The position numbers were made by a program, and so were the translations under genes. Of a DNA stretch of 64,000 bases, positions 1 through 64,000 are shown one piece after another. Origin of the DNA: a virus; the IMG/VR virus record IMGVR_UViG_3300012979_000038, positions 1-64,000 of that record. The stretch is one strand, 5' to 3'. The notes below the pieces were generated by a model, which had not been told where the DNA came from, searched no databases, and saw only the letters and a list, made by a program, of their open reading frames with translations. Within the stretch, counting starts at the first letter, position 1; each line of letters begins with the position of its first letter.

Positions 1-1389
1 AATATCTTTAACAACTTTGTAAACATATTTTAAATTATATAGAGTAGCTTGGTTTTGAACGGTTGCACCATCGTCATTTAAATAACCATTTGTATGTTTA
101 CGATTATCTGTAACGAATGTATAACTTGTACCCATGTTATCATCAAGACCCATTACATAATAATCACCAGCAGCTTCTCTAATAGTTGCCCAATTAGCAA
201 TTAATGTATCAATAGAGTTAACTGTTCCAAGTGTGTCAACTGTAATAGTTTTATCAGTTGTATTATAAGCTAAACCACTTTCGTTTGCGATTTCTACCTT
301 TTCTAAGTAAATCTTATCAGTTGGAAGAGCAACTGCTACATAAGAATCATCTCCAGCATTATTTAATGCATATGTATTAGCAGCAATTTCCCAGATGTGG
401 TTATAAGAAACTGGAATAATTTGACCTTGTTGTAGACCTAAAATTTCAGCATAAATTCTATTTACTTCGCTATTAGTATATTCTTTAGCGAAATCCATAG
501 CATATGTTGTTCTAGCTGTAATGTATGACCATGTTTGTTTGTCATCAATGCTAATTACGTTTTTACCATTACGATAAACTTGTTCGTTTTTAGCATTAAA
601 TACACGAACATAGTGTGTCATTGACATTGGTTGGTCAGGATCTTTTGTCGTAGAAGCGTCCCAAGTAAAACCATTACTATCTGCTGGCTTAGCTTTACCT
701 TTAACCCATTCTACCATCTTACCGTTTTCACCTTCTTCAACATTTGAAGTATGACCATTTTCTTTGTTTTGTGCTAATCTTTCCCAACGGTATTCGTTTT
801 CACCTTTTTCCAAAGATACTGTGATACCAGAAGTAGCCCATTGACTATAAGTGGTGAATGGAATTTTTGCAGCTAATAATTTAGCTCTATCATCTTCTGT
901 AGCATTTAGATCAGTTACGTGTGCGTATGATCCATCCATTCTTTGGTCTAAAGTAGTATCATAGTCACCAATACCTCTAATTACGATTTTGTTAGAAGCA
1001 CCAATTTTTGTGTTCCATGCATTTTCTCCAGAAACTAGTGGAAGATCATTTTCACCAATACCTTGTGCAGTAGCCCAATCATCTTCACCCCAGTTAGCAT
1101 AAATGCCAGAAACCAAAGAAGATGTTAATGCAGTATTTAATGCATCGATTTTTTCGTGAGCTAAAACGGTATAAGCAGTTGTGATGTCATAAGCAGTCTT
1201 ACCAATACCTACGTATGTATTAGTTAATGGAGACCAGATTTGACCTTCATAACCTAAGAAGATTAAAGACTTCTTAAATTGATCAGCGATAGTTTGATTG
1301 ATAACACTACCGTGATAAGTATACGCAAACAATCTTTGACCAATGTTAGAAGTATACTTATTCATTAAAGTTTTATCTACGTTTGCCAT
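1..1389 (-). CDS. virion structural protein, N-terminal 463 aa; gene continues beyond window start
   Basis: Open frame on minus strand from ATG at 1389..1387 with no stop before position 1. No competing ORF >=60 aa in any frame. Translation starts MANVDKTLMNKYTSNIGQRLF. It lies 5' (in transcription order) of the tail-fibre-like genes. Confidence 0.5.
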   Translation of the reverse strand, partial: MANVDKTLMNKYTSNIGQRLFAYTYHGSVINQTIADQFKKSLIFLGYEGQIWSPLTNTYVGIGKTAYDITTAYTVLAHEKIDALNTALTSSLVSGIYANWGEDDWATAQGIGENDLPLVSGENAWNTKIGASNKIVIRGIGDYDTTLDQRMDGSYAHVTDLNATEDDRAKLLAAKIPFTTYSQWATSGITVSLEKGENEYRWERLAQNKENGHTSNVEEGENGKMVEWVKGKAKPADSNGFTWDASTTKDPDQPMSMTHYVRVFNAKNEQVYRNGKNVISIDDKQTWSYITARTTYAMDFAKEYTNSEVNRIYAEILGLQQGQIIPVSYNHIWEIAANTYALNNAGDDSYVAVALPTDKIYLEKVEIANESGLAYNTTDKTITVDTLGTVNSIDTLIANWATIREAAGDYYVMGLDDNMGTSYTFVTDNRKHTNGYLNDDGATVQNQATLYNLKYVYKVVKDI

Positions 1390-1452
1390 AAATTTATGTT
1401 ATAAATATATATATATTTGTTTTGTTTTTTGTTTTTCTAAACAAAATTATTT

Positions 1453-3084
1453 TTATTCGTCATATCCTAAGAATTGCCATGATGAGGCATATGTGTAAAT
1501 ATTACATATTGTCGAAATATCTGGAATACCAGGAACAGTAACTTCACCAGTTTCTGGGTTGAATGAAGAATGAATTGTTTCAATATGTATTGTTCTATTT
1601 GAATCTCCATTATATTCATCTGGTGATAAAGAAAGTTTTACATAAGATGAATATGTATTATCAACATGTAAATTATACAACATTGATGCTACGTCAGTAT
1701 TGATATTTCCTAATTCTTCTTGAATTTCTAAAATATCTTCTTCTGCATCTTCAATACGTTTTGTTAAACCTGTACCAGCAATGGAAGGTTCATTTATAAA
1801 GTACTGTGTTCCTTCTTCAAAGTTTTCAGTTATTTCGTTGTATTTTAATAAATCATTATCAAAATAATAGATTTTATTTCCATCGTTTTGATAAGTTGTT
1901 ATATCTTCAAAATTAATTTCAATCCATCCTCGTCCAACATATGAAGGTTGACCAACTGCAACATATGAAGAGTAAGCCATTCCATAAGCTAAATCAGCTT
2001 GAACATATCCTTCATAAGCCATGCCATAGGCAGTTTCTGCCATAACATAACCAGAATAAGCCATATCATATGCTATACCAGATTGTTCTAATGCTTCGTT
2101 AGCTGTATTTTCCGCTCTACTTGAAATTCTTAATGCTTCACTTGCTGTGGCATCAATTCGTTTTACATCTTGTTGGATTTGTTTAACGTCACCAAGTATA
2201 CCAGTATATGATAGTTCACCATACATGTTAGTGTATGAATAACCAACTGTTTCTTCTAATTTATCTACATCTTCGATAAGTTCTTTGATGTCAGTTAAAT
2301 AGTTTTCAAGCTTATAGTATTGAACAGAACCATCGGTAATAACATCTTCAACCTTTTCAACTTTAATGTATTTACCGGTTGCTTCATCTTTAGTAAAGAA
2401 TTCGTATTTTCCCCAGTTATCTATAACATATTGAGGTTCTACTGGTTCATATCTATTTTGTTCAAGAATCCAATCTGCAATTTCTTTTAAAGTATCGAAA
2501 GCTGAATCTGCACCGTTGATAACTTCATCGATTTTTTCTTTAGTTATTTCATAGATTTTATCAACAGTATCAGTTTTAGTATAATAGTTTGCTGTTATAT
2601 AGTTTTTGTATTCACCAAACTTGTAATTAGAAAGATAATTTTCTTCCAAAAATGCATATGTTGGAAGATTATATGTTGTGATAACGTTATTTGTTATTGT
2701 TATGTTATCACCTGCTATTAAAGTGTTTTGATAAGATGAAAGAATTTCACCTAAAATTGTATGTGTTATATATGAAGCTGTAATTTCATTAATTTGATTC
2801 CAAACTCTTTCTAAATCTTTATTAAGTTCGTCAACTCCACTATTTGCATTCAAATCATTTAATGCTTGAACTAAATCTTCAGTACTATTTAAATAAGTAT
2901 TTAAAGAGGAAACCCAAGCTCCATTCCAATCAATGTCAATGGCATCAAGAAGTCTGTAACCTTGACCATTTTTCTGATTAAGCTTACTAGCAATTAAAAT
3001 ACCATTGTATGAATACGTAGTTCCATCAAATGATATTTTATTAACGTTAGGAAAGATATTTTTGTTATATTGTAATTCTGCCAT
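1453..3084 (-). CDS. tail fibre-like structural protein with Tyr/Gly-rich AYGMAY repeats
   Basis: 543-aa ORF. Internal degenerate repeats AYSGYVMAETAYGMAYEGYVQADLAYGMAYSSYV. Asn/Tyr/Thr-rich, typical of fibres. Confidence 0.5.
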   Translation of the reverse strand: MAELQYNKNIFPNVNKISFDGTTYSYNGILIASKLNQKNGQGYRLLDAIDIDWNGAWVSSLNTYLNSTEDLVQALNDLNANSGVDELNKDLERVWNQINEITASYITHTILGEILSSYQNTLIAGDNITITNNVITTYNLPTYAFLEENYLSNYKFGEYKNYITANYYTKTDTVDKIYEITKEKIDEVINGADSAFDTLKEIADWILEQNRYEPVEPQYVIDNWGKYEFFTKDEATGKYIKVEKVEDVITDGSVQYYKLENYLTDIKELIEDVDKLEETVGYSYTNMYGELSYTGILGDVKQIQQDVKRIDATASEALRISSRAENTANEALEQSGIAYDMAYSGYVMAETAYGMAYEGYVQADLAYGMAYSSYVAVGQPSYVGRGWIEINFEDITTYQNDGNKIYYFDNDLLKYNEITENFEEGTQYFINEPSIAGTGLTKRIEDAEEDILEIQEELGNINTDVASMLYNLHVDNTYSSYVKLSLSPDEYNGDSNRTIHIETIHSSFNPETGEVTVPGIPDISTICNIYTYASSWQFLGYDE

Positions 3085-3099
3085 ATTCGAAGATTAAAA

Positions 3100-4197
3100 T
3101 TATTTTTTAGTTATTTTCCATTTCATATATCCAAGACCAGTTTGTTCTGTTCTATAAATATTATAAACTTCATTAAATGAATAGTTTTCAAAAGAACCAA
3201 TCTTTCTCCAACCACCAGTTAAATTTGTACTAACATCTATAAATTCGATAGCTATACTTTTATCGCCGCCAAACTTATCAGGACAAATAAAATATCCATA
3301 TTCCTCTCCGTTTTGCTCTATAATAATTGTTTTTGATGGGTTATCCATAGTAAGATATTTTTCAAAACCTGCATTTAAAATATCGTCTTTAACCGTCATT
3401 TCAGAATTTACTGAACTTCCGTATAAACATCCATAACCCCATTGTTGTACTGTAGTTCCTGATGTTCTCATTCTTGAATCTGATGCATTAACAGTAAATA
3501 ATACATCAGTATTTTCTGGAACGATTGCTGAAATACTTTGTGTAGTAGTTTCTTCTTCAACAATAATTTGAGGTTCTTCTGGTAATGCGGTTTTAGATAA
3601 AACTTCAAAATTCATAATACCGTTTCCACCAGAAATTGTAATAGGAATATAAAGTTTTTTATTGCCAGAATCATATTCTAACAAGTTTAAACCAGGTAAT
3701 GAAACTGATAATGGAGTATATTTTTCCATTTTAATTTGTCCATCAACAACATTTAAACTATAGAATGATTTTGCATCAATTTGAAATTCATCTTTGTTTA
3801 CTGCGCTTTCTAAATCATAATTAAATTTAATTTCATTTTCACCAGTATCTTCTTTATACTCTGCTGTTGCGTTTAAATGACCATCAGTTTTAATTGTTAA
3901 TTTTGATTTTGCGTGGTGTGCTGCAGTAGATGTTTTATTTCCATCTCCATCAATAGCTTCAAATTCAGTAAAATACAATAAATCAGCTTGGAAAATATCT
4001 CCACCAAAATATTTACCCTTTGCCCAAATTTTCTTAGTATCAGAAACGAAAATAATAGACCCGCTCGCATCTGCTAAACTCAAAATATACTCAAATGCTT
4101 CTGGAGTATACTTTGTAGAATCTATCATAACGAATTTTTTATTTAGAAAAAATCCGGTATCAATTAACTCTTGTTTTTGTATTAATTTTTCTGCCAT
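3100..4197 (-). CDS. structural (tail/fibre-associated) protein
   Basis: 365-aa ORF, tightly spaced with flanking fibre genes. Beta-rich Gly/Asn/Thr composition. Confidence 0.4.
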   Translation of the reverse strand: MAEKLIQKQELIDTGFFLNKKFVMIDSTKYTPEAFEYILSLADASGSIIFVSDTKKIWAKGKYFGGDIFQADLLYFTEFEAIDGDGNKTSTAAHHAKSKLTIKTDGHLNATAEYKEDTGENEIKFNYDLESAVNKDEFQIDAKSFYSLNVVDGQIKMEKYTPLSVSLPGLNLLEYDSGNKKLYIPITISGGNGIMNFEVLSKTALPEEPQIIVEEETTTQSISAIVPENTDVLFTVNASDSRMRTSGTTVQQWGYGCLYGSSVNSEMTVKDDILNAGFEKYLTMDNPSKTIIIEQNGEEYGYFICPDKFGGDKSIAIEFIDVSTNLTGGWRKIGSFENYSFNEVYNIYRTEQTGLGYMKWKITKK

Positions 4198-4201
4198 TGT
4201 C

Positions 4202-4558
4202 TTATACTAATTGCCAATCCATATATTTTACAACATAACTAAATGAATAACTTGAAATTGCTTTAGCTATACCACTTTCTTGAACATATGATTCAAGAAA
4301 TCTATCAGATACGTTTTCCAAATCCATTAGATTATTCCATGGCTCACCAATAGCTTGATCTAATGCATAAGTAGTATATGCTATAGCGTATGATGTTATA
4401 GCTCTAAGATTTATTGCAGCATTATGATACGAAGCTGTTCTGCTATTATACTGCGCAATTGGAAACCAAGTATTTTCTTGATGCTTAGTAACATAAGTTA
4501 ATTTCCTTAATTCGGAAATTTTCTTAGAGTCATTTATTGCATCTGTATTTAGTATCAT
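4202..4558 (-). CDS. hypothetical protein
   Basis: 118-aa ORF, 4-nt spacing from the upstream gene. Confidence 0.4.
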   Translation of the reverse strand: MILNTDAINDSKKISELRKLTYVTKHQENTWFPIAQYNSRTASYHNAAINLRAITSYAIAYTTYALDQAIGEPWNNLMDLENVSDRFLESYVQESGIAKAISSYSFSYVVKYMDWQLV

Positions 4559-4631
4559 ATTATAAAATATATGTAATCGTATTTTAATTAAAAATAAACA
4601 CAGATAAACGCGTAATTAAATATCATTCAGA

Positions 4632-4922
4632 TTATTGTACTAACAAGTTTTCATCTAAAATTTGTTCAATTTTAGCAATTTTTTCCATGATGTTAACATC
4701 AGAACCAGATCTTACATGTTGTGAAAGTTTAAGAACAATATCAGTTAGCTTTTTGTTTTGTGCAACTAACTCATTAATGCTTTCAACTAATTCATAAACA
4801 TCAATAACTTTTTTTCTTGAACATACTTCTTCATTTTCATTTACATAAAGTTCATTAACAACAATTAATGAATTTGTTTGCAGGTTATCTAATGGAGTAA
4901 TTTGTACGTTATTTAATTTCAT
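4632..4922 (-). CDS. hypothetical protein
   Basis: 96-aa ORF. Confidence 0.35.
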   Translation of the reverse strand: MKLNNVQITPLDNLQTNSLIVVNELYVNENEEVCSRKKVIDVYELVESINELVAQNKKLTDIVLKLSQHVRSGSDVNIMEKIAKIEQILDENLLVQ

Positions 4923-4935
4923 AATTCTTGTTTTT

Positions 4936-5259
4936 CTATTTTATATTTTTTGTAAAAAATGGATTCTGTAACATTGTCTTAAGAAGATTATTTGTTTCTT
5001 CGCAAATTTCAATAAAATGTGATACATCATAAGCATCCAAAGTAAACCATTCGTTTAACTCATGTTTACTTGAAAATTTAAAATGCAACATTTTTTCTAA
5101 TCTAAAAGGATAATCACATTGATAAGTATTAACAACATGAATTTCGGTAGAATTACCGGTCTGAAGTTTTTTAAAACGATTACTATTTAAATCTCTTGTG
5201 ACACCAATCTTGAAAGTGTCATTTGCTGGATCACAAACCAAATAGATATAACCTCCCAT
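4936..5259 (-). CDS. T5orf172 / GIY-YIG-like domain protein
   Basis: N-terminus GGYIYLVCDPANDTFKIGVTRDLNSNRFKKLQTG matches the GxIYlv...KIGxT...R..L signature of the T5orf172/GIY-YIG superfamily. Confidence 0.5.
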   Translation of the reverse strand: MGGYIYLVCDPANDTFKIGVTRDLNSNRFKKLQTGNSTEIHVVNTYQCDYPFRLEKMLHFKFSSKHELNEWFTLDAYDVSHFIEICEETNNLLKTMLQNPFFTKNIK

Positions 5260-5276
5260 TTAATTTCTGTATATAA

Positions 5277-5294
5277 TTTCTTTATATAAAAATA
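5277..5294 (-). promoter_or_regulatory. class B motif, 1-mismatch variant (minus sense TATTTTTATATAAAGAAA), 17 nt upstream of the 4936..5259 ATG
   Basis: Plus strand TTTCTTTATATAAAAATA versus three exact copies of TTTATTTATATAAAAATA elsewhere. Confidence 0.4.
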
Positions 5295-5316
5295 CTTAAA
5301 ATTTTTTATACTTTTA

Positions 5317-5366
5317 TTTGAAATTTTCATAATTTTTACTATTTTGTTTATGTAATTATTAAAAAG
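5317..5366 (+). promoter_or_regulatory. class A promoter-like motif TTTGAAATTTTCATAATTTTTACTATTTTGTTTATGTAATTATTAAAAAG
   Basis: One of 9 copies of a ~46-nt conserved motif. TTTG then 19 nt then TAnnTT, as in Bacteroidetes -33/-7 promoters. It lies upstream of the tRNA-like element and the plus-strand block. Confidence 0.55.
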
Positions 5367-5410
5367 CTGCAGATTGATAATAATTACAGGGACTGATTCG
5401 GTAATACAAA

Positions 5411-5487
5411 GAGAGGGTAGTTCGAATCTACAAATAAAATTTGGGTTCTCCTTTGTTCAGTGGGTTCAACTCCCACCTTTCCCACCA
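5411..5487 (+). tRNA. tRNA-like element; cloverleaf not fully resolved by eye
   Basis: 3' end reads GTGGG-TTCAACT-CCCAC (5-bp T stem, consensus T loop), then CTTTCCC, A, CCA. The 5' strand GAGAGGG can pair with CTTTCCC at 6 of 7 positions. A second T-arm-like hairpin GTAG-TTCGAAT-CTAC sits at 5417..5431. D and anticodon arms are not convincing. Divergent intergenic location just downstream of a class A promoter. Confidence 0.3.
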
Positions 5488-5501
5488 AACTTTAAAATTA
5501 A

Positions 5502-5687
5502 ATGATTATGACAGTAAAAGACGCTAAAGAAAAATTGCAAAATCTTGTTGATTCATTAAATGTATATAATGATGATGCAGAGTTCGATATAAATATATAT
5601 GATAACTGTGGAGGTTATTATACCACTGATTTTGATGAGTGGTTGTTAGATAACAGAACTGATAAAGTTGTTTTAACTATTGAATAA
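5502..5687 (+). CDS. hypothetical small acidic protein
   Basis: 61-aa ORF, first gene of the plus-strand block. Confidence 0.35.
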   Translation: MIMTVKDAKEKLQNLVDSLNVYNDDAEFDINIYDNCGGYYTTDFDEWLLDNRTDKVVLTIE

Positions 5688-5964
5688 AAAATATATGAAG
5701 AAAATTTATCTATTATTGAGTCTTTTGACTATTCTAAGCTTTTCAAGCTGTACAGAACAAGCTCGTGTTCGTGAGTTTGGTGGTAAAATGGATATTGAAG
5801 TTCCAGCTGGTTACAAGGTAACATCAGCAACATGGAAAGAAACGGAGTTGTTTTATTTCTTAGAGCCAATGGAAGAAGGTTATGTTCCAAAGGAGAAGAA
5901 GTTCGTAGAAAGTTCCAGTTATGGATTCTGGGAAAGTGAAGTAACATTTAAAGAGAAACGTTAA
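5680..5964 (+). CDS. lipoprotein
   Basis: MKKIYLLLSLLTILSFSSCTEQ: signal peptide plus lipobox Cys. Confidence 0.55.
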   Translation: MNKKYMKKIYLLLSLLTILSFSSCTEQARVREFGGKMDIEVPAGYKVTSATWKETELFYFLEPMEEGYVPKEKKFVESSSYGFWESEVTFKEKR

Positions 5965-5984
5965 CATTAAAAAATAGAAAAAAT

Positions 5985-6812
5985 ATGAAAAAGAGTTATT
6001 TGGGTTTGATGATCACCCTAATGATCACAGCATTGTTCGCAAGTTGTACTACAGTATCTCCTGATTATGGACAAGAGGCAGTTAAAATTCATAAGCCTTG
6101 GTTCTTCGGTCAAGGTGGTGTGGATATGGAACCAGTTGAGACAGGTCTGCAATACACATGGTTTTCTACAGATTATGTAATTGTTACTATGGTTCCTGTT
6201 AAGTATGATGAACCTCTTGATGATGTTACATCAAACGATAACACATTGTTGGATTTTAAAACACAGATTCAAATCCAGGTAGAGGATAATAAATCACCTA
6301 TTCTTATCAAGAATTATGGTATTCATTTTTATGAGAACGTTATTCAGGAGCAATATCGAAATACTGTACGAAGTTATATCTCTAAGTATGGTCCATTTGA
6401 TTTGATGAGTAACCGTGAGGTTTTGGATTCAATTAATATTGCTGTCAAGAATGATATGATTGCATATATTGATGAGTTGTCAGAACGCAGTGGTGAGCTA
6501 CCTATTATTGTACAAAACGTATTGGTTGGACGAGCTATTCCAAATGATATGCAAAAGGAGGAAATGAATCGTACAGCCGCAGCTACCCAAGCTAAACGTA
6601 CCGAGGAATCTCGTAAGGAAATGCTTATTGCTAAGGAGGCAGCAGAACGTCAACGAGCAATTGCAGATAAAGCATACCAACGAGAGCTTGGTCTAACGAC
6701 TGACCAATTTATTCAACTTAAAGCATGGGAGATTATTGCCGAGAAACAAGGAGCTAATATTGATGTCCTTTTCGAAACCGGTGCTAACAAAATGTGGAAC
6801 GTACGTCGATAA
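5985..6812 (+). CDS. lipoprotein with SPFH/band-7-like C-terminal region
   Basis: MKKSYLGLMITLMITALFASCTT lipobox. C-terminal charged coiled coil AKEAAERQRAIADKAYQRELG...LKAWEIIAEKQGANIDVLFETGAN resembles the prohibitin/HflC C-terminus. Confidence 0.45.
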   Translation: MKKSYLGLMITLMITALFASCTTVSPDYGQEAVKIHKPWFFGQGGVDMEPVETGLQYTWFSTDYVIVTMVPVKYDEPLDDVTSNDNTLLDFKTQIQIQVEDNKSPILIKNYGIHFYENVIQEQYRNTVRSYISKYGPFDLMSNREVLDSINIAVKNDMIAYIDELSERSGELPIIVQNVLVGRAIPNDMQKEEMNRTAAATQAKRTEESRKEMLIAKEAAERQRAIADKAYQRELGLTTDQFIQLKAWEIIAEKQGANIDVLFETGANKMWNVRR

Positions 6813-6845
6813 ATCTTTAATTAATCTTTAAATATCATTAACAAT

Positions 6846-7631
6846 ATGGCAGGCATAATTTACGATACAATGGATAAAGAAGATATTACAACAATGTTTG
6901 ATTATACTCTTGATCCAATGAGATTATTCAACGGCATTATGGCCCATTATCGAACCATTGAGGAACAAGAACGCCAAGCAAAACTTGTGAAAGCTCGTAA
7001 GAAATATGTTTACGGTTTCAAAGAAGTTGAGTTTGAAAAACTATTTGGAAAAAACGTCTTTGATTTGGATCATGGTTATGTTTGCTATGGATATTTGACC
7101 TTCAAAGATAAGGTTATTTCTGATTATCCTATACAACTTGGTAGAAACACACAAGGTTTCCTCGATAGGTTGAATAAGGATTATAATGAAGGCAAAAAAT
7201 ATCGTGTACAACATGTTTGGCAAGTTTTCTCAGTAAATGATGATGACGAAAAGAAATCATATGTTTGTGAGAAATGTATCGAGAACAAGAAAAAGAAATA
7301 TGTCAATGAAATAGAATATGTACTCGATATTCAAAATGGAGAATTTGTCTATAATGTAGGTAAACGTTCTGGAATCGGTACTCCTTATATTTATGATAAC
7401 ATCATACATTTTGACCACAAATACGTTCATATCCCAACAGGTAAAACCGTTATTGATGCATCTTATTTGGACCATGAGGTAAACGCCACAAATATTCATG
7501 ATTATTCTACGATAAATGTAGATAAATATATTATCTTCAGCGCTACCAAGTTTAAATGTTCATTTCATAATCGATACGAAGTAGCAGTTAAACTTGACAA
7601 AAGCACCGGTGAGGTAACTGAAATCGAATAA
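6846..7631 (+). CDS. hypothetical Cys-containing protein
   Basis: 261-aa ORF with CEKC and CYGY motifs; no confident family assignment. Confidence 0.4.
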   Translation: MAGIIYDTMDKEDITTMFDYTLDPMRLFNGIMAHYRTIEEQERQAKLVKARKKYVYGFKEVEFEKLFGKNVFDLDHGYVCYGYLTFKDKVISDYPIQLGRNTQGFLDRLNKDYNEGKKYRVQHVWQVFSVNDDDEKKSYVCEKCIENKKKKYVNEIEYVLDIQNGEFVYNVGKRSGIGTPYIYDNIIHFDHKYVHIPTGKTVIDASYLDHEVNATNIHDYSTINVDKYIIFSATKFKCSFHNRYEVAVKLDKSTGEVTEIE

Positions 7632-7671
7632 ATAAAATAATCAAATATTTTTTCATAAAACTTCATAGATT

Positions 7672-7717
7672 TTTGAAATTTATGAAGTTTTTTCTATATT
7701 GTATATGTAATTAAAAA
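7672..7717 (+). promoter_or_regulatory. class A promoter-like motif
   Basis: TTTGAAATTTATGAAGTTTTTTCTATATTGTATATGTAATTAAAAA, ending 11 nt before the ATG at 7728. Confidence 0.55.
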
Positions 7718-7727
7718 CATCATCAAT

Positions 7728-8084
7728 ATGAAACAGCTTTTAGTATTCGTTTACCGTAATGCAAATAATTGCGATTGTACAGCAAATGGAGTAACATCTA
7801 AGTACAAACAATTCACACTATTGTATGATTGCTCCTTTTATGAAGCTAAACAGTGGGTTGAGGAAAATGACCCGACAAAAATCGAAGAGTATTTGTATTC
7901 AAACCCACGAGTACTATGGGGTAAACCAGCACCTTATGCTGAACCTCTGCAAAAGAAACCTGGTGCAAATCAAATGTTCGCCGGTAATTTTGTTTACACA
8001 TCTGATTCACGTTTTCAAAACGCAACATACGGAATGGATGCTCCACTTAAAGTATTTGACCGTTTCGAACAATTTGAGTATTAA
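7728..8084 (+). CDS. hypothetical protein
   Basis: 118-aa ORF directly after a class A motif. Confidence 0.45.
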   Translation: MKQLLVFVYRNANNCDCTANGVTSKYKQFTLLYDCSFYEAKQWVEENDPTKIEEYLYSNPRVLWGKPAPYAEPLQKKPGANQMFAGNFVYTSDSRFQNATYGMDAPLKVFDRFEQFEY

Positions 8085-8104
8085 TTTAATAAAAACATAA
8101 ATAT

Positions 8105-8587
8105 ATGCAACTCTGTAAAGTAATAAGTAACGAACCAATTAAGAATTTTATTTGTGTTTACAAAGAAGAAAATGGTATTAAACATGCCCGAGTAGCGCAA
8201 AGAACTCTTTATCGTGCAAAATATTGCCAGTGTACAAAAAAGGAAATTGAAGACTTTTTTGAGAAGCAATGTTATACACACGTTGAGCAAATAAAAACTG
8301 ATTGTTGGATTATAGAGCGTATAAAAGATTGGAACCTTGCCACAATCTATTACCGCGAGGTTAACGGAGTAAAAGAAGTGTTTGATATTCACTATCATAA
8401 AAATGGTAATATCAATGGAAAACGAACGCAGGAGCAAGTAATTGCAGACACAAATGCTATTATTGAGGAATGCGGATTTAAGTTGAATCTTTTTATTGGA
8501 GAGTTTATGTGTAATAAAAAACGTCGTATGCGTAAAACAACTCCAATTAGAGAGAAACAATATACGAAAATTAAAGTCAATTCTTGA
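8105..8587 (+). CDS. hypothetical protein, possible HNH-like nuclease
   Basis: 160 aa. DIHYHKNGNINGKR resembles the HNH core H-x-N...N; Cys pairs CQC and C...C. Weak call. Confidence 0.3.
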   Translation: MQLCKVISNEPIKNFICVYKEENGIKHARVAQRTLYRAKYCQCTKKEIEDFFEKQCYTHVEQIKTDCWIIERIKDWNLATIYYREVNGVKEVFDIHYHKNGNINGKRTQEQVIADTNAIIEECGFKLNLFIGEFMCNKKRRMRKTTPIREKQYTKIKVNS

Positions 8588-8646
8588 TTAGACTTAAACA
8601 AATCAAGTGGTGGTTCATTTTTATAAATAAACTAAAACAAAAAATT

Positions 8647-10149
8647 ATGATTGAAAAGATTTTAACTTGTTCAGACAAAATGTCAAAGGAGTACTGCTGT
8701 ACTGTAGTTCAACTTGGTGAGATTCAAGAAATCCCAGGTGCAAATACTGTCGCAAAAACTCTTGTAAATGGTCGTACCATTGTTATTGGTAAAGAGCATA
8801 AGGAAGGTGAAATTATGTTGTATTGTTCAAATGAATCACAATTGAATTTCGACTTCTTGTCAGTAAATAATTTATTCTCAAAGGTTGAGCTTAACTGTAA
8901 TGCCGATGAGGTTAATGCTTGGTTAAATGAAAAAGTTGACCGTTCAGAAGACGAGGTTAAAGAATACTTGCGTACTCATCGTGGTTACTTCAACGAAAAG
9001 GGCCGTGTTCGTATGACTAAGCTTGCTGGTGAGATTTCAATGGGTTTCCTTTACGATTTCGAATTGCTTGCTAAGTGGTGTCCAAAATTGGCTGAGCTTA
9101 AGAATGAGCTTCCATCTATGGTTGGTAAAGACTTCGATACCGTTAATGGTGAGTTATTAGTTAAACCATACGTTCCAGAGTTGAAAGTACAAGATGGTGC
9201 TAAGAAGTCACGAGATTACCACCGTAATAAGAAATTGCGTAAGTTCAATCAAATGATTCCAGGTCAATTCTCATTCCACTATGATACTCAACAATTTGAG
9301 CGAATGATTAATACTTTCAAACCAGAAGATGTTGTAACTATTTCCAACAAGCTTCATGGTACAAGCTATATCATCGGTAATGTATTGACTAACAAGCCAA
9401 AGTACGGTGGTCTTTATTCTAAGTTGTTCTTGTACTTACCAAAGTGTTTACAATTCACTACTCCAAAGTATGATGTAATCTACTCATCTCGTTCAGTTAT
9501 TAAGAATGAGTTCATCAATAACGGTAAGACTGGTTTCAGTGCTGGTTTGGATAAGTGTTTCCATAAGTACTACGAATTACTTAAGGATTTCGTTCCAGAA
9601 GGTGTAACTCTTTATGGTGAGATTATTGGTTATGTTGAGGAATCTAACTCATTCATCCAAACTGTTGGTAAGGGTTATGACTACAAGTGTAAGCCAGGTG
9701 AGAACCAATTCATGATTTACCGAGTATCTTCATACATTGAGGAAACTGGTTATCGTAAAGAGTTGAATGTTCAAGAGGTTTACGATTTCACACTTGAATT
9801 GATTTCACGATTGACCGAGACTGGTCATGAGGATATTGCGAAGCGTATTCACCCAATTGATATTTACTATCATGGTGCATTGAAAGATTTGTACCCAGAT
9901 ATTGAAATCAACGATAAATGGCATGACAATTTCCTTGAGCGAATCAAGAACGATAAAGAGAACTTCGGTATGGAAATGAATGAGCCAATGTGCCGAAACT
10001 CAGTTCCTCGTGAAGGTATCGTTATTCGTAAGTACGATGACCCAATCAATGAAGCTTTCAAGCTTAAGTGTTTAAAGTTCCTTGGTAAAGAGGCAGCTGA
10101 AATGGATAAGGGTGTAACTACTGACATGGAAATGACAGAGCGTTACTAA
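8647..10149 (+). CDS. RNA ligase (Rnl2-type nucleotidyltransferase) with ~200-aa N-terminal extension
   Basis: Motif I KLHGTS (KxHGT, as in T4 Rnl2 KIHGTN), motif IV EGIVIR and motif V KLKCLKF near the C-terminus. The first ATG at 8584 overlaps the upstream gene, so the internal ATG at 8647 is preferred. Confidence 0.65.
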   Translation: MIEKILTCSDKMSKEYCCTVVQLGEIQEIPGANTVAKTLVNGRTIVIGKEHKEGEIMLYCSNESQLNFDFLSVNNLFSKVELNCNADEVNAWLNEKVDRSEDEVKEYLRTHRGYFNEKGRVRMTKLAGEISMGFLYDFELLAKWCPKLAELKNELPSMVGKDFDTVNGELLVKPYVPELKVQDGAKKSRDYHRNKKLRKFNQMIPGQFSFHYDTQQFERMINTFKPEDVVTISNKLHGTSYIIGNVLTNKPKYGGLYSKLFLYLPKCLQFTTPKYDVIYSSRSVIKNEFINNGKTGFSAGLDKCFHKYYELLKDFVPEGVTLYGEIIGYVEESNSFIQTVGKGYDYKCKPGENQFMIYRVSSYIEETGYRKELNVQEVYDFTLELISRLTETGHEDIAKRIHPIDIYYHGALKDLYPDIEINDKWHDNFLERIKNDKENFGMEMNEPMCRNSVPREGIVIRKYDDPINEAFKLKCLKFLGKEAAEMDKGVTTDMEMTERY

Positions 10150-10158
10150 TCAAAACAC

Positions 10159-10180
10159 GATTGGGGAGCAATCCCCAATC
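10159..10180 (+). terminator. GC-containing hairpin after the ligase gene
   Basis: GATTGGGGAGCAATCCCCAATC followed by an A/T-rich tract. Confidence 0.4.
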
Positions 10181-10196
10181 AATTAAAAACTAAAAA

Positions 10197-10403
10197 ATGA
10201 AACGTACATTAGATGAAGCTTTATTAATCACAATATTTGGTGGTTGGTTTGGTGCAGAGTTTTATTATGTAAGTAAAATGAAATGGGGAATATTATGTAC
10301 AATATTTTGGTGGACAGGTATTCCTACATTAATTTCACTTTACATGTTCTTTTATTGGTTGTATATAGGTAAGCAAAAGTTTAACTTAAAATATAATTCT
10401 TAA
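10197..10403 (+). CDS. TM2 domain membrane protein
   Basis: ITIFGGWFGAEFYYVSKMKWGILCTIFWWTGIPTLISLY matches the TM2 domain pattern: GG-WFG, aromatic-Y, then a second TM helix. Confidence 0.5.
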   Translation: MKRTLDEALLITIFGGWFGAEFYYVSKMKWGILCTIFWWTGIPTLISLYMFFYWLYIGKQKFNLKYNS

Positions 10404-10404
10404 T

Positions 10405-11265
10405 ATGAAGAGAGTAAATATAGATATTTTAATAGGTTTGCCAGGAAGTGGTAAAACTTATTATTGTGATGATATTCGCAAAAATTATAATGAAAACGTT
10501 TTATATTTGGATTTTGATGAATTACCATGTGTAGAATGTTTCAAATTACCTCAAAATGAAATAAATAACATTTTCAGATATAATGTTATAGATAGAATTT
10601 TGGTTGATGGTCTATTTACTACAATAGAAAGTCAAAATAAAATTGTTGAAAAGTTTGTTGAGTTACATAAACAACACAAAAATGATAAACGGCATGTAGC
10701 ATTCCATTTTAACTTCATTTACTTCAACGAAGACCGTGAAGCATGCTTACATAATGACAGTTTCCGTCCAGCAGAACGTTCTGCTAAAATATCTATTAAA
10801 AATCTTCCATTAGAGTGTCCTAATGTTCAAAACTTTAATAATGTTTACGGTGATGGTTTCCGTATTTCATTTGATTTGAAAAAGAAAGACATCCATAAAG
10901 TTACTGGTTATGAATTATTTGTAGAAAATAATAGAGATGATTTTTATTCACGTAAAACTGGTAAAAACATTATAGTTTCACAAGATTGGTGTCTTGGTGG
11001 TACAGTTGGATGTTGGGATGGAACTGTGTACGAATGTACTCCAGATCCTCAACCAGAAGACTTCGAAGAGTTAGATAAATTATTATCTGAGTATGCTCCA
11101 AAGATTTCTTTCTTAGAGTATAAGAAAATTAAAAAAGACGCAGTTAGAATCGAGGAAAATGTAGAGTATGATTATTACGGAGGCAAAGAAACTCGAAGAT
11201 ACTATGTATGTGATTTAGATGTTTTATTTGGACATTTAGTTGAACTTGGATATATTAATGCATAA
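10405..11265 (+). CDS. P-loop polynucleotide-kinase-like protein (kinase domain only)
   Basis: Walker A ILIGLPGSGKTYY, similar to the T4 Pnk N-terminus IGCPGSGKST. Adjacent to the RNA ligase. No DxDGT phosphatase motif seen. Confidence 0.5.
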   Translation: MKRVNIDILIGLPGSGKTYYCDDIRKNYNENVLYLDFDELPCVECFKLPQNEINNIFRYNVIDRILVDGLFTTIESQNKIVEKFVELHKQHKNDKRHVAFHFNFIYFNEDREACLHNDSFRPAERSAKISIKNLPLECPNVQNFNNVYGDGFRISFDLKKKDIHKVTGYELFVENNRDDFYSRKTGKNIIVSQDWCLGGTVGCWDGTVYECTPDPQPEDFEELDKLLSEYAPKISFLEYKKIKKDAVRIEENVEYDYYGGKETRRYYVCDLDVLFGHLVELGYINA

Positions 11266-11269
11266 TAAT

Positions 11270-11557
11270 ATGGATAATCGTCAAAAACAAATAGTTGATA
11301 ACTTTATTAGTATTTTTGCTAATTCTCATAAATCATCTGATGCATTTAATTTATTGGACATAGTATGTACAGGTGCATCATATGTATTAACTTATGGTGA
11401 ATTAATAGAAATACTTAATAAAGTTAAAAATGAGTTAAAAACTTTGATTGGAAAAGATAAGCCAAATGGTTATGGATTTAAATTTTCCGATGAAGATATT
11501 CTTTACTTTAAACGTGGAATTCAGCAAAAAATCAATATTCTAAAACAAATACAATAG
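11270..11557 (+). CDS. hypothetical protein
   Basis: ORF from the internal ATG 11270 chosen to avoid overlap with the kinase gene; alternative start at 11240. Confidence 0.35.
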   Translation: MDNRQKQIVDNFISIFANSHKSSDAFNLLDIVCTGASYVLTYGELIEILNKVKNELKTLIGKDKPNGYGFKFSDEDILYFKRGIQQKINILKQIQ

Positions 11558-11563
11558 TAAAAA

Positions 11564-11616
11564 TTTGAAATTTTCATATTTTGTTCTATATTAGTATTGT
11601 AATATTAATTTAAAAA
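11564..11616 (+). promoter_or_regulatory. class A promoter-like motif
   Basis: TTTGAAATTTTCATATTTTGTTCTATATTAGTATTGTAATATTAATTTAAAAA, ending 11 nt before the ATG at 11627. Confidence 0.55.
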
Positions 11617-11626
11617 CAAATACTTT

Positions 11627-12280
11627 ATGACAAAACGTACGAAATTTTTAATTGTTTTTGGAGTTATTTTTGTTTCATTAACTATAATCTTTCCAACAAT
11701 TTATAACAGTGTAAAAACACGTAAAGCAACATCTGAATATCCTTACATAGTTTATCGCGGTAATATGGAGCTTAAGCTTCAAGAGAGTAAAGGTCTTTTG
11801 GTAGATGAGGTTAATGCATATATTGCACGTATTGCTCCAACAAGTAACCTTAACGGTCGTATTCTTGTTGAGTTATGTGATGAATATAATATTGATATTA
11901 AGTTTGTTCTTGCGCAAGGTCAAATCGAATCACATTATGGTACTCGTGGGTTGGCATCAAAAACTAATTCAGTTTTCAATGTTTTAGCTTATGATGGTCA
12001 TTCTTATAACCAAATTTGTAAAAACGGAAAGTATTCTCATCCAGATCATTCCATTCGTCCTTATCTTCAATTGTTAGCAGATGATTACCTCGTAGATGGT
12101 AAAACTGAATATGATTTAATGGATGAATTTGTAAACAAAGACGGTAATAGATATGCCTCTGCAAAAGATTACGAAAATAAACTTAAGAGTACATATAACT
12201 CAATTTCAGATACAACAAACACAAATATTGATTATTTGATGAAACAATATAATCATTACAAAATTATAACAGGTAGTTGA
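11627..12280 (+). CDS. membrane-anchored glucosaminidase-like peptidoglycan hydrolase (lysin candidate)
   Basis: N-terminal TM helix. AQGQIESHYGTRGLASKTNSVFNV resembles the mannosyl-glycoprotein endo-beta-N-acetylglucosaminidase core AQAxLESGWG...NNLFG. Confidence 0.5.
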   Translation: MTKRTKFLIVFGVIFVSLTIIFPTIYNSVKTRKATSEYPYIVYRGNMELKLQESKGLLVDEVNAYIARIAPTSNLNGRILVELCDEYNIDIKFVLAQGQIESHYGTRGLASKTNSVFNVLAYDGHSYNQICKNGKYSHPDHSIRPYLQLLADDYLVDGKTEYDLMDEFVNKDGNRYASAKDYENKLKSTYNSISDTTNTNIDYLMKQYNHYKIITGS

Positions 12281-12334
12281 ATTTAGGTTCAACTATTTGC
12301 TATATTTTTTTAATACAACTAATATTTTTAACAG

Positions 12335-13585
12335 ATGGAATTTAGTCAAGATATACAGAAGTTTTTAGAAGAGAATTATCCGAACGTCGATATTTATAAT
12401 ATGACTTTGGAAGAATTGGAAGCATTCAAAACAGAGATTATTCAAAAACGCCAAGAATATGCGTTGTTGGAGAATGCTCAAAAGGTTTTAGCTAACGCAG
12501 CTTATGGTTCTTCTGCAAGTAATGTTTTCTATTTCTTTAACGTTAATTTGGCGGCGGATATTACTGGTGAATGTCGAGAATTAACAAAATCAATGTGGCA
12601 TAACTTGGAGAATTTCTTTCATGAAACTATTTGGGAACGTAAAGATTTGTGGGAACAGTTTGATTTTGCATTGGATGAAAGTAAACATGATTGGTATCGT
12701 CAACAGGTAGTATCTTGTTATAGTGATACTGACTCTGTTTATACAACTTATGAAAATTTCTTTAACTGTTTTACGGCTGAAGCTTTAGCTAAATATCCAA
12801 CAACTGAAGATAAGATTCATTGGATTTTGAAGTTTAATAAAGAGTTCCTTGATAAACAGAATAATAGATGGTGTGAGGAAATGTATAATCCTCGTCATGG
12901 TCAAAATGTTCATGAGTTCGAGTTGGAAACTGTTTGTGAATCTCAAATTATTCTTAAGAAAAAGAAATATCTTAAAGGTCTTCGTTATAATAAAGGTAAG
13001 TTCCTTGATAAACCAAAGATGTCAGGTACAGGTATTGAGATTATCAAATCAACAACTCCAAAACTTTGTCGAGAGATTTTGACAGATCTTACACGTATTT
13101 TAATGTTTGAGTTCTCCGAAGAAAACCGTGACGAATTTATTATGATGTTCAATAATAAAATTCAAGAGTATCGTAAAATTTTCTATAATGCACCAATTGA
13201 AGATATTTCGCAATCTGTAGGTGTTGGAGCTTATAAGAAATATATTATTGAGGATGAGGAACAATTGATTCTTGGTAAACAATGTCCAGTATCTGTACAT
13301 GCGATTGGAAGATTTAATTATTTGGCACATAAAAATGGTGAAGATTCTAAACGAACATATTCTGGAAAGATTAAGTATTATAACATCATAACAGGCAAGG
13401 AAGGTAAAAATCCGGTTATTGGTTACTTTGGTTTCCCAGCAGGTGAATTACCAGATTGGGCTCCACCAATGCATAAACAAACACAGTGGAAGAAAAACGT
13501 AATTGACCCAATTAACCGTTTCTTGGAAGTTATGAAAATTCCATTGGCAACATCTTCATCAGTAATTCAGTTGGACTTATTTTAA
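12335..13585 (+). CDS. family B DNA polymerase, C-terminal fragment (fingers/palm/thumb) as a stand-alone ORF
   Basis: Motif B KVLANAAYG (Kx3NSxYG-like), motif C YSDTDSVY, KKKKY (KKRY). No motif A (DxxSLYPS) and no exonuclease motifs. The gene upstream is a lysin, so the N-terminal half is encoded elsewhere. Confidence 0.7.
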   Translation: MEFSQDIQKFLEENYPNVDIYNMTLEELEAFKTEIIQKRQEYALLENAQKVLANAAYGSSASNVFYFFNVNLAADITGECRELTKSMWHNLENFFHETIWERKDLWEQFDFALDESKHDWYRQQVVSCYSDTDSVYTTYENFFNCFTAEALAKYPTTEDKIHWILKFNKEFLDKQNNRWCEEMYNPRHGQNVHEFELETVCESQIILKKKKYLKGLRYNKGKFLDKPKMSGTGIEIIKSTTPKLCREILTDLTRILMFEFSEENRDEFIMMFNNKIQEYRKIFYNAPIEDISQSVGVGAYKKYIIEDEEQLILGKQCPVSVHAIGRFNYLAHKNGEDSKRTYSGKIKYYNIITGKEGKNPVIGYFGFPAGELPDWAPPMHKQTQWKKNVIDPINRFLEVMKIPLATSSSVIQLDLF

Positions 13586-13598
13586 AATATAAAACATA

Positions 13599-14234
13599 AT
13601 GAACGATAAACTTAGAAATGCAATAACATTATACTTGGATATTCTTAATACTAATGATGAATTAGTAAAACGAGTTAATAACGCAGTTGTAGACGTAAAC
13701 GATGTTATAAGCAAAATTTGGGAAATAGATTTACCATATGTTTTTAGCGGACAGATTGTAGGTAGACTTGTTGAAACATGTTTGGCTAAACATATGATAA
13801 ATATAAATGGGTGTTGGTATAAACATGGTAATGAAAACTCCAGAGAAAAAGATTTTGAATGTGTAGCAGTTTTCAGTAAACTTAAATCATCCCCATATTT
13901 GAAAGATTTTTTAATATCTGTAGATAAAGACCCAGAAGATATCTATAATTTCGGTATTGAATTAAAATGTTCTGGTAGAGCAAATACACCAACCGGAAAC
14001 AAATCATATGCGATGGACACGACTGCCGAAAAAGATAAATCATCGTTCTATATATTTATAAGATATAAAGAAAACAAAAAAGAGTTTAATGGTAAGTCTT
14101 ATTTAAATAGTATAGAATTAAAGGGAGCTTGGTTTGGTTTCTTATCACAGTCTGATTGGAAAACATATAACTCTGGACAAAACGCGACAGTTTCTGCGCA
14201 AACAATGAAGAGTAATTTTATTAAGTTCATATAA
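13599..14234 (+). CDS. hypothetical protein
   Basis: 211-aa ORF. Confidence 0.4.
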   Translation: MNDKLRNAITLYLDILNTNDELVKRVNNAVVDVNDVISKIWEIDLPYVFSGQIVGRLVETCLAKHMININGCWYKHGNENSREKDFECVAVFSKLKSSPYLKDFLISVDKDPEDIYNFGIELKCSGRANTPTGNKSYAMDTTAEKDKSSFYIFIRYKENKKEFNGKSYLNSIELKGAWFGFLSQSDWKTYNSGQNATVSAQTMKSNFIKFI

Positions 14235-14238
14235 ACAA

Positions 14239-14266
14239 ATGCCGAAAATTTTCGGCATTTTATTTT
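14239..14266 (+). terminator. rho-independent terminator
   Basis: ATGCCGAAAATTTTCGGCAT hairpin followed by TTTATTTT. Confidence 0.6.
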
Positions 14267-14306
14267 GAAAATTTTTAGATTTTTACTATATTAAATATGT
14301 AATTAA
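14264..14306 (+). promoter_or_regulatory. class A promoter-like motif
   Basis: TTTGAAAATTTTTAGATTTTTACTATATTAAATATGTAATTAA, ending 19 nt before the ATG at 14325. Confidence 0.5.
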
Positions 14307-14324
14307 CACAAAATTTCAAAATAT

Positions 14325-14987
14325 ATGATTATCGAAATTGTTCCTGATTTAAGAAAAAAGATTTACAACACCAAGATTGGCTATAGTACTTATAACCTTG
14401 TAAATTGGTATGGTGATTTTTCAACAATGACAGAAGATGATTTTGTTGAAGGTTTTAAACAGTTCGCTGCAGCTATCTTCATAACTTACGAAAATTTTGT
14501 TACACCTGAACTTATTGAACGTGTAGAAAAGTGTAAGGAACGTCAAATGAATAATTGGATTAAGTTTGCTGACCAAAAATACAAACGTGAAAGTTCAAAA
14601 CAAAAATTTCTTGAGCGAAAACGCCAGGAAGTAGAAAACGATACTTACTTTAATCGAATTGATACCTATTTCTTCTTTGATGTTGATCCAACTCAAGATA
14701 CACAGAACGGAATTCCACAATGGGCAACAATTACCAAGGAACGTGTTAATGATGAATTGTGGTTGAGACATCTTTATCGATGTTTGATTGAAGAACCTTG
14801 GTTCCGTAAATCAACTATCTTGTCATTGTTTTATGAAGCTTCAAACGACACTAAGAAATTTTCTTTCCGTCCGCAAGTAAAATTCATTATGGATGAGGAT
14901 TCAATGATTGAACGAGATAAACAAGCTAGAAAATTGAGTGAAGATATAGCTCATTTTTATAGTGATTGCAGATACTGCGAAGATTAA
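14325..14987 (+). CDS. hypothetical protein
   Basis: 220-aa ORF. Confidence 0.4.
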   Translation: MIIEIVPDLRKKIYNTKIGYSTYNLVNWYGDFSTMTEDDFVEGFKQFAAAIFITYENFVTPELIERVEKCKERQMNNWIKFADQKYKRESSKQKFLERKRQEVENDTYFNRIDTYFFFDVDPTQDTQNGIPQWATITKERVNDELWLRHLYRCLIEEPWFRKSTILSLFYEASNDTKKFSFRPQVKFIMDEDSMIERDKQARKLSEDIAHFYSDCRYCED

Positions 14988-14996
14988 TTGAAACAT

Positions 14997-15278
14997 ATGA
15001 AAAACTTACAAGAATATATAACGGAATCATCTGCAAAAGTTGTTAGGAATCATAAGCTTAACAAACTTTTGAAACAGAATGGATTGGAAAAGATTCAACT
15101 ATGTAAAGGAAATGGTTATTTCTGGTTGACTAGCGAAGATGATGAAACATATCGGATTCTATCATCTTTAGAAACAACATCCATTTATACTAATTCATTT
15201 TCTGACCAGACACCAGAAGCATGGGTTGAAGAAATTAAAGAACTTTTAAAGGACACAGAACTTATACAAAACAAATAA
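14997..15278 (+). CDS. small protein with CTS-like N-terminus (MKNLQEYITES)
   Basis: Internal Met chosen (ORF opens at 14988 as MKHMKNL...). The leader resembles the MK[ST]L.xYI.E family described in findings. Confidence 0.4.
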   Translation: MKNLQEYITESSAKVVRNHKLNKLLKQNGLEKIQLCKGNGYFWLTSEDDETYRILSSLETTSIYTNSFSDQTPEAWVEEIKELLKDTELIQNK

Positions 15279-15283
15279 TCATT

Positions 15284-15610
15284 ATGGGAATTTTTATAGC
15301 AATATCGATGGGATTGGGATTTCTTTTATTCCTTTTAAATATTTTATTATTTGATACATTTGCATCAAACTTTAACAAAATCACATTTGGATTAATTTCA
15401 TTGATTCCAGTTTTTGGAGTTTTTATAATGCTTTTATCTATTGGGTGGGATGCTAGTCATTACAAACATTCAGGATTTGGAAGTAGTATTTATTCCAATG
15501 AAGTATATGTTAAACGAACTAAGCTCAATCGTTGGTTATTCAATGATATTAATTGGAAAGAATGGGACGAACATGTAGAACGATGTAAAAAATTTGATGA
15601 CCCAGAATAA
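15284..15610 (+). CDS. membrane protein (2 TM)
   Basis: Hydrophobic N-terminal half MGIFIAISMGLGFLLFLLNILLF...LISLIPVFGVFIMLL. Confidence 0.4.
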   Translation: MGIFIAISMGLGFLLFLLNILLFDTFASNFNKITFGLISLIPVFGVFIMLLSIGWDASHYKHSGFGSSIYSNEVYVKRTKLNRWLFNDINWKEWDEHVERCKKFDDPE

Positions 15611-15735
15611 AAGTTAAATAAGTTACATCTAAGACACTTAAATTCTTTTATAATATATTTTATTAAAAAGATTTATTAAATATCACCAGATGTAACGAGA
15701 TTAAACGAGGGAGAACATTTTAAACCGTTATAAAG

Positions 15736-15948
15736 ATGATATTTCATAATCTAAAAGATATAGTAGATATTTATAGTTCTACTCCTGATGGAAAATTAGA
15801 TTATACCTGGGATAAAGCTAAGATTACTGTTTGGAATCCTATTGAACAAAAGGAGATGGAACTACAATTTGTTGGTAGTCAAAGAAATGATGATCCAACT
15901 AAGTCAGAAATAAATTTTATTGTAACATATAAAGATGAGCAAGTTTAA
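15736..15948 (+). CDS. hypothetical protein
   Basis: 70-aa ORF. Confidence 0.3.
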   Translation: MIFHNLKDIVDIYSSTPDGKLDYTWDKAKITVWNPIEQKEMELQFVGSQRNDDPTKSEINFIVTYKDEQV

Positions 15949-16507
15949 AACCATTACAACAGCTATTGGAGAATTTTTCCTATATGACTTGAATTTTTAT
16001 AAAGTTCAAGATTTCTTTTATAATCTAAAATGGTTCTTTAGAAATCTTAAGAATTTTAGAAAACAATTATGGAATTTCCGTAGTTATGATTTTTCTTTTG
16101 CTATAGATATGTTGGTGTGTTGTTTACAACAACTAGCAGATTCTATTGAAAATGGACATGAGGAAGAACGTTCTGCTACAAAGAAAGTAGCAAAAATTCG
16201 TGAGCTTATAGACCTTTTACAACATGATATTGATGACGATATGTATAATGTCTATAGAACAATGAAAGATGAAGACATTGATAGTGCATTAATAAACAAA
16301 GAATGCAACAAGGTTTATCATGATTATTATAAAAAGATTTTCGATATTATTGAAGGTCAAAATACATATATTCTTTCAGAAAATGTTAACGAAATTCTAC
16401 AGAAAAAATATCCTGATAAAGAACTAAAAGATATACCTCATGAGGAATGGTATGATGAATGGGTTAATCAATTCGATGGATCTGGATATGGTGGTTGGTG
16501 GGATTAG
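15935..16507 (+). CDS. hypothetical protein
   Basis: 190-aa ORF ending at a convergent terminator. Confidence 0.4.
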   Translation: MSKFKTITTAIGEFFLYDLNFYKVQDFFYNLKWFFRNLKNFRKQLWNFRSYDFSFAIDMLVCCLQQLADSIENGHEEERSATKKVAKIRELIDLLQHDIDDDMYNVYRTMKDEDIDSALINKECNKVYHDYYKKIFDIIEGQNTYILSENVNEILQKKYPDKELKDIPHEEWYDEWVNQFDGSGYGGWWD

Positions 16508-16530
16508 AAAATATAAAAACTATAAAGAAA

Positions 16531-16560
16531 ATGGACTCCTATTGGAGTCCATTTTTATTT
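16531..16560. terminator. bidirectional rho-independent terminator between convergent blocks
   Basis: ATGGACTCCTATTGGAGTCCAT followed by TTTTTATTT; A-rich on the other side. Confidence 0.6.
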
Positions 16561-16848
16561 TAGTTTAATAGTTTTTTGTTCAATATTAAATAATGTTTGA
16601 TCATGCGGAACAAGCTTATATGTTATTTGAGAGATGCTTTTATTCCTGAATATATAATCTATTGACCCATCAGATCTATCATCTCTGGTGTACTCGAATT
16701 CAATTCTAGATAAATCTATATTTCTATATATATCATTACCAGAATCATCTATTCCACCAAAGAAAAATAGATGTATAAATTCATTCTCATCTCTATATAT
16801 ATTTACAAATCCAGGAAACATATTTAAGCCTTTCTTACTCTCCACCAA
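16555..16848 (-). CDS. hypothetical protein
   Basis: 97-aa ORF. Confidence 0.35.
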   Translation of the reverse strand: MVESKKGLNMFPGFVNIYRDENEFIHLFFFGGIDDSGNDIYRNIDLSRIEFEYTRDDRSDGSIDYIFRNKSISQITYKLVPHDQTLFNIEQKTIKLK

Positions 16849-17726
16849 ATATTATCAATTGTTTCCGAAACATAACCTTCTGGAACAAAATTAGTATTTG
16901 GTCCTTCTGAAGCGTTATCAGCTGGGTTAAAATCTAAAAACTCACCACCTCTAACTTCAACTGTTACATTATCTCTTTCTGCATCAAGAATATTTACTGC
17001 GCAACGTTTGTTTAATGTTCCTGGAACAGATTCATCTCTTAATGGTGCAATATATTTTCCTCCATTAATAATTATAGAAGAACCAGCTTTTGATGTATAA
17101 ATTAAATCTCCACTTGGATTGCTTGCATAATATTCTCCACCATTCAAAATAACTGAACCACCATATGCCCAAACAGGTATACCTTGGTTAGATCTTTCTG
17201 AAATAACCTTACCATTACCATTAATAGTTAGAATACCATTTGTATGAACAACAAAAACATTAGAAGATTCTCCACTTGGTGTTGGTCTATTTTTTGCAGT
17301 AATGTTATGACCATTAAGATTCAAAATAACTTCTCCTTTAACATTAATATGAGATTCTTTAAGAATTATATCTGTATCAAGAGTTATTTCTCCTCCATTT
17401 TCCATAATACTCATAAATTCTGCTAAATAATCTTGTGTAGCACTGTTAGAATCTATGATAGTAAAAACTTGTTTTAATTCTGGTTTTGATTCAATTTCTT
17501 CTTCAGAAAGATTAACCGTTTCAACTAAAGAATTCATAGCGGACGCATATTCTTTAGCAGGTTTTGAAGCTGCATTATTAAGTCTTGCACCACGTTGCAT
17601 CATCCAAGAAAATTTATCATAAAGATTTTTTCTCTCTTCGTCTGATTTACAACTGCATAAAATTTTATTTACATTAATATTTAAACCAGTAGCTTTTCTA
17701 AAATTTTCTGAAAATAAACTATACAT
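16824..17726 (-). CDS. parallel beta-helix repeat protein (possible tail spike/depolymerase-like)
   Basis: Repeated G-x-I-x-N-G / NGGxY motifs: ILNLNGHNITAK, GILTINGNGKVIS, GSVILNGGEYY, SIIINGGKYIA. Confidence 0.45.
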   Translation of the reverse strand: MYSLFSENFRKATGLNINVNKILCSCKSDEERKNLYDKFSWMMQRGARLNNAASKPAKEYASAMNSLVETVNLSEEEIESKPELKQVFTIIDSNSATQDYLAEFMSIMENGGEITLDTDIILKESHINVKGEVILNLNGHNITAKNRPTPSGESSNVFVVHTNGILTINGNGKVISERSNQGIPVWAYGGSVILNGGEYYASNPSGDLIYTSKAGSSIIINGGKYIAPLRDESVPGTLNKRCAVNILDAERDNVTVEVRGGEFLDFNPADNASEGPNTNFVPEGYVSETIDNIWWRVRKA

Positions 17727-17852
17727 ATTTTATTTTTAAATTTATTTTTATCATTTTTAAGACCATTTAAATTACATAATATTAAATACTATTAGACTAA
17801 TATTTAAGTTCATCTCGAATGAACAGTGTAATTCTAGAAGTCATGTTAAAAC

Positions 17853-18176
17853 TTATTCTTCAACATCAATTTCAGATAAATCTTCGTTTTCAGTAACTTC
17901 GTTTTCGTCATTTTCATCTTGACCAGGAACCAATTCATCATCATTTACATCTGGTGTTGGTTCTGGATCTGGTGTTGGTTCAACTGGAGTATCTGATAAC
18001 TCAGCAGTAATATCTGCAACTAAATCTTCTCTATCTGAATTTTTAAAAGCTGTTCCGGCTGGTAAATGCCAAAGAATATGATTAAGTAAATCATTTCTGT
18101 TTTCTTCTGTTGCGTTAGCAATCATTGATTCAATATCAATTCTTGTATGTGCTAAATTATAAAATCTGTTATTCAT
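17853..18176 (-). CDS. acidic hypothetical protein
   Basis: 107 aa with PEPTPDPEPTPD and an acidic C-terminus. Confidence 0.4.
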   Translation of the reverse strand: MNNRFYNLAHTRIDIESMIANATEENRNDLLNHILWHLPAGTAFKNSDREDLVADITAELSDTPVEPTPDPEPTPDVNDDELVPGQDENDENEVTENEDLSEIDVEE

Positions 18177-18204
18177 AGTTTAAATTAATTAAATAATATA
18201 TTTT

Positions 18205-18552
18205 TTACCACATATCATCTTCATCAACAATTGCATTTTCTTGCTGATATTCATCAGATAGTTCGTGGTTTTCTAATTCTTGAGGATTTATATAGTATTG
18301 TTTAATATGATATGTATTCATATCAAGAAGTATCTTATTACACATATCAGCAGTCTTTAAACAGTTATCTCTAAGTTGTTGAAAATACTCCATATCATAT
18401 TTATATTGTAAAGTATAAACTTCATATAAATCTGATTCTCTGTTCTTCATATTAGAAGGATTAATAATTCTGTTATAAAGAATACAAATATCATTAAGAT
18501 AATTCTTTAAACGTTTAACTATTGAAAAATTTATAATGTCTTTATATTTCAT
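18205..18552 (-). CDS. hypothetical protein
   Basis: 115-aa ORF with a class B motif 15 nt upstream. Confidence 0.4.
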   Translation of the reverse strand: MKYKDIINFSIVKRLKNYLNDICILYNRIINPSNMKNRESDLYEVYTLQYKYDMEYFQQLRDNCLKTADMCNKILLDMNTYHIKQYYINPQELENHELSDEYQQENAIVDEDDMW

Positions 18553-18567
18553 AAGTTTACGACATAC

Positions 18568-18585
18568 TTTTATTTATATAAAAAT
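18568..18585 (-). promoter_or_regulatory. class B motif (minus sense TATTTTTATATAAATAAA, contains TATAAATA)
   Basis: Exact 18-mer shared with 49511..49528 and 62522..62539. Confidence 0.5.
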
Positions 18586-18589
18586 AAAA

Positions 18590-18617
18590 ATGGAGAACCA
18601 AATAATTGATTCTCCAT
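18590..18617. terminator. hairpin terminator
   Basis: ATGGAGAACCAAATAATTGATTCTCCAT flanked by T/A runs. Confidence 0.5.
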
Positions 18618-18639
18618 TTCGTTTTTAACTCAAGGATAA

Positions 18640-19206
18640 TTATCTATGATTTTTTAAGAATGTAGAAATTTCATTCCAATCAATACTATCCTTTTGTTTT
18701 CTATTCTCATTTACGACCTTATTTATATGTTTTATCATATTTTCATATAAATCTGCAATTTCTTCATGAGAGTTAAATTCATAATAAATAGTTTTTCCGT
18801 TTTTAGAGAATTTTGCTGTTAATGGTAATACTCTATTTGAATCTTTTGTGCATACATACCAGTCAGAATAATTCTTTTGGTTTTCTGCGCTTAACCAAAC
18901 GTTATAACCGTTCCAAACAAAACCTCCTAATATCTTGTTTTTGGCTTTATCAGAATAATAATTCAAAATAACGGATTTGATTTTTTGAATTGTTACGTTT
19001 TTTGTATCAAAAGTTGTAAACTTAAAGGTGCCGGTACCGGTAGAAATTCTTCTACCGGTATTAACAAAGGCACTATTTTTGAATACTTTTTCATCTTTCA
19101 TTATTTCATTGAAATCCCAACATACTTTAATTGTAGATTCATTAAGACATTCGATTGATTTAAAATCATTTGGTTTACAACTTCCATTTAAAATCATTTG
19201 TTTCAT
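18640..19206 (-). CDS. hypothetical protein
   Basis: 188-aa ORF. Confidence 0.4.
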   Translation of the reverse strand: MKQMILNGSCKPNDFKSIECLNESTIKVCWDFNEIMKDEKVFKNSAFVNTGRRISTGTGTFKFTTFDTKNVTIQKIKSVILNYYSDKAKNKILGGFVWNGYNVWLSAENQKNYSDWYVCTKDSNRVLPLTAKFSKNGKTIYYEFNSHEEIADLYENMIKHINKVVNENRKQKDSIDWNEISTFLKNHR

Positions 19207-19236
19207 ATTATCTTTTTCTTTTACAATATTTTTTTA

Positions 19237-22200
19237 TTAGATTTCAATAAATGGTAAACTATTAAATGGTGTTTGATAAATTGCTTTAGTTGAGAATGAT
19301 ATTGCTAAAATTTCTGAGTTGTTAATTGTTAGAGCTACGTTTTCTCCATCAACTGCAGATTTTAGTGGAGCGAATGCTACAGGAGCAATAATACCTCCTA
19401 CAGTCAAATCTTCTTTTTGTTTAACATTTAATAGTGATGCAGTTAAAATGTAATTATTAACATTTGCAAGCATTTCATTGATTGATTGAATGATTGTTCC
19501 TTCTGGATCTTCACCTCTAAGTAATGCTACTGTATCTTTAATACTTTCAAGACCTTCAAGTAATAACAAGTATTCTTCTTTTGAACCAACGAAACATTTA
19601 AGAATTGAATTGATTCCTTCTACTTTAAATAAGTTTCTAAAGTATGGGATTGCCATTCTTAATGTACCAGAACCTGCGAGTGCTGGCCATTCTTTTTCTG
19701 CTAAACCATCGATGTCATTGAATGACCAGTTAGAAGGTTCGCCATTTGCGTTGTTTTTGTTATTATTTCTATTCCAGAATTCTGTTATCCATTCGTTACA
19801 GATTGCATTAGATAAGAATTTACCTGAAATCCAAGATTTTGTCAAGCATTCAGATTCTCCAGATGATTCAACGTTATAAGAACTAGCATATTTTGGATTA
19901 CCTGATGAAACTGAAACTTTATTTATTTCATCCAAATAATCTTTCAAACCTGAGCTAGCACCATAGTACATCTTTTTAATGTTAGCCAAGTTGTTATTAG
20001 CAGTATTCCAACCGTTGCAGAAATCATTAAGTAATTCCCAATCTTCTGTAGTTAAATCAGAACTTTCTACGTTAGGTAAGAAGCAATAATCATTTGTTCT
20101 TACATAATCTAAAGGAATTGCTATGTAATTAGGTTTAATAATTAAACCAGATTTTTGAATAGCTGCATGTTGTTCATTAATTGTAGCATCTGATGATTCA
20201 TATCCAATTACTTCTTTACCACCATTGCCAGTGAATTGTGCAATTGGTAAATGATTTTTTGGAATTGATGGTGAAACATAAAGAACACCAATTAATTTAC
20301 TTGAATCACCCATCTTATCAATAGCATCTAAATTGTAAATTAGACCATAGTTATCAATGAAATATGTTCCAGGATTACATTCTTTAGGACTTCCGTATGA
20401 TGCCAATGAAGAAACTGCTGTAAATTGAACGTCTTTTGTTACATTAATAACATCTGTTCCAACTTCGTATCTTGCTGCACAATGTAAAATAATAGATTGT
20501 TCTAAGTCAATTGTGCTTTCTCCAATATGAGGAATTACAATTCTTACTCTAGCATCTTGCCAATTATCATTATTAACATATTCTACAGAGAAACCTGATA
20601 TAGGAGCATTAGCTACTGTTGTAAATGTATTATCTGTAAAGTATTCAGGTACACAAGTGAATGTACATGGATAAGAAACATCTTCAGCAACAGATTGAGC
20701 AGTTAATGATACTTTGTATTCAATTACTTTTGAATCACCAGCTTCTGCAGCAAGTTTAGTTGGCATCTTAGATTCAATATTTTCATCTTTATCAACTGAA
20801 AGAATATTGATAACTTCAGGATAAACGATTTGAGAATCAATTGTACAATCTTTTATGAAATCATGAACACCATTTCCATTTTCTAATGTTGCATCACCAA
20901 GGTGTTTAATAGTTAATGTAAATTCATCTTCATCATTGAATGATAAGTATGTTTTACCAGATTTATTTGATCTAACTTTAACTACCATAGATAATGGATT
21001 GTTTTTATCGATTTCGATAGATGTTCTATTGTTAACATTTAAGTCATAATTACCAATAACTGATGATTCTACTGGAATATTATAGTAATATTCTCCCCAT
21101 ACTTCATAGTATTGAGTGTTATATGGTCTTACTGTGTAATTAAATGTTTTATCTGCTTCATTCAATAAGATTGTTTTATCTTCAACAACATTACCTTCAG
21201 CATCTAACAAATCAAATTCATTAGCGTAAATAGGATTTACAATGAATGTTACTTGTTTATTGATTGGACAACCTACACCCATCTTATTATCATATTCTGT
21301 ATCAAATAATACATAAATATTAGCAGTAATTGTTACTGTTTGAGGAATAAATGATGGAGTCAATGTGAAAGAACATTGTGTTAAATCTTTATTTACTACA
21401 GTTGAAACTTTTAGAGATGCGGAATCTGCTGGATCAAGAGTTACTCTAAACGTTTTAATAGGAACGTTAATAGTATTATTTGGTAATAATTCTATTGAGA
21501 ATTTATGATCTTTGTTATCTTCTAAAGAAACTGTATCAGATTCTAATGTTCCAATATGTTCATTATCACAAACTAATTTGAAATCTGTTACAACATGAAC
21601 TTCTTTTAATGTAATATAAATAGCGTTATCAGCATCTGTATCACCATTAATTACAGGATATAAAACGAAGATTTGTTGTCTATTACGTGTTGAGTTACCA
21701 TTGAATAATGATTTAAATGTACAAGAAGATGTATTAGAATCATATGTCAATTGTAAGCAAGGAACAGCAGGACCAGGGTTACCGGTTGCGTTATTAATAT
21801 TATGTGTTCCATTTACATAATTTAATTTAACAGGATTTCCACCATTTGCGGGAATGTACCAAGCTTCATACCACATTGTTTCACCTTCGTTTACAGGGAA
21901 CTTAGTACATTTGAAAGTATATTCAGTTTCATGAATACCTTCGTACCAACCTTCCGTACACATTGCTGGCATATGTTGTGGTTTGTTGTCTATATCGTCA
22001 TTCCATTCCATTGAAGATGACCAGAACATACCTTCATCAGCACTAAATCTTAATGCAGAACCAGTAGAGAATACGTTTGCACCATATTTTTCGACGATAG
22101 CATCGTATTGTTCTTTAGTTAATTGTCTATCTTCAATTGAACTAATTAATGATAATGTACCTGTGAAATTTAATAAGTTGAATTTATCAACTACATTCAT

Positions 22201-25200
22201 TACGAAATCAACAGGAACATTTTCACAAGTAATATTTTCTAATGTTAAGTTGCAAGATTTGTGTGGAACATTTGCTTCTGTAAGAGCTGCGTCCCAATCA
22301 TTAACAAACTTAACAATATCAATACCAGTTACATTTCTTAGAACTACATTCTTAAGAGCTGCATCTGGAGTATATTTAAATACTTCAGCAGTTTGTTCAG
22401 CTGCAGGAGTAAATGTAACGTTTCTTAATTCGATATCAGAAATACGGTTTACTGGTAATGAAACTTCGTTTAAGATAACACCTTCAGCTGGTTTAAATGT
22501 TGTAATTGAAGAACCAATTGCACGATAAACGTGTAAGCTTGCTAAGTTGTTAATCTTGAAATCACCTAAGTGATATTCTTCAGAATCATTAAAACAGTTA
22601 CGTATATCAACTTCCTCAAGAGTATTAAGGTCGTTCATATTACTTAATAATGCTACGTTACATCTTGTTGGACCAAGAATTTCTAATGATAAACCATCTG
22701 GAGCGTTTACTGCTTGTGGAGCATCGTAATATTCTCCAGCATTAATTGTTATTTCATTACCACCAACTGTCATAACTATTGCATTTTCAGTTTTGTTAGT
22801 ATAACGATAAACGTCTGAAGTTCTGAATTCGTCAGAGATACCGAATAACAATTTTGTCATCATTGTACCTTTTGATTTAATCCAGTTATTAGCAATATTA
22901 CCAATAAATTCTAGTTTACCGAATGAGTGACCAGCTTCAACAGCTTTTCTAAAGTCAAGAACTTTAATCTTATCAACACCCATTATAGAGAATGGAGAAG
23001 AAATACCGTTCCATGTTGAGTTTGTTGTCCATTCCCATGTACTATCTATTTCCATTTCTTTAGCCCAATGTTCAGGTACTGCACCATCTAAGTCGGAGTT
23101 AGTTAAACCGAATACATTTTGACGAGCTGCTGTAATAGAGAATATGTCTGTATAGATAGAAGCATTTTCATTCTTAATACCCATATAGAACTTAATAGTA
23201 TTTTGAGAATATTCTCCAGAGAACCATTTAGAATCGTATAAGTTGAAACGGTTAGTTACCCACCATGTACGGTGTTGTGTTCTAGAACCATGGATAAAGT
23301 TCAAATAACCTGCACCAGATGGTAAATATTTAATTGTTTCTTGAACGTTATACATTCTTTCTGGCCACCAAGCTGCTTGTTTGTTGTTATACATATCTAA
23401 CAATGCTTTTGAAGATAGTACACCAGAGTTATACATCGCTGTATCAAGTTGTTTTACTTTATTCATAAAGTCAGCGTCATTTTCTAACAAGTTCCAAAGA
23501 ACTGAAGTAGGACCTGCGTAAGCGAATTGACCTTTTGAATAATCGTAAGTATTTCTATCTACTGTCCAGTGGAATACGATGTGACCATCATTACGAACAC
23601 CAAGAGTTGTATCGTTATCATAGTTGATATAATAGTAGTGTAGTCCGTCTTCTGTTGTTAACATTGAGTTCTTAACAACTTGGTCAATACCAGCGAATCT
23701 CATCAAGTAGATATAGTATGCTGCCAATTTCCAAACATCGAAGTAATCATATTTCTTTTCAGAGAAATATTCCATATATGTTCTACCGGCGAAAGATTTA
23801 CCATCTTTATCAACTTCATAAGCATCTCTATCAACAGAACCAACGTATTGTTTTTGTTGACCGTAGTTATCAGTATAATTATACTTGTTACCACCAGCTG
23901 CTTCTAAGTAAACAGATACATAATAATCTTCTTCGAATGGTGAACCAGCGATTTTATCACCATAATTAACTTGTTCGCCATCACCTACTCTTTCATCATC
24001 GAATGCAATATCTTCTACGAATGTACCGTAAGTTGCATCGAATGAAGCTACTCTTCCTTTATAAATGTGGTTTTCGATTGTTTTTGTTGAAACTGTCTTA
24101 GATACATTTTCATAATCGATATTTGTTAACATTTTATAAACTGGAGCATTGGCTCTCAAGTCATCTGAATCTTTATATTCTAAGTTATTATAAACTTTAT
24201 TACCAGCTTCTTCTAATTGTCTTTGATCTAGTACGAATACTAAAAGACCATCTTCAACAGCTTTGTCATATTCAGCTTCTGGAATTTCTACGTATGGAGA
24301 AAGTGTATAACCATCCAATCCATCAACTAAATAATCAACGCCTGGTTTACAGAAGTGAACGAATCTCCACATTGACTCAATATTATGAGTGTGTGATACA
24401 AGATATTCATCACCATCAGGACCTTCAATTTCAACGTCTGGCCAACGTGGTTCATAATCTGACATTACGAAACGTGTACCCATGAAAGTATTTTCTTCTT
24501 CACCAGGTGCAGCATGAACGTCAGTAATTAAGTTAACACCTTGTCCAAATAATGAACCGTTGTTAGATGCTTCCCAACATTCTACCTTTTCTGCGCTAAA
24601 TATTTTATTACCATTTTCATCATAAATATCTTCGAAACCGAATAGAGGAGTAGAACCTTTATCTGTCATGATGTTGAATTGACCTACGAATTCAGCATTA
24701 CCATATTTGCGGAAGCCGTTTTCATCATATTGAACATTACCAGCTTCGTCTCTCACTAATGGACAAGCAAAAATAACGATTGGTTTACCATCACAAGATG
24801 TACGAATATCGATACCATCTGCAAGTTCACCCATACGTTGTTGAGCTAATGTTCTACATAGATAACCAGTTTTACCTGAATCATCAGTACCTTGAACCAT
24901 CTTCATTGCATTACCCCATAATCTACCAGCACCAGCATTATGCGTCATAGAAGATTCAGCGAAGTCAGTTTTTAATGTCCATCTGTTTGTCCAACCTGAT
25001 CCTTCATATTGTTTCCAACAAGCTTGATCTACATAATATGTTTTATCTTCCTTAAGTGCATTTTTACCTTTTAGTTTCTTAAATTCTGGAACATCATATT
25101 CAACACCAGTTACAGGGTTTTGAATTTTTGAATATCCATCAATTGAATAAAGAGTAGCACCTGAATAACGGAATTGTTTTACTGTTAACCAATCACGTAA

Positions 25201-27804
25201 TGGTTGATACATAGGAACATAATATTCATTAGTTGAACCATCACCATAAGAGCAAGGATAGAAATCACCTGTTGCTGATTTATAGTAAAGTAAATTACCT
25301 CTACTTTCTAGAACTTCAGCTTCTTGATGGTTATATAATTTATGATATTTATCTTCACAAGTTTTCTTATTACATTGGAATTGACCAAGTTTAGAATAGT
25401 CATTTAATTCACCATGTGTAAATTCACCTGCACGATAGAATTCTGTCCAGTATTTAGCAGAACCGTCTAATGTTTTACCATCATTAGTTTTACCGAAGTA
25501 TAAACGGAAGTTTTTCTTTGGATAGAACATTGATGATGTACCTTGACAAGATACCCAAGCACCTCTTGCATAGAAATCTAAGTTAGGATCTGTTGGATCA
25601 TAGAATTCTACGTCAAATTCAGCGTTATTACTCTTGTTTGTAGCAGTATTAAGAATGTTAACATCACCATACATAACCATTGTAGGAATAGTATTCTTAA
25701 CAATATCTAGAGAAATACTATTTGTACCTTCTACATAAATATTATTTCTATCATACATTTCCAATAGGTTATCTGATTCTGCAATGAAGTTTGTTAATTC
25801 ATCATCTAATGATAATGCTTTATTATAAACACGGATTGAACGAATCTTAACGCCAGCTTTACCGTTTGGATCACCAATAACGATACCAGGATTTTCAGGA
25901 TTATTCCATTTAATAGAACCACCGAAAGTAGTTGCTCTATCCAAAATACCATTCATGATAATGAATGTTTTATTAGCATATAAGTCAACCGTTTGGTCGT
26001 AATTTTCTTTATAGTTACCAACGATAAATGCAAGTTTCAATCTTTCATTATCTTTAAAGTTACCAGTTACTACACCAGATGGAGACATATCACCAACTGA
26101 ACAACCACAAGCTGAAACTTCAATATGTGATCTGTTAGATTTATCTCTTACTGATAAAATAACTGCGTTTTCATCTTGAACATTAAATGTTTCGAAATCA
26201 ACTTCAAATGTTAAACCTGAATTTGTATAGTTATCGAATACATTAAATGGAATAAATGCAGTAGCACCACTATTCAATACCAAAGCTTTTCCATCCCAAC
26301 CAGATGTATCATTCCAAAGTACGTTGTTAAATTGAACATTAACATTACGATAATTCCATGTTGCAGGATTTGGTTCTGAGTTACTTCTGTTTTGAGCTTC
26401 AAGATTCAATACTAAAGATTCTTTAGTTACTGCAATTTGCGCAGCAGATTTAGCAACTTCTACAACAATATGCATAGAATCCAAAGGATTACCATTTGTA
26501 TCTTTACTTAATGTAGTAATATTGATATCGATATTACCATAAGTTAAGAATACATATTCGAATAGTTGTTCTTCACCAGATGAAATAGAACGCATCATAG
26601 AAGCAACATTTTCTGTTGTTTCACCTTCAGTTTTTGTTAATGCAAATTCCAAAGTTGTTGCAGCACCTGATGTACTAAACAAACCATAATTAAATGATGT
26701 AGAAGAGTATTGTTGTGTTTTAAATGAAATTGTATCTTCTGGATTAAATAATGCACCTGAACCTAAATCTTGAGAATACAAGATATAAGTCATATTCATT
26801 GGTGTATTTTTATCAACGATAACAAAGTCATAATATTTTGTCATTGAATAAAGACGAGAACCATCTTTATTTTCTACATACATTCTAAATTGGATTGTGT
26901 TTTTACCCAAATTGAATATAGGATTAAGTTCACCTAAGTCGTTGGTTAGATAAATAGACATGTTTGAACTATATTCTGGGTTTTTAGAAGCCATATAACC
27001 ATCAGTTGCTGTAGTTGATAAAGCTCCGTATTCTTCTGGAACCCAAGATTGGTTCAATGGTTTACCATTTACGTACCATTCCATGTATTTTTCACCTTGA
27101 CCACTAATAGAGTAAGGAATTGTAAAGTAGTTGTCATCTAAACCTAATGCGCTATCAAATTCAACTCCCTTCTTATTATCAAATGAAGATTCCAAAAGAA
27201 GTTCAACAACTGTATAAACAAAGTTTAATGTTGTTGTAGCTTGAGTAGATACACCAGTAAGAGTTACTGTGATGTTGTTTGTACCAACAGTCAAGTAATT
27301 ATCAATATTGATGTATTTTGGAATACCGTCTTGATAATTGTCGAAGTCAACAGGGAAGTTTTGAATAACTTGTGTAATTGTACCACCATTATTGAATACG
27401 ATACGTGCTTGTACTGCTTCAGTAATAGGGTTTTGACCACTATCCTTAACAATATAACGGAAGTAAAGTTCTTGACCTTTTTCTGAAGAAAGTATTGTTA
27501 CCATTTGACGAGATGTTTCATCTACACTAATAGATGCAGGAGCAGGAGCATCGAAAGTTGCTAAAAGCAAACCAGCATGTTCACCTGTTGTGTCATTAGC
27601 ATATTTGTTATAATCATCTTCATCAGCAAATACATAATACTTCAACGCAGTACGGTCATAGTGTAAATAACCAAACTTTTTTGCCAAAGTGTCTTTAATG
27701 AACTTTTGAACGAACTGACCTGATACCGCAGCACCACCGGTTGAGTTATCACCACCCCAGTCAACGGTTTTGTCAATCTCTTGTTCCCAAAGTTTTTCTG
27801 CCAT
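19237..27804 (-). CDS. giant virion structural protein (2855 aa), fibre/receptor-binding-like
   Basis: Uninterrupted 8.5-kb ORF in beta-rich N/T/Y/G composition. It leads a co-directional fibre gene cluster. Confidence 0.6.
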   Translation of the reverse strand: MAEKLWEQEIDKTVDWGGDNSTGGAAVSGQFVQKFIKDTLAKKFGYLHYDRTALKYYVFADEDDYNKYANDTTGEHAGLLLATFDAPAPASISVDETSRQMVTILSSEKGQELYFRYIVKDSGQNPITEAVQARIVFNNGGTITQVIQNFPVDFDNYQDGIPKYINIDNYLTVGTNNITVTLTGVSTQATTTLNFVYTVVELLLESSFDNKKGVEFDSALGLDDNYFTIPYSISGQGEKYMEWYVNGKPLNQSWVPEEYGALSTTATDGYMASKNPEYSSNMSIYLTNDLGELNPIFNLGKNTIQFRMYVENKDGSRLYSMTKYYDFVIVDKNTPMNMTYILYSQDLGSGALFNPEDTISFKTQQYSSTSFNYGLFSTSGAATTLEFALTKTEGETTENVASMMRSISSGEEQLFEYVFLTYGNIDINITTLSKDTNGNPLDSMHIVVEVAKSAAQIAVTKESLVLNLEAQNRSNSEPNPATWNYRNVNVQFNNVLWNDTSGWDGKALVLNSGATAFIPFNVFDNYTNSGLTFEVDFETFNVQDENAVILSVRDKSNRSHIEVSACGCSVGDMSPSGVVTGNFKDNERLKLAFIVGNYKENYDQTVDLYANKTFIIMNGILDRATTFGGSIKWNNPENPGIVIGDPNGKAGVKIRSIRVYNKALSLDDELTNFIAESDNLLEMYDRNNIYVEGTNSISLDIVKNTIPTMVMYGDVNILNTATNKSNNAEFDVEFYDPTDPNLDFYARGAWVSCQGTSSMFYPKKNFRLYFGKTNDGKTLDGSAKYWTEFYRAGEFTHGELNDYSKLGQFQCNKKTCEDKYHKLYNHQEAEVLESRGNLLYYKSATGDFYPCSYGDGSTNEYYVPMYQPLRDWLTVKQFRYSGATLYSIDGYSKIQNPVTGVEYDVPEFKKLKGKNALKEDKTYYVDQACWKQYEGSGWTNRWTLKTDFAESSMTHNAGAGRLWGNAMKMVQGTDDSGKTGYLCRTLAQQRMGELADGIDIRTSCDGKPIVIFACPLVRDEAGNVQYDENGFRKYGNAEFVGQFNIMTDKGSTPLFGFEDIYDENGNKIFSAEKVECWEASNNGSLFGQGVNLITDVHAAPGEEENTFMGTRFVMSDYEPRWPDVEIEGPDGDEYLVSHTHNIESMWRFVHFCKPGVDYLVDGLDGYTLSPYVEIPEAEYDKAVEDGLLVFVLDQRQLEEAGNKVYNNLEYKDSDDLRANAPVYKMLTNIDYENVSKTVSTKTIENHIYKGRVASFDATYGTFVEDIAFDDERVGDGEQVNYGDKIAGSPFEEDYYVSVYLEAAGGNKYNYTDNYGQQKQYVGSVDRDAYEVDKDGKSFAGRTYMEYFSEKKYDYFDVWKLAAYYIYLMRFAGIDQVVKNSMLTTEDGLHYYYINYDNDTTLGVRNDGHIVFHWTVDRNTYDYSKGQFAYAGPTSVLWNLLENDADFMNKVKQLDTAMYNSGVLSSKALLDMYNNKQAAWWPERMYNVQETIKYLPSGAGYLNFIHGSRTQHRTWWVTNRFNLYDSKWFSGEYSQNTIKFYMGIKNENASIYTDIFSITAARQNVFGLTNSDLDGAVPEHWAKEMEIDSTWEWTTNSTWNGISSPFSIMGVDKIKVLDFRKAVEAGHSFGKLEFIGNIANNWIKSKGTMMTKLLFGISDEFRTSDVYRYTNKTENAIVMTVGGNEITINAGEYYDAPQAVNAPDGLSLEILGPTRCNVALLSNMNDLNTLEEVDIRNCFNDSEEYHLGDFKINNLASLHVYRAIGSSITTFKPAEGVILNEVSLPVNRISDIELRNVTFTPAAEQTAEVFKYTPDAALKNVVLRNVTGIDIVKFVNDWDAALTEANVPHKSCNLTLENITCENVPVDFVMNVVDKFNLLNFTGTLSLISSIEDRQLTKEQYDAIVEKYGANVFSTGSALRFSADEGMFWSSSMEWNDDIDNKPQHMPAMCTEGWYEGIHETEYTFKCTKFPVNEGETMWYEAWYIPANGGNPVKLNYVNGTHNINNATGNPGPAVPCLQLTYDSNTSSCTFKSLFNGNSTRNRQQIFVLYPVINGDTDADNAIYITLKEVHVVTDFKLVCDNEHIGTLESDTVSLEDNKDHKFSIELLPNNTINVPIKTFRVTLDPADSASLKVSTVVNKDLTQCSFTLTPSFIPQTVTITANIYVLFDTEYDNKMGVGCPINKQVTFIVNPIYANEFDLLDAEGNVVEDKTILLNEADKTFNYTVRPYNTQYYEVWGEYYYNIPVESSVIGNYDLNVNNRTSIEIDKNNPLSMVVKVRSNKSGKTYLSFNDEDEFTLTIKHLGDATLENGNGVHDFIKDCTIDSQIVYPEVINILSVDKDENIESKMPTKLAAEAGDSKVIEYKVSLTAQSVAEDVSYPCTFTCVPEYFTDNTFTTVANAPISGFSVEYVNNDNWQDARVRIVIPHIGESTIDLEQSIILHCAARYEVGTDVINVTKDVQFTAVSSLASYGSPKECNPGTYFIDNYGLIYNLDAIDKMGDSSKLIGVLYVSPSIPKNHLPIAQFTGNGGKEVIGYESSDATINEQHAAIQKSGLIIKPNYIAIPLDYVRTNDYCFLPNVESSDLTTEDWELLNDFCNGWNTANNNLANIKKMYYGASSGLKDYLDEINKVSVSSGNPKYASSYNVESSGESECLTKSWISGKFLSNAICNEWITEFWNRNNNKNNANGEPSNWSFNDIDGLAEKEWPALAGSGTLRMAIPYFRNLFKVEGINSILKCFVGSKEEYLLLLEGLESIKDTVALLRGEDPEGTIIQSINEMLANVNNYILTASLLNVKQKEDLTVGGIIAPVAFAPLKSAVDGENVALTINNSEILAISFSTKAIYQTPFNSLPFIEI

Positions 27805-27879
27805 ATTAAAGATTTTTTAAAATATATTTATTATGAATTTATTCTGTCTAGAATACTTTTAATTTATTAAAAATAAAAA

Positions 27880-27913
27880 AGAAGACCAATAACGATTTCG
27901 TTATCAGTCTTCT
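27880..27913 (-). terminator. hairpin terminator after the 804-aa gene
   Basis: AGAAGACCAATAACGATTTCGTTATCAGTCTTCT; a T-run follows on the minus strand. Confidence 0.5.
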
Positions 27914-27942
27914 CATTACACAAACTTTTATTTTAAATTTAA

Positions 27943-30357
27943 TTATTCTTCTTCATTAATTTCTGGAATTTCTTCGTTACTTACAGGTTCTAAAGATTCA
28001 ATATTTGCTTTCCATTCGAAATCATATCCTGTCATTTGTGAAATCTTTGTAATATCTTCAAATTTACCAAGTCTTATATAATTTGTGTTAATATTTGTTG
28101 AATTTTTTGTTACGATAATTAATTGATTCAAATTATACAATAAAACATCACCAACTTCTAATTGTTTAGGTTTTTCAGATTTTTGATTCATTTCAAATTT
28201 ATGATCTAAAGTAGCAACTAAACCAATTTTTTGTTTATTATCGTTCTTATAATCTGTAAATTTCAAACCTTCCGTTTTGTTATCTTGTAAATAATCTAAA
28301 AGTGAATTTCCTGTCAAATCATCGTTAATTGTACAAACTAAAGAATCGTACAAAACATCTTCTTCGGTTGTTGTAGTTTCTCCAAATTCATCAGTAGTTT
28401 TATTAATTTGTTTCTTTATAATATCCATTTTAATGTTAAATGCATTTGGATCTAAAGTCATATCAATATATAAGTTACTATCTTCTTTAACAATATCTTC
28501 TCCATAAAGATTCAAAAGTTTTCTATAGTCTCTACGTTCAATAATTTCACTACCTAAATCATGTACTTTAATTCTACCTGTGATTTCGTTTAATTCAATA
28601 TCTTTTAATTGATACAACAATCTTAAATCTGCATTTTGCCAATCAATTCCATTTAAGTTAACATAATTAACTAAACCAGAATTTAATTTATCGGCCTTAA
28701 TTAACTCTTCTATCCAATTACTTACAAAACTATAAATAGTATCATCTGATGTTTCATTATAATTGTTTATAGTTACATTATTTAATTCTAATGTAGTTAA
28801 ATCTGCTGTTGGTGTGTATTGTAATGAATCTATAACATTTTCATTTAATACTAAAGAATTGATAGCAGTATTCAAAATTGTTAAGTTATTTAATTCTGCT
28901 TTATTAGCTAATTTAACTGATGATAAGTTTGTTCCATCAATAACCAAATTATTTAAGTTTTCTAATGTAGTAAAATCAATATCATTAGAAAGTTTTTTAC
29001 AATTCTTCAATGAAACTGATTTTAAATTAGTCAAATCAGAAATACCGTAAATGTTGGTTACTTCGCATTCATCTTCATTTCCTAAGATAAATTCTTCCAA
29101 AGTATGACCTTTTTCATCATTCCAACATGTACTTACTGTATCTTGATAATTAATCTTTTTATCATAATTTGGATTTAAATCAATAGTATCATATAAATAA
29201 GAAGAAAGTAAACTTAAATCTAATTTGGCTATTTTATGAGGAGCCATAATTCTAACTCCTTCCATAGATTCATTAGATAACGTGTTAACACTTACGAGCT
29301 CATCTGATGAACCGAAATTATGTGCTTTATTATCTAATAACGTTTCGTTTTCGTTCACTGTCACGTCAATTGGATGACTTTCTGACATTCTTACTATGAA
29401 TGAATTAGTTGATTCTGGAGTTAAACCTTTAAGATTTAATCTAATTGAGTTATTGTACCAGTTATTAAATTCTCCATCATAGTTTACTAACATATTTAAG
29501 TCAGTTTTACCGAATGAATATGTAGATGCTACAAATGAAACTTTGTTATTTAATTCATACAAGTAATAAGCAGCCATATCACCATATTGTTCAATATGAC
29601 GAGTTGCTGCTGCATTAACTTTATCAGCTAAAACAGTATATAATGAATCAAGATATTTTAATGAATATTTCGTTGTCATAACTGGTGTTTGTGTTTCGTT
29701 TCCAGTTTCTGGATCAATCTTAGTTTCAAATTGAGGAATATAAGATTGTGTTAATTCATCCCAAACTTCTGCTTGTACTGAATGTGCGTTCATTTCGTAA
29801 GATACAAAATCAGCTCCAATGTTATGAACAGCTCCAGTAAAAGTTTCTTCTAAAACAGAACCTTCACCATACCAATAATATTTTACACCATTATGTGTAA
29901 TATAATCTAATTCATTGTTATTAACATAAAATCTTTGCTTGTTATACATACTATTGTTTATAGAACGTAATCCAAGTTTTAAATCTTCTAATGCAAATAC
30001 TTTAGCATTTTCAATATTTGATGAAAGATCACCTTCATATGAATATTTAAAGTTCATATGATTAGTTGAATCTAAATAGTATTCGCTTTGTGGTTTAGCA
30101 ACAGATTTTGTAATAATGTATGAATAACCATTAACATATAAATCTGTTAAGTCATTATATTTTGGAGTTGTTTCAACAAAAACTTCTTTAGACAAATTAC
30201 TCCAAACGGAATCATTTGTTAAAGTTTTTGTTAAAACTCCAAGATATTCATCTTCATAATTATATTCACGATTTTCTAAAGCTAAAGCAGTATCTAATGA
30301 ATTACTTCCTGTGAAAATCATGATTGATGATGTGTCTTTTATATCGATTGTTTTCAT
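27943..30357 (-). CDS. leucine-rich-repeat tail fibre-like protein
   Basis: 804 aa. LRR-like segment LENLNNLVIDGTNLSSVKLANKAELNNLTILNTAINSLVLNEN. Confidence 0.5.
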   Translation of the reverse strand: MKTIDIKDTSSIMIFTGSNSLDTALALENREYNYEDEYLGVLTKTLTNDSVWSNLSKEVFVETTPKYNDLTDLYVNGYSYIITKSVAKPQSEYYLDSTNHMNFKYSYEGDLSSNIENAKVFALEDLKLGLRSINNSMYNKQRFYVNNNELDYITHNGVKYYWYGEGSVLEETFTGAVHNIGADFVSYEMNAHSVQAEVWDELTQSYIPQFETKIDPETGNETQTPVMTTKYSLKYLDSLYTVLADKVNAAATRHIEQYGDMAAYYLYELNNKVSFVASTYSFGKTDLNMLVNYDGEFNNWYNNSIRLNLKGLTPESTNSFIVRMSESHPIDVTVNENETLLDNKAHNFGSSDELVSVNTLSNESMEGVRIMAPHKIAKLDLSLLSSYLYDTIDLNPNYDKKINYQDTVSTCWNDEKGHTLEEFILGNEDECEVTNIYGISDLTNLKSVSLKNCKKLSNDIDFTTLENLNNLVIDGTNLSSVKLANKAELNNLTILNTAINSLVLNENVIDSLQYTPTADLTTLELNNVTINNYNETSDDTIYSFVSNWIEELIKADKLNSGLVNYVNLNGIDWQNADLRLLYQLKDIELNEITGRIKVHDLGSEIIERRDYRKLLNLYGEDIVKEDSNLYIDMTLDPNAFNIKMDIIKKQINKTTDEFGETTTTEEDVLYDSLVCTINDDLTGNSLLDYLQDNKTEGLKFTDYKNDNKQKIGLVATLDHKFEMNQKSEKPKQLEVGDVLLYNLNQLIIVTKNSTNINTNYIRLGKFEDITKISQMTGYDFEWKANIESLEPVSNEEIPEINEEE

Positions 30358-30381
30358 AATTTAATTCTCAGTATATATTTG

Positions 30382-33300
30382 TTATTCATTAGGTTGTTCT
30401 TCTGGTGCTTCTTCTACAATTTTATCAACAACTGTTACAGAAATAGTTTTTGAAACATTTGAACCGTCTGTTGATGTTACTGTAATAATAGCTTCACCTA
30501 ATTTTTTAGCTCTAATTAAACCATTATCTTCTACTTCAACTATTTCTGGATCTGATGAAATCCATTTTAAAATTTGATTTGTAGTATCTGCAGGTTTAAC
30601 TTCTGCCATGATATAATCAGTGTTATCTAAAATAATAGTTATATTTTCTGAACCATCATGTAAAATGATTTCTTCAGTTTTAATAGAAACTGATAATAGA
30701 ATTGAAATAGTTACCGCTGCAGAGTCTTTTGATGTAGCAGAAATAATTGTTTTACCTTCTGCTCTACAAGAAATACGACCGTTAGCATCAATTGTAGCAA
30801 CTGATAAGTTAGAGCTATTCCATGTTACTTCTTGTACAGATGGATTATCTTCTCCATAAACTATCTTCATTGGAATAATATCTCCAACGAATCCAGACAT
30901 ATTAAACTTATCTACATATCCTTCAAAGTTCATATCATTAACAGGAATAGTAATTAACATATCGTTAGATGAATAAACATTTGTACCATCTTCTGCAATA
31001 AATGATATTGTTGTTGAACCAGAAGCAATAGCTTTAACATAACCAGTATATTTATTTGTTGTTCCTTCAACCAATTGTGGTGTTGAATATTCAACAACTG
31101 ATGTATCAGAAACGTTCATTAAAATTCTCTTATTATCAGCATTTTCTGGAAGTACTTCAACTTCATAGTTATTAGTTAAACCAATATCAAGTTTAGAATC
31201 CAAACCAGTAACGTTAATAGAATTAACACCAACTTCAACTTTAACATCAATAGAATCTGAAAGGTTTGTACCGTCAATTGTTGTAGCTGTTAATGTTACA
31301 GTACCGCTAGCCTTAGGAGTATACTCTCCATTTGGTTGAATATCAATGATTGAAGTATCTGAAGAAGTATAAATTAATTTTTGTTCTGTTGCATTTTCTG
31401 GAAGAATGATACAATTCAATTTATCTTTAATACCGATAAATCCGTAATTCTTAGAATTGATTTGAATTGATTCAACAGGAATAGCAATAAGAACATCTAT
31501 AGTTTTTCTTGCATCAAATCCATCGTTTGCGATTGCTGAAATTGTACATGTACCAGTTTTATAATTTCCTTTATCATCTTTCTTAGGAGTTACTAATCCA
31601 TTAGCATCAATGTTAACCATTTCATTATCGGATGCTTCCCAAGTAATAGAACCATCAGAAACTACTTCAGGAACTGTTGTATAATCTAATTGGAATGAAC
31701 CTCCTGGATATAAGTTTATAACATTAGTATTTGTATTAATTTGTTCAACTGGAGTAACAATTTTTAATCTTAATGTATCTGAAACTCTATTATTTTGTTT
31801 AGATGTAAGTTTAATTGAAGTTTCTGTTGTTATTTCATTAGAATTAACTGCAGCAATTCTTCCATCTTCGAAAACAGTAATAACAGAATCATCGTATTCC
31901 ATAGTCATATCAAATACGTTTGCATTTGATGGACTATAATTTAGCTTAATATTTTTAACAGTATTTTTCTTTAATACGATGTTATTATCTTCAAATTCAA
32001 TTGATGATAAATAAATAGGATCTACTGTTTCAACTTCTGATTTTTCTATATCATTAAAAATAAGAAGAATAGTTTCATCTTCATTAATTGTAATATATTC
32101 AGCTTCAACCCAGAATGGAACATTAATTCTAGTATATTCATAGTCCCAAACTTCGTTGCCATCTTCTCCAACTGAACTAACCATTCGTCTAGTATAATAT
32201 TGACGATTATCGTCATAAATATAATAAATAATAGAGAAGTTATTTAATGATTCAGAAGTAGATGCGTAGAATTCGTCACGTACAGTTTTTACATGAGTAT
32301 AATGTGTAAAAGTATTAACGTTTGAACCTTTATCGTATTCTACAACGATATATTCTTCGAACGAATCTGTATCAATATCTTCTAAACTATTTACTTCTAC
32401 CCATAGTCCTGATTCATTTTTAAAATATCTTATAGGTTTCTTTTCTAAGAATGCTTCTATATTATCTATATAAACATATTCTCCATTTACTAATGTATAA
32501 TACATTGTAAATCCTGAGAAATCAATATCGTTTTTATCTAAAATTCTTTTATATTCATCAGAACCAATTTGTGCATATACATTAAGAGCTAATTCTGAAG
32601 CATCTAAATTATAATCGTAAGTTTTTGTGATTTTATCCCAATAAACTTTAACGTCGCAATCTGCATCATTTAAATGATATGTAAATGTTCTGTTACCAGT
32701 TCCATCTACTGTAATTAAATCATAATTTTCTCCATTCTTAACATAAAGAGGAGAACCATCTGTTAATTGCGCAGATGTTGCTTCAAAATAACCTGCTAAT
32801 GCGCCAAGATAAATATCGTTCCATAAGTCGCAATAAATAGAATCGTAAGCACCGCTGAAGTGATTCAAAACAAAATATTCCGTAGAACCTGATGATTCAT
32901 ATGTCCAATATTTTAAATAAAGTTTATGAATAGCTGGATCTGCGTTAAATAAAAGAACTTCTTGATTATCTTCTTCTGAAATAAATTCTGCATCAATAAA
33001 AATCATATTTCTGAATAAAAGTTGATACTTTTCATCAGTCATATAAGTTTCAGTCATTTCTTTTAATACATTTTCTATTTCAATACCTTGTTGAGCTGAT
33101 AATACTTTTTCAGCATCATCTGTATCAGTATCATTAACAATCATAAGGTATTTTTCTGATCTATTATAATCAAGAGCAGGAGCATCACCTTTATCTCCTC
33201 TAATACCCTTTTCTCCTTGTACACCTTTATCACCTTGAGGACCGTTAAAAACTCCCAAAACTAATGAAGAACCATCTTTTAAAACAACTTCAAATAATTG

Positions 33301-33480
33301 TGGTTTATTATCTTCAAAAGTTTCTGTTTGAATAATATTTTCAATTCTTGTTTGATTAATATTATCCAAAGAAGTTTTATAGTTTTTCTTATTGTGAGCT
33401 AATAATACTTGGGCATTAGAAAGCAGACCTGGCAATGTAGATAAATCTGTTATCTTTGTGATTTTATTATAATTTGCCAT
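30382..33480 (-). CDS. collagen-like / Big_2 (Ig-like) repeat fibre protein
   Basis: 1032 aa. G-x-y run GPQGDKGVQGEKGIRGDKGD. Several Big_2-like repeats near the C-terminus, for example LGEAIITVTSTDGSNVSKTISVTVV. Confidence 0.6.
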   Translation of the reverse strand: MANYNKITKITDLSTLPGLLSNAQVLLAHNKKNYKTSLDNINQTRIENIIQTETFEDNKPQLFEVVLKDGSSLVLGVFNGPQGDKGVQGEKGIRGDKGDAPALDYNRSEKYLMIVNDTDTDDAEKVLSAQQGIEIENVLKEMTETYMTDEKYQLLFRNMIFIDAEFISEEDNQEVLLFNADPAIHKLYLKYWTYESSGSTEYFVLNHFSGAYDSIYCDLWNDIYLGALAGYFEATSAQLTDGSPLYVKNGENYDLITVDGTGNRTFTYHLNDADCDVKVYWDKITKTYDYNLDASELALNVYAQIGSDEYKRILDKNDIDFSGFTMYYTLVNGEYVYIDNIEAFLEKKPIRYFKNESGLWVEVNSLEDIDTDSFEEYIVVEYDKGSNVNTFTHYTHVKTVRDEFYASTSESLNNFSIIYYIYDDNRQYYTRRMVSSVGEDGNEVWDYEYTRINVPFWVEAEYITINEDETILLIFNDIEKSEVETVDPIYLSSIEFEDNNIVLKKNTVKNIKLNYSPSNANVFDMTMEYDDSVITVFEDGRIAAVNSNEITTETSIKLTSKQNNRVSDTLRLKIVTPVEQINTNTNVINLYPGGSFQLDYTTVPEVVSDGSITWEASDNEMVNIDANGLVTPKKDDKGNYKTGTCTISAIANDGFDARKTIDVLIAIPVESIQINSKNYGFIGIKDKLNCIILPENATEQKLIYTSSDTSIIDIQPNGEYTPKASGTVTLTATTIDGTNLSDSIDVKVEVGVNSINVTGLDSKLDIGLTNNYEVEVLPENADNKRILMNVSDTSVVEYSTPQLVEGTTNKYTGYVKAIASGSTTISFIAEDGTNVYSSNDMLITIPVNDMNFEGYVDKFNMSGFVGDIIPMKIVYGEDNPSVQEVTWNSSNLSVATIDANGRISCRAEGKTIISATSKDSAAVTISILLSVSIKTEEIILHDGSENITIILDNTDYIMAEVKPADTTNQILKWISSDPEIVEVEDNGLIRAKKLGEAIITVTSTDGSNVSKTISVTVVDKIVEEAPEEQPNE

Positions 33481-33510
33481 TTGTATAATATTGTTAAATT
33501 ATTTTTGTGT

Positions 33511-33684
33511 TTAGTTAGCCCATCCGTTATTATTTGACCAAGACTTATCGTTTATCCAATAACCACGACCAAAACATGAACGAACGTATTGCCAAATAAG
33601 TTTAGTACCTTGATAGATGGTAGCTAAATGTCTTTTTCCTTTATAAATGGTATTAATAACTCTATCTTTTACATATAATGCCAT
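33511..33684 (-). CDS. small Trp-rich hypothetical protein (57 aa)
   Basis: ORF MALYVKDRVINTIYKGKRHLATIYQGTKLIWQYVRSCFGRGYWINDKSWSNNNGWAN fills an otherwise empty 230-nt gap; below the 60-aa threshold of the ORF track. Confidence 0.3.
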   Translation of the reverse strand: MALYVKDRVINTIYKGKRHLATIYQGTKLIWQYVRSCFGRGYWINDKSWSNNNGWAN

Positions 33685-33709
33685 AATTTAAAATTAAAAG
33701 ATATATTTG

Positions 33710-34255
33710 TTATTCTCCCTCCTCAAAAATCATGTATTTAACATTATCTTTGATTTTACCATCTGCTAATAATGCGTCGTATTCAGCTTGACTGTTTAGA
33801 TAAACTTCTTCAAGTTCTTCAAGCTTATTACCAAGTATTACACCTTGAGCTGCACTCAAGATTAATTGAGATAATTCATCAGAAGACAATTCTCCAGCTT
33901 CCAATGAATTATAAATTAAATCGTTTACATCAGTATTATAAATAGCTATACCAGTGTCACCTTTAACACCTTTATCACCTTGTTCACCTTTATCACCGGT
34001 AGAACCTTTTGAACCATTATAAACTGAAAATTCGTAATTTACTTCTTCTTCACCAGTACCAACTGTAAATGTGATAGGATTGTTTTTACCATCACCTGGA
34101 TTTAACTTCTGTTGAATATTCTTGATTGCATTACCTGTCAATGCAGATACTGGAACTTTATAAGATTTTCCATTATAAGCAACCATGATAAATTCTTCAC
34201 CAGAAAAGTTATTTAACACTGGGAAAGAAGATATTTTTCTTCCTACTAAAGCCAT
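33710..34255 (-). CDS. collagen-like repeat protein
   Basis: GSKGSTGDKGEQGDKGVKGDTG G-x-y repeats. Confidence 0.5.
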   Translation of the reverse strand: MALVGRKISSFPVLNNFSGEEFIMVAYNGKSYKVPVSALTGNAIKNIQQKLNPGDGKNNPITFTVGTGEEEVNYEFSVYNGSKGSTGDKGEQGDKGVKGDTGIAIYNTDVNDLIYNSLEAGELSSDELSQLILSAAQGVILGNKLEELEEVYLNSQAEYDALLADGKIKDNVKYMIFEEGE

Positions 34256-34292
34256 AATTAAATTTTTAAAATATTTTTATCGTTTGTGTGTT

Positions 34293-34499
34293 TTAATCTT
34301 CATAATCTACATATTCCATTACAATAACGGAATCCTTTTCTTCATTGGTTAAAAAACCATTGTTATCCTCTGTAAAAACAAGAATTTTATCTGATTCATT
34401 GGCTTGCATCCAATTGTCAAGAATTTGTTCTTGTTTTTCTAAACTTCTATTTTCTTCTCTATATATAAATACAGGATTTATCGTAATTTTTTTAGCCAT
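34293..34499 (-). CDS. hypothetical protein
   Basis: 68-aa ORF. Confidence 0.35.
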   Translation of the reverse strand: MAKKITINPVFIYREENRSLEKQEQILDNWMQANESDKILVFTEDNNGFLTNEEKDSVIVMEYVDYED

Positions 34500-34584
34500 G
34501 AGTGTGAACGTATATTAATTTATTAAAAATAAAATTATAGGCAAATGATAAAAATGATTTTTTGTTTAATTTTTTTATTTTATT

Positions 34585-34632
34585 TTTGAAATCATTTTTT
34601 TAGCTTACTATATTACTTTATTAGTTATAAAA
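34585..34632 (+). promoter_or_regulatory. class A promoter-like motif upstream of the sigma factor gene
   Basis: TTTGAAATCATTTTTTTAGCTTACTATATTACTTTATTAGTTATAAAA. Confidence 0.5.
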
Positions 34633-34635
34633 CTC

Positions 34636-34666
34636 GTCTGGGCAGTTTGCGCCCTTTGGCATAGAC
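34636..34666 (+). promoter_or_regulatory. GC-rich hairpin in the sigma-factor leader
   Basis: GTCTGGGCAGTTTGCGCCCTTTGGCATAGAC in a ~30% GC genome, between the promoter motif and the ATG at 34696. Confidence 0.4.
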
Positions 34667-34695
34667 CATAAATATATGAGTTGTAAAAAACTAAA

Positions 34696-35901
34696 ATGGC
34701 AAGAAAAAGTGTAACTTTAAGTAAAACATCAGAAAAGAAACTAGTATCGTTTTTAAAACACAATCAAGAATATATAACTGAAGAATTTGAAACAAAATTT
34801 AGGGAACAAGTTATATATGACATTAAAAATATTAGAGAATGCTCCGAAAAGAAAATCGTTGATTTTTATTGTGAAGTAGCAAAATCAATGTTAGAATCTG
34901 GAGAAGTCAATTTCAATGACGAATTCTTTAATACTCTCAAAAATAAAGTTAGATCTAAATTATCTCAAGTTTATACATCAGGTAAAACATTCGATAATAA
35001 TATCGACATTTATTTTAATGAGGTAAAATCTATCTATATTAAAAATCCTCAAAACGAATCAGATGGACTTGAGTTTATTCCAGAAAACAGAGACATTTTC
35101 ATTAAAAACAATTTGAAGTTAGTTATTGAATGTGCTAAACGTTATCGTGATCTCGGTTTACCATTCGAAGATTTAATTCAAGTTGGAAATTATGGTTTAT
35201 TAATTGCATTTGATAAATTTGATACTGATAGAGCAAATTTACGTATTGCGATTATGAACGATATTAAAAATTCAGCTACAGAAACATTTACTAAATTAGA
35301 AGCTGAAGAAATCATTCGCAAAAATTTCACTTATTCTAAAAACTTAGAACAAACAATAAATTCTATTCCAGAAAATGGATTTGAATCAAAGGAAAAATTT
35401 ATTGAGTGGTCTAAGGTAAATATCAAAACAGCAGTATTCGCTTCAGTGGCTTTCCAATGGATTAGAGCAAATATCATTATTGAGCTCAATAAATATGGAA
35501 AGATCTTAAAAATTCCAAATTCAGTTAAAAATGATTTAGGTGCAGCGTCAATCATAAGATTGGATTCGTTGAACCCATATACTGATGATTGTTATCATGA
35601 TAATCAAATTTCAGATTACATTAATAATGAATTTAAAACTGAATATGAATTATATGATGAACAAGAACAAGAAGAATTATACAAAGAAACTGTAGAAGAT
35701 CTTTTATCTATTTTAAACAATCAAGAACGTCGTATTATTAAAAAGAAGTTTGGAATAGATTATCCGTATGAAATGAGTCCTAATGATATTGCAGAGAACG
35801 AAGGATTACCTGTTAATAAAGTAAAACAGATAATTAATTCATCAATGAAAAAATTATCTAACGAAGCTAATAGAAGCGGAAAGAAATCTATCTTTTCGTA
35901 A
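34696..35901 (+). CDS. sigma-70 family RNA polymerase sigma factor
   Basis: Region 2.2 DLIQVGNYGLLIAFDKFD, region 2.4 FQWIRANII, region 4 HTH ERRIIKKKFGIDYPYEMSPNDIAENEGLPVNKVKQI. Confidence 0.8.
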   Translation: MARKSVTLSKTSEKKLVSFLKHNQEYITEEFETKFREQVIYDIKNIRECSEKKIVDFYCEVAKSMLESGEVNFNDEFFNTLKNKVRSKLSQVYTSGKTFDNNIDIYFNEVKSIYIKNPQNESDGLEFIPENRDIFIKNNLKLVIECAKRYRDLGLPFEDLIQVGNYGLLIAFDKFDTDRANLRIAIMNDIKNSATETFTKLEAEEIIRKNFTYSKNLEQTINSIPENGFESKEKFIEWSKVNIKTAVFASVAFQWIRANIIIELNKYGKILKIPNSVKNDLGAASIIRLDSLNPYTDDCYHDNQISDYINNEFKTEYELYDEQEQEELYKETVEDLLSILNNQERRIIKKKFGIDYPYEMSPNDIAENEGLPVNKVKQIINSSMKKLSNEANRSGKKSIFS

Positions 35902-35948
35902 TCAAAAATTTATATTTTTAAATAAGAAATAAAGTTTAATTAAACAAT

Positions 35949-37751
35949 ATGGTTTTTGGAAATTTTAATGATGTGATGGAAGGTGAAAAACAATTATATG
36001 AAGCTTTGCAAGATAATTTATTCACCAATTCAATAAGAAATTCACAGATATCCGTAAATAATAAGAAACAATCTGCTTGGTCAAAACTATTAAACCTTTT
36101 ATCTCAATACGGTATGAATTATGATGACCAAGTATTAAGAAATATGTCTGCTATTCCAGCGGATAAAGCTCTTCAAAATAAAGAGGATGTAATGTTACAA
36201 AACTCTATGTATGGAGCTTTAAATAACTGGAAGGTTAAGGCGGAAGAAGACAAGGCATTTTCAGAAAAGACGTTGGAACAACGTCGTCAAATGTTAAGAA
36301 AGCTTTCACAAGCAACAGAACTTGAAGATATTCTTGACGTTATGGCAAATGAATGTATTGTTTATGATGATGACGAATCATATATTGGACAACCATTTAT
36401 TGATACTGGTTTAACACAAGATTTAACAGAAAAATCTACAGAAGAAATTCGTAACTGTGTTAACATGGCATTCTATAAATTGTATATGTTATTAGGATGG
36501 AAAACTTCTGCATGGGACGATTTTAAACGATTCCTAATCGATGGTGTATTAGCATATGAAATTGTTTATGATGATTTGGAACATCCAAAAACAATCATCG
36601 GTATTATTGATGTTGACCCAGTAACATTAACAAAAGAAGTTAAAGACGGTACAACAACATGGGTACAATATAAAGGTGTACAAGGACGTGAAAGAGTTTT
36701 ATTGGATGCTCAAATAATTTATATTAAATATGAAGATTCTGGTGTATCTGAAAGACAATCGTATCTTGAACGTTTAATTCGTCCATTTAATTTGTACCGT
36801 ATTGTAGAACAAGCACAAATTATTTGGACAGTAACTCAAGCATCATTTAAAACTTTGTTCACAATACCTATTAGTGGTATGAATAAAGCTAAGGGTATGC
36901 AAACGCTTTCTCAAGCAATGAATAGATATCGTGAAGATATTTCATTCAATGGAGAAACTGGTGAACTTCAAATTAATGGTAAAACTAATCTTCCATTTAA
37001 CAAAGAATATTGGATGCCAGAAAATGAAAATGGTAAACCAGAAATCGAAACACTTGTAGATAATGGTCCACAACTTAATGATTCTGACCAAATCAAGTAT
37101 TTTGAGGCAAAACTTTATAAAATGTCAAAAATTCCAAGTTCACGTTTTGATAAAGAAGCACAAACAACTTGGTTTGGATCAGATGCAACTCAACAAATGA
37201 GAGATGAAATTAACTTTGGACGTTTTGTATCTCGTTTAAGAAATACTTTCGTACAAATTATTCTTAAACCTTTACGTATTCAAGTTGCATTAACAGTTCC
37301 AGATATTAAGAATGATAAACGTATTCTTGATGCTATTTCATTTAGATTCAATACTTACAATCAGTTTACTGAAATGATGGATATTGAAATAATGACAAAA
37401 CGAGTTGAATTTATTGGAACAATGAAAGATTCATTAACTGTAATTGATTCTGATGGTGAAGAAAAACCATTCTTCTCACCAAAATTCTTAATTATTAAGT
37501 ATTTGAAGATGTCAGAAGCTGATTTAGAATTGAACGAAAAATATAAACTAGAAGAAAAAATTGCTTCCCAAAAGAGTGGAGATTCTGAATCAGAAGGAGA
37601 TGAAGGAGGAGACGATACTGATTTAATGGGAGGAGATGAAGGAGGAGATGAAGGAGGTTCTCCTGAAAAAGAAACTGATGGTGGAGGTGATTTAGATTCA
37701 GAAATGTTAGGAGACGTTCAACCAGAATCTACAGAAACTACAGAAGCTTAA
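35949..37751 (+). CDS. portal protein (T4 gp20-like)
   Basis: Segment YRIVEQAQIIWTVT...NKEYWMPENENGKPEIETLVDNGPQLND parallels T4 gp20 YRITRAPDRRVWYVDT...[24 protein letters not shown]. Acidic Gly/Asp/Glu-rich C-terminal tail as in gp20. Confidence 0.65.
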   Translation: MVFGNFNDVMEGEKQLYEALQDNLFTNSIRNSQISVNNKKQSAWSKLLNLLSQYGMNYDDQVLRNMSAIPADKALQNKEDVMLQNSMYGALNNWKVKAEEDKAFSEKTLEQRRQMLRKLSQATELEDILDVMANECIVYDDDESYIGQPFIDTGLTQDLTEKSTEEIRNCVNMAFYKLYMLLGWKTSAWDDFKRFLIDGVLAYEIVYDDLEHPKTIIGIIDVDPVTLTKEVKDGTTTWVQYKGVQGRERVLLDAQIIYIKYEDSGVSERQSYLERLIRPFNLYRIVEQAQIIWTVTQASFKTLFTIPISGMNKAKGMQTLSQAMNRYREDISFNGETGELQINGKTNLPFNKEYWMPENENGKPEIETLVDNGPQLNDSDQIKYFEAKLYKMSKIPSSRFDKEAQTTWFGSDATQQMRDEINFGRFVSRLRNTFVQIILKPLRIQVALTVPDIKNDKRILDAISFRFNTYNQFTEMMDIEIMTKRVEFIGTMKDSLTVIDSDGEEKPFFSPKFLIIKYLKMSEADLELNEKYKLEEKIASQKSGDSESEGDEGGDDTDLMGGDEGGDEGGSPEKETDGGGDLDSEMLGDVQPESTETTEA

Positions 37752-37757
37752 TAAAAT

Positions 37758-38339
37758 ATGAAAACACTTAAAGATTACATATTAGAGAAAAGTTGGGATA
37801 AATATCAACAAGGTGTTTATCCCGACGATTCTATTAAAAGCGCTATTTATGATTATGTAAGTGGTATGACAAGCGGAGTAAATTATGACCTCCGAAAAGG
37901 AAATACCAGAGGTTCTAAAAAAGTTATTGATAAATTGGATTCTGCTTTTAAAGATGCAAACTATGCAGATGGTAAAATATTAAATGTTTGGAGAACTGTT
38001 GACTGGGATTATATGAAAAATATATACGGTGCAACTAGAGAAAACATAAAAGATTTTGTTGGAAAAACTTTTGAGAATAAAGGTTATATGTCAACAACGA
38101 AGAAGTTTGGTTCACCTTGGGGTAAAAGTTGGATGAAAGATGATTTGGTTATGCATATTACTTCAAAAGATCCTTATCCAGTTTTAGATATAAATAGAAT
38201 TTTTAAATCATCTGAAATAGATTGTGCTGACCAAGAAGAGTATTTATTACCAAGAAGTACTAAATTGGTTTTGAAAAAAATATCTTATCATAGAAATAAA
38301 CATAAAACCATCGAATTAGAGATGGAAATTGAATCATGA
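37758..38339 (+). CDS. mono-ADP-ribosyltransferase (C3/Alt-like) with CTS-like N-terminus
   Basis: R-S-E triad: YDLRKG (Arg), GYMSTTK (STS motif), QEEYLLPRST (Q-x-E followed by LLPR as in C3 exoenzyme QLEMLLPR). N-terminus MKTLKDYILEK. Confidence 0.75.
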   Translation: MKTLKDYILEKSWDKYQQGVYPDDSIKSAIYDYVSGMTSGVNYDLRKGNTRGSKKVIDKLDSAFKDANYADGKILNVWRTVDWDYMKNIYGATRENIKDFVGKTFENKGYMSTTKKFGSPWGKSWMKDDLVMHITSKDPYPVLDINRIFKSSEIDCADQEEYLLPRSTKLVLKKISYHRNKHKTIELEMEIES

Positions 38340-39016
38340 AATTTAGTGAAACAGAATTATTACCAGGTGTTGTTATAGATGTAGATGATCCAAAAATGTT
38401 AGGAAGAGTTAAGGCAACTGTTCCAACTTTATTTGATGAAAGCGTAATGAGTAAAGATGGAATGCCTTGGATTTATCCATTAACTATGATAGGTTATCAG
38501 GGATTTTCTAAATTACAAAAAGGTTCAAAAATCTGGGTGTTTAAACAAAAAGGTAAAAATCGTGAATTTTGGTATATTCCAATGTTTGAACTTAATAAAA
38601 ACACCAGAGATGTTGTTGAAAATTATAAAGAGCCAGAAGTTTTAATATCAAGATCTGCTGGTTCTGAATCAGTATATATTTATTATAATGACGTTGATGG
38701 AATTCAATTAAAGATTGGTTCAGAAAATTATGTAAATATTAAACCAGATTCATCAATAACATTAAAATCTGGTAATGCTAGAGTAGACTTAAAAGAAGGA
38801 AAAATTTATATAGGTGATGGAAACGCAATAGAACCATCAATACTTGGAAATAAACTTTTTGATGCTTTATCAAATTTATCTAAAAATCTTGGCGCCATTG
38901 CTGGTATGTGTTCAAATCCATTTACATTACCATTAGCTACAACTTTCCAACAAGCATCAACTATGTTAAGTCAAGATATACAAAATATACGCTGCGACAA
39001 CACATTCATTAATTAA
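38336..39016 (+). CDS. gp5 N-terminal-like OB-fold (Phage_base_V/gpV-like) baseplate hub/spike domain protein
   Basis: LPGVVIDVDDPKMLGRVKATVP versus T4 gp5 FVGVVEDVMDPKFMGRVRVRV; DGMPWIYPL versus DLPWAHVL. Confidence 0.6.
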   Translation: MKFSETELLPGVVIDVDDPKMLGRVKATVPTLFDESVMSKDGMPWIYPLTMIGYQGFSKLQKGSKIWVFKQKGKNREFWYIPMFELNKNTRDVVENYKEPEVLISRSAGSESVYIYYNDVDGIQLKIGSENYVNIKPDSSITLKSGNARVDLKEGKIYIGDGNAIEPSILGNKLFDALSNLSKNLGAIAGMCSNPFTLPLATTFQQASTMLSQDIQNIRCDNTFIN

Positions 39017-39018
39017 TT

Positions 39019-40461
39019 ATGGCAGAAAAAAAATCAGTAAACGAAGTTGTTAAACCTAAAGAAGAAAAAAAGGAGAAAAAACAGGAAGAAACCATTTTGT
39101 CATTATCTAAAACTCCAGATGAAGAGTTAGTGAAAATTATTGTGCATGAAAATGTAATGCTAACTAATGCATTACAAAGCGCCAGAAAAGATTCTCGCAA
39201 GTTGAAAAAAGATTATGTTCTTAAAGAAATAAAAGAAGAAGAAATAGTAGAAGGAGAAGAAAAAAAAGGAGAAGAGAAAAAAGACGAAGATACTCCAAGA
39301 CCAAAATATCGAGTTACATTAACATTATTAAAAAAGACTATAGTTATTTCTGGAAAAGAACAAGGAGATTCAAAACGTGAAAAACAATTACAAGATTTTG
39401 CAAAAACCAAAGCTGAATACGTTTTCGATAATAATTTAATATCAAGGGATAATTTTAAATTAGATACAGACAAATTTATTCCAAATGTAAAAGGAACTGA
39501 AACAGAATGGGAATATAAAGCAGTTTATAAATGTTCAGTTAAAGATACCTTTAAAGATTTAGGTGGTATTTTAAGCGAAGAAACCATTAAACAAGCAGCT
39601 GCAGCTGAAAAGAAAAGTGGAGATGATTTCTTAGCTGGTAAGCCATCTTCACCATTTGGTCCAGCAATGACATCAAAATCACTTGGAGAATTTCAAGCAA
39701 ATGTTGTTGGCGGATTGACACAGGCTACAGTTAATGGAGTTACGCAAGTTGCTGGCTCGACTCTCGGTGTTGCTGGTGCAGCTGCTGGTGTTGTTGGTTC
39801 AGCGGCAGAAACCGCTTTATTATGCACTAATATTGTTACTGAAGCATTTTCATATATTTCAAAAGAATTAATTGCTTATTGTACGGCTGTAGCTGTCGAT
39901 TTAGCAACATTAGATATTTCTCCAGTGGCTAAAAAAATTGGTGAAATATTAACTAATGGTTTACAAACTCCGGATGAAATGCTTAAAGAATTAATGACCA
40001 ATGCAGAAAAAGCTTTAGAAGATGCCCAAAAGGCAGCGGAAGATGAATTAAAAAACGATAAAATACAGGAAATGAAAATTAAAGCAGAGGAATTCAAAAC
40101 CAAAATGGATGATACATTAAATATGGTTAAAGAAAAAATTGATTCAGTAACTGCTTATATAGAAGCTGGACCTGATTGGTTAGAAGAAAAAATTGATGAT
40201 TTATCATATAAATGTTTTGAGCAAATTGGTATACAGGCAGGTAAAGCTACATATACTTTCAATGAAAAGAAACAAGAATTTATAGATAAAATAGCTGAAA
40301 ATATAGCCGAACCAAAAGCCAGAACAATAAACGAAAAGGCAAAAGAAGCACAAAAGAAAACAATGGACAAAGCTAACGCCCAAATAAAAAAATTAGCAGC
40401 TATGGCTGCGGCATTGGTAGCAAAAGCTATGATGTTGTTAGCATCTTTATTAGGAGGATAA
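39019..40461 (+). CDS. Lys/Glu-rich virion-associated protein (scaffold- or internal-protein-like) with Gly/Ala-rich hydrophobic segment
   Basis: 480 aa. N-terminus KEEKKEKKQEE. Central GVAGAAAGVVGSAAETALL. C-terminal helical Lys/Glu/Ala-rich region. It follows the portal, ADP-ribosyltransferase and gp5-like genes. Confidence 0.4.
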   Translation: MAEKKSVNEVVKPKEEKKEKKQEETILSLSKTPDEELVKIIVHENVMLTNALQSARKDSRKLKKDYVLKEIKEEEIVEGEEKKGEEKKDEDTPRPKYRVTLTLLKKTIVISGKEQGDSKREKQLQDFAKTKAEYVFDNNLISRDNFKLDTDKFIPNVKGTETEWEYKAVYKCSVKDTFKDLGGILSEETIKQAAAAEKKSGDDFLAGKPSSPFGPAMTSKSLGEFQANVVGGLTQATVNGVTQVAGSTLGVAGAAAGVVGSAAETALLCTNIVTEAFSYISKELIAYCTAVAVDLATLDISPVAKKIGEILTNGLQTPDEMLKELMTNAEKALEDAQKAAEDELKNDKIQEMKIKAEEFKTKMDDTLNMVKEKIDSVTAYIEAGPDWLEEKIDDLSYKCFEQIGIQAGKATYTFNEKKQEFIDKIAENIAEPKARTINEKAKEAQKKTMDKANAQIKKLAAMAAALVAKAMMLLASLLGG

Positions 40462-40490
40462 ACAGTTTATGAAAATATATTAAAAAATAA

Positions 40491-40521
40491 AGAACCTCAT
40501 TGAGGTTCTTTTTTATTTTTT
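40491..40521. terminator. bidirectional terminator between convergent genes
   Basis: AGAACCTCATTGAGGTTCT followed by TTTTTTATTTTTT. Confidence 0.6.
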
Positions 40522-41259
40522 CTTCTTTCTATAAATTTTAGAAACAACTTTCTTTATTTCTTCTAAAGGTTTACCGATAATGTTGTCATTATAAAATGCC
40601 GGATTAACAATATTATGTTGTGCATGAGCATGTTTATAATTATAAACAAACATCGTTTTTATTGTATTCATGAATTTTGCACCTTTAAAATACATTCTCC
40701 ATAAAGCTGCATTAAGTTCACATCCATCTTTAAGTTCTTGTTTACACATTTCTCCATCAGCAAATATTTTATCTAAAGTAGATTTTCTAAACATACAAGA
40801 TTTTGGAAAACAAATAAAATCTAATAGAGCATTATTTTCTACTAACTTCTTAATATCTTTATATGAATGTTCTACGAATGTATCACCTACTCCAAATTGT
40901 TCATCTGTTATTGTTGAACAACTGATAACATCAATGTTAGGATTTTCATCAAGTAATTTGGTTTGAATTTCAAATCGTGAATCTACCATGGCGTCATCAT
41001 CATCAAAAAATACTACATATTCACCCTTTGCGTATTGTAAACCAAGATTTCTAGCATCTACTATATTTCCGGTATGTGGCAAATGTTCAATTGCTCCCTG
41101 GCAATACATTGTTACTAACATATTGTGAGTATCATCTTGAGAATCACCCTCAACAACAATAAGCTCCCAATCTTTAAATGATTGAGAAATACAATTTTTT
41201 ATTGCATTCTTTAGTAATTCATATCTATTTTTAGTACAAAGAATAATTGATAATTTCAT
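40513..41259 (-). CDS. family 2 glycosyltransferase (GT-A fold)
   Basis: LSIILCTKNRYELLKNAIKNCISQSFKDWELIVVEGDSQDDT and FFDDDDAMV (DxD) are the typical GT2 N-terminal signature. Confidence 0.7.
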   Translation of the reverse strand: MKLSIILCTKNRYELLKNAIKNCISQSFKDWELIVVEGDSQDDTHNMLVTMYCQGAIEHLPHTGNIVDARNLGLQYAKGEYVVFFDDDDAMVDSRFEIQTKLLDENPNIDVISCSTITDEQFGVGDTFVEHSYKDIKKLVENNALLDFICFPKSCMFRKSTLDKIFADGEMCKQELKDGCELNAALWRMYFKGAKFMNTIKTMFVYNYKHAHAQHNIVNPAFYNDNIIGKPLEEIKKVVSKIYRKKKK

Positions 41260-41288
41260 ATATTACGTTTATGTTTTTATATATAAAT

Positions 41289-41321
41289 AAAAATAGAAAA
41301 AACATATTGTCTTTTTCAAAC
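41289..41321 (-). terminator. perfect 11-bp hairpin terminator after the 113-aa gene
   Basis: AAAACATATTG-loop-CAATATGTTTT; a T-run follows in minus sense. Confidence 0.5.
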
Positions 41322-41354
41322 AATATGTTTTCTATTTATGATAAAAATTACGTT

Positions 41355-41696
41355 TTAATAATTACAATACATTTCTTTAACAAAATGTTCAACTACTTGT
41401 TTATTCGATATTTTCTTAAATAGATAAGCATAATCATAACCAAAATCCAGTAATGTATTTCGCATATGTGTATTTGTTACGATTGGAATAATTTCTTTTA
41501 TTGAACCTTGTGCAGATAATGTCTGTCCAATTGCATTATAATGATGTTTTGAACCATCCGTAAACATTAATACATAAGGCCAATCTGTAGATGCAGAAAT
41601 ATATTCATAAACAAAACATATTTCATCGTAATTTGTTTTTAATGCTTGACCTATTTCTAATTCTGATAAATCAATATTCATATCATTAAAATCCAA
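41355..41696 (-). CDS. hypothetical protein
   Basis: 113-aa ORF. Confidence 0.4.
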   Translation of the reverse strand: MDFNDMNIDLSELEIGQALKTNYDEICFVYEYISASTDWPYVLMFTDGSKHHYNAIGQTLSAQGSIKEIIPIVTNTHMRNTLLDFGYDYAYLFKKISNKQVVEHFVKEMYCNY

Positions 41697-42498
41697 TAGT
41701 TAAACCAATATTCCATAAAATGGTTTCATTATATCCAAAGTAAGAAATATCTGTTAAGTTAAATATCAAATCTGCATAAAAATCAATATAACTATAATTT
41801 CCAATTTCCCACTTTTTTGTTACATTTAACTGAACGTTGTTAAATGCGAACTTTTTATCTGGCCCAGTGTAATAACCTTTCCAAGGACTCATACCAACTA
41901 TTGGAGTTAATGACCAACCACTTTCACCAAAATCTATTGGATAACTTACTTCTAAATATGATGAATAAGGTCTATCTTTACATTTATCATTCCACCATTC
42001 GCTTGCATCTTCTCCTCCAATAATTGTTCCCCAGAAAATTGTCAAAGGAAATCCTTCAGAAACACAAAGCTGAGCATAAACTTCTGTTTGTGTAGAACTA
42101 AAAGAACCATTATTAGCAAAATAGAACATTGGTGAACCATCACAATAATACATATGATTTAAACCAATAGAGATAATATCTTTATGAGCATACTCAATAA
42201 ATAAATCTACCTCTCCATAAGGTTTATCATGAAAATTAAATTGACAGAATACACAGTGTTCATTTAGAGGGTCACTAAGTGTTCCCCAGGCACCCACACT
42301 AATTGAGTTACCATATTTATCACCATAACCAAATGAAAGCTCTGGTTGAATCGAGAGACCTGCTACACGTTCACCACGATAAATATAATTAGCTGATGCA
42401 GTAACTGAAAAATCTACAAATGCACCTTGTTTAAAATCATATGCAAATGAGCTCAGTGATGCAAAGACAAGTAATATTGTGAATAAAATTTTCTTCAT
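41686..42498 (-). CDS. outer-membrane beta-barrel-like protein with signal peptide
   Basis: MKKILFTILLVFASLSSFAYD signal. Alternating aromatic/hydrophobic beta-strand pattern. C-terminal LTIGF ends in Phe like OMP beta-barrels. Confidence 0.5.
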   Translation of the reverse strand: MKKILFTILLVFASLSSFAYDFKQGAFVDFSVTASANYIYRGERVAGLSIQPELSFGYGDKYGNSISVGAWGTLSDPLNEHCVFCQFNFHDKPYGEVDLFIEYAHKDIISIGLNHMYYCDGSPMFYFANNGSFSSTQTEVYAQLCVSEGFPLTIFWGTIIGGEDASEWWNDKCKDRPYSSYLEVSYPIDFGESGWSLTPIVGMSPWKGYYTGPDKKFAFNNVQLNVTKKWEIGNYSYIDFYADLIFNLTDISYFGYNETILWNIGLTIGF

Positions 42499-42512
42499 TT
42501 TTTGTTAAGTTT

Positions 42513-42764
42513 TTATTTTTCAAATTGCGCTAATACGTCTACATAAATATCTCCAAGATATTCGGCATCCACACCAAATAGATATGGATAAAGCATACTC
42601 ATTAATTCACTAACGGTTGCATCCAAATCCCAGTTGTTTTCATCGCATTTACCCAATACAATTTCAATCATGAATTGTAAAGATGGAGTGTCTAAACCAC
42701 CAATAAATGGAGTAAGCTTCTTTACATAAGCTTCCAAAAAATCATTAAACATTTCTCGTTTCAT
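42513..42764 (-). CDS. hypothetical protein
   Basis: 83-aa ORF, 17 nt downstream of a class A motif. Confidence 0.4.
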   Translation of the reverse strand: MKREMFNDFLEAYVKKLTPFIGGLDTPSLQFMIEIVLGKCDENNWDLDATVSELMSMLYPYLFGVDAEYLGDIYVDVLAQFEK

Positions 42765-42780
42765 ATTCTTTTCTTTTTTA

Positions 42781-42825
42781 AAAAATTACATAAATAAAAT
42801 AGTAAAAAATATGAAAAATTCAAAT
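42781..42825 (-). promoter_or_regulatory. class A promoter-like motif (minus sense)
   Basis: Minus-sense TTTGAATTTTTCATATTTTTTACTATTTTATTTATGTAATTTTTT. Confidence 0.55.
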
Positions 42826-42826
42826 T

Positions 42827-43267
42827 TTATTTAAGTATTTCTAAACATTTTTTAATTGCTGCATCTTGTGCATCTTCAAATGTTTCAAAATCTTCACCAT
42901 AAATACCATCTTCTAATTGTTGACGAGGTTTCGTTATCCTAAACATCCAAGATTCCTGTGAAGATGAGAAAATAGTTATATGTAATTTATGAACTTCTCT
43001 TAACCAACGTTGAACTACATCAAGAGTAGGTGCAGAAATACATTCTATTTCTTCATCATTTTCAGTTATATATGCATGAAATAAATTATCACTTCCATAT
43101 TTCTCATATAAATCTCTTGCCATATTCCAATTAAAAGGACTGTGATACATATAAACTTCAGCGTCCTTTTCATTTACTTTGTAACATGTTGGTATATCCC
43201 AATCAAAACCAAGTTGCTTCAATAATGAAGCATCTGCAAAATCTATAAAAAATTCAAATATTGACAT
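42827..43267 (-). CDS. hypothetical protein
   Basis: 146-aa ORF. Confidence 0.4.
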   Translation of the reverse strand: MSIFEFFIDFADASLLKQLGFDWDIPTCYKVNEKDAEVYMYHSPFNWNMARDLYEKYGSDNLFHAYITENDEEIECISAPTLDVVQRWLREVHKLHITIFSSSQESWMFRITKPRQQLEDGIYGEDFETFEDAQDAAIKKCLEILK

Positions 43268-43276
43268 GTTTATGTA

Positions 43277-43537
43277 TTAATAAATTAATTTATCCATTTC
43301 TAACTTTTGTATTCTATATCTATAACACCATTTATAACCATCTGTATATGAAAATGATTCTTCATCTTCTTGTTCAAAATCTGGTTTATTTTTCGATGCT
43401 TCTAATTCTTTATTGAATAACTCTAATACTTTACTTTCATTAGTACTTACAAAAATTGGTCTAAAATCTGCTCCGTAATATGGGTCATCCATTTCATAAC
43501 CAGTATATTCTAGAAAATATATGTAATTGCTATTCAT
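43277..43537 (-). CDS. hypothetical protein
   Basis: 86-aa ORF. Confidence 0.35.
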   Translation of the reverse strand: MNSNYIYFLEYTGYEMDDPYYGADFRPIFVSTNESKVLELFNKELEASKNKPDFEQEDEESFSYTDGYKWCYRYRIQKLEMDKLIY

Positions 43538-43547
43538 AATACTATTC

Positions 43548-44069
43548 TTATATTGTTTTTATTATTCTTACATCTCTTCTGGCCCCATAAATATCATGTG
43601 GGTTTCCATAATGACACATTCCGTCATAAAAGGTAGTTGTCCAACAAATTACGCTTCCACATGAAGCTATAATATTTTGTTTATACTTTAATAATTCATC
43701 ACGTGAAGGGATATGCCAACCATTATTAAATTTTAATGACAATGCATATTCTCTTGAGCACCAATGATAAGGTGGTTCAAGATTTAAAGGTAATACATCA
43801 GAAAGCCATGCACAAGGTTCACCAAATTCATTAACATCAATAACTGTACATTTTACATCATCAATTATTACCTTTTCACCAATTGGTGGTACAATATCAG
43901 TTTTATCAGTATTTTGTTCAACTGTGTTATTAGTATTTTGTTCAATCTGTTTTGTATTGTCTAAATTTTGACTTTGCAGTCTATTACTTAAGTACTCTAA
44001 AAATTCAGGCAAACAACATATAATTGCCAAAACAAACATACATGCTAATATAATTCCAAATAAACTCAT
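43548..44069 (-). CDS. membrane-anchored hypothetical protein
   Basis: N-terminal TM helix LFGIILACMFVLAIICCL. Confidence 0.4.
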   Translation of the reverse strand: MSLFGIILACMFVLAIICCLPEFLEYLSNRLQSQNLDNTKQIEQNTNNTVEQNTDKTDIVPPIGEKVIIDDVKCTVIDVNEFGEPCAWLSDVLPLNLEPPYHWCSREYALSLKFNNGWHIPSRDELLKYKQNIIASCGSVICWTTTFYDGMCHYGNPHDIYGARRDVRIIKTI

Positions 44070-44075
44070 AATATT

Positions 44076-44348
44076 TTATTTATTAGTTTTATTAAATTTT
44101 TCTTTAATCCATTGAATTGGTGTTTTCATTTTTACCCATTCATAATGGTCAATTGGACATAAAAACGCAAGCATATTCGAAATAGAATTATTTCCTATAT
44201 CTCTTCCAACAGGTACTTTCTTTTGCCACGTAAATAAACCATATAAAAAATCTTTAATCTCTGGAATCCAGAACAATATAAATGCTCCAATAAAAGCTAA
44301 ACCAAGCATTGATACAAAGATCAATCCCATTATTTCTAAAAAATTCAT
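44076..44348 (-). CDS. small membrane protein
   Basis: GLIFVSMLGLAFIGAFILFWI TM segment. Confidence 0.35.
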   Translation of the reverse strand: MNFLEIMGLIFVSMLGLAFIGAFILFWIPEIKDFLYGLFTWQKKVPVGRDIGNNSISNMLAFLCPIDHYEWVKMKTPIQWIKEKFNKTNK

Positions 44349-44360
44349 AATACTTATATT

Positions 44361-44672
44361 TTAATATTCAAATACACCATCTTCCCAGGTGAGTTTATCA
44401 CCGAAGTTTCTCTCAATAAATCCATCATAAACATATATCATATCATTTTCAATTATTGTGTCTGGATCATTAGGTAACCAATATCCCTCCGGCATTCTAA
44501 TAGGTTCTGCATCACTATAAAGCAAAACTTCTTGGCCATCTTTATTGATAGCAAGCCACATTTGTTTCCCTAAATATCTTTGTTTCTTTTTGTCTACTTT
44601 TAAAATATAGACACAATACCAAAGATATAATTTTACAAAAAATCTTCTAATTGGGTTCATAGTTTTTACCAA
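44361..44672 (-). CDS. hypothetical protein
   Basis: 103-aa ORF. Confidence 0.35.
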   Translation of the reverse strand: MVKTMNPIRRFFVKLYLWYCVYILKVDKKKQRYLGKQMWLAINKDGQEVLLYSDAEPIRMPEGYWLPNDPDTIIENDMIYVYDGFIERNFGDKLTWEDGVFEY

Positions 44673-44679
44673 GTTCTTA

Positions 44680-45051
44680 TTACTTCAATTCTTTTAACAA
44701 ATTTTCTAAGTATTTGATTAATTCAAATTTATCAGCAGGAACCTCTTCTATATACTTAACATGATACCATGTAGTAGAATCATAAGGATCAGCTGCATCT
44801 CTATACTCATACCACACTTTATATGTTTTATCGTCTTCAATTTTTTCTTCAACACCATTAGGATAACGCCAATAAGTTGGGTCGCTATATTTTTCAATAC
44901 GTGTTTTAATAAATTTTCCTTTACTAATATCGGTGCTTAAATAACGTAATTCATATAATGTTGGTTTGTCCATTAATGGAGTATTCTGAAGATTCAACTC
45001 ATTAACTAAACCTTTTATTTGTTCTATTGTATTTTCCATTTTATTCTTCAA
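44680..45051 (-). CDS. hypothetical protein
   Basis: 123-aa ORF. Confidence 0.4.
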   Translation of the reverse strand: MKNKMENTIEQIKGLVNELNLQNTPLMDKPTLYELRYLSTDISKGKFIKTRIEKYSDPTYWRYPNGVEEKIEDDKTYKVWYEYRDAADPYDSTTWYHVKYIEEVPADKFELIKYLENLLKELK

Positions 45052-45330
45052 TTTTTATTTGTTCACCAACTGATTTGTCTTTATAAATTTCTTTATAAAC
45101 ATCTGAATTAACCCATTGTTCGTATAATTTTCGATATTATTTTTGTTTATTTTCTTCAAATATTTGAATATCATTATGTAGTGTGTTTTTATCTATTGGC
45201 ATATTACTTTTTATTTTTTATGATTATATCCAGGATTTATTCCAGGATTTATTAAAGCATATTCAATATGTGTTTGTTTTAATGAATTATAATCAGGTGC
45301 ACTTGTTATTGATATTTCCATAATAGTTTT

Positions 45331-45495
45331 CTATAAATTTTTTAACTTATTTGCTAAGCTATAAACCTTATCTGATTTTTGTGAGAAAAGCTCAATCTCT
45401 TCTCCAGCTTCATAATTTTGTATAAGTGTTTCTAAAATTTCAATTAATAACTTATACTCAGTATTATTCAATTCTATATTAATCTTTGGTGTCAT
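45331..45495 (-). CDS. small hypothetical protein (54 aa)
   Basis: ORF MTPKINIELNNTEYKLLIEILETLIQNYEAGEEIELFSQKSDKVYSLANKLKNL in a 600-nt stretch with no ORF >=60 aa. Confidence 0.25.
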   Translation of the reverse strand: MTPKINIELNNTEYKLLIEILETLIQNYEAGEEIELFSQKSDKVYSLANKLKNL

Positions 45496-45647
45496 ATTAT
45501 ATTTAATTTATTTTGTAATTCTTCGATTTGTGACATTAACATATCAAAATCACCTTCATTAACTCTCAAAACTTTTTTCTTATATGTTAATGCATATATT
45601 ATTACATTATCTTCTTCTGTTAAATCCTTTTCTACATTTAATAAAAT

Positions 45648-45842
45648 TCATTTACCAATATTTAAATATGCATCAATTATTTGGTCATTTTCTAATGCTA
45701 TATAACATGCGGTATGATAAATAGAATTTAACTTTTCCAAAAATGGAAGTAACACTAATTTAGTATCAATGTCAATAGATAATTCATTTATCGTTTCATC
45801 TAAATTATCTAAATTGTCAATATCTATTATCTTCTTATTCAT
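45648..45842 (-). CDS. hypothetical protein; in-frame TGA separates it from a 52-codon downstream ORF
   Basis: 64-aa ORF. The frame stays open for 52 more codons after the TGA at 45650..45648. Confidence 0.3.
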   Translation of the reverse strand: MNKKIIDIDNLDNLDETINELSIDIDTKLVLLPFLEKLNSIYHTACYIALENDQIIDAYLNIGK

Positions 45843-46110
45843 TATTATTTATTTCGTCCCAAATTGATTTAAACGATTCAGGTATTTCTTTTAATAGATT
45901 CCATATCGCTTTGAAAAAATTAACTAAACCTTTTTTGAAAAACAAAACCAATAATGCAAATATAACATAAATCAATGTTAAAACAACATTAATTGGCCAA
46001 AAGATTAGTTTTATCCAATCTTCTGTAGATTCTGGTGTATCTGTACAAAATATAAGTACACAAATACAAAAATGAAAAAATATGTATAAACTTAATCCTA
46101 AACTTAACAT
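45835..46110 (-). CDS. small membrane protein (2 TM)
   Basis: Hydrophobic helices LSLYIFFHFCICVLIF and VVLTLIYVIFALLVLFF. Confidence 0.4.
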   Translation of the reverse strand: MLSLGLSLYIFFHFCICVLIFCTDTPESTEDWIKLIFWPINVVLTLIYVIFALLVLFFKKGLVNFFKAIWNLLKEIPESFKSIWDEINNNE

Positions 46111-46126
46111 AATTATTATTTATTTG

Positions 46127-46693
46127 TTAAACATTTCCATATGTTGCTAATGCAAGTCTATATGCGTAATCAAACATTGGTAAAGAGAATTTTTCAAATG
46201 GGTTTTTACATTCTGATATTTCACTGCAATGTTTTGCTGGGCACGCATCATAATTACAAAATCTTCCTGGTTGAAGATAAGATAATCTTTGAAGACAATC
46301 GTATAGATACTCATCAGGTTCCATAACTATCCAGTTTTCCCCGATTAATCTATTATCATTTTCGTTTAACCATTTTTCCCAGTTATTCATTTGCATATCA
46401 ATGAAATTCTGAGTATTACCACGTTGTTCATAACGTTTTTTGAAATCTTCTTTAGCCCAGATAGGTGGAACAATAGTTACACGTTCATCAAATGGAACAT
46501 TATCCACTATTAATTGGCGTATATCTTTATGACATGATACTAAAACTATAAAACCTTGATTACTGTAATGCATAGCACATTTCAAATATCTATCCCAATC
46601 TTTTTCGAAAGGAGTAGATTCTAAGTCAATAACACCAGGAAAAAATTTAGCTAAATGGCTTTTTCCTATGCCAGCATATCCACAAACTATCAT
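46127..46693 (-). CDS. P-loop NTPase with Cys-rich C-terminal region
   Basis: Walker A CGYAGIGKSHL; C-terminal CNYDACPAKHCSEISEC. Confidence 0.45.
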   Translation of the reverse strand: MIVCGYAGIGKSHLAKFFPGVIDLESTPFEKDWDRYLKCAMHYSNQGFIVLVSCHKDIRQLIVDNVPFDERVTIVPPIWAKEDFKKRYEQRGNTQNFIDMQMNNWEKWLNENDNRLIGENWIVMEPDEYLYDCLQRLSYLQPGRFCNYDACPAKHCSEISECKNPFEKFSLPMFDYAYRLALATYGNV

Positions 46694-46800
46694 ATATCTA
46701 AATTTATTAAATCGTAAATTTCTGAATTTGATTTTTCTTTTCTTTCTTCATATGATGCACACTCACATCCATCATAATATGCTTCTTGTAATATTGTATA

Positions 46801-46843
46801 GAAATTTCTTATCATATATAAATATAGTACAAAAGCTTAAAAA
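46801..46843 (-). promoter_or_regulatory. class A promoter-like motif (minus sense)
   Basis: Minus-sense TTTGAAATTTTTAAGCTTTTGTACTATATTTATATATGATAAG, immediately after the nrdD terminator. Confidence 0.5.
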
Positions 46844-46849
46844 TTTCAA

Positions 46850-46869
46850 ATAAAAAAGAGGAACTTTCG
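46850..46869 (-). terminator. rho-independent terminator of nrdD
   Basis: AGAGGAACGAAAGTTCCTCT hairpin followed by a T-run in minus sense. Confidence 0.6.
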
Positions 46870-46903
46870 TTCCTCTTTAAAATATATTATGTTACAATAA
46901 ATT

Positions 46904-49144
46904 TTAACCTTGAATGTGTTTAACTCTGTCCTTAACTTCACATTGTTTTCCATAATTAAATGCTGATTTATAGTCTCCAGTCAAATATCCGCAAACTCTT
47001 CTTAGTCGTTTAATATTTGTTCCACCACATTTTGGGCATTCATCTCCAGGAATTTCATCTTCATAACCACAGTTTGGACAATAATCGATAGGAACATTTA
47101 TAGCAAAATATGGAATATCTTTATCCATTGCATATTTAACTAATTGTTCTAATGCATCAATATTATTCTTAGCAGAGCTTGGAAGTTCTACATAAGTTAT
47201 ACAACCAGCATTTGAATATCCAGTCAATTGTGATTCAATATCAATTTTCTCAAATGGATTCATATTATGCCATACTGGAACGTGCATAGAATTTGTAAAG
47301 TATTCGTGGTCAGAAACATTTGGAATAACTCCATATTTTTTGGTGAAGTTTTTCATTGCGGTATAACATAAGTTTTCTGCAGGAGTATAATAAACACCAA
47401 AATTAAGTTTCAAATTACTCTTAAATTCTTTACATCTAGTATTGAATAAACTTTCAATCTCTTTTGCAAGATTCATACCTTCTTCAGATGTATGGTCACA
47501 TCCAACAAGAATTTGTAAAGTCTCTGCCAAACCAAGTTGTCCAATAACAAGAGTACCATGTTTAAGGGCTGAAATGATTCCTTCCTCTTTCTTATATCCT
47601 CTCATTGTTAAATTTTCATACATGAACTTTGCAGATTCCATTGGTTGTTTACACATATGATTGAAACGTTCCAATAACATATCCTTTGCTTCATTAATTT
47701 TTGTGTCCAATAACTTCATAAAGGTTTCGATGATATCTGTTCCAGTTTTTTCAGATTTTTCTTTAGCAATCATAGCGACAGTTGGTAAGATAATTGTTAC
47801 TGGTGCCAAGTTACCTCTACCATCTTTCTTTTGTGGATTAACTCCTGGTTCTGCATTAATATCTACACCATTATAAGTACGACAACCCATTGTACTCATG
47901 TATGTTTCTGGATCATTTCTATCATAACCAGCGTTAACACTCCAGTCAACGTTACAATAATTAGGATAAATACGTTGTGCAGTTGATTTTAATGCTAATC
48001 TATAAAGATCATAGTTTGGTGTACCTGGTGCATCATTTACACCTTTCATATATTGGAAAATTAAACATGGGAAGATTGATGTTATGCCATGTTTACCGAG
48101 ACCTTTGATACATACATCCAAAATAGCTTTAGTAATCATACGACCACCAACTTCTGTACATGTACCAAAGTTAATACTTGAGAATGGTAATTGATTTCCA
48201 CTACGTGATTGTAAAGTATTAAGATTATGGAACAATCCTTCAACAGCTTGATATGTTTCACGCTCTGTCATCTTTAATGCGTAATTATAAACCTTTTCGT
48301 ATTTTTTATAACGTGGAGAATCAATAGGTAATTCAGAAATAAAACAATCTTTTAATAATTCTGAACTTGTTAGTTTTTCAATTTCCTTATCGTTTAGATT
48401 TTTGATAAAACGTAATCCATCTATATAATGTTTCCAGAATGATTTACGAACATATGGTACCATTGAGTGGTCAATATGACTAGCAGCAACACCACCAAAT
48501 TGTTGTAATGATTGAATTTGGAAAAGAACTGCAACTAATTGCATAGCGGTATTTACTGAATTAGCTCCTCTAACATCAGTTTGTCTTGTATTAAAACCAT
48601 TTTTTAATAAATCATCAATAGGAACTGTTAAACAATTGTGCATACCTGCTGCATAACTATCCAAATCATGTACATAAATAATGTTATTTTCATGATTCTT
48701 TCTAGCCATCTTTGACATAACGTTCTTTAATGCTGCATTCTTTGTTACAATTCTTGCTGCTTCACCAATACGTCCACCAAATGACATTTCATCTAAGTTA
48801 GCATTTTGATTCTCAATATTTGTACCATTAAGCTTTGCTTGAATTTGTTTAATCAAATCAGATTTATTTTCACGAATCTCTGCATGACGATTACGATATA
48901 GAATAAATGATTCAGCAACCTCATACTTATTTCGTTTAATAAATTCCTTTTGTATAATGTCTTGAATTTCTTCTACTGAAATAATATCTTTCTTTGTAAA
49001 ATATTTGTCAAATGTTTCTTTAAGTTGTTCAATAAATTTTTCAGGAATTTCTTGATTTACTGATGAAAATGCTTTAGCTAAAACATCATTAATCTTTTCA
49101 AAATTAAAATCCTGAATGCTTTCATCCCTTTTTACTACTTTCAT
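46904..49144 (-). CDS. nrdD: anaerobic ribonucleoside-triphosphate reductase (class III RNR large subunit)
   Basis: C-terminal glycyl-radical motif RVCGYLTG preceded by the zinc ribbon CPNCGYEDEIPGDECPKCGG. N-terminal ATP-cone-like region. Confidence 0.85.
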   Translation of the reverse strand: MKVVKRDESIQDFNFEKINDVLAKAFSSVNQEIPEKFIEQLKETFDKYFTKKDIISVEEIQDIIQKEFIKRNKYEVAESFILYRNRHAEIRENKSDLIKQIQAKLNGTNIENQNANLDEMSFGGRIGEAARIVTKNAALKNVMSKMARKNHENNIIYVHDLDSYAAGMHNCLTVPIDDLLKNGFNTRQTDVRGANSVNTAMQLVAVLFQIQSLQQFGGVAASHIDHSMVPYVRKSFWKHYIDGLRFIKNLNDKEIEKLTSSELLKDCFISELPIDSPRYKKYEKVYNYALKMTERETYQAVEGLFHNLNTLQSRSGNQLPFSSINFGTCTEVGGRMITKAILDVCIKGLGKHGITSIFPCLIFQYMKGVNDAPGTPNYDLYRLALKSTAQRIYPNYCNVDWSVNAGYDRNDPETYMSTMGCRTYNGVDINAEPGVNPQKKDGRGNLAPVTIILPTVAMIAKEKSEKTGTDIIETFMKLLDTKINEAKDMLLERFNHMCKQPMESAKFMYENLTMRGYKKEEGIISALKHGTLVIGQLGLAETLQILVGCDHTSEEGMNLAKEIESLFNTRCKEFKSNLKLNFGVYYTPAENLCYTAMKNFTKKYGVIPNVSDHEYFTNSMHVPVWHNMNPFEKIDIESQLTGYSNAGCITYVELPSSAKNNIDALEQLVKYAMDKDIPYFAINVPIDYCPNCGYEDEIPGDECPKCGGTNIKRLRRVCGYLTGDYKSAFNYGKQCEVKDRVKHIQG

Positions 49145-49174
49145 ATTTTGCTTTAATTTATATAGATATATTTT

Positions 49175-49396
49175 TTAACAATCTGGTTCTGTATAAACTT
49201 TGTTATCTTCAATTTTGACAACCTTAAAAATTGTACCACCGGCATACCAGCCTTTGCCAACTTGTGGTTTCTTTTTCCAATTCTTTGCCCATTCTGTGAA
49301 GTTATCATCAAGCTTATTACTTACATAAACTTCCCATGGTTCTCCGTTTTCAGCTTTAACAGCTTCACTAATTATATAGTTTTGTAATGTTTTCAT
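49175..49396 (-). CDS. small protein with CTS-like N-terminus (MKTLQNYIISE)
   Basis: 73-aa ORF. Its leader matches the MK[ST]L.x[YH]I.E family. Confidence 0.4.
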   Translation of the reverse strand: MKTLQNYIISEAVKAENGEPWEVYVSNKLDDNFTEWAKNWKKKPQVGKGWYAGGTIFKVVKIEDNKVYTEPDC

Positions 49397-49457
49397 ATGT
49401 TTTATAAAAATGTATATTTAATTTAATATAGTAAAATGTTAATAAACAAAACAAAAA

Positions 49458-49499
49458 ATGCTGAACAAAACCTATCTTTCGATAGATTTCATTCAGCAT
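49458..49499 (-). promoter_or_regulatory. long hairpin in the leader between class B motif and the 49396 ATG
   Basis: ATGCTGAA...TTCAGCAT outer stem with inner ATCTATC/GATAGAT stem. Confidence 0.35.
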
Positions 49500-49510
49500 G
49501 TATGTTAGTT

Positions 49511-49528
49511 TTTATTTATATAAAAATA
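49511..49528 (-). promoter_or_regulatory. class B motif (exact)
   Basis: TTTATTTATATAAAAATA on the plus strand. Confidence 0.5.
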
Positions 49529-49536
49529 AACTAAAA

Positions 49537-50337
49537 CTATAAATTCGATTTAGATCGTAAACTAAAAAAATCAGTCGAATTTTCTAATTTTTTTAAATTA
49601 TTATCCTTACAATATGTTTTTCTTACATTAATAATGCTACCGAAATTTTCTGAGTGCATACATAAATCGTAACCATCAAAAAAGACACAACCATTACAAT
49701 ATTCAGATTGATAAACATCAGCTTTATTTTCAGAAAAATCTTTGTTTATTTCAGAAAAATCTTTGTTTAATTTCTTTTTTACTTCTTCTACAATATAATT
49801 AACTGCCTCTGTATTTTGTAATTCAGTATAATCTATATCATAAGTGTGTAAAATATTTTTGATATCCGAATCAATCATTTCTGATTCTTCCAATGTTTGC
49901 ATTCTACCTTCAGATTGGTATGTTTCACCACGTTTAATAAAATACATCAAGTTATTGAATGTATGATATTGTTCTACTACCAAATTATTGAAGTGGTTAG
50001 AAGGCATGTTATTATAATGTATAGATATAATGAGAGGTGAATCGGTGATAATTACATCAACTTTATTCTTTAGTCTAAATAACTTATGATATTGTTTTCC
50101 AAAAACATAAAGTTGATCACTTAAAACGTTATATGATTCTTCCCAAACTTTATCTTTAGCAAATTCAAGAGATAACTCACAATTTATACCTAATTTCTTT
50201 AACTCATAAAAAATGCCACTTGCACATGTTGATTTACCACTACCTGGTCCACCAATGAGATTAATTACTAATGTTTCTTTCGTAATAACATTTTCATGTG
50301 GTCCACATATTAGATTATTTACTAATATTTCTTCCAT
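49537..50337 (-). CDS. P-loop nucleotide kinase-like protein with Cys-rich C-terminus
   Basis: Walker A LIGGPGSGKSTCA; C-terminal YCNGCVFFDGYDLC...YCKD. Confidence 0.5.
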   Translation of the reverse strand: MEEILVNNLICGPHENVITKETLVINLIGGPGSGKSTCASGIFYELKKLGINCELSLEFAKDKVWEESYNVLSDQLYVFGKQYHKLFRLKNKVDVIITDSPLIISIHYNNMPSNHFNNLVVEQYHTFNNLMYFIKRGETYQSEGRMQTLEESEMIDSDIKNILHTYDIDYTELQNTEAVNYIVEEVKKKLNKDFSEINKDFSENKADVYQSEYCNGCVFFDGYDLCMHSENFGSIINVRKTYCKDNNLKKLENSTDFFSLRSKSNL

Positions 50338-50344
50338 ATTTACA

Positions 50345-50623
50345 TTATTTAAACATATTTAAAATATCTTTAATAGGATAATCATATCCAGGGAATGGAT
50401 TGTATGTTGGTTCGATACCTAAATCTTGCATTGTACAAATTATATGAGTAATGTTAAACATTAATCCTTCGCAATTTACTTCACAATACGCATCGTCATA
50501 TTCTTTATTATATGCTTCAATATCGTATCCTTGTGCTCCACCTTCTCCTTTATATGTTTTTATTTCTATTTCTTTAAACCCGTAATTAACAAGTAATAAA
50601 GTTAAAACATCTTTTCCTGTCAT
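50345..50623 (-). CDS. hypothetical protein
   Basis: 92-aa ORF. Confidence 0.4.
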   Translation of the reverse strand: MTGKDVLTLLLVNYGFKEIEIKTYKGEGGAQGYDIEAYNKEYDDAYCEVNCEGLMFNITHIICTMQDLGIEPTYNPFPGYDYPIKDILNMFK

Positions 50624-50624
50624 A

Positions 50625-51626
50625 TTAAAGTTGTTTTGATTTAAGTATTTTTAAGAATTTTGATTCTGAAATTGTACAACCAGCTGCACCTTTATGACCT
50701 CCACCTTTATACTTTGATTTAAGATATTCTCCACAATGGAAATCGTCCCAATCATTTACGTTATATAATGAAACTGTCCAGTCACCAGTAGGAGTACGTT
50801 TAAAAACGATTCCATTTTGGTTATTACCGTTTCGTAATTCTTTAAACATTAATGAATTTGATGGACCTTGAATAAATAATGCGCATGCATTTCTATCACC
50901 ATCTAGTTTCCATCCAAAATCACCATTGTTATAGATTAATTGGTAATTGTTAAAATTATCATAATCAATCAATGTTTTACCGATATCATATAATTCCTTG
51001 ATAGTTTTCTCACCATACTTACGAATGAAACACACCGAATCATGAATAAATAACCAATCAATAAAATCAAATGCAAAATTAACATCTAATGATAAACCAA
51101 CCGTAACTGCTTTATTAACACATTGACAAAACTCATTAGTATATCCTTCTCTTTCAAATGACCAAGAATCCCATCCAGAAAGAATTCTCAAAATCTCTGG
51201 AACTTTTTTGTCATTGTATTTTTCATTAAACGGATCAAAAAGATATTGATAAACACAAAGGATTGCAGATTTACTAGTATCTCTAACACCATTTACATCA
51301 TCAAATCCTAATCTAAATGATTCATCAATAATAGGTTTATGATGGTCACACCAAACAAACTTTGGTCCAAACATTTTTTTGAGTTTCAACATTTGTTTAG
51401 CATTATTAAATGAAATGTCAACCATTATAATATTTTCATATTCATTCTGAAGATTATCGATTTCTTCATCTGTTAATCTGTTTAATGTAGTATAATCAGC
51501 TGGCATCATAGTAATTGATGGACCTTCCACACGCATACGTTTAGTCAAATGATAGTAAACTAAAGCTGCTGAAATAATACCGTCATTATCTTCTTTATGA
51601 TAAATAACTAAATATTTTGTATTCAT
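50625..51626 (-). CDS. DHH/DHHA1 family phosphoesterase (NrnA/RecJ-like)
   Basis: Motif I HKEDNDGIISAA (D-x-D), motif III CDHHKP (DHH), DHHA1 GGGHKGAAG. Confidence 0.7.
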   Translation of the reverse strand: MNTKYLVIYHKEDNDGIISAALVYYHLTKRMRVEGPSITMMPADYTTLNRLTDEEIDNLQNEYENIIMVDISFNNAKQMLKLKKMFGPKFVWCDHHKPIIDESFRLGFDDVNGVRDTSKSAILCVYQYLFDPFNEKYNDKKVPEILRILSGWDSWSFEREGYTNEFCQCVNKAVTVGLSLDVNFAFDFIDWLFIHDSVCFIRKYGEKTIKELYDIGKTLIDYDNFNNYQLIYNNGDFGWKLDGDRNACALFIQGPSNSLMFKELRNGNNQNGIVFKRTPTGDWTVSLYNVNDWDDFHCGEYLKSKYKGGGHKGAAGCTISESKFLKILKSKQL

Positions 51627-51640
51627 ATATTCTTTAAATT

Positions 51641-52783
51641 TTAAAATTGTTCACAAAGTTTAAATGCTGATTCAATAGTATCTGATATTGAATAATTTCT
51701 GTATTCTGCTCGTTTTCCGCATAATAACATATTCGGATAATCTTTCTTTAATAACTCAAGATATCTTCCATAAAGACCGATTGAACGAGTATCTCTAATT
51801 AAATCAATTGGTTCTGCGCCAATCTCCCATTCTTTATAATATTTATAAATTGCTATTGTGTGTTCATCAAATTCTTTAGATTTTCCAATTTTCCAAGGTG
51901 TTAACCACTTAAACTCTGTTATTTTATACCATTTTACTTTTTTATCCAAATAATTAACAACTGGGCATCCTAATAAATTTGTTGTGTTTGCTGATTCATC
52001 TCTAATTACATAATCTGCAGCAGTCCATTCTAACTTACCAATGCAATAATTAAATAGTCTATCAATTTCACCAGTATAAATAACTCTATCTGCTAAAGAT
52101 GAATAAGATTTTGGTTTTTCTAAAAAATTTGTATCAAGTATTATTGATATATCATCTCCAATGATATTTTCTATAAGTTTAGTATATCCATTTTCTGGAA
52201 TTCCTTGATAGATCTCTTTGTAAAATCTGGCATCAGAAAAAAGTAATGTGTTATAAATTCGTTGATGAACATTAGCTGGTAAATTTTCGGGATCTTTGTT
52301 ATAAATCTTAGTATAATATTTTCTATAAATAGTTTCGTAAATTGTTTCACCGTATTTATAAATCAAATATTCCTTAAGATTATTAAACTCTTCATTTTCC
52401 ATAAATTTATCATCACGTAATCTTCTTTCAAATTGATATGGATAAGTTTCACCATAAATATCATAACACATTTGTAAATCATCAGAAAAAAGATAACGGT
52501 TTTTGTCGTCAACTAAATATTCATTATAAACTGTTGGTACGATATTGTCATATTTCTTAAGAAAATTCCAAACATCTTTATTATTTGTATGAATAATGTG
52601 CGTATCAAATAGATGAATTTGAATATCATATTTAAAATCATTCGCACAATTTCCTCCAACAAATGGACGTTCTTCTATTATAACAACAGAATATCCTTTA
52701 TCTTTAAGCAGACGAGCACAAGTGGCACCAGCAAAGCCGGCGCCAACTATCATAAAATCATATTTGTTTTTATTAGCGTGCAT
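51641..52783 (-). CDS. glf: UDP-galactopyranose mutase-like flavoenzyme
   Basis: N-terminal FAD Rossmann [42 protein letters not shown] and ~380-aa length are typical of Glf. Confidence 0.65.
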
Positions 52784-53048
52784 CAGTTAAACCTTCGTAT
52801 TTTCCAGATTCTAAGCAACAGTTCTTATATTTCTTTCCAGAACCACATGGACATGAATCATTTCTACGAATCTTAGGATATTCTCGAACTTGTTGTTTTG
52901 GACGTTGATAACGCATCATAAGTTGTTGCATTTTAGAAGGAGAAGCATCCAATGCTGATTGCATCGCTTCCATAGCATTTTGATTGTCTTCAAATTGGAT
53001 GTTTGTTACGCCATCCATAATCATTCCTGTTTCGATGTTAGTATTCAT
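52773..53048 (-). CDS. SEC-C motif protein
   Basis: C-terminal [13 protein letters not shown] metal-binding SEC-C motif. Confidence 0.55.
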
Positions 53049-53066
53049 AAGTTATTATTATCTTAT

Positions 53067-53115
53067 TTTTATATCTATTTAAATATAGATTTTTACTTTA
53101 TAGATTTTCAATTAA
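53067..53115 (+). promoter_or_regulatory. degenerate class A/B-like promoter region upstream of first DUF285 gene
   Basis: TATTTTTATAT (first 11 nt of class B), then TTTTTACTTTATAGATTTTCAATTAAA resembling the 3' half of class A. Confidence 0.3.
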
Positions 53116-53160
53116 ACTTAAACTTTATTTTTATTTAATAGAAATTAAAATTTAACTAAT

Positions 53161-54114
53161 ATGAAGTCATTAAATCAATACATAAACGAGAAACTTGTTT
53201 TGAAGTCTAATAGCAAAATTAGAAAACATCAAGAATATAATTATCATCCTAAAACAAATGAGGAATTAAGAACGTTAGTTAATGAACTCATTGAAGAACG
53301 TGGTATTGAAGCTGATTTAAACGACATTGATACATCAAAAATTGATGATATGTCACATGTATTTGAAAACAAAAAATTTGATGGAGATATTTCAGACTGG
53401 GACGTTTCTAATGTAAGATATATGGGACATATGTTTTTATATAATTTTGATTTTACCGGAAAAAACACAGATTTTAGTAACTGGGATGTATCAAACGTTT
53501 ATCATGCCGATGGAATGTTTGCTGGATGTCAAAAGTTTGAAGGTAAAGGATTGGAAAACTGGAAATTGAAATCGTTAGGAGTAGCAAAAGAAATGTTCGC
53601 CAATTGTCATGAGTTAAATTTCGACATAACAAATTGGGATATTTCTAATATAGAATACTTTGAATCGATGTTTATAAATTGTAAAAAATTCAATCAAGAT
53701 TTATCTAACTGGAAATTCAATCATAATGTTAGAAATTTAACTGGTTTATTTATGGGGTGTGAAAGTTTCGAAGGAAAGGGATTGGAAAATTGGGATGTTA
53801 GTAAAATAACAAATATGAGAAGTATGTTTGCTGGCTGTGCAAAATTTAATGCCGATATAACTAAATGGGATGTTTATTCAGTTATTGGCATGTGTAATAT
53901 GTTTCATGGATGTAAAGAATTTAATCAGGATTTATCTAATTGGAATGTAAAAAATCTTATGGATATTACTGAAATGTTTAGGGATTCTGGTATGACATAT
54001 AATTTAGCAAAATGGGCACCTAAGCTTCACAATAAATGTAAAATAAAAAATGCATTAACTAATACACCGGTAACTAAATCAAAACGTCAACCTTTCTGGT
54101 ACTTTAGAAAATAA
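53161..54114 (+). CDS. DUF285-repeat protein, paralog 1, with CTS-like N-terminus
   Basis: Tandem ~22-aa repeats F.GDIS.WDVSNV..M..MF typical of DUF285 (Mycoplasma-type repeat). N-terminus MKSLNQYINEKLVLKSNSKIRK shared with 4 paralogs. Confidence 0.7.
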   Translation: MKSLNQYINEKLVLKSNSKIRKHQEYNYHPKTNEELRTLVNELIEERGIEADLNDIDTSKIDDMSHVFENKKFDGDISDWDVSNVRYMGHMFLYNFDFTGKNTDFSNWDVSNVYHADGMFAGCQKFEGKGLENWKLKSLGVAKEMFANCHELNFDITNWDISNIEYFESMFINCKKFNQDLSNWKFNHNVRNLTGLFMGCESFEGKGLENWDVSKITNMRSMFAGCAKFNADITKWDVYSVIGMCNMFHGCKEFNQDLSNWNVKNLMDITEMFRDSGMTYNLAKWAPKLHNKCKIKNALTNTPVTKSKRQPFWYFRK

Positions 54115-54119
54115 TATAA

Positions 54120-54150
54120 AAGGGGAACATTTAGTTCCCCTTATTTTTTT
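54120..54150. terminator. bidirectional terminator
   Basis: AAGGGGAACATTTAGTTCCCCTT followed by a T-run. Confidence 0.6.
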
Positions 54151-54520
54151 CATATTCTCTTTTTGAAATGATTGTAAATGTCTCTTGAAGTTCATTAATA
54201 CTTCCTTCCCAAATATTCCTTAATTTATCTTTAGAGATTTCATAAATCAAAAATACTTGACCCGCCTTAACTTTGATTTCTATGCATTTGATATATGAAT
54301 AATCCAAAAACTGTTCGGAAGGTGTATATGAAACAGCTACCAAATATTTAAGATACTTTCCTTCATAAACATTCTTAAGAAATGCTTCAATGCTAAGATT
54401 TAACATTTTATACTCTTGCATCATTTCATTAAGTTGTCTTTTATATGAATCTCTTTCGTTTTCTCGTAGAGCAATTTTAGATTCTAATAATGATACTTTC
54501 TTTTTGTTAAATAAATCCAT
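54131..54520 (-). CDS. coiled-coil hypothetical protein
   Basis: 129-aa ORF. Confidence 0.4.
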   Translation of the reverse strand: MDLFNKKKVSLLESKIALRENERDSYKRQLNEMMQEYKMLNLSIEAFLKNVYEGKYLKYLVAVSYTPSEQFLDYSYIKCIEIKVKAGQVFLIYEISKDKLRNIWEGSINELQETFTIISKREYEKNKGN

Positions 54521-54524
54521 ATTC

Positions 54525-55076
54525 TTAGTTTATTTTGTTTATTTGGTCTACCATCAAATTAAGATATTGCTTCAAATTTTTTGTGAAATTTTCAATATCG
54601 TACATTTTATCATGGTCAAAAATTCGCAAATATGCATAAGTTGAAAATTTTTCAAAATGATAATCATCATGAATTTTAACAAGTTTTATGCAATCATTAG
54701 TAAGACTGCAACAATCAATCGTTAATGATTTTTCGAATGGATTAAACAATACAGTCAACTCTGTTGATGCAATTACGCCTTCATATTCACGGTGAAGTTT
54801 TATATTCGTATAATGATGATGATTTAATTTATCGGTTTTACACATTATATAGTTATTAAGATTGTTACCAAGCGTTATAAATGGTACTTTACCAGTAAGA
54901 CCATGTTCATCCATAAAATCGCAAGTTCCAAGAATATCTTTTGCTTGTTCCAAATGTTTCAAACAATTGTCTAACATCTGACACAAATTATCCTTGTATG
55001 CCTTTTGTGTTTGATTACGTTCTTCTTCTCGTTTTTTTGCAACTTCGAGAATTCCTAATTCATTGATAATTGTCAT
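54525..55076 (-). CDS. hypothetical protein
   Basis: 183-aa ORF. Confidence 0.4.
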   Translation of the reverse strand: MTIINELGILEVAKKREEERNQTQKAYKDNLCQMLDNCLKHLEQAKDILGTCDFMDEHGLTGKVPFITLGNNLNNYIMCKTDKLNHHHYTNIKLHREYEGVIASTELTVLFNPFEKSLTIDCCSLTNDCIKLVKIHDDYHFEKFSTYAYLRIFDHDKMYDIENFTKNLKQYLNLMVDQINKIN

Positions 55077-55081
55077 AATAT

Positions 55082-55303
55082 TTAAGCTTCGTTAATACGG
55101 ATAAGTGATTTTTCCAAAAATTCCAAAACTTTATCGTCACGATAGAAACAATCTACTCCATCGATAAACTGTACCTGACGAGCTACTCCATAGTGCTCCT
55201 CAATATAGTTAAAAACGAATTGTCCAAAACGAATATAATCTGGACGTGATTGTGAGGCAGTTACAACCTCTTGTGTCAATTCTTCAATTTTCATATTATT
55301 CAT
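55082..55303 (-). CDS. hypothetical protein
   Basis: 73-aa ORF. Confidence 0.35.
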   Translation of the reverse strand: MNNMKIEELTQEVVTASQSRPDYIRFGQFVFNYIEEHYGVARQVQFIDGVDCFYRDDKVLEFLEKSLIRINEA

Positions 55304-55311
55304 TTTTTGTT

Positions 55312-56538
55312 TTAAGCGATTTTTTGATAAGTTGTTTTAGGTGCTTTTGAAAGACGACCTTTTGTGTAAATAATCTCTTTACGATTTGATACGCAACCTA
55401 CATTTACTATGAATGAATATCCAATCTCATCGTTAACATAGAACTTCTTGATGGTGTCGCTCTTAACCATGAAAAGTAAACCAGATTTTGTATCGCGGAT
55501 GTAATATTCTGTATATTGAGCAGGTGCCCAATATGGAAAATAACCATCTTCGTCATAATTATCAACTAATTGAGTATACTCAATTTTACCAGTTACATTG
55601 TACTTAACACCGTATTCAATACCGTTTGCTTGTACAGCTGGAGTAAAAGTATCTACTTTCATTGAATCGTCGTACATCTTAAGTGCGAAGAATACCTTAG
55701 AAACTTCATAAAGGTTAATGTACTCAGCTTCGAATGCTTGTTTGATTTCTTTTACAAAATCTGTTTTTGCTTCCAAGTTCTTTACGAAATCAAATATGGT
55801 TTTGTTGTATTGCTCATTAACTGGGTATTCGGAGATATTGCGGAGCATTACTGCAATATGGTCAGTACTTCCAGGAACTTTCTCTGAACCATAAGGAGTT
55901 TGTTCGTAACATACCTTAACCCAATTTTGTTGTGTTTTACGATACTCTGCAACAACTGGAATGATTGCATTGATGTTAACTGCTTGTGAAAAGATGTTAA
56001 TTGATTTACCTCCACACCATACTCCAAGATTTTCCGAGTAACATCCGTCATATACTTTAATGATTTTATCTACTTTGTAAATAAAAGATGAAAGATACTT
56101 ACCATCATTCAACATTTTGTTAACACATGCAGTACCGACTTGCATCCATTGATTTGTATTTGGATTATAAACTACATGTGATTCTGTTCTTGCTATATGT
56201 GATTTTCCACAATAGTCACATTTTGTGTAATTGAGACCAAACTCTTTTGGCATATTTTTGAAGTACTCATCTGAAACTTTGGTGACGATTCCATCACGGT
56301 GATAAATACTTGCTACCAAAACCCACTCGTTTGCTACTACATAATCAATATTAACTTCAATAAGATCTAATGTATAACGATTACAATAAGACCCTTCATA
56401 TTCAACGATATATCTCGTGCAATCTACCGGTTTAGGTTGACTGAACGTAATAGTTGGTTTAACGGTGAAGTGTTTAACCATTGCATTAAGTTTGTTTTCA
56501 ACTTGCTTACGATTTGCTGGTAGAATGTAGAAGTTCAT
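55312..56538 (-). CDS. hypothetical protein with CxxC pair
   Basis: 408-aa ORF with CDYCGKSH; preceded by a class A motif. Confidence 0.45.
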   Translation of the reverse strand: MNFYILPANRKQVENKLNAMVKHFTVKPTITFSQPKPVDCTRYIVEYEGSYCNRYTLDLIEVNIDYVVANEWVLVASIYHRDGIVTKVSDEYFKNMPKEFGLNYTKCDYCGKSHIARTESHVVYNPNTNQWMQVGTACVNKMLNDGKYLSSFIYKVDKIIKVYDGCYSENLGVWCGGKSINIFSQAVNINAIIPVVAEYRKTQQNWVKVCYEQTPYGSEKVPGSTDHIAVMLRNISEYPVNEQYNKTIFDFVKNLEAKTDFVKEIKQAFEAEYINLYEVSKVFFALKMYDDSMKVDTFTPAVQANGIEYGVKYNVTGKIEYTQLVDNYDEDGYFPYWAPAQYTEYYIRDTKSGLLFMVKSDTIKKFYVNDEIGYSFIVNVGCVSNRKEIIYTKGRLSKAPKTTYQKIA

Positions 56539-56549
56539 ATTGAAATATT

Positions 56550-56594
56550 TTTTAATTACAAATACAATATAGTAAAAAATATGAAAATTTCAAA
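56550..56594 (-). promoter_or_regulatory. class A promoter-like motif (minus sense), near-identical to consensus
   Basis: Minus-sense TTTGAAATTTTCATATTTTTTACTATATTGTATTTGTAATTAAAAAA, 12 nt before the ATG at 56538. Confidence 0.55.
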
Positions 56595-56604
56595 ATTTTA
56601 AAAC

Positions 56605-56626
56605 TTTATTTTTATATATAAATATG
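56605..56626 (+). promoter_or_regulatory. class B-like variant (TTATTTTTATATATAAATATG) upstream of the DUF285 operon
   Basis: Contains TATAAATA; differs from class B by a TA insertion. 14 nt before the ATG at 56640. Confidence 0.35.
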
Positions 56627-56639
56627 AATATACATTTTT

Positions 56640-57632
56640 ATGAAAAGTTTAACCCAACATATAACAGAGAAACTTGTATTAACTAATAAATCAAAAATAC
56701 GAGGAAAACATACATATAATTATTTTCCAAAAGATTTGAATGAATTACGTGACATCATGTATAAATTAATTGATGAACGAGGAAATAAAGCAAACTTGAA
56801 CGATATTGATGTTTCTAATATAACAACATTAGAAGGATTATTTAGAGAGTTTGATGAGTTTAACGGTGATATTTCGCAATGGGACGTTAGTAATGTTTTG
56901 ATTATGACAGATACATTTGCTGTATCTGAATTTACTGGTGATATTTCTCAGTGGGATGTTTCTAGTGTTACTAATATGCAACGCATGTTTCATGATTCAG
57001 AATTTGATGGAGATATTTCAGATTGGAACGTTCGTAATGTAGAGAATATGATTGATATGTTTAATGGCAGCAAATTTACTGGTGATTTAAATAAATGGGA
57101 TGTTAGTAAAGTAAAAGATATGTCAGGTATGTTTGGTGAATCTATATTTGAAGGTAATATTTCTGATTGGAACACGAAAGCAGTTGAGCGTATGGATTGC
57201 ATGTTTGAAGATAATTTGGTATGGAATGGCGATATATCTAAATGGGATGTTTCTAATGTTATTTCAATGATACGTATGTTTCATTATTCAGGATTTACCG
57301 GTAAACATGGTTCATTAAAAAATTGGAATGTTGAAAAGGTAATAGATGCACAATTAATGTTTGCCGAAACTGAGTTTAACGGTGATCTATCTGGTTGGAA
57401 ACTTAAAAGCGCAAAAACTATTAGATCCATGTTTTTACGTTCATCTTTTAATAATGACAGTATTAAAGATTGGAATAAATATTTAAACAGTGTAAGAAAT
57501 ATGAATTTCATGTTTTCTGAAACCAAATTTTCACAAGATTTATCTCATTGGACTATTGATAAACGATGCGACTTTGTTGGAATGTTTGATGATTGTCCTA
57601 TAAAAGAAGAATATAAACCAAAATTTAAATAA
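56640..57632 (+). CDS. DUF285-repeat protein, paralog 2
   Basis: N-terminus MKSLTQHITEKLVLTNKSKIRG; repeats GDISQWDVSNV; C-terminus CPIKEEYKPKFK. Confidence 0.7.
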   Translation: MKSLTQHITEKLVLTNKSKIRGKHTYNYFPKDLNELRDIMYKLIDERGNKANLNDIDVSNITTLEGLFREFDEFNGDISQWDVSNVLIMTDTFAVSEFTGDISQWDVSSVTNMQRMFHDSEFDGDISDWNVRNVENMIDMFNGSKFTGDLNKWDVSKVKDMSGMFGESIFEGNISDWNTKAVERMDCMFEDNLVWNGDISKWDVSNVISMIRMFHYSGFTGKHGSLKNWNVEKVIDAQLMFAETEFNGDLSGWKLKSAKTIRSMFLRSSFNNDSIKDWNKYLNSVRNMNFMFSETKFSQDLSHWTIDKRCDFVGMFDDCPIKEEYKPKFK

Positions 57633-57633
57633 T

Positions 57634-58332
57634 ATGAAAAGTCTAACACAACATATAACAGAAAAACTTGTACTAAACTCCAATTCAAAGATTAGAAAAA
57701 ACAAAGAATATAATTATCATCCTAAAACAAGAGCTGAACTAAAAAAACTAATAGAACAACTTATTAAAGAACGTGGTTATGAAGCAGATTTAAACGATAT
57801 CGATACATCTTTAATAACAGATATGTCAAGTTTATTTTTTGGATCGTATTTTAATGGAAATATATCTGAATGGGATGTAAGTAATGTTGATAATATGGAT
57901 GGAATGTTCAATGGATGTAAATTTACAGGCGAAAATGGAGATATATCTGGATGGAATGTAAATAATGTAGAAGATATGAGTTTTATGTTTAGTGATTCTG
58001 AATTTAACGGTGATATATCTGATTGGAATGTATGTAAAGTACAGAACATGACATGTATGTTTTTAAACTCAAAATTTAATGGAGATTTATCTAAATGGAA
58101 TGTTGGCAATGTAAAATATATGACAAGTATGTTTAAAGAATCTGAATTTACTGGAGAAAATGGAGATATATCTAATTGGGATTTACACAGTATATCTATG
58201 ATTGATGAGATTTTTAAACAAACAAAATTCAATAAAGATATATCTAAATGGAATATTAATAAAAATTGCTCAACAGTAGATATGTTTAAGGAATGTCCTA
58301 TAAAAGAAGAATATAAACCTAAGCTTAAATGA
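57634..58332 (+). CDS. DUF285-repeat protein, paralog 3
   Basis: N-terminus MKSLTQHITEKLVLNSNSKIRK; C-terminus CPIKEEYKPKLK. Confidence 0.7.
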   Translation: MKSLTQHITEKLVLNSNSKIRKNKEYNYHPKTRAELKKLIEQLIKERGYEADLNDIDTSLITDMSSLFFGSYFNGNISEWDVSNVDNMDGMFNGCKFTGENGDISGWNVNNVEDMSFMFSDSEFNGDISDWNVCKVQNMTCMFLNSKFNGDLSKWNVGNVKYMTSMFKESEFTGENGDISNWDLHSISMIDEIFKQTKFNKDISKWNINKNCSTVDMFKECPIKEEYKPKLK

Positions 58333-58334
58333 TT

Positions 58335-59156
58335 ATGAAAACATTAAACCAATATATAGAAGAGAAACTTGTTTTGAATTCTAATTCAAAGATTAGGAAA
58401 CAACATTATAATTATCATCCCAAAACAAGAGATGAGCTAAAAGAAATAGTTAAAAAACTTATTGAAGAAAGAGGTAATGAAGCTAACTTAAACGATATTA
58501 ACACATCTTCAATAACAGATATGTCAAATATGTTTGAAAATATAAAATTTGTAGGTGATATTTCAGGCTGGGATGTTAGCAACGTTACTAATATGAGTTG
58601 GATGTTTTATAAATCTGAATTCAATGGAGATATATCTAAATGGGATGTTAGTAATATTGAAGTCATGTATTGTATGTTTGCACGTTCAAAGTTTAACGGC
58701 GACATATCTGATTGGGATGTAAGAAAAGTTAAAGATGTATCAGGGATGTTTGAAGAATCTAAATTTAATATGGATATATCTAAATGGGATGTTAGAAACG
58801 TAGAAAACATGTCACATATGTTTCATAAATCTGAATTTAATGGAGATATATCGCAATGGGATGTTAGTAGTGTTACTAAAATGACTGCTATGTTTAATAC
58901 GTCTTCTTTTAACGGAGATATTTCTAAATGGAAAGTTGACTCAGTTAAAGATATGGGATATATGTTTTATGAATCTAAATTCAATGGAGATATATCCAAA
59001 TGGAATGTGGATAAAGTAGAAGATATGAGGGCAATGTTTAAAAAATCAAAATTTAATAAAGATATATCTGGTTGGAATATTTTGATGATGTGTGATATTG
59101 CGAATATGTTTAAACAATGTCCTATAAAAGAAGAATATAAACCTAAGTTTAAATAA
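58335..59156 (+). CDS. DUF285-repeat protein, paralog 4
   Basis: MKTLNQYIEEKLVLNSNSKIRK taken as the start; the ORF opens 2 codons earlier with ATGA overlap. C-terminus CPIKEEYKPKFK. Confidence 0.7.
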   Translation: MKTLNQYIEEKLVLNSNSKIRKQHYNYHPKTRDELKEIVKKLIEERGNEANLNDINTSSITDMSNMFENIKFVGDISGWDVSNVTNMSWMFYKSEFNGDISKWDVSNIEVMYCMFARSKFNGDISDWDVRKVKDVSGMFEESKFNMDISKWDVRNVENMSHMFHKSEFNGDISQWDVSSVTKMTAMFNTSSFNGDISKWKVDSVKDMGYMFYESKFNGDISKWNVDKVEDMRAMFKKSKFNKDISGWNILMMCDIANMFKQCPIKEEYKPKFK

Positions 59157-59157
59157 T

Positions 59158-60201
59158 ATGAAAACATTAAAGCAATATATAGTAGAGAAACTCGTTTTAA
59201 CTAACAATACAAAGATTAGAAAACGAGAATATAATTATCATCCAGAAACGAAAGATGAGTTAAAAAAATTAGTTAAAAAACTCATAGAAGAACGAGGAGA
59301 TAATGCAGATTTAAATGATATTGACGTTTCAGAAATAACTGATATGTCTAGCTTATTTAGTTTTTCTCATTTTAACGGAGATATATCTGGTTGGGACGTT
59401 AGTAATGTTAAAGATATGTCCCATATGTTTTCAAGTAGTTATAAGTTTAACGGTGATATATCAAATTGGGATGTTGGTAATGTAACTAATATGAGTTGGA
59501 TGTTTAATTTTTCTAAATTTGATGGTGATATATCTAGATGGGATGTTAGTAATGTTACTAACATGGACGGTATGTTTAATGATTCACATTTTATGGGAGA
59601 TATATCTAAATGGGACACAAGTAAATGCAAATCTATGATTATTATGTTTGAATCTTCAAGTTTCGATGGAGATATTTCTAAGTGGAATGTAAGTTCTGTT
59701 GAAAATATGGGCTCTATGTTTAAGAAGTCACAATTCAATGGAGACATATCTGAATGGGATGTAAGTTCAGTCAAAAATATGGGTTGGATGTTTGAAGAAT
59801 CAAAATTTAATGGTGATTTATCTAAATGGAATGTGAGTTCTGTAGAAAAAATGACAAATATGTTCCATAGTTCTAAATTCAATGGAGATATATCAAAATG
59901 GAATGTCGGTAAAGTTACTGACATGTCCGGTATGTTTACTAAAACTAATTTTAATGGAGATATAAGTAAATGGGATGTTAGTAATGTTACTGACATGCTA
60001 TGTATGTTTGGTTGGTCTAAATTCAATGGAGATATAAGTAAATGGAATGTTAGAAATGTTGAAAATATGGAATCAATGTTTAACAAAACTGAATTCAACA
60101 GAGATATATCTAAATGGGACGTAACATCTGTTAAAACATTTAATAATATATTCTATGAATGTCCAATAAAAGAAGAATATAAACCAAAGTTTAAAAAATA
60201 A
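59158..60201 (+). CDS. DUF285-repeat protein, paralog 5 (longest repeat array)
   Basis: N-terminus MKTLKQYIVEKLVLTNNTKIRK; about 12 repeats; C-terminus CPIKEEYKPKFKK. Confidence 0.7.
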   Translation: MKTLKQYIVEKLVLTNNTKIRKREYNYHPETKDELKKLVKKLIEERGDNADLNDIDVSEITDMSSLFSFSHFNGDISGWDVSNVKDMSHMFSSSYKFNGDISNWDVGNVTNMSWMFNFSKFDGDISRWDVSNVTNMDGMFNDSHFMGDISKWDTSKCKSMIIMFESSSFDGDISKWNVSSVENMGSMFKKSQFNGDISEWDVSSVKNMGWMFEESKFNGDLSKWNVSSVEKMTNMFHSSKFNGDISKWNVGKVTDMSGMFTKTNFNGDISKWDVSNVTDMLCMFGWSKFNGDISKWNVRNVENMESMFNKTEFNRDISKWDVTSVKTFNNIFYECPIKEEYKPKFKK

Positions 60202-60204
60202 AAA

Positions 60205-60240
60205 AGAGTTACAGAAAATCTGTAACTCTTTGTTTTATAA
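60205..60240. terminator. bidirectional terminator
   Basis: AGAGTTACAGAAAATCTGTAACTCT followed by TTGTTTTAT. Confidence 0.6.
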
Positions 60241-60257
60241 TATCTCTATTCTAAAAA

Positions 60258-61355
60258 TTAGAATGGAAGATCTGTATCATCGTCATCTGCACCAAAACTA
60301 TCGAAAGTTGCAGTTGAACCACCATGAACTTGAGTAGGTTCTGGAGCAGTAGTTTGCTCTGTCAAAGCCGCTGGTGCAGAATTAACTGTTGCAGGATTAT
60401 TACCGTTAAGAACTACTTCAATCCAACGATTTACACGTTCTTTCAATTCGTCGTTCCACTCCTTGTAACCAAGGTGCTCAGTAAGATTTGGACATACAGT
60501 CTTAATGTTATCCAAAACTCGTTTGTAGATTTTCTTAAGAGCTGCTGTGTTTGGATCTGCATTTACTTCTTCCAATAATGCTGTACGAGTTTCAGCATCC
60601 TTAGATTTCCAAACCTTATTCATCTTTGTTACATAAGTATCAAGTACTTCAGTTTCGTCATCATTCAACATTGATGAACCATCTGGGTTTACACAAGATA
60701 CTACTTCATCGCTAAACTCACCAACATACTTGGTTTCACGAGTATAACGTTCTTCACCTGGTTTACCTGGACCTGGTTGAACCTCAAGTTCAATTGCTCT
60801 ACCGAACAAGAAATCCATAACTGGAATTGATGCTTTCTTTGCATCAGATGGATTCATCTTTGCATTGATAATATCCCAAATTGACTTAGGAAGCTTCCAG
60901 AAAAGATACTTACCTACCAAATCAGGTTTGTTCTCATCTTCCAATACTTGGATAGTTACATAACGAGTAAATCGCTTGTCGAACATTTGGTTACCACCCT
61001 TGTCTGCACCTGCTTGTTGTTTCCACAATGCTGAACCCTCATCTGCATAACGGCATTTCTTCCATGCCTTAAAGATAGGACAATTGGTGTCATTTACAGT
61101 AAGTGAAGATACTGCTTGGAACCAACCCTTCTCATCTTGCATAGAATAAGCTTGTTGCTCGATAACTGAGTTCTTTAGATCAAATGGATTGTAAATTACT
61201 TTAATGGTAGCACGATATACACCATCTTCTGCAACTGAATCTGCAGGACGTGGACGATAGATTAGTGGGTCCGCGTTAGAAGTTTTTTGTTCTGTTTGGT
61301 TAAAAACTGTTAATTGTGAGGGATCAAAGCCCAATACGTCATTTTCTGTCATCAT
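60258..61355 (-). CDS. single-stranded DNA-binding protein (T4 gp32-like)
   Basis: KYLFWKLPKSIWDIINAKM versus T4 gp32 KVFKWLMPKPLWDKINAM. Acidic C-terminal tail FGADDDDTDLPF as in gp32. Confidence 0.65.
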   Translation of the reverse strand: MMTENDVLGFDPSQLTVFNQTEQKTSNADPLIYRPRPADSVAEDGVYRATIKVIYNPFDLKNSVIEQQAYSMQDEKGWFQAVSSLTVNDTNCPIFKAWKKCRYADEGSALWKQQAGADKGGNQMFDKRFTRYVTIQVLEDENKPDLVGKYLFWKLPKSIWDIINAKMNPSDAKKASIPVMDFLFGRAIELEVQPGPGKPGEERYTRETKYVGEFSDEVVSCVNPDGSSMLNDDETEVLDTYVTKMNKVWKSKDAETRTALLEEVNADPNTAALKKIYKRVLDNIKTVCPNLTEHLGYKEWNDELKERVNRWIEVVLNGNNPATVNSAPAALTEQTTAPEPTQVHGGSTATFDSFGADDDDTDLPF

Positions 61356-61471
61356 AATTTCAAATGTTTGTTAAATAAATTTTTAATTAAAATGTTAAAC
61401 TAAATTGTTAAACTAACTTGTTAAATATTTGATAAATTAATATAGTCTTGTTAAAAGACATATTTCAAATC
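61356..61471 (-). promoter_or_regulatory. SSB leader with five TGTTAAA repeats (mRNA sense UUUAACA) and a 5' hairpin: candidate translational operator
   Basis: TGTTAAA at about 61369, 61393, 61406, 61419 and 61449. Hairpin GTCTT-GTTAAA-AGAC at 61445..61459. Confidence 0.45.
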
Positions 61472-61765
61472 TTATGAAAAATATTTTGCTAAAAATTCAA
61501 AATAGTCTTTTAACATTTTTGTTCGTTTACTTTTCTTAGTCTTTGCCAAATTTTGCATTTTATCGTTTTCGCATCTTTCCAAAAGTTGTTTACCGATATT
61601 GTCCCAGCAACCCATAAAAATTGCTTGTAATTCTACAAATATATCCTCAACTTCCTTTTCAGTTTTATAATCAAGATTTTCTGCATTTTCTTTACACCAA
61701 TTCTTAACTAATTCTGAAACTGAGTTTTTAGATTCTAACAATATTTTATCCTTAAGTGTTTTCAT
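61472..61765 (-). CDS. small protein, N-terminus MKTLKDKILLES (CTS-like)
   Basis: 97-aa ORF. Confidence 0.4.
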   Translation of the reverse strand: MKTLKDKILLESKNSVSELVKNWCKENAENLDYKTEKEVEDIFVELQAIFMGCWDNIGKQLLERCENDKMQNLAKTKKSKRTKMLKDYFEFLAKYFS

Positions 61766-61767
61766 TT

Positions 61768-62106
61768 TTACATAATTCCAAGTGTATTTGGTACAGCTCC
61801 TGCTATAGGATTACCTAAATTTGTTCCGGGTGGTATAACGGCTTGTTGAGCTACCGGCGAACCTGTAGTTAAAATCACCCCGTAAATACAACCGCATTTT
61901 ATGTAATAATCTATTGCAGACGATAATTGTTCAGCCCATGATTCAGAAACTAAATCGCAAAATGTTTGACCAAATTCTTTAGCCTTTTCTTTTCCAATTT
62001 CAGATGAACCAGGAAACAATCCTAAAAGTGATTGTTCAAATGCATCAGGAATAGTTTGATCAAAACAATCTTTTATTTTTTGTTTAAGACTTGCTTGATT
62101 TAACAT
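61768..62106 (-). CDS. hypothetical protein
   Basis: 112-aa ORF. Confidence 0.4.
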   Translation of the reverse strand: MLNQASLKQKIKDCFDQTIPDAFEQSLLGLFPGSSEIGKEKAKEFGQTFCDLVSESWAEQLSSAIDYYIKCGCIYGVILTTGSPVAQQAVIPPGTNLGNPIAGAVPNTLGIM

Positions 62107-62111
62107 TTACA

Positions 62112-62504
62112 TTATTTGTTGTTATACAACCATTTTGTATACTCAACAAGAGATATTTTTATATTATCACGTTGTTTTTGGCTCAAATATGAAGTATCAT
62201 ATCTTTTAAGATATTCATTAACAATAGTTTCAACTTTATCTTCTAAAGATACTTCTTCATCATTTTGTTTATTATTTGCTAATGCTTCTGCTTCATCTAA
62301 TTGAGCTTTCACTGTTGCCAAATCAGCACCAATTAATGAATTCATCCAAATAGACAAAAATGGATTATCTGATGTCATTTCTTCAAAGTTATTAAGTAAT
62401 TCTTTACATTTACGAATTGCTTCTGGATTTGTTAAATCCAATTCTTTCATATTACCATTTTCATCCATGAAATATGATAAATTCTCTAGCATGTTATTAA
62501 TCAT
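62112..62504 (-). CDS. hypothetical protein
   Basis: 130-aa ORF with a class B motif 18 nt upstream. Confidence 0.4.
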   Translation of the reverse strand: MINNMLENLSYFMDENGNMKELDLTNPEAIRKCKELLNNFEEMTSDNPFLSIWMNSLIGADLATVKAQLDEAEALANNKQNDEEVSLEDKVETIVNEYLKRYDTSYLSQKQRDNIKISLVEYTKWLYNNK

Positions 62505-62521
62505 TTCTCTATATATAAAAG

Positions 62522-62539
62522 TTTATTTATATAAAAATA
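62522..62539 (-). promoter_or_regulatory. class B motif (exact)
   Basis: TTTATTTATATAAAAATA on the plus strand. Confidence 0.5.
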
Positions 62540-62555
62540 TTATTTTTCAGTTATT

Positions 62556-63230
62556 TTATTCAATTTTTGTAATATATTCTTCTGCTATATGTGCAAAAAC
62601 TGTTGGGTTTTCTACATAACTTGATACAGGTACATACTCCTTTTTATAGAATAAATTAACTTTAGAAGTATCTATCGTGTAGTTTTCAATGCATTCATAA
62701 ACTTCTTCTTCACCTTCAAACAATGTGTGAACCTTTTTGTATTCGTTTAGCTTTAACATTTTTGCTAGTCGTTGCCAAACCATCAAATCTTCAAAACTCA
62801 TACGAGATACATAAGAACCTTGTTGTTCGTCAGGGAAAAACATTCGAGAGAAATTCCAAACACCATTGTCATCTTTATATGCAACTACTTCTTTGTATTT
62901 CTTTAATTCTTCATAAGATATAATATTCTCTTGATTAATAAATTCGAAAAATACGTCAAGAGGATTAATATCTGTTGTATTTAAAGAAAAACCTGCAATA
63001 GTGAAGAAACTAAACTTCATTTGGTCATATATACATTGATTGATATCGCGAGCAGTGAACTCACAACGGTCAGGATCTAACTTCATACGTTCATATGAAT
63101 AACGAACAATATCTTCTGCATGTGAATGAGAAGCAATTGTATGACGTCCTATTGCATATCGATAAGACATCCAAATCAACGTTTCTTCATAAGAAGATAA
63201 CGGTTCTAATTTTTGTTGTTTTCTTGCCAT
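62556..63230 (-). CDS. hypothetical protein (replication-region gene)
   Basis: 224-aa ORF near the SSB gene. Confidence 0.4.
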   Translation of the reverse strand: MARKQQKLEPLSSYEETLIWMSYRYAIGRHTIASHSHAEDIVRYSYERMKLDPDRCEFTARDINQCIYDQMKFSFFTIAGFSLNTTDINPLDVFFEFINQENIISYEELKKYKEVVAYKDDNGVWNFSRMFFPDEQQGSYVSRMSFEDLMVWQRLAKMLKLNEYKKVHTLFEGEEEVYECIENYTIDTSKVNLFYKKEYVPVSSYVENPTVFAHIAEEYITKIE

Positions 63231-63616
63231 GTTGCTATATTTAATAAAGTTTTCATTTCATTAACTAATCTCATAGAATTTTCCAAAAAATCATTTACTG
63301 GAATAACTATAATTGTTTCCTTTTTATCAGTCGAATACGCATTAGAATAAACGGTTACATAAATATATGTGTCATTATAGCTTTCAGAAAAATTAATTCC
63401 GGATGCATCACCGTTATTGGTTATTTCACTAAAAAATGTCATGTCATCATATGCAATTGTTCCATTTCTATACTGGTATATTTGATAAAACAATGGTAGG
63501 TTTTCGGTTATACAATTATTTAAAAATGATAAAACAAATTCATGTATAGCCAAATCAATTTCACATTTAGTTTTCATAAATGCTTTAAACATATCCTTAT
63601 TGACTTTCGAAATCAT
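63206..63616 (-). CDS. hypothetical protein
   Basis: 136-aa ORF. Confidence 0.4.
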   Translation of the reverse strand: MISKVNKDMFKAFMKTKCEIDLAIHEFVLSFLNNCITENLPLFYQIYQYRNGTIAYDDMTFFSEITNNGDASGINFSESYNDTYIYVTVYSNAYSTDKKETIIVIPVNDFLENSMRLVNEMKTLLNIATWQENNKN

Positions 63617-63945
63617 ATCAAATTTGTGTTTAAAATGTAAAGTAATGAAGTTTCTAGTGTTCTATAAAAGGAATCACCTATACCTTTGAAATATTCATGT
63701 GGCATTCCATCTTCATCTTTAGTATAAATCGTTACATTAAACTTTTCACCTAAGTGTTTATCTGGTGCTGGAAAAATTGAAATATAAATATGTTTTTTAT
63801 CTCTCAACCATTCTTCTAAAACATCAGCATCAGGTGTATATCGTTTTTCATTATCATAAGTTTTAAATTGTGAATCTGACCACTCATAAAAACCTGCTTC
63901 AATTAATTTATCTACAGTTTCTTTAGAATAATAGTTTGCTATCAT
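63613..63945 (-). CDS. hypothetical protein
   Basis: 110-aa ORF. Confidence 0.4.
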   Translation of the reverse strand: MIANYYSKETVDKLIEAGFYEWSDSQFKTYDNEKRYTPDADVLEEWLRDKKHIYISIFPAPDKHLGEKFNVTIYTKDEDGMPHEYFKGIGDSFYRTLETSLLYILNTNLI

Positions 63946-64000
63946 TATTTATTCAAATTTTCGTATTTAACATCAAGATTAACATTACCTTCAACTAAAT

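Follow-up and report, generated by a model that had tools for sequence, protein, structure and literature searches.

Several proteins encoded by a 64,000-nt stretch of viral DNA (the window, by which we mean this whole stretch) open with nearly the same ten residues, which raises the question whether these residues form a genuine signal and, if so, whether it corresponds to the capsid targeting sequence (CTS) of phage T4. The phage is known from metagenomes alone. The T4 CTS reads MKTYQEFIAE (PMC8442874), and mutagenesis has assigned its residues 4 and 7 to targeting and residues 8 and 10 to processing by gp21 (PMC9026906, section 2.6); for the T4 internal proteins the CTS goes back to Mullaney & Black 1996, as cited in PMC9026906 and PMC8442874. 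If the leader is a T4-style loading tag, injected proteins would be predictable from sequence alone.

Nine proteins of the window share an N-terminal leader

Exactly nine ORFs in the six-frame translation of the window open with the leader M-K-[STN]-L-x-x-[YHK]-I-x(1-2)-E. The search pattern, K[STN]Lxx[YHK]Ix{1,2}E, does not require the Met, and all nine of its matches immediately follow an initiator Met. The first-pass annotation had reported nine proteins with a near-identical leader, and all nine ORFs exist and begin as it quoted them; its plus-strand starts are right, while 49175 and 61472 are the low coordinates of two minus-strand genes that start at 49396 and 61765. The leader ORFs, and the portal and hub genes around one of them, are:

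14997..15278, plus strand: small ORF, 93 aa, cargo without assigned function; leader MKNLQEYITE
35949..37751, plus strand: T4-type portal (gp20 homolog), PF07230 E 1e-74; left edge of the cassette slot
37758..38339, plus strand: C3-exoenzyme-like ADP-ribosyltransferase, 193 aa, PF03496; leader MKTLKDYILE
38336..39016, plus strand: gp5-like baseplate hub OB-fold protein; right edge of the cassette slot
49175..49396, minus strand: small ORF, 73 aa, start at 49396; leader MKTLQNYIISE, Glu at residue 11
53161..54114, plus strand: DUF285 (BspA-type LRR) paralog 1, 317 aa; leader MKSLNQYINE, then second module KLVLKSNSKIRK
56640..57632, plus strand: DUF285 paralog 2, 330 aa; leader MKSLTQHITE followed by KLVLTNKSKIRG
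57634..58332, plus strand: DUF285 paralog 3, 232 aa; leader MKSLTQHITE followed by KLVLNSNSKIRK
58335..59156, plus strand: DUF285 paralog 4, 273 aa; leader MKTLNQYIEE followed by KLVLNSNSKIRK
59158..60201, plus strand: DUF285 paralog 5, 347 aa; leader MKTLKQYIVE followed by KLVLTNNTKIRK
61472..61765, minus strand: small ORF, 97 aa, start at 61765; leader MKTLKDKILLE, Lys7, Glu11

The consensus is M-K-[STN]-L-x-x-[YH]-I-x-E. L4 together with Y/H7 occurs in eight leaders and K7 in the ninth, that of the small ORF at 61472..61765, which is the weakest match. As had been claimed, every leader contains (I/L)-x-E at the level of sequence; it ends at residue 10 in seven cases (I8-x-E10) and at residue 11 in the other two (I/L-x-E). 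Paralog 4 has an alternative in-frame ATG two codons upstream (58329, giving MIMKTL...), and the frame of the small ORF at 14997..15278 extends back to a TTG at 14988; all PHROG families that this ORF matches are of unknown function.

The nine proteins form five independent cargo families, the five DUF285 proteins being paralogs of each other. Pfam matches bear out that five DUF285 paralogs (tandem PF03382 repeats, E 2.7e-46 to 1.6e-164) and an ADP-ribosyltransferase (PF03496) are among them. The tandem DUF285 paralogs also have in common an upstream 14-mer and a C-terminal tail, and paralog 2 heads a four-gene tandem array; the span 53161-60201 holds the DUF285 genes, four unrelated minus-strand genes at 54131-56538 and nothing else. 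Predicted mature sizes are 62-337 aa and predicted mature pI values 5.0-7.6, with 8.9 for the ADP-ribosyltransferase; the small, highly basic mature protein that is a trait of IPI-III was not found among the nine. Such a mature protein is typical of the T4 internal proteins (IPI-III, not Alt) and is not defining for CTS use.

Comparison with chance expectation and with other T4-like loci

The leader is real and occurs far beyond chance. Against nine observed matches, 200 nucleotide shuffles give an expectation of 0.075 (maximum 1) and 500 within-protein residue shuffles of the 81 called proteins an expectation of 0.048 (maximum 2). With a position matrix trained on relatives only, the window being excluded, seven of the nine window leaders take the top seven scores (19.4-30.2, the highest being the small ORF at 14997..15278); the other two score 15.7 (61472..61765) and 15.0, level with one internal Met at 15.1 and higher than one 21-aa ORF at 13.4. 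All nine fall within the ten best scores, with seven standing clearly apart.

As a positive control, the same pattern applied to T4 (150 kb) picked out the starts of three ORFs, ipII, ipIII and gene 61.1, and gave a single further match, out of frame. The strict pattern finds 64 ORFs in 0.92 Mb made up of the window and portal-related loci, and 0 matches in 2.19 Mb from 200 other T4-like loci, which include 120 chosen for an A/T-rich codon pattern.

Likeness to the T4 capsid targeting sequence

The window leader aligns with MKTYQEFIAE, having hydrophobic or aromatic residues at 4 and 7, I8 and E10, and we read it as T4-CTS-like because it coincides with that sequence where mutagenesis located targeting and gp21 cleavage. 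Like T4 IPII and IPIII (and IPI), the window proteins have an N-terminal leader of ~10 residues of the form M-K-T/S-hydrophobic-x-x-aromatic-I-x-E; as in IPII and IPIII, it precedes unrelated mature proteins, has (I/L)-x-E at residues 8-10, and belongs to genes in variable loci; the window portal is of the T4 type, and predicted protease and capsid genes of that type occur in a relative. The differences are nonetheless considerable: the two lineages are very distant (portals 23% identical); tagged genes number nine in the 64 kb of the window and 12-14 in 9 kb of a relative, compared with 3-4 in all of T4; the cargo proteins reach 347 aa, exceeding those of T4 in size, are not basic and comprise enzymes as well as LRR arrays; where T4 has Tyr at position 4, this lineage has Leu or Ile, and many copies of its leader come with a second conserved module, EKLxLNKD; and the T4 CTS has been mapped experimentally, whereas the window lineage is known from sequence. 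The first-pass annotation had placed the T4 CTS on IPI, IPII, IPIII and Alt, which is correct for IPII and IPIII, partly so for IPI, whose start MKTFKEFTST is only similar to the CTS (also PMC9026906), and wrong for Alt, which begins MELITELFDE and carries its own short propeptide.

Giant phages of the SPN3US/phiKZ type resemble the window phage in being jumbo phages with many head-internal (ejection) proteins, and their N-terminal propeptides have been proposed to target proteins to the prohead, where a gp21-related protease cuts after Glu (PMC5694885). Those propeptides, however, are mostly at least 100 residues long, with the motif A/S/G-x-E and no short common leader (PMC5694885), whereas the window leader has 10 residues and is of the T4 type.

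Head genes of the lineage and the position of leader genes

The first-pass annotation considered the genome T4-related, and we agree that the lineage is T4-like because of the Portal_T4 match in the window (23% identity to T4 gp20 over 447 residues, E 1e-27) and because Peptidase_S77 and Gp23 occur on a relative's contig, the portal of which shares 67% identity with that of the window. The 81-kb contig on which the window lies has no gp21-like protease gene, which the first-pass annotation had advised looking for elsewhere in the genome, and no scaffold or capsid gene; a protease gene of this kind is present on this relative's contig (IMG/VR 2799112330_000002, loci L390 and L015). There, at L390, Peptidase_S77 (44.5 bits, cutoff 27; 28% identical to T4 gp21) is fused to a scaffold-like region and followed by Gp23 (102.9 bits), and the I-H-E-I-H-E|S seen in the capsid protein N-termini is compatible with cleavage at an (I/L)-x-E. 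Judged by homology, then, the lineage encodes predicted T4-type head machinery (portal, gp21-type protease and gp23-type capsid); protease and capsid were found for the clade, and their link to the window genome runs via the relative contig.

Leader genes cluster beside portal and prohead protease genes. At least 12-14 of them lie directly upstream of the L390 protease gene on the same strand, and leader-tagged DUF285 homologs, 44-61% identical to those of the window, sit close upstream of the L384 and L389 proteases; others are found on the protease-bearing loci L386 and L388. In the window, the ADP-ribosyltransferase gene lies in a slot of variable content, flanked by the portal gene on one side and the hub gene on the other. 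This slot holds 0-3 genes in relatives, where all insert types but one start with the leader or a close variant, and where the hub protein, with its conserved N-terminus M.L.D..(I/L)PG.VIDV.DPK.(I/L)GRVK, comes after the slot.

The ADP-ribosyltransferase

PF03496 (E 1.4e-12, residues 23-188) is the sole Pfam domain of this protein. A recognisable leader is present in 16 of 17 homologs (48-90% identical; P0016 is without it), with K2 invariant and E10 in at least 90%. In its structural model (pLDDT 88.8) the leader is a separate helix of residues 4-10, and the best PDB match is C3 exoenzyme (E 3e-10); the protein carries a Q-x-E motif.

Alt is the T4 ADP-ribosyltransferase that is packaged in the head and injected. 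The window protein resembles it in enzyme type, in belonging to a T4-like phage and in opening with a propeptide-like sequence whose end is (I/L)-x-E, and both have an R-S-E type fold, the PF03496 result covering the window protein only. The term 'Alt-like' used in the first-pass annotation is, however, overstated: Alt has 682 aa with its catalytic region near the C-terminus, whereas the window protein is a bare C3-exoenzyme-like domain of 193 aa, and pairwise comparison gives a weak local match (75 residues, E 0.006). We therefore rejected membership of the T4 Alt family, given the sizes (193 aa against ~680), the weak local match and the fold, which is nearest to C3 exoenzymes.

Toxins of the MuF/SPP1-gp7 type also place toxin-type domains, including ADP-ribosyltransferases, directly after the portal gene, and their delivery through the capsid has been proposed (discussed in PMC11699363); they fuse a large MuF domain to the toxin, whereas the window protein has only its 10-residue leader. 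We rejected a MuF-domain polymorphic toxin, since Pfam gives only PF03496 and no MuF domain, and the portal-adjacent position is the only common feature.

Cargo range and modularity of the leader

Past residue 12, the 64 strict-pattern ORFs in the window and portal-related loci sort into 30 cargo families with no relation to each other. Relaxing the pattern raises this to 160 ORFs and 89 families, at the cost of ~10-15% false positives. Cargo domains include AAA_33 (P-loop kinase), NUDIX, HD_4, HAD, DUF6267 and DUF285; DUF6267 carries the leader in environmental contigs and occurs without it in Pelagibacter phage HTVC008M. The codons at K2, L4, Y7 and E10 vary synonymously, roughly tracking genome codon usage; this variation at conserved residues, together with the retention of the leader in the ADP-ribosyltransferase homologs, indicates that selection acts on the protein sequence of the leader.

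In the AlphaFold2 model of DUF285 paralog 3, residues 1-22 have pLDDT below 50, while most of residues 25-232 lie above 90 in a confident solenoid. Across this model and that of the ADP-ribosyltransferase, leader and linker are disordered in comparison with the folded cargo, and the leader is modelled as a flexible appendage outside the cargo domain.

A probable capsid targeting signal and its alternatives

Taking these observations together, we believe that the ten-residue leader is likely to be this lineage's counterpart of the T4 CTS and, by analogy with T4, that the nine proteins of this distant T4-like jumbo phage are probably injected with its DNA. The earlier proposal that a T4-CTS-like leader marks candidates for head packaging is supported by every computational test run. 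In the mechanism we envisage, an N-terminal amphipathic helix (hydrophobic or aromatic at 4, 7 and 8) would dock the new protein onto the scaffolding core during prohead assembly, a gp21-type prohead protease would cut after the Glu of (I/L)-x-E at residues 8-10 or 9-11, and the freed cargo would remain in the head with the DNA and enter the host cell at infection. The five DUF285 proteins, the C3-like ADP-ribosyltransferase and the three small proteins would then be head-internal and injected; core binding, cleavage, head retention, injection and roles of the cargos in the host are all inferred from these parallels, and some cargos may act against host defences.

It is unlikely, in our view, that the leader is instead an uncleaved interaction tag on unpackaged proteins, binding a non-capsid partner such as a phage chaperone, a host factor or an intracellular compartment. 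Among the relatives, many cargos belong to common classes of cytoplasmic enzyme (AAA_33 kinase, NUDIX, HD, HAD), as this would lead one to expect; the kinases, NUDIX and HD hydrolases could equally act in the cytoplasm and the predicted mature window proteins, unlike T4 internal proteins, are not basic, both of which count against packaging. The same holds for Lys7 in the ninth leader (61765). A tag would also suit the position of the second conserved module after the supposed cut site, a stretch that simple cleavage after E10 does not explain; cleavage may in truth occur at another site, or the signal may have other limits. Yet the leader agrees with the T4 CTS exactly at the targeting and gp21-processing residues (PMC9026906); Glu10, which a pure docking helix would not need, is nearly invariant; leader genes adjoin portal, prohead protease and capsid genes; and the same pattern in T4 marks known head-internal proteins.

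More improbable still is a purely historical origin, in which 5' ends were copied by duplication and cassette recombination and serve at most as a recombination substrate, with no protein signal. Five of the nine are indeed tandem paralogs with a common upstream 14-mer and C-terminal tail, and tandem arrays and a variable slot of leader genes fit cassette exchange; but a neutral relic would decay, whereas the leader is kept on at least 30 cargo families with no detectable similarity past it and persists across ADP-ribosyltransferase homologs down to 48% identity, and 30 nt in which conserved residues are encoded by varying synonymous codons make poor recombination homology. The least probable account by far, effectively refuted by the shuffles and controls, is a product of A/T-rich codon bias, as the first-pass annotation had warned, or an mRNA translation-initiation element (an A-rich, unstructured 5' coding region). 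The window has ~30% G+C, AAA is favoured at codon 2, ATA is used at Ile8 in 49% of cases against a background of 20%, and 22 of 81 proteins begin MK, so that the MK start alone does reflect A/T bias; the full motif does not, since 72 of the 81 proteins are without it, composition-preserving shuffles yield 0.05-0.08 matches against nine, the A/T-rich control loci yield none, and synonymous codons vary at the conserved residues.

A possible wider set of tagged proteins

Returning to the capsid targeting signal, we speculate, tentatively and with rather more doubt than confidence, that in uncultured jumbo T4-like phages the leader labels a large repertoire of injected proteins that can be exchanged, and that the second module is a further sorting or ejection signal. 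Dozens of cargo families per clade (ADP-ribosyltransferases, NUDIX/HD hydrolases, kinases, candidate nucleotidyltransferases and DUF285 arrays) would be loaded via a CTS almost unchanged since the split from T4, and swapped as cassettes beside portal and protease genes; the conserved stretch after the proposed cut site (EKLVLNSNSKIRK, EKLHLNKD), generalised as E-K-L-x-L-N-K-D, would be the further, undescribed signal. If this is true, metagenomic sequence by itself would suffice to list first-wave effectors and anti-defence proteins. The CTS as a kind of signal is already known; for its conservation at such a distance, the scale, the cargo range and the EKLxLNKD module, the literature searched holds no description.

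One of the marine families that carry the leader has a homolog in PA5oct gp202, which GenBank annotates as a structural protein detected in virions by ESI-MS/MS; this is an indirect hint in favour of the capsid targeting signal. The start of this homolog, MKSFRDYYDAS, is without I8 and E10, which counts against that signal.

A capsid-targeting-like leader on nine proteins

The window has a G+C content of ~30% and ~81 non-overlapping ORFs, 9/81 of which start with a leader that follows the strict pattern M-K-[STN]-L-x-x-[YHK]-I-x(1-2)-E.

Leader-bearing ORFs of the window (start position, strand, product)
53161, plus: DUF285 protein (Pfam PF03382)
56640, plus: DUF285 protein (PF03382)
57634, plus: DUF285 protein (PF03382)
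58335, plus: DUF285 protein (PF03382)
59158, plus: DUF285 protein (PF03382)
37758, plus: ADP-ribosyltransferase (Pfam ADPrib_exo_Tox, PF03496)
14997, plus: small ORF, strict pattern
49396, minus: small ORF, strict pattern
61765, minus: small ORF, strict pattern

The first-pass annotation had proposed that nine proteins share this leader, among them five DUF285 proteins and the ADP-ribosyltransferase, and both the shared N-terminus and the Pfam assignments bear this out; its plus-strand starts were also right, while the two minus-strand ORFs had been placed by their low coordinate instead of their start. An (I/L)-x-E tripeptide, likewise predicted, is present in every leader and ends at residue 10 or 11. 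None of the three small ORFs was assigned a function by Pfam or PHROGs. Since the five DUF285 genes form one paralogous set (46-62% identical), the nine ORFs represent five independent cargo families, the cargo being the part of the protein behind the leader.

When the pattern is searched without its Met, nine matches are found across all six frames of the window, each immediately behind an initiator Met. The leader is enriched in the window: nine matches are observed, versus averages of 0.075 in nucleotide shuffles and 0.048 when residues are shuffled within proteins. MK stands at the start of 22/81 window proteins; an MK start alone reflects A/T bias, but the full leader motif does not. With a position matrix built from related loci only, leaving the window out, seven of the nine leaders take the top seven scores; the remaining two score 15.7 and 15.0, compared to 15.1 for one internal Met and 13.4 for one 21-aa ORF.

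Relation to T4

That T-even internal proteins use a capsid targeting sequence (CTS) has been established knowledge from 1996 on. In T4 the sequence is MKTYQEFIAE (PMC8442874), and amber-suppression mutagenesis assigned targeting to residues 4 and 7 and processing to residues 8 and 10; when residue 10 is Asp, cleavage is blocked while targeting is kept (PMC9026906, section 2.6). The window leader resembles it: positions 4 and 7 are hydrophobic or aromatic, position 8 is Ile and position 10 is Glu. Run against 150 kb of T4 sequence, the strict pattern finds ipII, ipIII and gene 61.1 at ORF starts, and one further match out of frame. The earlier reading had also given the CTS to T4 IPI and Alt: IPI starts with the similar MKTFKEFTST, which is no full CTS, and Alt starts MELITELFDE, lacks a CTS, and has its own 7-residue propeptide (PMC9026906). 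Reviews already suggest that T4-like phages use the CTS for loading varied proteins (PMC9026906). The product of gene 61.1 (L381, the T4 record NC_000866, 18966-19130, minus strand) is a 54-aa hypothetical protein, gp61.1, whose start, MKTFKEFIKE, fits the CTS pattern well and which is not annotated as an internal protein in that record.

The T4 relatedness claimed for this phage holds, with portal, hub and gp32-like genes all in the window.

Genes relevant to phage identity
34696-35901, plus: sigma factor with Sigma70 regions 2 and 4, directly upstream of the portal gene
35949-37751: T4-type portal (PF07230, E 1e-74; 23% identical to T4 gp20)
38336-39016: gp5-type hub OB-fold protein
60258-61355: gp32-like protein

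The nearest records in phage collections (portal identity 30-41%) are LR756500.1 (uncultured, 462-kb), Sphingomonas phage PAU, Tenacibaculum phages PTm1 and PTm5, Chryseobacterium phage MA9V-2 and the Prevotella Lak phages. Going by the closest cultured relatives alone, the host probably belongs to the Bacteroidota. Closer relatives were found in IMG/VR, where 48 loci, many on contigs of 140-410 kb, have a portal 40-72% identical to that of the window. The window itself sits within an 80,883-bp metagenomic contig (ENA ERZ27246411, k141_1621455), the flanks of which hold zero additional leader genes and zero head genes.

A module on unrelated cargos

The 48 portal-related loci contain 55 further leader ORFs under a slightly relaxed pattern, with the leader at the ORF start in every case; together with the nine from the window they fall into 30 families without detectable similarity past residue 12. 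A looser pattern, used on the protease-related loci as well, yields 160 ORFs in 89 families, an upper bound with false positives at ~0.8% of control ORFs and two false ORFs in the window. Pfam recognises AAA_33 P-loop kinase, NUDIX, HD_4, HAD and DUF6267 domains among the cargos, the majority of which have no match. DUF6267 carries the leader in environmental contigs and lacks it in Pelagibacter phage HTVC008M, so the same cargo can have or lack the tag. Database homologs of the ADP-ribosyltransferase (48-90% identical to that of the window) have a recognisable leader in 16/17 cases; K2 is invariant, and at least 90% have E10.

AlphaFold2 gives pLDDT <50 for residues 1-22 of one DUF285 paralog and mostly >90 for its repeat domain; it models the ADP-ribosyltransferase leader as a short helix of its own (residues 4-10). 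As modelled, the leader is an appendage outside the cargo fold.

Zero strict matches occur in the 17.7 kb of PTm1 examined, and the HTVC008M region has partial look-alikes only. Dense arrays were seen in two IMG/VR loci of G+C 0.26, L153 1-13076 (contig 3300021431_002079) and L199 1-13271 (3300031994_002036), with 10 and 8 leader-tagged genes within ~13 kb; the leader is thus distributed more widely in IMG/VR than the window's immediate clade. Among their cargos are a HAD-type hydrolase, a P-loop protein and proteins whose nucleotidyltransferase-like GDIDI motif goes unrecognised by Pfam.

A second module and the DUF285 and ADP-ribosyltransferase cargos

Behind the leader, past the presumed cleavage site, lies a second conserved module, E-K-[LF]-x-[LIV]-x-[KSN]-[DN]-x-K. 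It reads EKLVLNSNSKIRK in the window DUF285 proteins and EKLHLNKD or EKLKINSKSK elsewhere, and in the DUF285 protein at 59158 the extension behind the leader MKTLKQYIVE is KLVLNSNSKIRK.

Second module in window DUF285 genes
53191-53226
56670-56705
57664-57699
58365-58400
59188-59223

Outside the window it is found at L384 4681-7370 and in L006/L021, and altogether 43/160 broad-pattern ORFs carry it, across unrelated cargos of several phages.

The window DUF285 proteins form repeat solenoids and share a conserved tail, CPIKEEYKPKF, at the C-terminus. The ADP-ribosyltransferase is a bare 193-aa domain with invariant Arg79, Ser112-Thr113 and Gln159-x-Glu161; the nearest structures to its model are clostridial C3 exoenzymes (Foldseek E 3e-10, TM 0.65), and its match to T4 Alt is weak and local. 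T4 IPI inhibits the restriction enzyme GmrSD and IPIII is required for infecting E. coli strain ECOR17; by analogy with these proteins and Alt, an effector or anti-defence role for both cargo types is a reasonable guess (PMC3012670, PMC9391042).

The exact 14-mer AACTTTATTTTTAT occurs at 53121-53134 and 56602-56615, 26-40 nt before the start codons of two DUF285 transcription units. As a promoter common to leader genes it was rejected: exact copies stand only at these two units, and allowing 2 mismatches gives 16 occurrences vs 9.1 expected, hardly more than chance. A duplicated promoter region is the probable explanation; the 14-mer is no general motif of the window.

Linkage to head-assembly genes

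A gp21-like protease gene had been suggested as a check; none was found on the window's contig, and one is present on the contig of a relative. In the window plus its flanks (L130, L132), tblastn with PTm1 proteins found no prohead protease, scaffold or capsid gene, and an HMM from 83 protease ORFs gave zero protease matches. An IMG/VR search with an alignment of PTm1, L047 and L049 proteases returned only marine-type T4-like contigs; IMG/VR was also scanned with an A/T-codon version of the protease motif GELDHP. Two candidates were set aside. A divergent protease match, L273, belongs to a separate low-G+C group with no genes in common with the window. An ORF of 116-118 aa (IELLDTPSGKIYQEIL) that resembles the central part of gp21-type proteases (HMM E ~0.01) has no window homolog and may be a truncated paralog:
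L012 about 4880-5231, minus: protease-like ORF, also in L018, L019 and L005

An IMG/VR scan for the leader coding pattern yielded L196, a run of leader genes with a gp21-like protease fragment at the locus edge. This fragment as query led to eight loci, among them L390 on IMG/VR contig 2799112330_000002; L015, on the same contig, has a portal 67% identical to that of the window. L390 encodes, at 10001-11698, a 565-aa protein with a Peptidase_S77 domain (PF03420, 44.5 bits vs cutoff 27; 28% identical to T4 gp21) and a long scaffold-like tail. Next come a Gp23-type major capsid protein (PF07068, 102.9 bits) and, after it, tail sheath and tube. The capsid N-termini (...AAIHEIHE/SMLGV) are compatible with an (I/L)-x-E maturation site. 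Directly upstream of the protease, on the same strand, are 12 genes matching the leader pattern and 2 with a close variant; the leaders include MKSINQYISE, MKSIREYINE, MKDIKQYITE and MKSLIQYISE. L384 and L385 are arranged in the same way. In L384 and L389, DUF285 proteins that carry the leader and are 44-61% identical to the window paralogs are encoded close upstream of the protease; such proteins also occur on the protease-bearing L386 and L388. Two paralogous GDIDIA-motif proteins (L384 1-2931 / L196 7659-9598) stand beside the leader array, one with an N-terminal extension of repeated leader-like segments (…IVNYIES…ISEYIKES…).

A further association is seen in the window at 37752-38335, between the portal and gp5-like hub genes, where a variable cassette site is filled by the ADP-ribosyltransferase. 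In relatives (L002-L032, L045) this slot holds 0-3 genes with cargo differing between phages, and all insert types but one open with the leader or a closely similar form of it.

One common marine family with the leader (MKSLKTYITES..., ~207 aa) shares homology with gp202 of Pseudomonas phage PA5oct along residues 1-151. GenBank lists gp202 as structural, with detection by ESI-MS/MS, and it lies in a T4-like structural module. Its own N-terminus, MKSFRDYYDAS, is degenerate, so the proteomic support is weak.

Proposed packaging and its alternatives

We suggest that the leader would dock the protein onto the scaffolding core while the prohead assembles, that the Peptidase_S77 protease would cleave after Glu10 or Glu11, and that the freed cargo would stay in the head and be delivered together with the DNA. 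Docking, cleavage, head retention and delivery are each drawn from analogy with T4; the computation itself gives the sequence match, the modularity, the clade's T4-type machinery and the gene neighbourhoods. Some observations fit packaging less neatly: the predicted mature leader proteins are not basic, several cargos are enzyme types able to act without packaging, and the second module is located behind the presumed cut site. The leader might instead be a docking tag for something other than the capsid, which we consider unlikely.

It is more doubtful still that the leader is a functionless relic of cassette duplication, since 30 or more families have kept it and it persists where cargo identity is as low as 48%. 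An origin in codon bias, or as an mRNA element for translation, is very improbable and is effectively excluded by the shuffles, by control loci (200 other T4-like loci around prohead protease genes, 2.19 Mb in all, contain 0 matches to the strict pattern) and by codon usage; the earlier worry that the leader is a generic A/T-codon effect can thus be put aside. Codons of the conserved residues vary synonymously, roughly like the genome background (the exception is Ile8, where ATA is over-used), so that selection acts on the leader peptide and not on the mRNA.

Returning to packaging by way of the leader, phage proteins injected with the DNA act ahead of any phage gene expression, and are for this reason prime candidates against host defences. 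To our knowledge, outside a few model phages they can be identified only by virion proteomics of cultured phages. If the tag marks injected proteins in distant uncultured jumbo phages, they could be catalogued straight from metagenomes, and the tagged enzymes and repeat proteins would form a targeted list for anti-defence and host-takeover screens. A tag nearly identical despite 23% portal identity would indicate that the docking site on the scaffolding core is very conserved, and also suggests that the T4 CTS packaging tool could function in other phage chassis. In the literature covered, which included few subscription journals, we found no description of the leader outside T-even phages: neither a near-unchanged CTS so far from T4, nor arrays in which 9-14 genes are tagged, the variety of enzymes and repeat proteins among the cargos, cassette slots beside portal and protease genes, or a second module behind the leader.

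Other features of the window

A leader-like stretch, FLKHNQEYITEE, also occurs inside the N-terminal extension of the sigma factor at 34696-35901, around residues 19-30. Further genes were noted.

19237-27804, minus: one 2855-aa ORF, with adjoining ORFs of 804 and 1032 aa, the latter with Big_2 Ig-like domains and phage tail-fiber-like repeats
51641-52783, minus: UDP-galactopyranose mutase-like gene (precomputed Pfam GLF, NAD_binding_8)
4936-5259, minus: T5orf172/MUG113-domain gene, from the contig look-up

Follow-up and report, generated by a model that had tools for sequence, protein, structure and literature searches.

The five DUF285 genes analyzed here encode soluble DUF285/PARCEL-type LRR proteins, predicted from their fold to be binding proteins. 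Their first ~10 residues (MK[ST]L.Q[YH]I.E) form a leader that, by sequence comparison, resembles MKTYQEFIAE, the capsid-targeting sequence of T4, and the resemblance extends to the positions on which targeting and protease cleavage depend. This leader, which an earlier note on the same DNA had overlooked, is the new point of the present study and offers a concrete mechanism for the array. Specifically, we regard it as somewhat probable that the five proteins are LRR binders that are packaged in the phage head, trimmed by a protease and co-injected with the DNA, in a variation on the arsenal of internal proteins (Ip) of T4. The source is an uncultured, T4-related giant phage from a clade whose contigs reach 410 kb, and the window (the whole stretch of DNA analyzed) comprises 64,000 nt, positions 1 to 64,000 of the 80.9-kb contig IMGVR_UViG_3300012979_000038.

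All five genes lie on the plus strand: paralog 1 (53161..54114, 317 aa, leader MKSLNQYINE), paralog 2 (56640..57632, 330 aa, MKSLTQHITE), paralog 3 (57634..58332, 232 aa, MKSLTQHITE), paralog 4 (58335..59156, 273 aa, MKTLNQYIEE), and paralog 5 (59158..60201, 347 aa, MKTLKQYIVE). As listed, the paralog 4 ORF spans 58329-59156 and 275 aa, but alignment of the gene junctions indicates that its start is most likely the second ATG (58335, MKTLNQYI...), which matches its paralogs. The ORF coordinates bear out the five plus-strand genes of 317, 330, 232, 275, and 347 aa described previously, as well as the tight packing of paralogs 2-5, with TAA-T-ATG junctions and an ATGA at the 3/4 junction. No sixth DUF285 ORF was found elsewhere in the window. 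The two DUF285 transcription units are bounded by bidirectional terminator hairpins. One (54120..54142, both strands), with a nine-pair stem and T runs on each strand, separates paralog 1 from a convergent minus-strand block, and the other (60203..60231, both strands), with a thirteen-pair stem, separates paralog 5 from a convergent gp32-like gene that matches phrog_224 (single-strand DNA binding protein).

The DUF285 identity proposed in the earlier note was confirmed by HMM search, in which all five genes match PF03382 at 157-538 bits (cut-off 25; E 3.8e-68, 3.8e-63, 2.7e-46, 1.8e-83, and 1.6e-164 for paralogs 1 to 5). The NCBIfam PARCEL model TIGR02167 was run against the 317-aa and 347-aa genes, paralogs 1 and 5, and matches both (70 and 124 bits; cut-off 30). 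None of the five paralogs matches BspA-type LRR_5 (PF13306) at E <= 0.01, and the "BspA family" label that NCBI attaches to DUF285 proteins is a loose one. Tandem repeats of variable number are indeed present, about 6 to 11 per gene (11 in paralog 5); their period, however, is not ~22 aa but 24 aa in paralogs 2-5 and 24-28 aa, mostly 25, in the Cys-containing units of paralog 1. Across 24 canonical 24-aa units, F12, F17, and W24 never vary; entropy approaches or exceeds 3 bits at positions 9, 10, 13, and 14. The C-terminal CPIKEEYKPK[FL]K, previously ascribed to all five proteins, is present in paralogs 2-5 only, paralog 1 ending in ...TNTPVTKSKRQPFWYFRK. Likewise, the supposed 65-aa N-terminal module is composite: residues 1-23 are a leader modeled at low confidence, and what follows is the folded helix that caps the repeat domain at its N-terminus.

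The anticipated repetitive structure is seen in the AlphaFold models, which show a confident LRR solenoid after the leader. In the paralog 5 model (pLDDT 93.5, pTM 0.85), residues 4-11 form a helix, residues 12-22 fall below 50 and the solenoid then continues to the C-terminus; in both models the leader is predicted as a short helix, with a linker of low confidence after it. The modeled domain curves as a solenoid to which each repeat contributes one short strand, and its structure resembles that of solved LRR proteins. No signal peptide or membrane segment was detected in the five proteins (highest Kyte-Doolittle 19-residue mean 0.3-0.7; hydrophilic N-termini), and thus they are not surface lipoproteins like the bacterial PARCEL proteins.

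The T4 proteins IpII and IpIII begin MKTYQEFIAE|A, and mutagenesis in T4 has assigned residues 4 and 7 to targeting and residues 8 and 10 to processing (PMC9026906). K2, I8, and E10 do not vary among 23 family members, in which a hydrophobic or aromatic residue is kept at positions 4 and 7. A leader PSSM trained on 34 leaders of non-DUF285 proteins from relatives ranked IpIII second (15.3) and IpII third (10.5) among 336 T4 ORFs, the next-highest score being 6.8. Among the ORFs of the window, six score 25-29 and all others <=9. Four of these six are DUF285 genes in their listed form (27.8 for both paralog 2 and paralog 3), and the others are an ADP-ribosyltransferase (25.3) and a 93-aa ORF (27.1); paralog 4 attains its score from the second ATG only.

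The leader is common to otherwise unrelated proteins in the window. The 193-aa ADP-ribosyltransferase (37758..38339, plus strand; leader MKTLKDYILE; PF03496, E 1.4e-12) starts 6 nt past the stop codon of a T4-type portal gene of the gp20 family (35949..37751, plus strand; PF07230, E 1.2e-74). T4 Alt, which is packaged in the head and N-terminally processed (PMC5694885), matches PF03496 too (E 5.8e-36). The 93-aa ORF (14997..15278, plus strand; leader MKNLQEYITE) matches only PHROGs without assigned function. Among relatives, the gene immediately after the portal bears the leader in 17 of 47 loci, with a cargo that varies between NUDIX, DUF285, and others, and leader-bearing proteins at large include NUDIX, LRR_5, and non-repeat proteins. 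In the close relatives L147 and L149, all nine genes of an array carry it, those for BspA-type LRR and two non-repeat proteins included.

Soluble proteins that lack an export signal and are modeled as protein-binding LRR solenoids might also be unpackaged binders acting inside the producing cell, in host takeover, in anti-defense, or as assembly chaperones, with the conserved N-terminus serving as a translation-start aid, an oligomerization helix, or a means of docking to another phage structure. We consider this rather unlikely. It draws support from giant-virus DUF285 proteins in which, going by database labels, the repeats are joined to putative E3-ligase and kinase domains, suggestive of an intracellular adaptor, and from the purifying selection seen between paralog 1 and its ortholog in the closest relative (dN/dS 0.18), which fits any conserved function. 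The search for the prohead protease also leans toward it: a T4-type prohead protease and major capsid gene were found neither on the 80.9-kb contig nor near the portal in close relatives, and among the loci covered, with the matches listed in a wider search ending before this clade, the protease was seen only beside the portals of the distant relatives L056 and L058. Also counted against head packaging are the acidic to neutral pI of the predicted mature proteins (5.0-7.1), the brevity of the leader, which is a 10-residue motif only, its absence from about half of the top metagenomic DUF285 homologs, and the location of some leaderless phage DUF285 proteins amid tail and baseplate genes, as in cyanophage ACG-2014f. 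However, action confined to the producing cell leaves unexplained the match of the leader to the T4 capsid-targeting sequence at functionally mapped positions, its presence on an Alt-family enzyme beside the portal and its recurrence in the post-portal slot of relatives.

The DUF285 units and the portal gene also have in common an upstream promoter motif that is locked in position. Paralog 1 is preceded by the promoter-like motif AACTTTATTTTTAT (53121..53134, plus strand), with its core, TATTTTTAT, beginning 35 nt ahead of the ATG; only two exact copies occur in the window, upstream of paralogs 1 and 2. The corresponding promoter-like motif of the paralog 2-5 operon (56602..56624, plus strand) is AACTTTATTTTTATATATAAATA, which contains TATAAATA 23 nt before the ATG, and the same motif as in the DUF285 units, TATTTTTAA, lies 36 nt before the ATG of the portal gene. 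The form TATTTTTA[AT] has 23 copies in the window, nine of which sit 32-38 nt ahead of a start codon, among them those of paralog 1, paralog 2, and the portal gene. The TATTTTTA motif is conserved upstream of the portal genes of relatives, and may mark late transcription. The gene preceding the 93-aa leader ORF, by contrast, has a sigma70-like promoter, so that the link between leader genes and the portal-type promoter is not universal.

Paralog 1 is set apart from paralogs 2-5 by minus-strand genes with their own promoter, as had been proposed: four ORFs (129, 183, 73, and 408 aa; 54131..56538, minus strand) and a sigma70-like promoter (TTGAAA-N16-TATATT; 56566..56593, minus strand) of a class also found upstream of 52773-53048 (minus strand), 7728, 11627, and 14325. 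None of the four proteins has a Pfam match, and the 408-aa protein matches solely phrog_2319, which has no assigned function; in relatives at 90% identity its gene adjoins a DNA ligase gene and not DUF285 genes. The four genes are outside the DUF285 system. Their description as an insertion is not supported: the closest relative, L142, has the same layout of paralog 1 and minus-strand block, and no unsplit array was found among relatives, so that insertion is not demonstrated.

A promoter motif held in common with structural genes could also be expected of adhesins, that is, virion-surface decorations or tail-fiber helpers comparable to bacterial PARCEL/BspA surface proteins or phage Ig-like decorations. 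In bacteria, most DUF285 proteins are surface lipoproteins (PMC2996958), a leaderless DUF285 protein of cyanophage ACG-2014f lies among tail-collar and baseplate genes, and a DUF285 copy of Campylobacter phage CPt10 lies near baseplate genes. Such a role is nevertheless improbable here: the proteins consist of leader and LRR only, with no capsid or tail anchoring domain, the leader is like an internal-packaging tag and unlike a fiber-attachment domain, and the array is surrounded by DNA-metabolism genes (NrdD, DHH, gp32) and no tail genes.

The history of the array put forward in the earlier note is supported only in part. Diversification by recombination between repeats finds no support in the window, where the nucleotide identity of repeat units is 66% within versus 65% between genes (maximum 82%), and neither does repeat-number polymorphism, the ortholog of paralog 1 in the closest relative having an equal repeat count. 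No recent exchange was detected between the five paralogs (DNA identity 67-78%; longest exact match 32 nt), and the paralogs in the window are old and without recent recombination. The modular ends and cassette shuffling, on the other hand, are seen in relatives: between the nine-gene arrays of L147 and L149, one cassette has been replaced and one relocated, and DNA identity is 90% in the leader codons versus 65% just downstream. Arrays occupy differing genome positions among relatives, and neighboring cassettes in relatives match PF13306.

According to one proposal, PARCEL repeats spread horizontally and are encoded by palindromic DNA (PMC2996958). In the present array, when the repeat PWM is set against its own reverse complement, the top match is 0.385 (mean 0.284, sd 0.037). 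Comparison with synonymous recoding gave P values of 0.08 to 0.84 for inverted 9-mers and of 0.03 to 1.0 for antisense ORFs, so that neither dyad symmetry nor long antisense ORFs clearly exceed what the amino-acid sequence imposes. Thus, even though that proposal and the differing array positions would suit a passively expanding PARCEL repeat element of the mobilome with little or no phage function, this is very improbable given five intact ORFs with promoters and terminators, purifying selection on the paralog 1 ortholog, DNA symmetry not clearly beyond coding limits and no recent duplications.

A host-interaction role, suggested previously for the array, is plausible, and under head packaging and co-injection it would take the following form. 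The DUF285 genes and the portal gene would be transcribed via one promoter class. The first ~10 residues, as a short helix on a flexible linker, would dock each protein onto the assembling prohead core, and a T4-type prohead protease would cleave after the invariant I-x-E. The mature solenoids, of 26-39 kDa, would remain in the head with the DNA and be ejected into the next host cell, where the variable repeat surface of each paralog may bind a different host protein, most plausibly a defense or restriction factor. The array would then be a cargo library, with cassettes gained, lost, and swapped over long time-scales between conserved leader and tail junctions. In T4, Ip1, Ip2, and Ip3 reportedly each block one GmrSD variant. 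More generally, the T-even Ip genes are diverse, have only the leader in common, and each block one restriction enzyme (PMC12373910, PMC3012670). In the giant virus AaV, purified particles were found to contain two DUF285 proteins (PMC7507832).

Across the clade, the tag may act as a "load into head" address for exchangeable cassette arrays, with the DUF285 solenoids as diversifiable, antibody-like injected anti-defense binders; we put this forward tentatively, as possible rather than probable. The cassette cargoes in question comprise LRR binders, the ADP-ribosyltransferase, NUDIX, and others. To our knowledge, DUF285/PARCEL repeats, which giant phages and giant viruses carry in abundance, have no assigned role, and phage-injected counter-defense proteins are under-explored, the detail coming mainly from T4 Ip1-3. 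If the clade-wide reading is true, it would give viral DUF285/PARCEL repeats a function and extend the T-even Ip paradigm far beyond Tequatrovirus. Should the leader prove to be a capsid address, the injected proteome of a whole uncultured giant-phage clade could be picked out by a simple sequence rule, and LRR scaffolds would be added to the injected anti-host effectors. The tag could then also load foreign proteins into such phages, a use to which T4 has already been put.

Several known systems resemble the array in part. The PARCEL/DUF285/TIGR02167 proteins of Mollicutes, Listeria, and other bacteria (e.g., LppQ) belong to the same HMM family and have a 24-25-residue unit, with conserved hydrophobic and variable polar positions, in varying number. 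However, they are mostly membrane-targeted, whereas the phage proteins have no signal peptide, and a palindromic DNA signature does not clearly stand out here from the constraints of coding. AaV (Kratosvirus quantuckense) likewise has an expansion of viral DUF285 paralogs with a conserved upstream motif (PMC7507832, PMC5917014, PMC10720644), and its DUF285 proteins are the closest BFVD structural matches to the modeled array proteins. In contrast, AaV infects eukaryotes, carries 38 DUF285 copies in terminal repeat regions, and is not known to have a T4-type leader. The multigene LRR or ankyrin families of large eukaryotic viruses, such as the FNIP repeats of CroV and the ankyrin/F-box proteins of poxviruses, offer an analogy only, with a different terminal module and cellular machinery. 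The ejection proteins of phiKZ, 201phi2-1, and SPN3US are paralogous head-internal families with N-terminal propeptides cut after Glu by a gp21-family protease (PMC5694885), but these propeptides mostly exceed 100 residues, cleavage follows the motif A/S/G-x-E, and no LRR proteins are among the cargoes. T4 Ip1, Ip2, Ip3, and Alt differ in that their cargo is small unrelated proteins rather than five paralogs of a 26-39 kDa LRR solenoid family, and the predicted mature proteins here have no sequence similarity to Ip1-3. In both phages, however, a leader of ~10 residues ending in I-x-E is common to otherwise unrelated proteins, the genes form clusters, lie outside the core set, and vary from one relative to the next, and a T4-type portal is accompanied by an Alt-family ADP-ribosyltransferase with the same tag.

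Its gene content marks the window as part of the genome of an uncultured giant phage related to T4, since it carries a T4-type portal gene (PF07230, E 1e-74) with homologs, 50-72% identical, on IMG/VR contigs as long as 410 kb. The surrounding metagenomic contig (80.9 kb, ENA ERZ27246411 k141_1621455, G+C about 29%) also bears NrdD, a DHH phosphoesterase, a gp32-type single-strand DNA binding protein, an RNA ligase and a DNA polymerase fragment. IMG/VR scans queried with genes 1 and 2 found no close relatives, and megablast of the DUF285 locus against 50,697 phage records gave no DNA-level match; relatives were gathered through gp32, portal and exact-protein look-ups. A 193-kb relative found through gp32 (62% identical) lacks a DUF285 array next to that gene, so the position of the array is not conserved. 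Another relative carries three DUF285 cassettes (326, 251 and 206 aa) elsewhere in its genome.

The five-gene plus-strand array described from sequence in the earlier note is confirmed by the ORF listing and by the profile search proposed there: gene 1 (53161-54114, 317 aa), gene 2 (56640-57632, 330 aa), gene 3 (57634-58332, 232 aa), gene 4 (58329-59156, listed as 275 aa) and gene 5 (59158-60201, 347 aa) all match PF03382 (Pfam DUF285; E 1e-46 to 1e-164) and are the only ORFs of the window to do so. Genes 1 and 5, the two tested, also match TIGR02167, the NCBIfam model for PARCEL (Palindromic Amphipathic Repeat Coding ELements; PMC2996958). The true start of gene 4 is most likely the second ATG, at 58335, which gives a paralog-like MKTL start. 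Four minus-strand ORFs (129, 183, 73 and 408 aa; 54131-56538) lie between genes 1 and 2, and hairpins with T runs on both strands close the gene 1 unit (54120-54142) and the gene 2-5 unit (60203-60231) against their convergent neighbors. When the proteins are split at a conserved Trp, the repeat unit measures 24 aa in genes 2-5, whereas in gene 1 it contains a Cys and is usually 25 aa long (range 24-28); each gene has some 6 to 11 such units. The repetition seen originally thus stands, its length of ~22 aa being slightly off. Likewise, the CPIKEEYKPK[FL]K ending once ascribed to all five proteins is found only in genes 2-5, and gene 1 has an unrelated tail. CPIKEEYKPK was rejected as a separate module or second cleavage site, as it sits in a confidently folded C-cap (pLDDT 90-98) and recurs in many DUF285 proteins whose N-termini differ.

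AlphaFold models of gene 1 (pLDDT 86, pTM 0.80) and gene 5 (pLDDT 93.5, pTM 0.85) gave the repetitive structure anticipated for these paralogs, a solenoid to which every repeat contributes one short strand. Matches to solved structures in Foldseek were weak (best E 0.016); among predicted viral structures it found DUF285 proteins of the giant virus AaV, Megaviridae and giant phages (E 1e-12 to 1e-16). In both models the first ~23 residues, a helix (4-11) followed by a linker of pLDDT <50, stand apart from the solenoid, whose N-cap is helix 32-46. The shared 65-aa N-terminal segment is therefore not the single module first proposed; it consists of a detachable leader and a structural cap.

This leader resembles in sequence the capsid-targeting sequence of phage T4. 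The leaders are MKSLNQYINE (gene 1), MKSLTQHITE (genes 2 and 3), MKTLNQYIEE (gene 4) and MKTLKQYIVE (gene 5), followed in all five by KLVL..S.KIRK, and the extension adjoining MKSLTQHITE is KLVLNSNSKIRK. In T4 the N terminus reads MKTYQEFIAE|A in IpII and IpIII and MKTFKEF...ITE|A in IpI. The ten N-terminal residues of IpIII are enough to bring foreign proteins into the head, with residues 4 and 7 serving targeting and residues 8 and 10 serving gp21 cleavage after [IL]-x-E (PMC9026906). All 23 family members compared, drawn from several phages, have K2, I8 and E10. The strict leader pattern occurs on 6 of the 152 window ORFs, namely the five DUF285 genes and ORF 37758-38339, and a slightly looser pattern recovers only IpII and IpIII from an 18-kb T4 segment. 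A scoring matrix trained on 34 leaders of non-DUF285 proteins from related phages, and hence built without input from T4 or the DUF285 genes, is bimodal in the window, with six ORFs at 25-29 and the remainder at about 9 or less. Among 336 T4 ORFs (57% of the genome) it ranks gp61.1 at 21.3, IpIII at 15.3, IpII at 10.5 and the next at 6.8. The top-scoring gp61.1 (54 aa; 18966-19130, minus strand, of T4 locus L146) starts MKTFKEFIKED and may be an unrecognized capsid-targeted peptide.

The leader is not confined to DUF285 proteins. ORF 37758-38339 (+), which starts 6 nt past the stop codon of the portal gene, encodes a 193-aa ADP-ribosyltransferase (PF03496, E 1.4e-12) with the leader MKTLKDYILE. 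T4 Alt, a head-packaged protein whose N terminus is trimmed and which is injected (PMC5694885), matches the same family (E 5.8e-36), and the window protein looks like its small counterpart; the Pfam profile is the sole link besides a weak BLASTP match to Alt (E 0.006), and tblastn against phage records gave no match. A 93-aa ORF (14997-15278, +; MKNLQEYITE) scores 27.1 with the leader matrix, and two small minus-strand ORFs have degenerate leaders, MKTLKDKILLE (61472-61765; 8.7) and MKTLQNYIISE (49175-49396; 9.1). Across 48 related portal loci the leader is found on 55 of 1908 ORFs, and the gene immediately 3' of the portal bears it in 17 of 47, with NUDIX, DUF285 and other cargoes. At many of the remaining loci the next gene encodes a gp5-like hub, which in the window follows the ADP-ribosyltransferase. 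Two related loci, L147 (430-5777, -; on a 392-kb contig) and L149 (544-5772, -), whose 408-aa protein is ~90% identical to that of the window, contain nine-gene tandem arrays with a leader on every gene, most commonly MKDF[TI]VYINEKLKITK, ahead of five DUF285, two BspA-type LRR_5 and two non-repeat proteins. As unrelated cargoes share one leader in the window and its relatives, the organizational unit, judged from sequence, is leader plus cargo, with DUF285 the commonest cargo.

Regions upstream of genes sort into two promoter-like classes. A sigma70-like class, TTGAAA-N15-19-TA[TC]ATT, precedes the minus-strand block (56593-56566), which bears out the suggestion that the block has its own promoter, as well as the SEC-C gene by gene 1 and several others. 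At 5320-5487 (+) another sigma70-like promoter precedes a stretch of ~120 nt that closes with a tRNA-like T-arm, acceptor strand and CCA (GTGGGTTCAACTCCCACCTTTCCCACCA) and may be a small tRNA-like RNA; its Rfam tmRNA match is weak (16.7 bits, E 1.6e-4, where the gathering score is 47), and ARAGORN called neither tRNA nor tmRNA there. The second class is TATTTTTA[AT], often running on into TATAAATA; the window, 92% of which is coding, has 23 copies of it (for example 35913, 53126 and 56607 on the plus strand and 62539, 41295, 34531, 18586, 5294 and 4596 on the minus strand). In nine cases the copy starts 32-38 nt 5' of a start codon; gene 1, gene 2 and the portal gene account for three of these, and six other genes for the rest. 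One more copy is 71 nt 5' of a 2855-aa ORF (19237-27804, -; phrog_14959), which is upstream of Ig-domain and collagen-like proteins and is probably a giant structural or fiber protein. In 16 of 31 relatives the portal gene has the motif with the same spacing, and in eight more with a spacing of 41-45 nt; the motif also lies ahead of the three-gene DUF285 array of the related locus L005. Thus the DUF285 units share their promoter wiring with the portal gene, and the genes between them are wired differently. We infer that the second class is late. As a caveat, the 93-aa leader ORF comes after a gene with the sigma70-like class. A sigma-factor-like protein (phrog_351) is encoded at 34696-35901.

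The window paralogs are old: DNA identity of their N-terminal segments is 67-78%, and the longest stretch shared exactly by two paralogs measures 32 nt. Repeat units differ as much within genes (66% nt identity) as between them (65%; maximum 82%), and recent gene conversion or repeat recombination in the window was rejected. L142, the closest relative, has the same layout of gene 1 and minus-strand block, and its gene 1 ortholog, 89% identical, has an equal repeat count. These observations give no sign of the repeat recombination and no direct evidence of the insertion into a once-continuous array that the earlier note envisaged. The dN/dS of gene 1 (0.18) resembles that of its neighbors (0.09-0.26), and positive selection on it was rejected. 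The gene 1 comparison with L142 thus revealed no change in repeat number; cassette shuffling did emerge elsewhere, as seven cassettes pair between L147 and L149 at 78-98% identity, one has shifted from slot 6 to slot 2, and each array holds one unpaired cassette. Over seven L147 cassettes, heterologous cargoes included, DNA identity is 90% in the first 16 codons and 65% in the next 27 nt, and 3' ends and spacers are likewise conserved; cassettes could plausibly be exchanged through such repeated junctions. At L005, a protein with a TnsA-like endonuclease N-domain (7711-8166, -) heads the genes divergent from the DUF285 array, with an LRR_5 protein a few genes on (6406-7266, -), and may be relevant to array mobility. 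PARCEL palindromy did not clearly exceed what coding constraints impose: the similarity of the repeat matrix to its reverse complement is modest, and synonymous codon reshuffling reproduces the inverted 9-mers. Long antisense ORFs within gene 3 (57777-58232, 151 aa) and gene 5 (59439-60098, 219 aa) were rejected as real genes and are by-products of the repeat amino-acid sequence, since such lengths arise under synonymous recoding.

On balance we lean slightly toward genes 1-5 encoding LRR binders that would be packaged in the head, trimmed by a protease and ejected with the DNA. The core gp20, gp21, gp22 and gp23 is conserved in T4-related phages (PMC9026906), and no gp21-family prohead protease was found on the 80.9-kb contig; phmmer with T4 gp21 returned distant relatives only, and a protease profile scan only unrelated loci among the matches listed (at least 80). 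Further weak points of packaging are the pI of the mature proteins (5.0-7.1), the lack of the leader in about half of metagenomic DUF285 homologs, and the probably external location of some phage DUF285 proteins. Binders that act inside the cell and are never packaged are a reading we consider doubtful beside the T4-like leader. An external adhesin is improbable for genes 1-5. A repeat element devoid of function, next to a gene 1 dN/dS like that of its neighbors, is hardly credible.

DUF285 genes of giant phages and giant viruses were known already, if unexplained, as was capsid targeting in T-even phages. The proposed link between the two appears to be new, as a full-text literature search on capsid targeting and leucine-rich proteins found no paper joining them. 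With packaging as the preferred reading, the DUF285 array would amount to a T4 Ip/Alt variant whose diversifiable cargo is an LRR scaffold. Whereas bacterial PARCEL proteins are mostly lipoproteins (PMC2996958), these DUF285 proteins have neither signal peptide nor membrane segment and begin with a leader like that of the T4 internal proteins.

Follow-up and report, generated by a model that had tools for sequence, protein, structure and literature searches.

[quoted passage not shown] The gene V protein of phages M13 and f1, another phage ssDNA-binding protein, represses translation of gene II mRNA via an unstructured leader. The T4 gene 32 operator has two parts, both of them required: a 5' pseudoknot of ∼28 nt and, 3' of it, a less structured stretch of more than 40 nt with UUAAA/UAAA repeats and the ribosome-binding site (PMC535899; PMC3014915). 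The RB69 gene 32 leader was found by chemical probing to be unstructured from -1 to -45 (PMC535899; PMC3014915). In phage RB49, the gene 32 leader has kept the repeats and the pseudoknot is absent (PMC535899). The operator of T4 gene 43 is a hairpin ∼40 nt 5' of the start codon, bound by the gene's own replication protein (PMC3014915). With the metrics used throughout this work, the T4 gene 32 leader (NC_000866) has UUAAA at -27, -22, and -17, an MFE of -1.4 and a z of +0.8 for -38 to +15, and a structured element that ends ∼40 nt upstream.

The window, by which we mean the whole 64-kb stretch of viral DNA that was analyzed (30% G+C overall), encodes at 60258..61355 (-) a 365-aa protein with its ATG at 61355. 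The first-pass annotation had called this gene a gp32-like SSB, and three lines of comparison back the call: the protein scores 28.8 bits against Pfam PF08804, just over the cut-off of 26.8; it matches PHROG 224 (1.4e-11); and the only significant PDB matches of the AlphaFold (AF2) model (pLDDT 77) are to gp32 of T4 and RB69, which take all six of the best places at E∼1e-10. The profile of the SSB family also matches 1gpc, the T4 gp32 core. Both tails are disordered in the AlphaFold model, the N-terminal one covering residues 1-27 and the acidic C-terminal one residues 326-362, with the ending ...DDDDTDLPF. We concluded that the window SSB is a genuine gp32 homologue. The start codon is backed by the N-terminus M(T/N)EN(D/E)ILGFD conserved among relatives. 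The conserved N-terminal peptide ENDILGFDP is acidic and unlike the basic cooperativity motif of T4, so that cooperative binding by this SSB cannot be assumed. A search of the GenBank phage collection gave no DNA match to the region and only two protein matches to the SSB (23% identity), on 735-kb uncultured phages. The SSB family itself is large (548 proteins at E ≤ 1e-10) and comes from rumen and gut metagenomes, on contigs that reach several hundred kb in length. About 100 SSB loci were taken from it, which gave 78 distinct leaders in ∼60 clusters.

The surroundings of the gene were also inspected. A bidirectional intrinsic terminator with a 13-bp stem and T-runs on both strands is located just 3' of the SSB stop codon (60203..60231). 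A terminator scan of the region detected none between the upstream genes and the SSB leader, so read-through mRNAs spanning the whole intergenic region are possible. Directly 5' of the SSB promoter, most relatives carry a conserved gene whose product ends in ...PNTLGI; in the window and its closest relatives an extra ORF of ∼97-101 aa lies between that gene and the SSB gene (window 61472-62106 (-)). Tandem genes for DUF285-type repeat proteins (FNGDISKWDVS repeats) are present in the window at 53161-54114 (+), 56640-60201 (+), and 19237-27804 (-), alongside a 2855-aa ORF, and DUF285 genes flank the SSB gene in the close relatives L098 and L102 as well.

The SSB ATG and the stop codon of ORF 61472-61765 enclose an intergenic region of 116 nt with 15% G+C (61356-61471). 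Its sense strand contains exactly five TTTAACA words, at 61369-75, 61393-99, 61406-12, 61419-25, and 61449-55; when the leader was shuffled 20,000 times with its dinucleotides preserved, no shuffle had five or more copies. The count of five TGTTAAA repeats in the first-pass annotation was therefore right; the spacing of 12-28 nt given with it was not, the actual start-to-start distances being 30, 13, 13, and 24 nt. Two related TTTGAAA words are also present. One is at 61463-69 and the other, at 61358..61364 (-), occupies -9 to -3, within the expected ribosome footprint. Nowhere else in the window, on either strand, do three or more TTTRAMA words of one strand fall within 95 nt. Over 61369-61425 (-), Tandem Repeats Finder detects an array with a period of 13 nt and 4.5 copies, which corresponds to TTTAACA copies 2-5; in the mRNA, three UUUAACA stand in tandem at the 13-nt period (61419-25, 61406-12, 61393-99) and one further copy follows (61369-75). 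Copy 1 (61449..61455 (-)) is placed differently: it lies in the promoter spacer, abuts the -10-like box, and is the homologue of TTTGACAAGT in the SSB promoters of relatives. Four of the five copies once assigned to the leader are thus inside the predicted monocistronic leader, and copy 1 is outside it. TTTAACA pairs elsewhere, at 30217/30229 and 36410/36422, both fall within coding sequence and were judged to be chance occurrences. We used the test for the specific word and set aside a generic statistic ("any 7-mer repeated ≥5 times"), which is uninformative because 5% of shuffles reach its threshold via homopolymer-like words.

Promoters of the sigma-ABfr type have a spacer of ∼19-21 nt between TTTG and the TAnnTT(TG) box. 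Bacteroidota promoters carry TTTG at -33 and TAnnTTTG at -7, and the modal Bacteroides 5' UTR is 23 nt (PMC7366714). A search of the window for the promoter-like motif TTTGA[AT]-N15-19-[ACT]TAT[AT]TT returned 13 sites vs 4.3 expected, 10 of which are intergenic and correctly oriented. At the SSB gene, the -33/-35-like hexamer TTTGAA (61464..61469 (-)) is part of this recurrent motif, and the -10/-7-like box CTATATT (61439..61445 (-)) is found 5' of the SSB gene in 62 of 78 relatives. An independent scan of 60100-63300 gave the same site as the best sigma-70-type match. The SSB site is a predicted promoter: TTTG-N19-TATATT occurs 10 times in the intergenic DNA of the window, while the SSB site has N21 and is without the 3' TG of the Bacteroidota consensus. 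From the position of the box, transcription would start near 61428-61434 and produce a leader of ∼75-83 nt. The predicted 5' leader (61356..61438 (-); 14% G+C) measures 83 nt from the -10-like box to the ATG, approximately three times the usual length, as the box ends 27-34 nt before the ATG in six other genes with the same promoter type. These shorter distances agree with the short 5' UTRs of Bacteroidota. A second promoter inside the leader was considered and rejected as the main reading: the tails of relatives have two TTTG ∼20 nt apart that lack the TAnn prefix, the window leader has TTTAACA, and a start there would give a nearly leaderless transcript.

Other observations were made on the upstream motifs of the window. 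The motif TTTGAAA-N16-CTATATT, often followed by N6-GTAATTAA, is found 27-34 nt 5' of start codons, with sites at 5317(+), 7672(+), 11564(+), 14264(+), 34585(+), 41320(-), 42824(-), 46850(-), and 56594(-). Its geometry resembles that of Bacteroidota -33/-7 promoters and thereby suggests a Bacteroidota host; phages of the SSB family probably infect Bacteroidota. A second recurrent upstream motif, TTATTTTTATATAAATA, is similar to the T4 late promoter TATAAATA and is often immediately preceded by a terminator-like hairpin. It lies upstream of the genes at 18552(-), 62504(-), 41259(-), 27804(-), 34499(-), 5259(-), 56640(+), and 53161(+). Many relatives have a copy just 5' of the SSB promoter, and two classes of promoter may thus drive SSB transcription. 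The phage-encoded sigma factor gene (PHROG 351; 34585-35901 (+)) has an unusually long leader of 81 nt after its -10-like box, which holds a G+C-rich hairpin and is possibly another regulated leader. For the DNA polymerase ORF (12335-13585 (+), 416 aa), B-family polymerase profiles align over their C-terminal half only (phrog_262 positions 499-846 of 856), which may reflect a split polymerase or a truncated annotation.

The 5' hairpin GUCUU-UUAACA-AGAC that had been proposed as part of the operator does exist as an inverted repeat (GTCTT-TTAAC-AAGAC, 61445..61459 (-), ∼-3.2 kcal/mol). However, it is situated wholly inside the promoter spacer, its last base being the first base of the -10-like box, and it is absent from the 80%, 70%, and 68% relatives (L097, L099, and L101). 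Being weak, unconserved, and in the promoter spacer, it is not a homologue of the family hairpin described below, and is probably incidental.

The leader itself is extremely A/U-rich and has been selected to lack secondary structure. The 104-nt leader sequence folds with an MFE of -5.3 vs -9.66 for shuffles (z +1.79), and 198 of 200 composition-matched shuffles are at least equally stable; for the segment -38 to +15 the MFE is -0.1 and z is +1.5. The leader ranks among the least-structured 3% of all 80-nt windows but is not unique in this respect, and "longest unstructured stretch" was therefore dropped as a criterion. No stable structure was detected 3' of the -10-like box. The covariance model R1 scored 15 bits (E 4.5) on the window leader and gave nothing significant in the window, and Rfam gave no match at E ≤ 10 in 61200-61650.

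Next, we compared the leaders of the closest relatives. Four contigs (L102, L103, L104, and L105) encode one SSB (P0001) that is 99% identical to the window SSB. The number of tandem 13-nt units is 2 in L102 and L105, 3 in the window, and 4 in L103; since it varies among near-identical strains, the exact number is not critical. L104 has the P0001 SSB but the short leader and the upstream gene end of the 80% relative L097, which points to recombination close to or at the start codon of the SSB gene. In the 80%, 70%, and 68% relatives there are 2-3 words, and every one of these leaders has TTTGAAA or TTTGACA at 3-11 nt 5' of the ATG. Variation in copy number (2, 3, and 4 with one 99%-identical SSB), in a window of 30% G+C, is what one would expect of a functionless A/T-rich minisatellite generated by replication slippage in a low-complexity spacer. 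We consider this highly improbable. Within the array units, differences number 0/28 in the 7-nt core vs 6/24 in the 6-nt spacers (p=0.007), that is, the core is invariant while the spacers diverge; the word cluster has no counterpart in the 64 kb, and five copies were reached in none of the 20,000 shuffles; and the same word class is enriched, in the sense orientation only, in ∼60 independent leader clusters.

The first-pass annotation had suggested that the leaders of gp32 homologues be compared, and the 78 leaders show enriched, sense-only, AUG-proximal words together with, in most relatives, a covarying hairpin. TTTRAMA words occur at 1.88 per 90 nt in the SSB leaders. The controls, 214 other ORFs from these loci and 75 other window genes, have 0.18 and 0.28 in their upstream regions, so that the SSB leaders are enriched 7-10 times. 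Within 18 nt of the start codon, 72% of SSB leaders have a TTTR[AT]MA word, vs 4% and 15% of controls. The family words number 147 in sense (6.5x the compositional expectation) and 21 in antisense (at expectation). Hairpin-less leaders carry more words than hairpin-bearing ones (2.71 vs 1.74, p=0.005, in lineages that are not independent). The architecture is kept down to 37% SSB identity (L016). The family tails, measured from -38 to +15, have a mean MFE of -1.41 and a mean z of +0.67, with 86% above 0, vs -2.77 and 0.09 for other window genes. The folding values of the T4 leader are practically the family means of these SSB leaders.

An unstructured leader with words next to the AUG might also be a translational enhancer, in which leader and words form a ribosome (S1/30S) loading platform for very high constitutive translation of the SSB, a protein required stoichiometrically, in a host without Shine-Dalgarno pairing and with no SSB feedback. 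This is in our estimate an unlikely explanation. It would account for the depletion of structure in the leader, and it agrees with the finding that no Shine-Dalgarno sequence is visible before the SSB gene or other window genes; Bacteroidota are known to rely on A-rich unstructured initiation regions (PMC7366714). On the other hand, such a leader or word cluster is seen at no other window gene, not even at the structural genes expected to be highly expressed, and the AUG-proximal word often places U/G at -16 to -9, where Bacteroidota favour A (PMC7366714). A covarying hairpin at a fixed distance would be unnecessary for simple enhancement. The two functions, enhancement and autoregulation, are compatible and not exclusive.

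Most relatives have, in addition to the words, a stable hairpin that ends 37-44 nt before the ATG. Hairpins with dG ≤ -5 that end 35-45 nt from the ATG were found in 46% of leaders vs 1.5% of shuffles. More than 30 different stem sequences are represented, and the loops differ in length and sequence. In an in-register alignment of 11 sequences, 96.5% of cells pair, slid controls reaching ≤45%; there are 21 double-change cells vs 5.8 in shuffles, and the covariation score was reached by none of 500. All eight hairpin pairs covary in 34 distinct model-aligned sequences (an alignment fitted to the model). Paired cells amounted to 96.5% and 94.3% in the covariation analyses. A covariance model of the hairpin and tail gave 42 matches in 286 kb of related loci, 41 of which end at the SSB start codon. 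The distance from promoter to ATG ranges from 44 to 133 nt (median 78) and that from hairpin to ATG is 37-44 nt, which indicates that the start codon, not the promoter, sets the position of the element. As judged by its covariation and gene specificity, we consider the hairpin-plus-tail a well-supported RNA motif; it matches no Rfam family.

Some variants and alternative readings of the hairpin region were noted. In L070, L080, L081, L087, L088, and L092, a two-level stem ∼40-75 nt 5' of the SSB ATG replaces the simple hairpin and sits at the same distance from the ATG; its outer part is GTTAT...ATAAC and its inner part covaries (CGACC/GGTTG, CGGTT/AACCG, CGGCCT/AGGCTG). L018, L023, L036, L039, L041, L043, L047, L051, L052, L056, and L028 share an invariant ATG at the 5' foot of the hairpin (alignment A3, columns 3-5), which probably results from conservation of the closing U-A and G-C pairs. 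A leader peptide starting from this ATG was rejected, as the upstream ORFs have 2-20 codons and inconsistent frames. The hairpin was also rejected as a terminator (it lies 3' of the -10-like box and is followed by AATTTG with no T-run), and a pseudoknot in the relatives was rejected as well, there being no excess of complementarity between loop and tail.

The position of the hairpin bears on a reading at the DNA level, in which the repeats are duplex sites for a transcription factor or a promoter-class determinant that, sitting on the promoter spacer and the early transcribed DNA, represses or times SSB transcription. The element being positioned by the ATG and not by the promoter speaks against it, and so do the compensatory changes in the adjoining hairpin, which point to an RNA-level constraint, the selective depletion of RNA structure, and the presence of one word nearly always within ∼18 nt of the AUG. 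No gene for a DNA-binding regulator was identified nearby; the phage does encode its own sigma factor, and direct-repeat arrays of variable copy number are typical of DNA operators. What keeps this reading alive is the SSB-specific word in the promoter spacer: the composite in which a word abuts the -10-like box is present at 14 of 42 SSB promoters vs 0 of 25 promoters of this class at other genes; within the window it occurs at the SSB gene only. A pure RNA model explains that word only if longer read-through transcripts matter. Taken together, we hold control at the DNA level to be quite unlikely. Co-variation of A/G between the promoter and leader copies was significant by Fisher's test, but it came from one lineage only and was not used.

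Hairpin and words could alternatively act on mRNA stability or processing. RNase E processing occurs upstream of T4 gene 32. The transcripts of T4 gene 32 are processed and unusually stable (PMC3014915), and by the same token the hairpin of the relatives and the A/U words might control the half-life of SSB mRNA as points of ribonuclease entry or protection. A/U-rich single-stranded RNA is a typical endonuclease substrate, and with no terminator 5' of the leader, longer transcripts that need processing are plausible. We nevertheless judge this explanation very unlikely: the relatives' hairpin lies 25-80 nt downstream of the predicted 5' end, its fixed distance from the AUG and the word beside the AUG suggest translation over decay, and the lineage of the window has no hairpin.

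Our preferred reading, by analogy with gene 32 of T4 and RB69, is that the window leader may be a hairpin-less, repeat-expanded variant of an SSB-specific translational operator, to which we give a probability of roughly one half. Transcription from TTTGAA...CTATATT would yield an mRNA with the ∼75-83 nt leader. Free SSB in excess of the available single-stranded DNA would coat the unstructured leader cooperatively and, by covering the ribosome-loading region, repress its own translation, as gp32 does on gene 32. In most relatives SSB binding would begin beside the conserved hairpin ∼40 nt 5' of the AUG; in the window lineage, where the hairpin is missing, extra words and length may stand in for it, as in RB49. 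The first-pass annotation had proposed a T4-like autoregulatory leader with a different repeat unit. The family words, the unstructured tail, and the hairpin geometry in relatives favour that proposal, but the window leader itself has no nucleation structure.

A broader version of the model seems to us doubtful. Under it, UUURAMA would be a sequence-specific RNA word able to replace the structured nucleation site in a deep gp32 branch, repression would compete with ribosome loading in the absence of Shine-Dalgarno pairing, and, through the word in the promoter spacer, SSB or a partner protein would recognize the gene as DNA, too. The result would be dual feedback, and autogenous control would extend across the gp32 family.

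We found no prior description of such a leader in the literature searched, and none in Rfam. The leader is conserved before the same gene in dozens of related rumen and gut jumbo phages, and the UUUAACA leader of the window is one version of it. Nature has provided a set of variants: leaders with and without the hairpin, arrays of 2, 3, or 4 units with one 99%-identical SSB, and a swapped leader. These variants make the roles of structure, words, and lattice length directly testable. The system would exemplify translational repression in a host that does not use Shine-Dalgarno pairing.

Among the described systems, M13/f1 gene V shares with this locus a phage ssDNA-binding protein and an unstructured leader; it differs in its unrelated fold, in having the mRNA of another gene as target, and in lacking a repeat array. 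[quoted passage not shown] The T4 polymerase, however, reads a specific loop (UAAC), whereas the loops here vary and the gene encodes an SSB. The RB49 gene 32 leader has A/U repeats without a 5' structured element, as do the window leader and its nearest relatives; the repeat word and the host translation signals are different. By this analogy RB49 is a precedent for the anatomy of the window leader, not for its function. In comparison with gene 32 of T4, T2, and RB69, the repeat is UUURAMA (UUUAACA with a 13-nt period in the window) instead of UUAAA with a 5-nt period, the structured element of the relatives is a plain hairpin and not a pseudoknot (the window leader has neither), and no Shine-Dalgarno sequence is present; the proteins share ∼18% identity, and the operator described here is a predicted one. 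The likenesses are in the layout: the leader of a gp32-family SSB gene directly 5' of the start codon, at least ∼40 nt of unstructured A/U-rich RNA (as computed here) running into the initiation region, reiterated short A/U words (4-5 copies of UUURAMA in the window leader), and, in most relatives of the window SSB, a structured element ∼40 nt 5' of the AUG. A distant gp32 branch (∼18% identity) carried by uncultured rumen and gut jumbo phages thus keeps the leader geometry of the T4 type.
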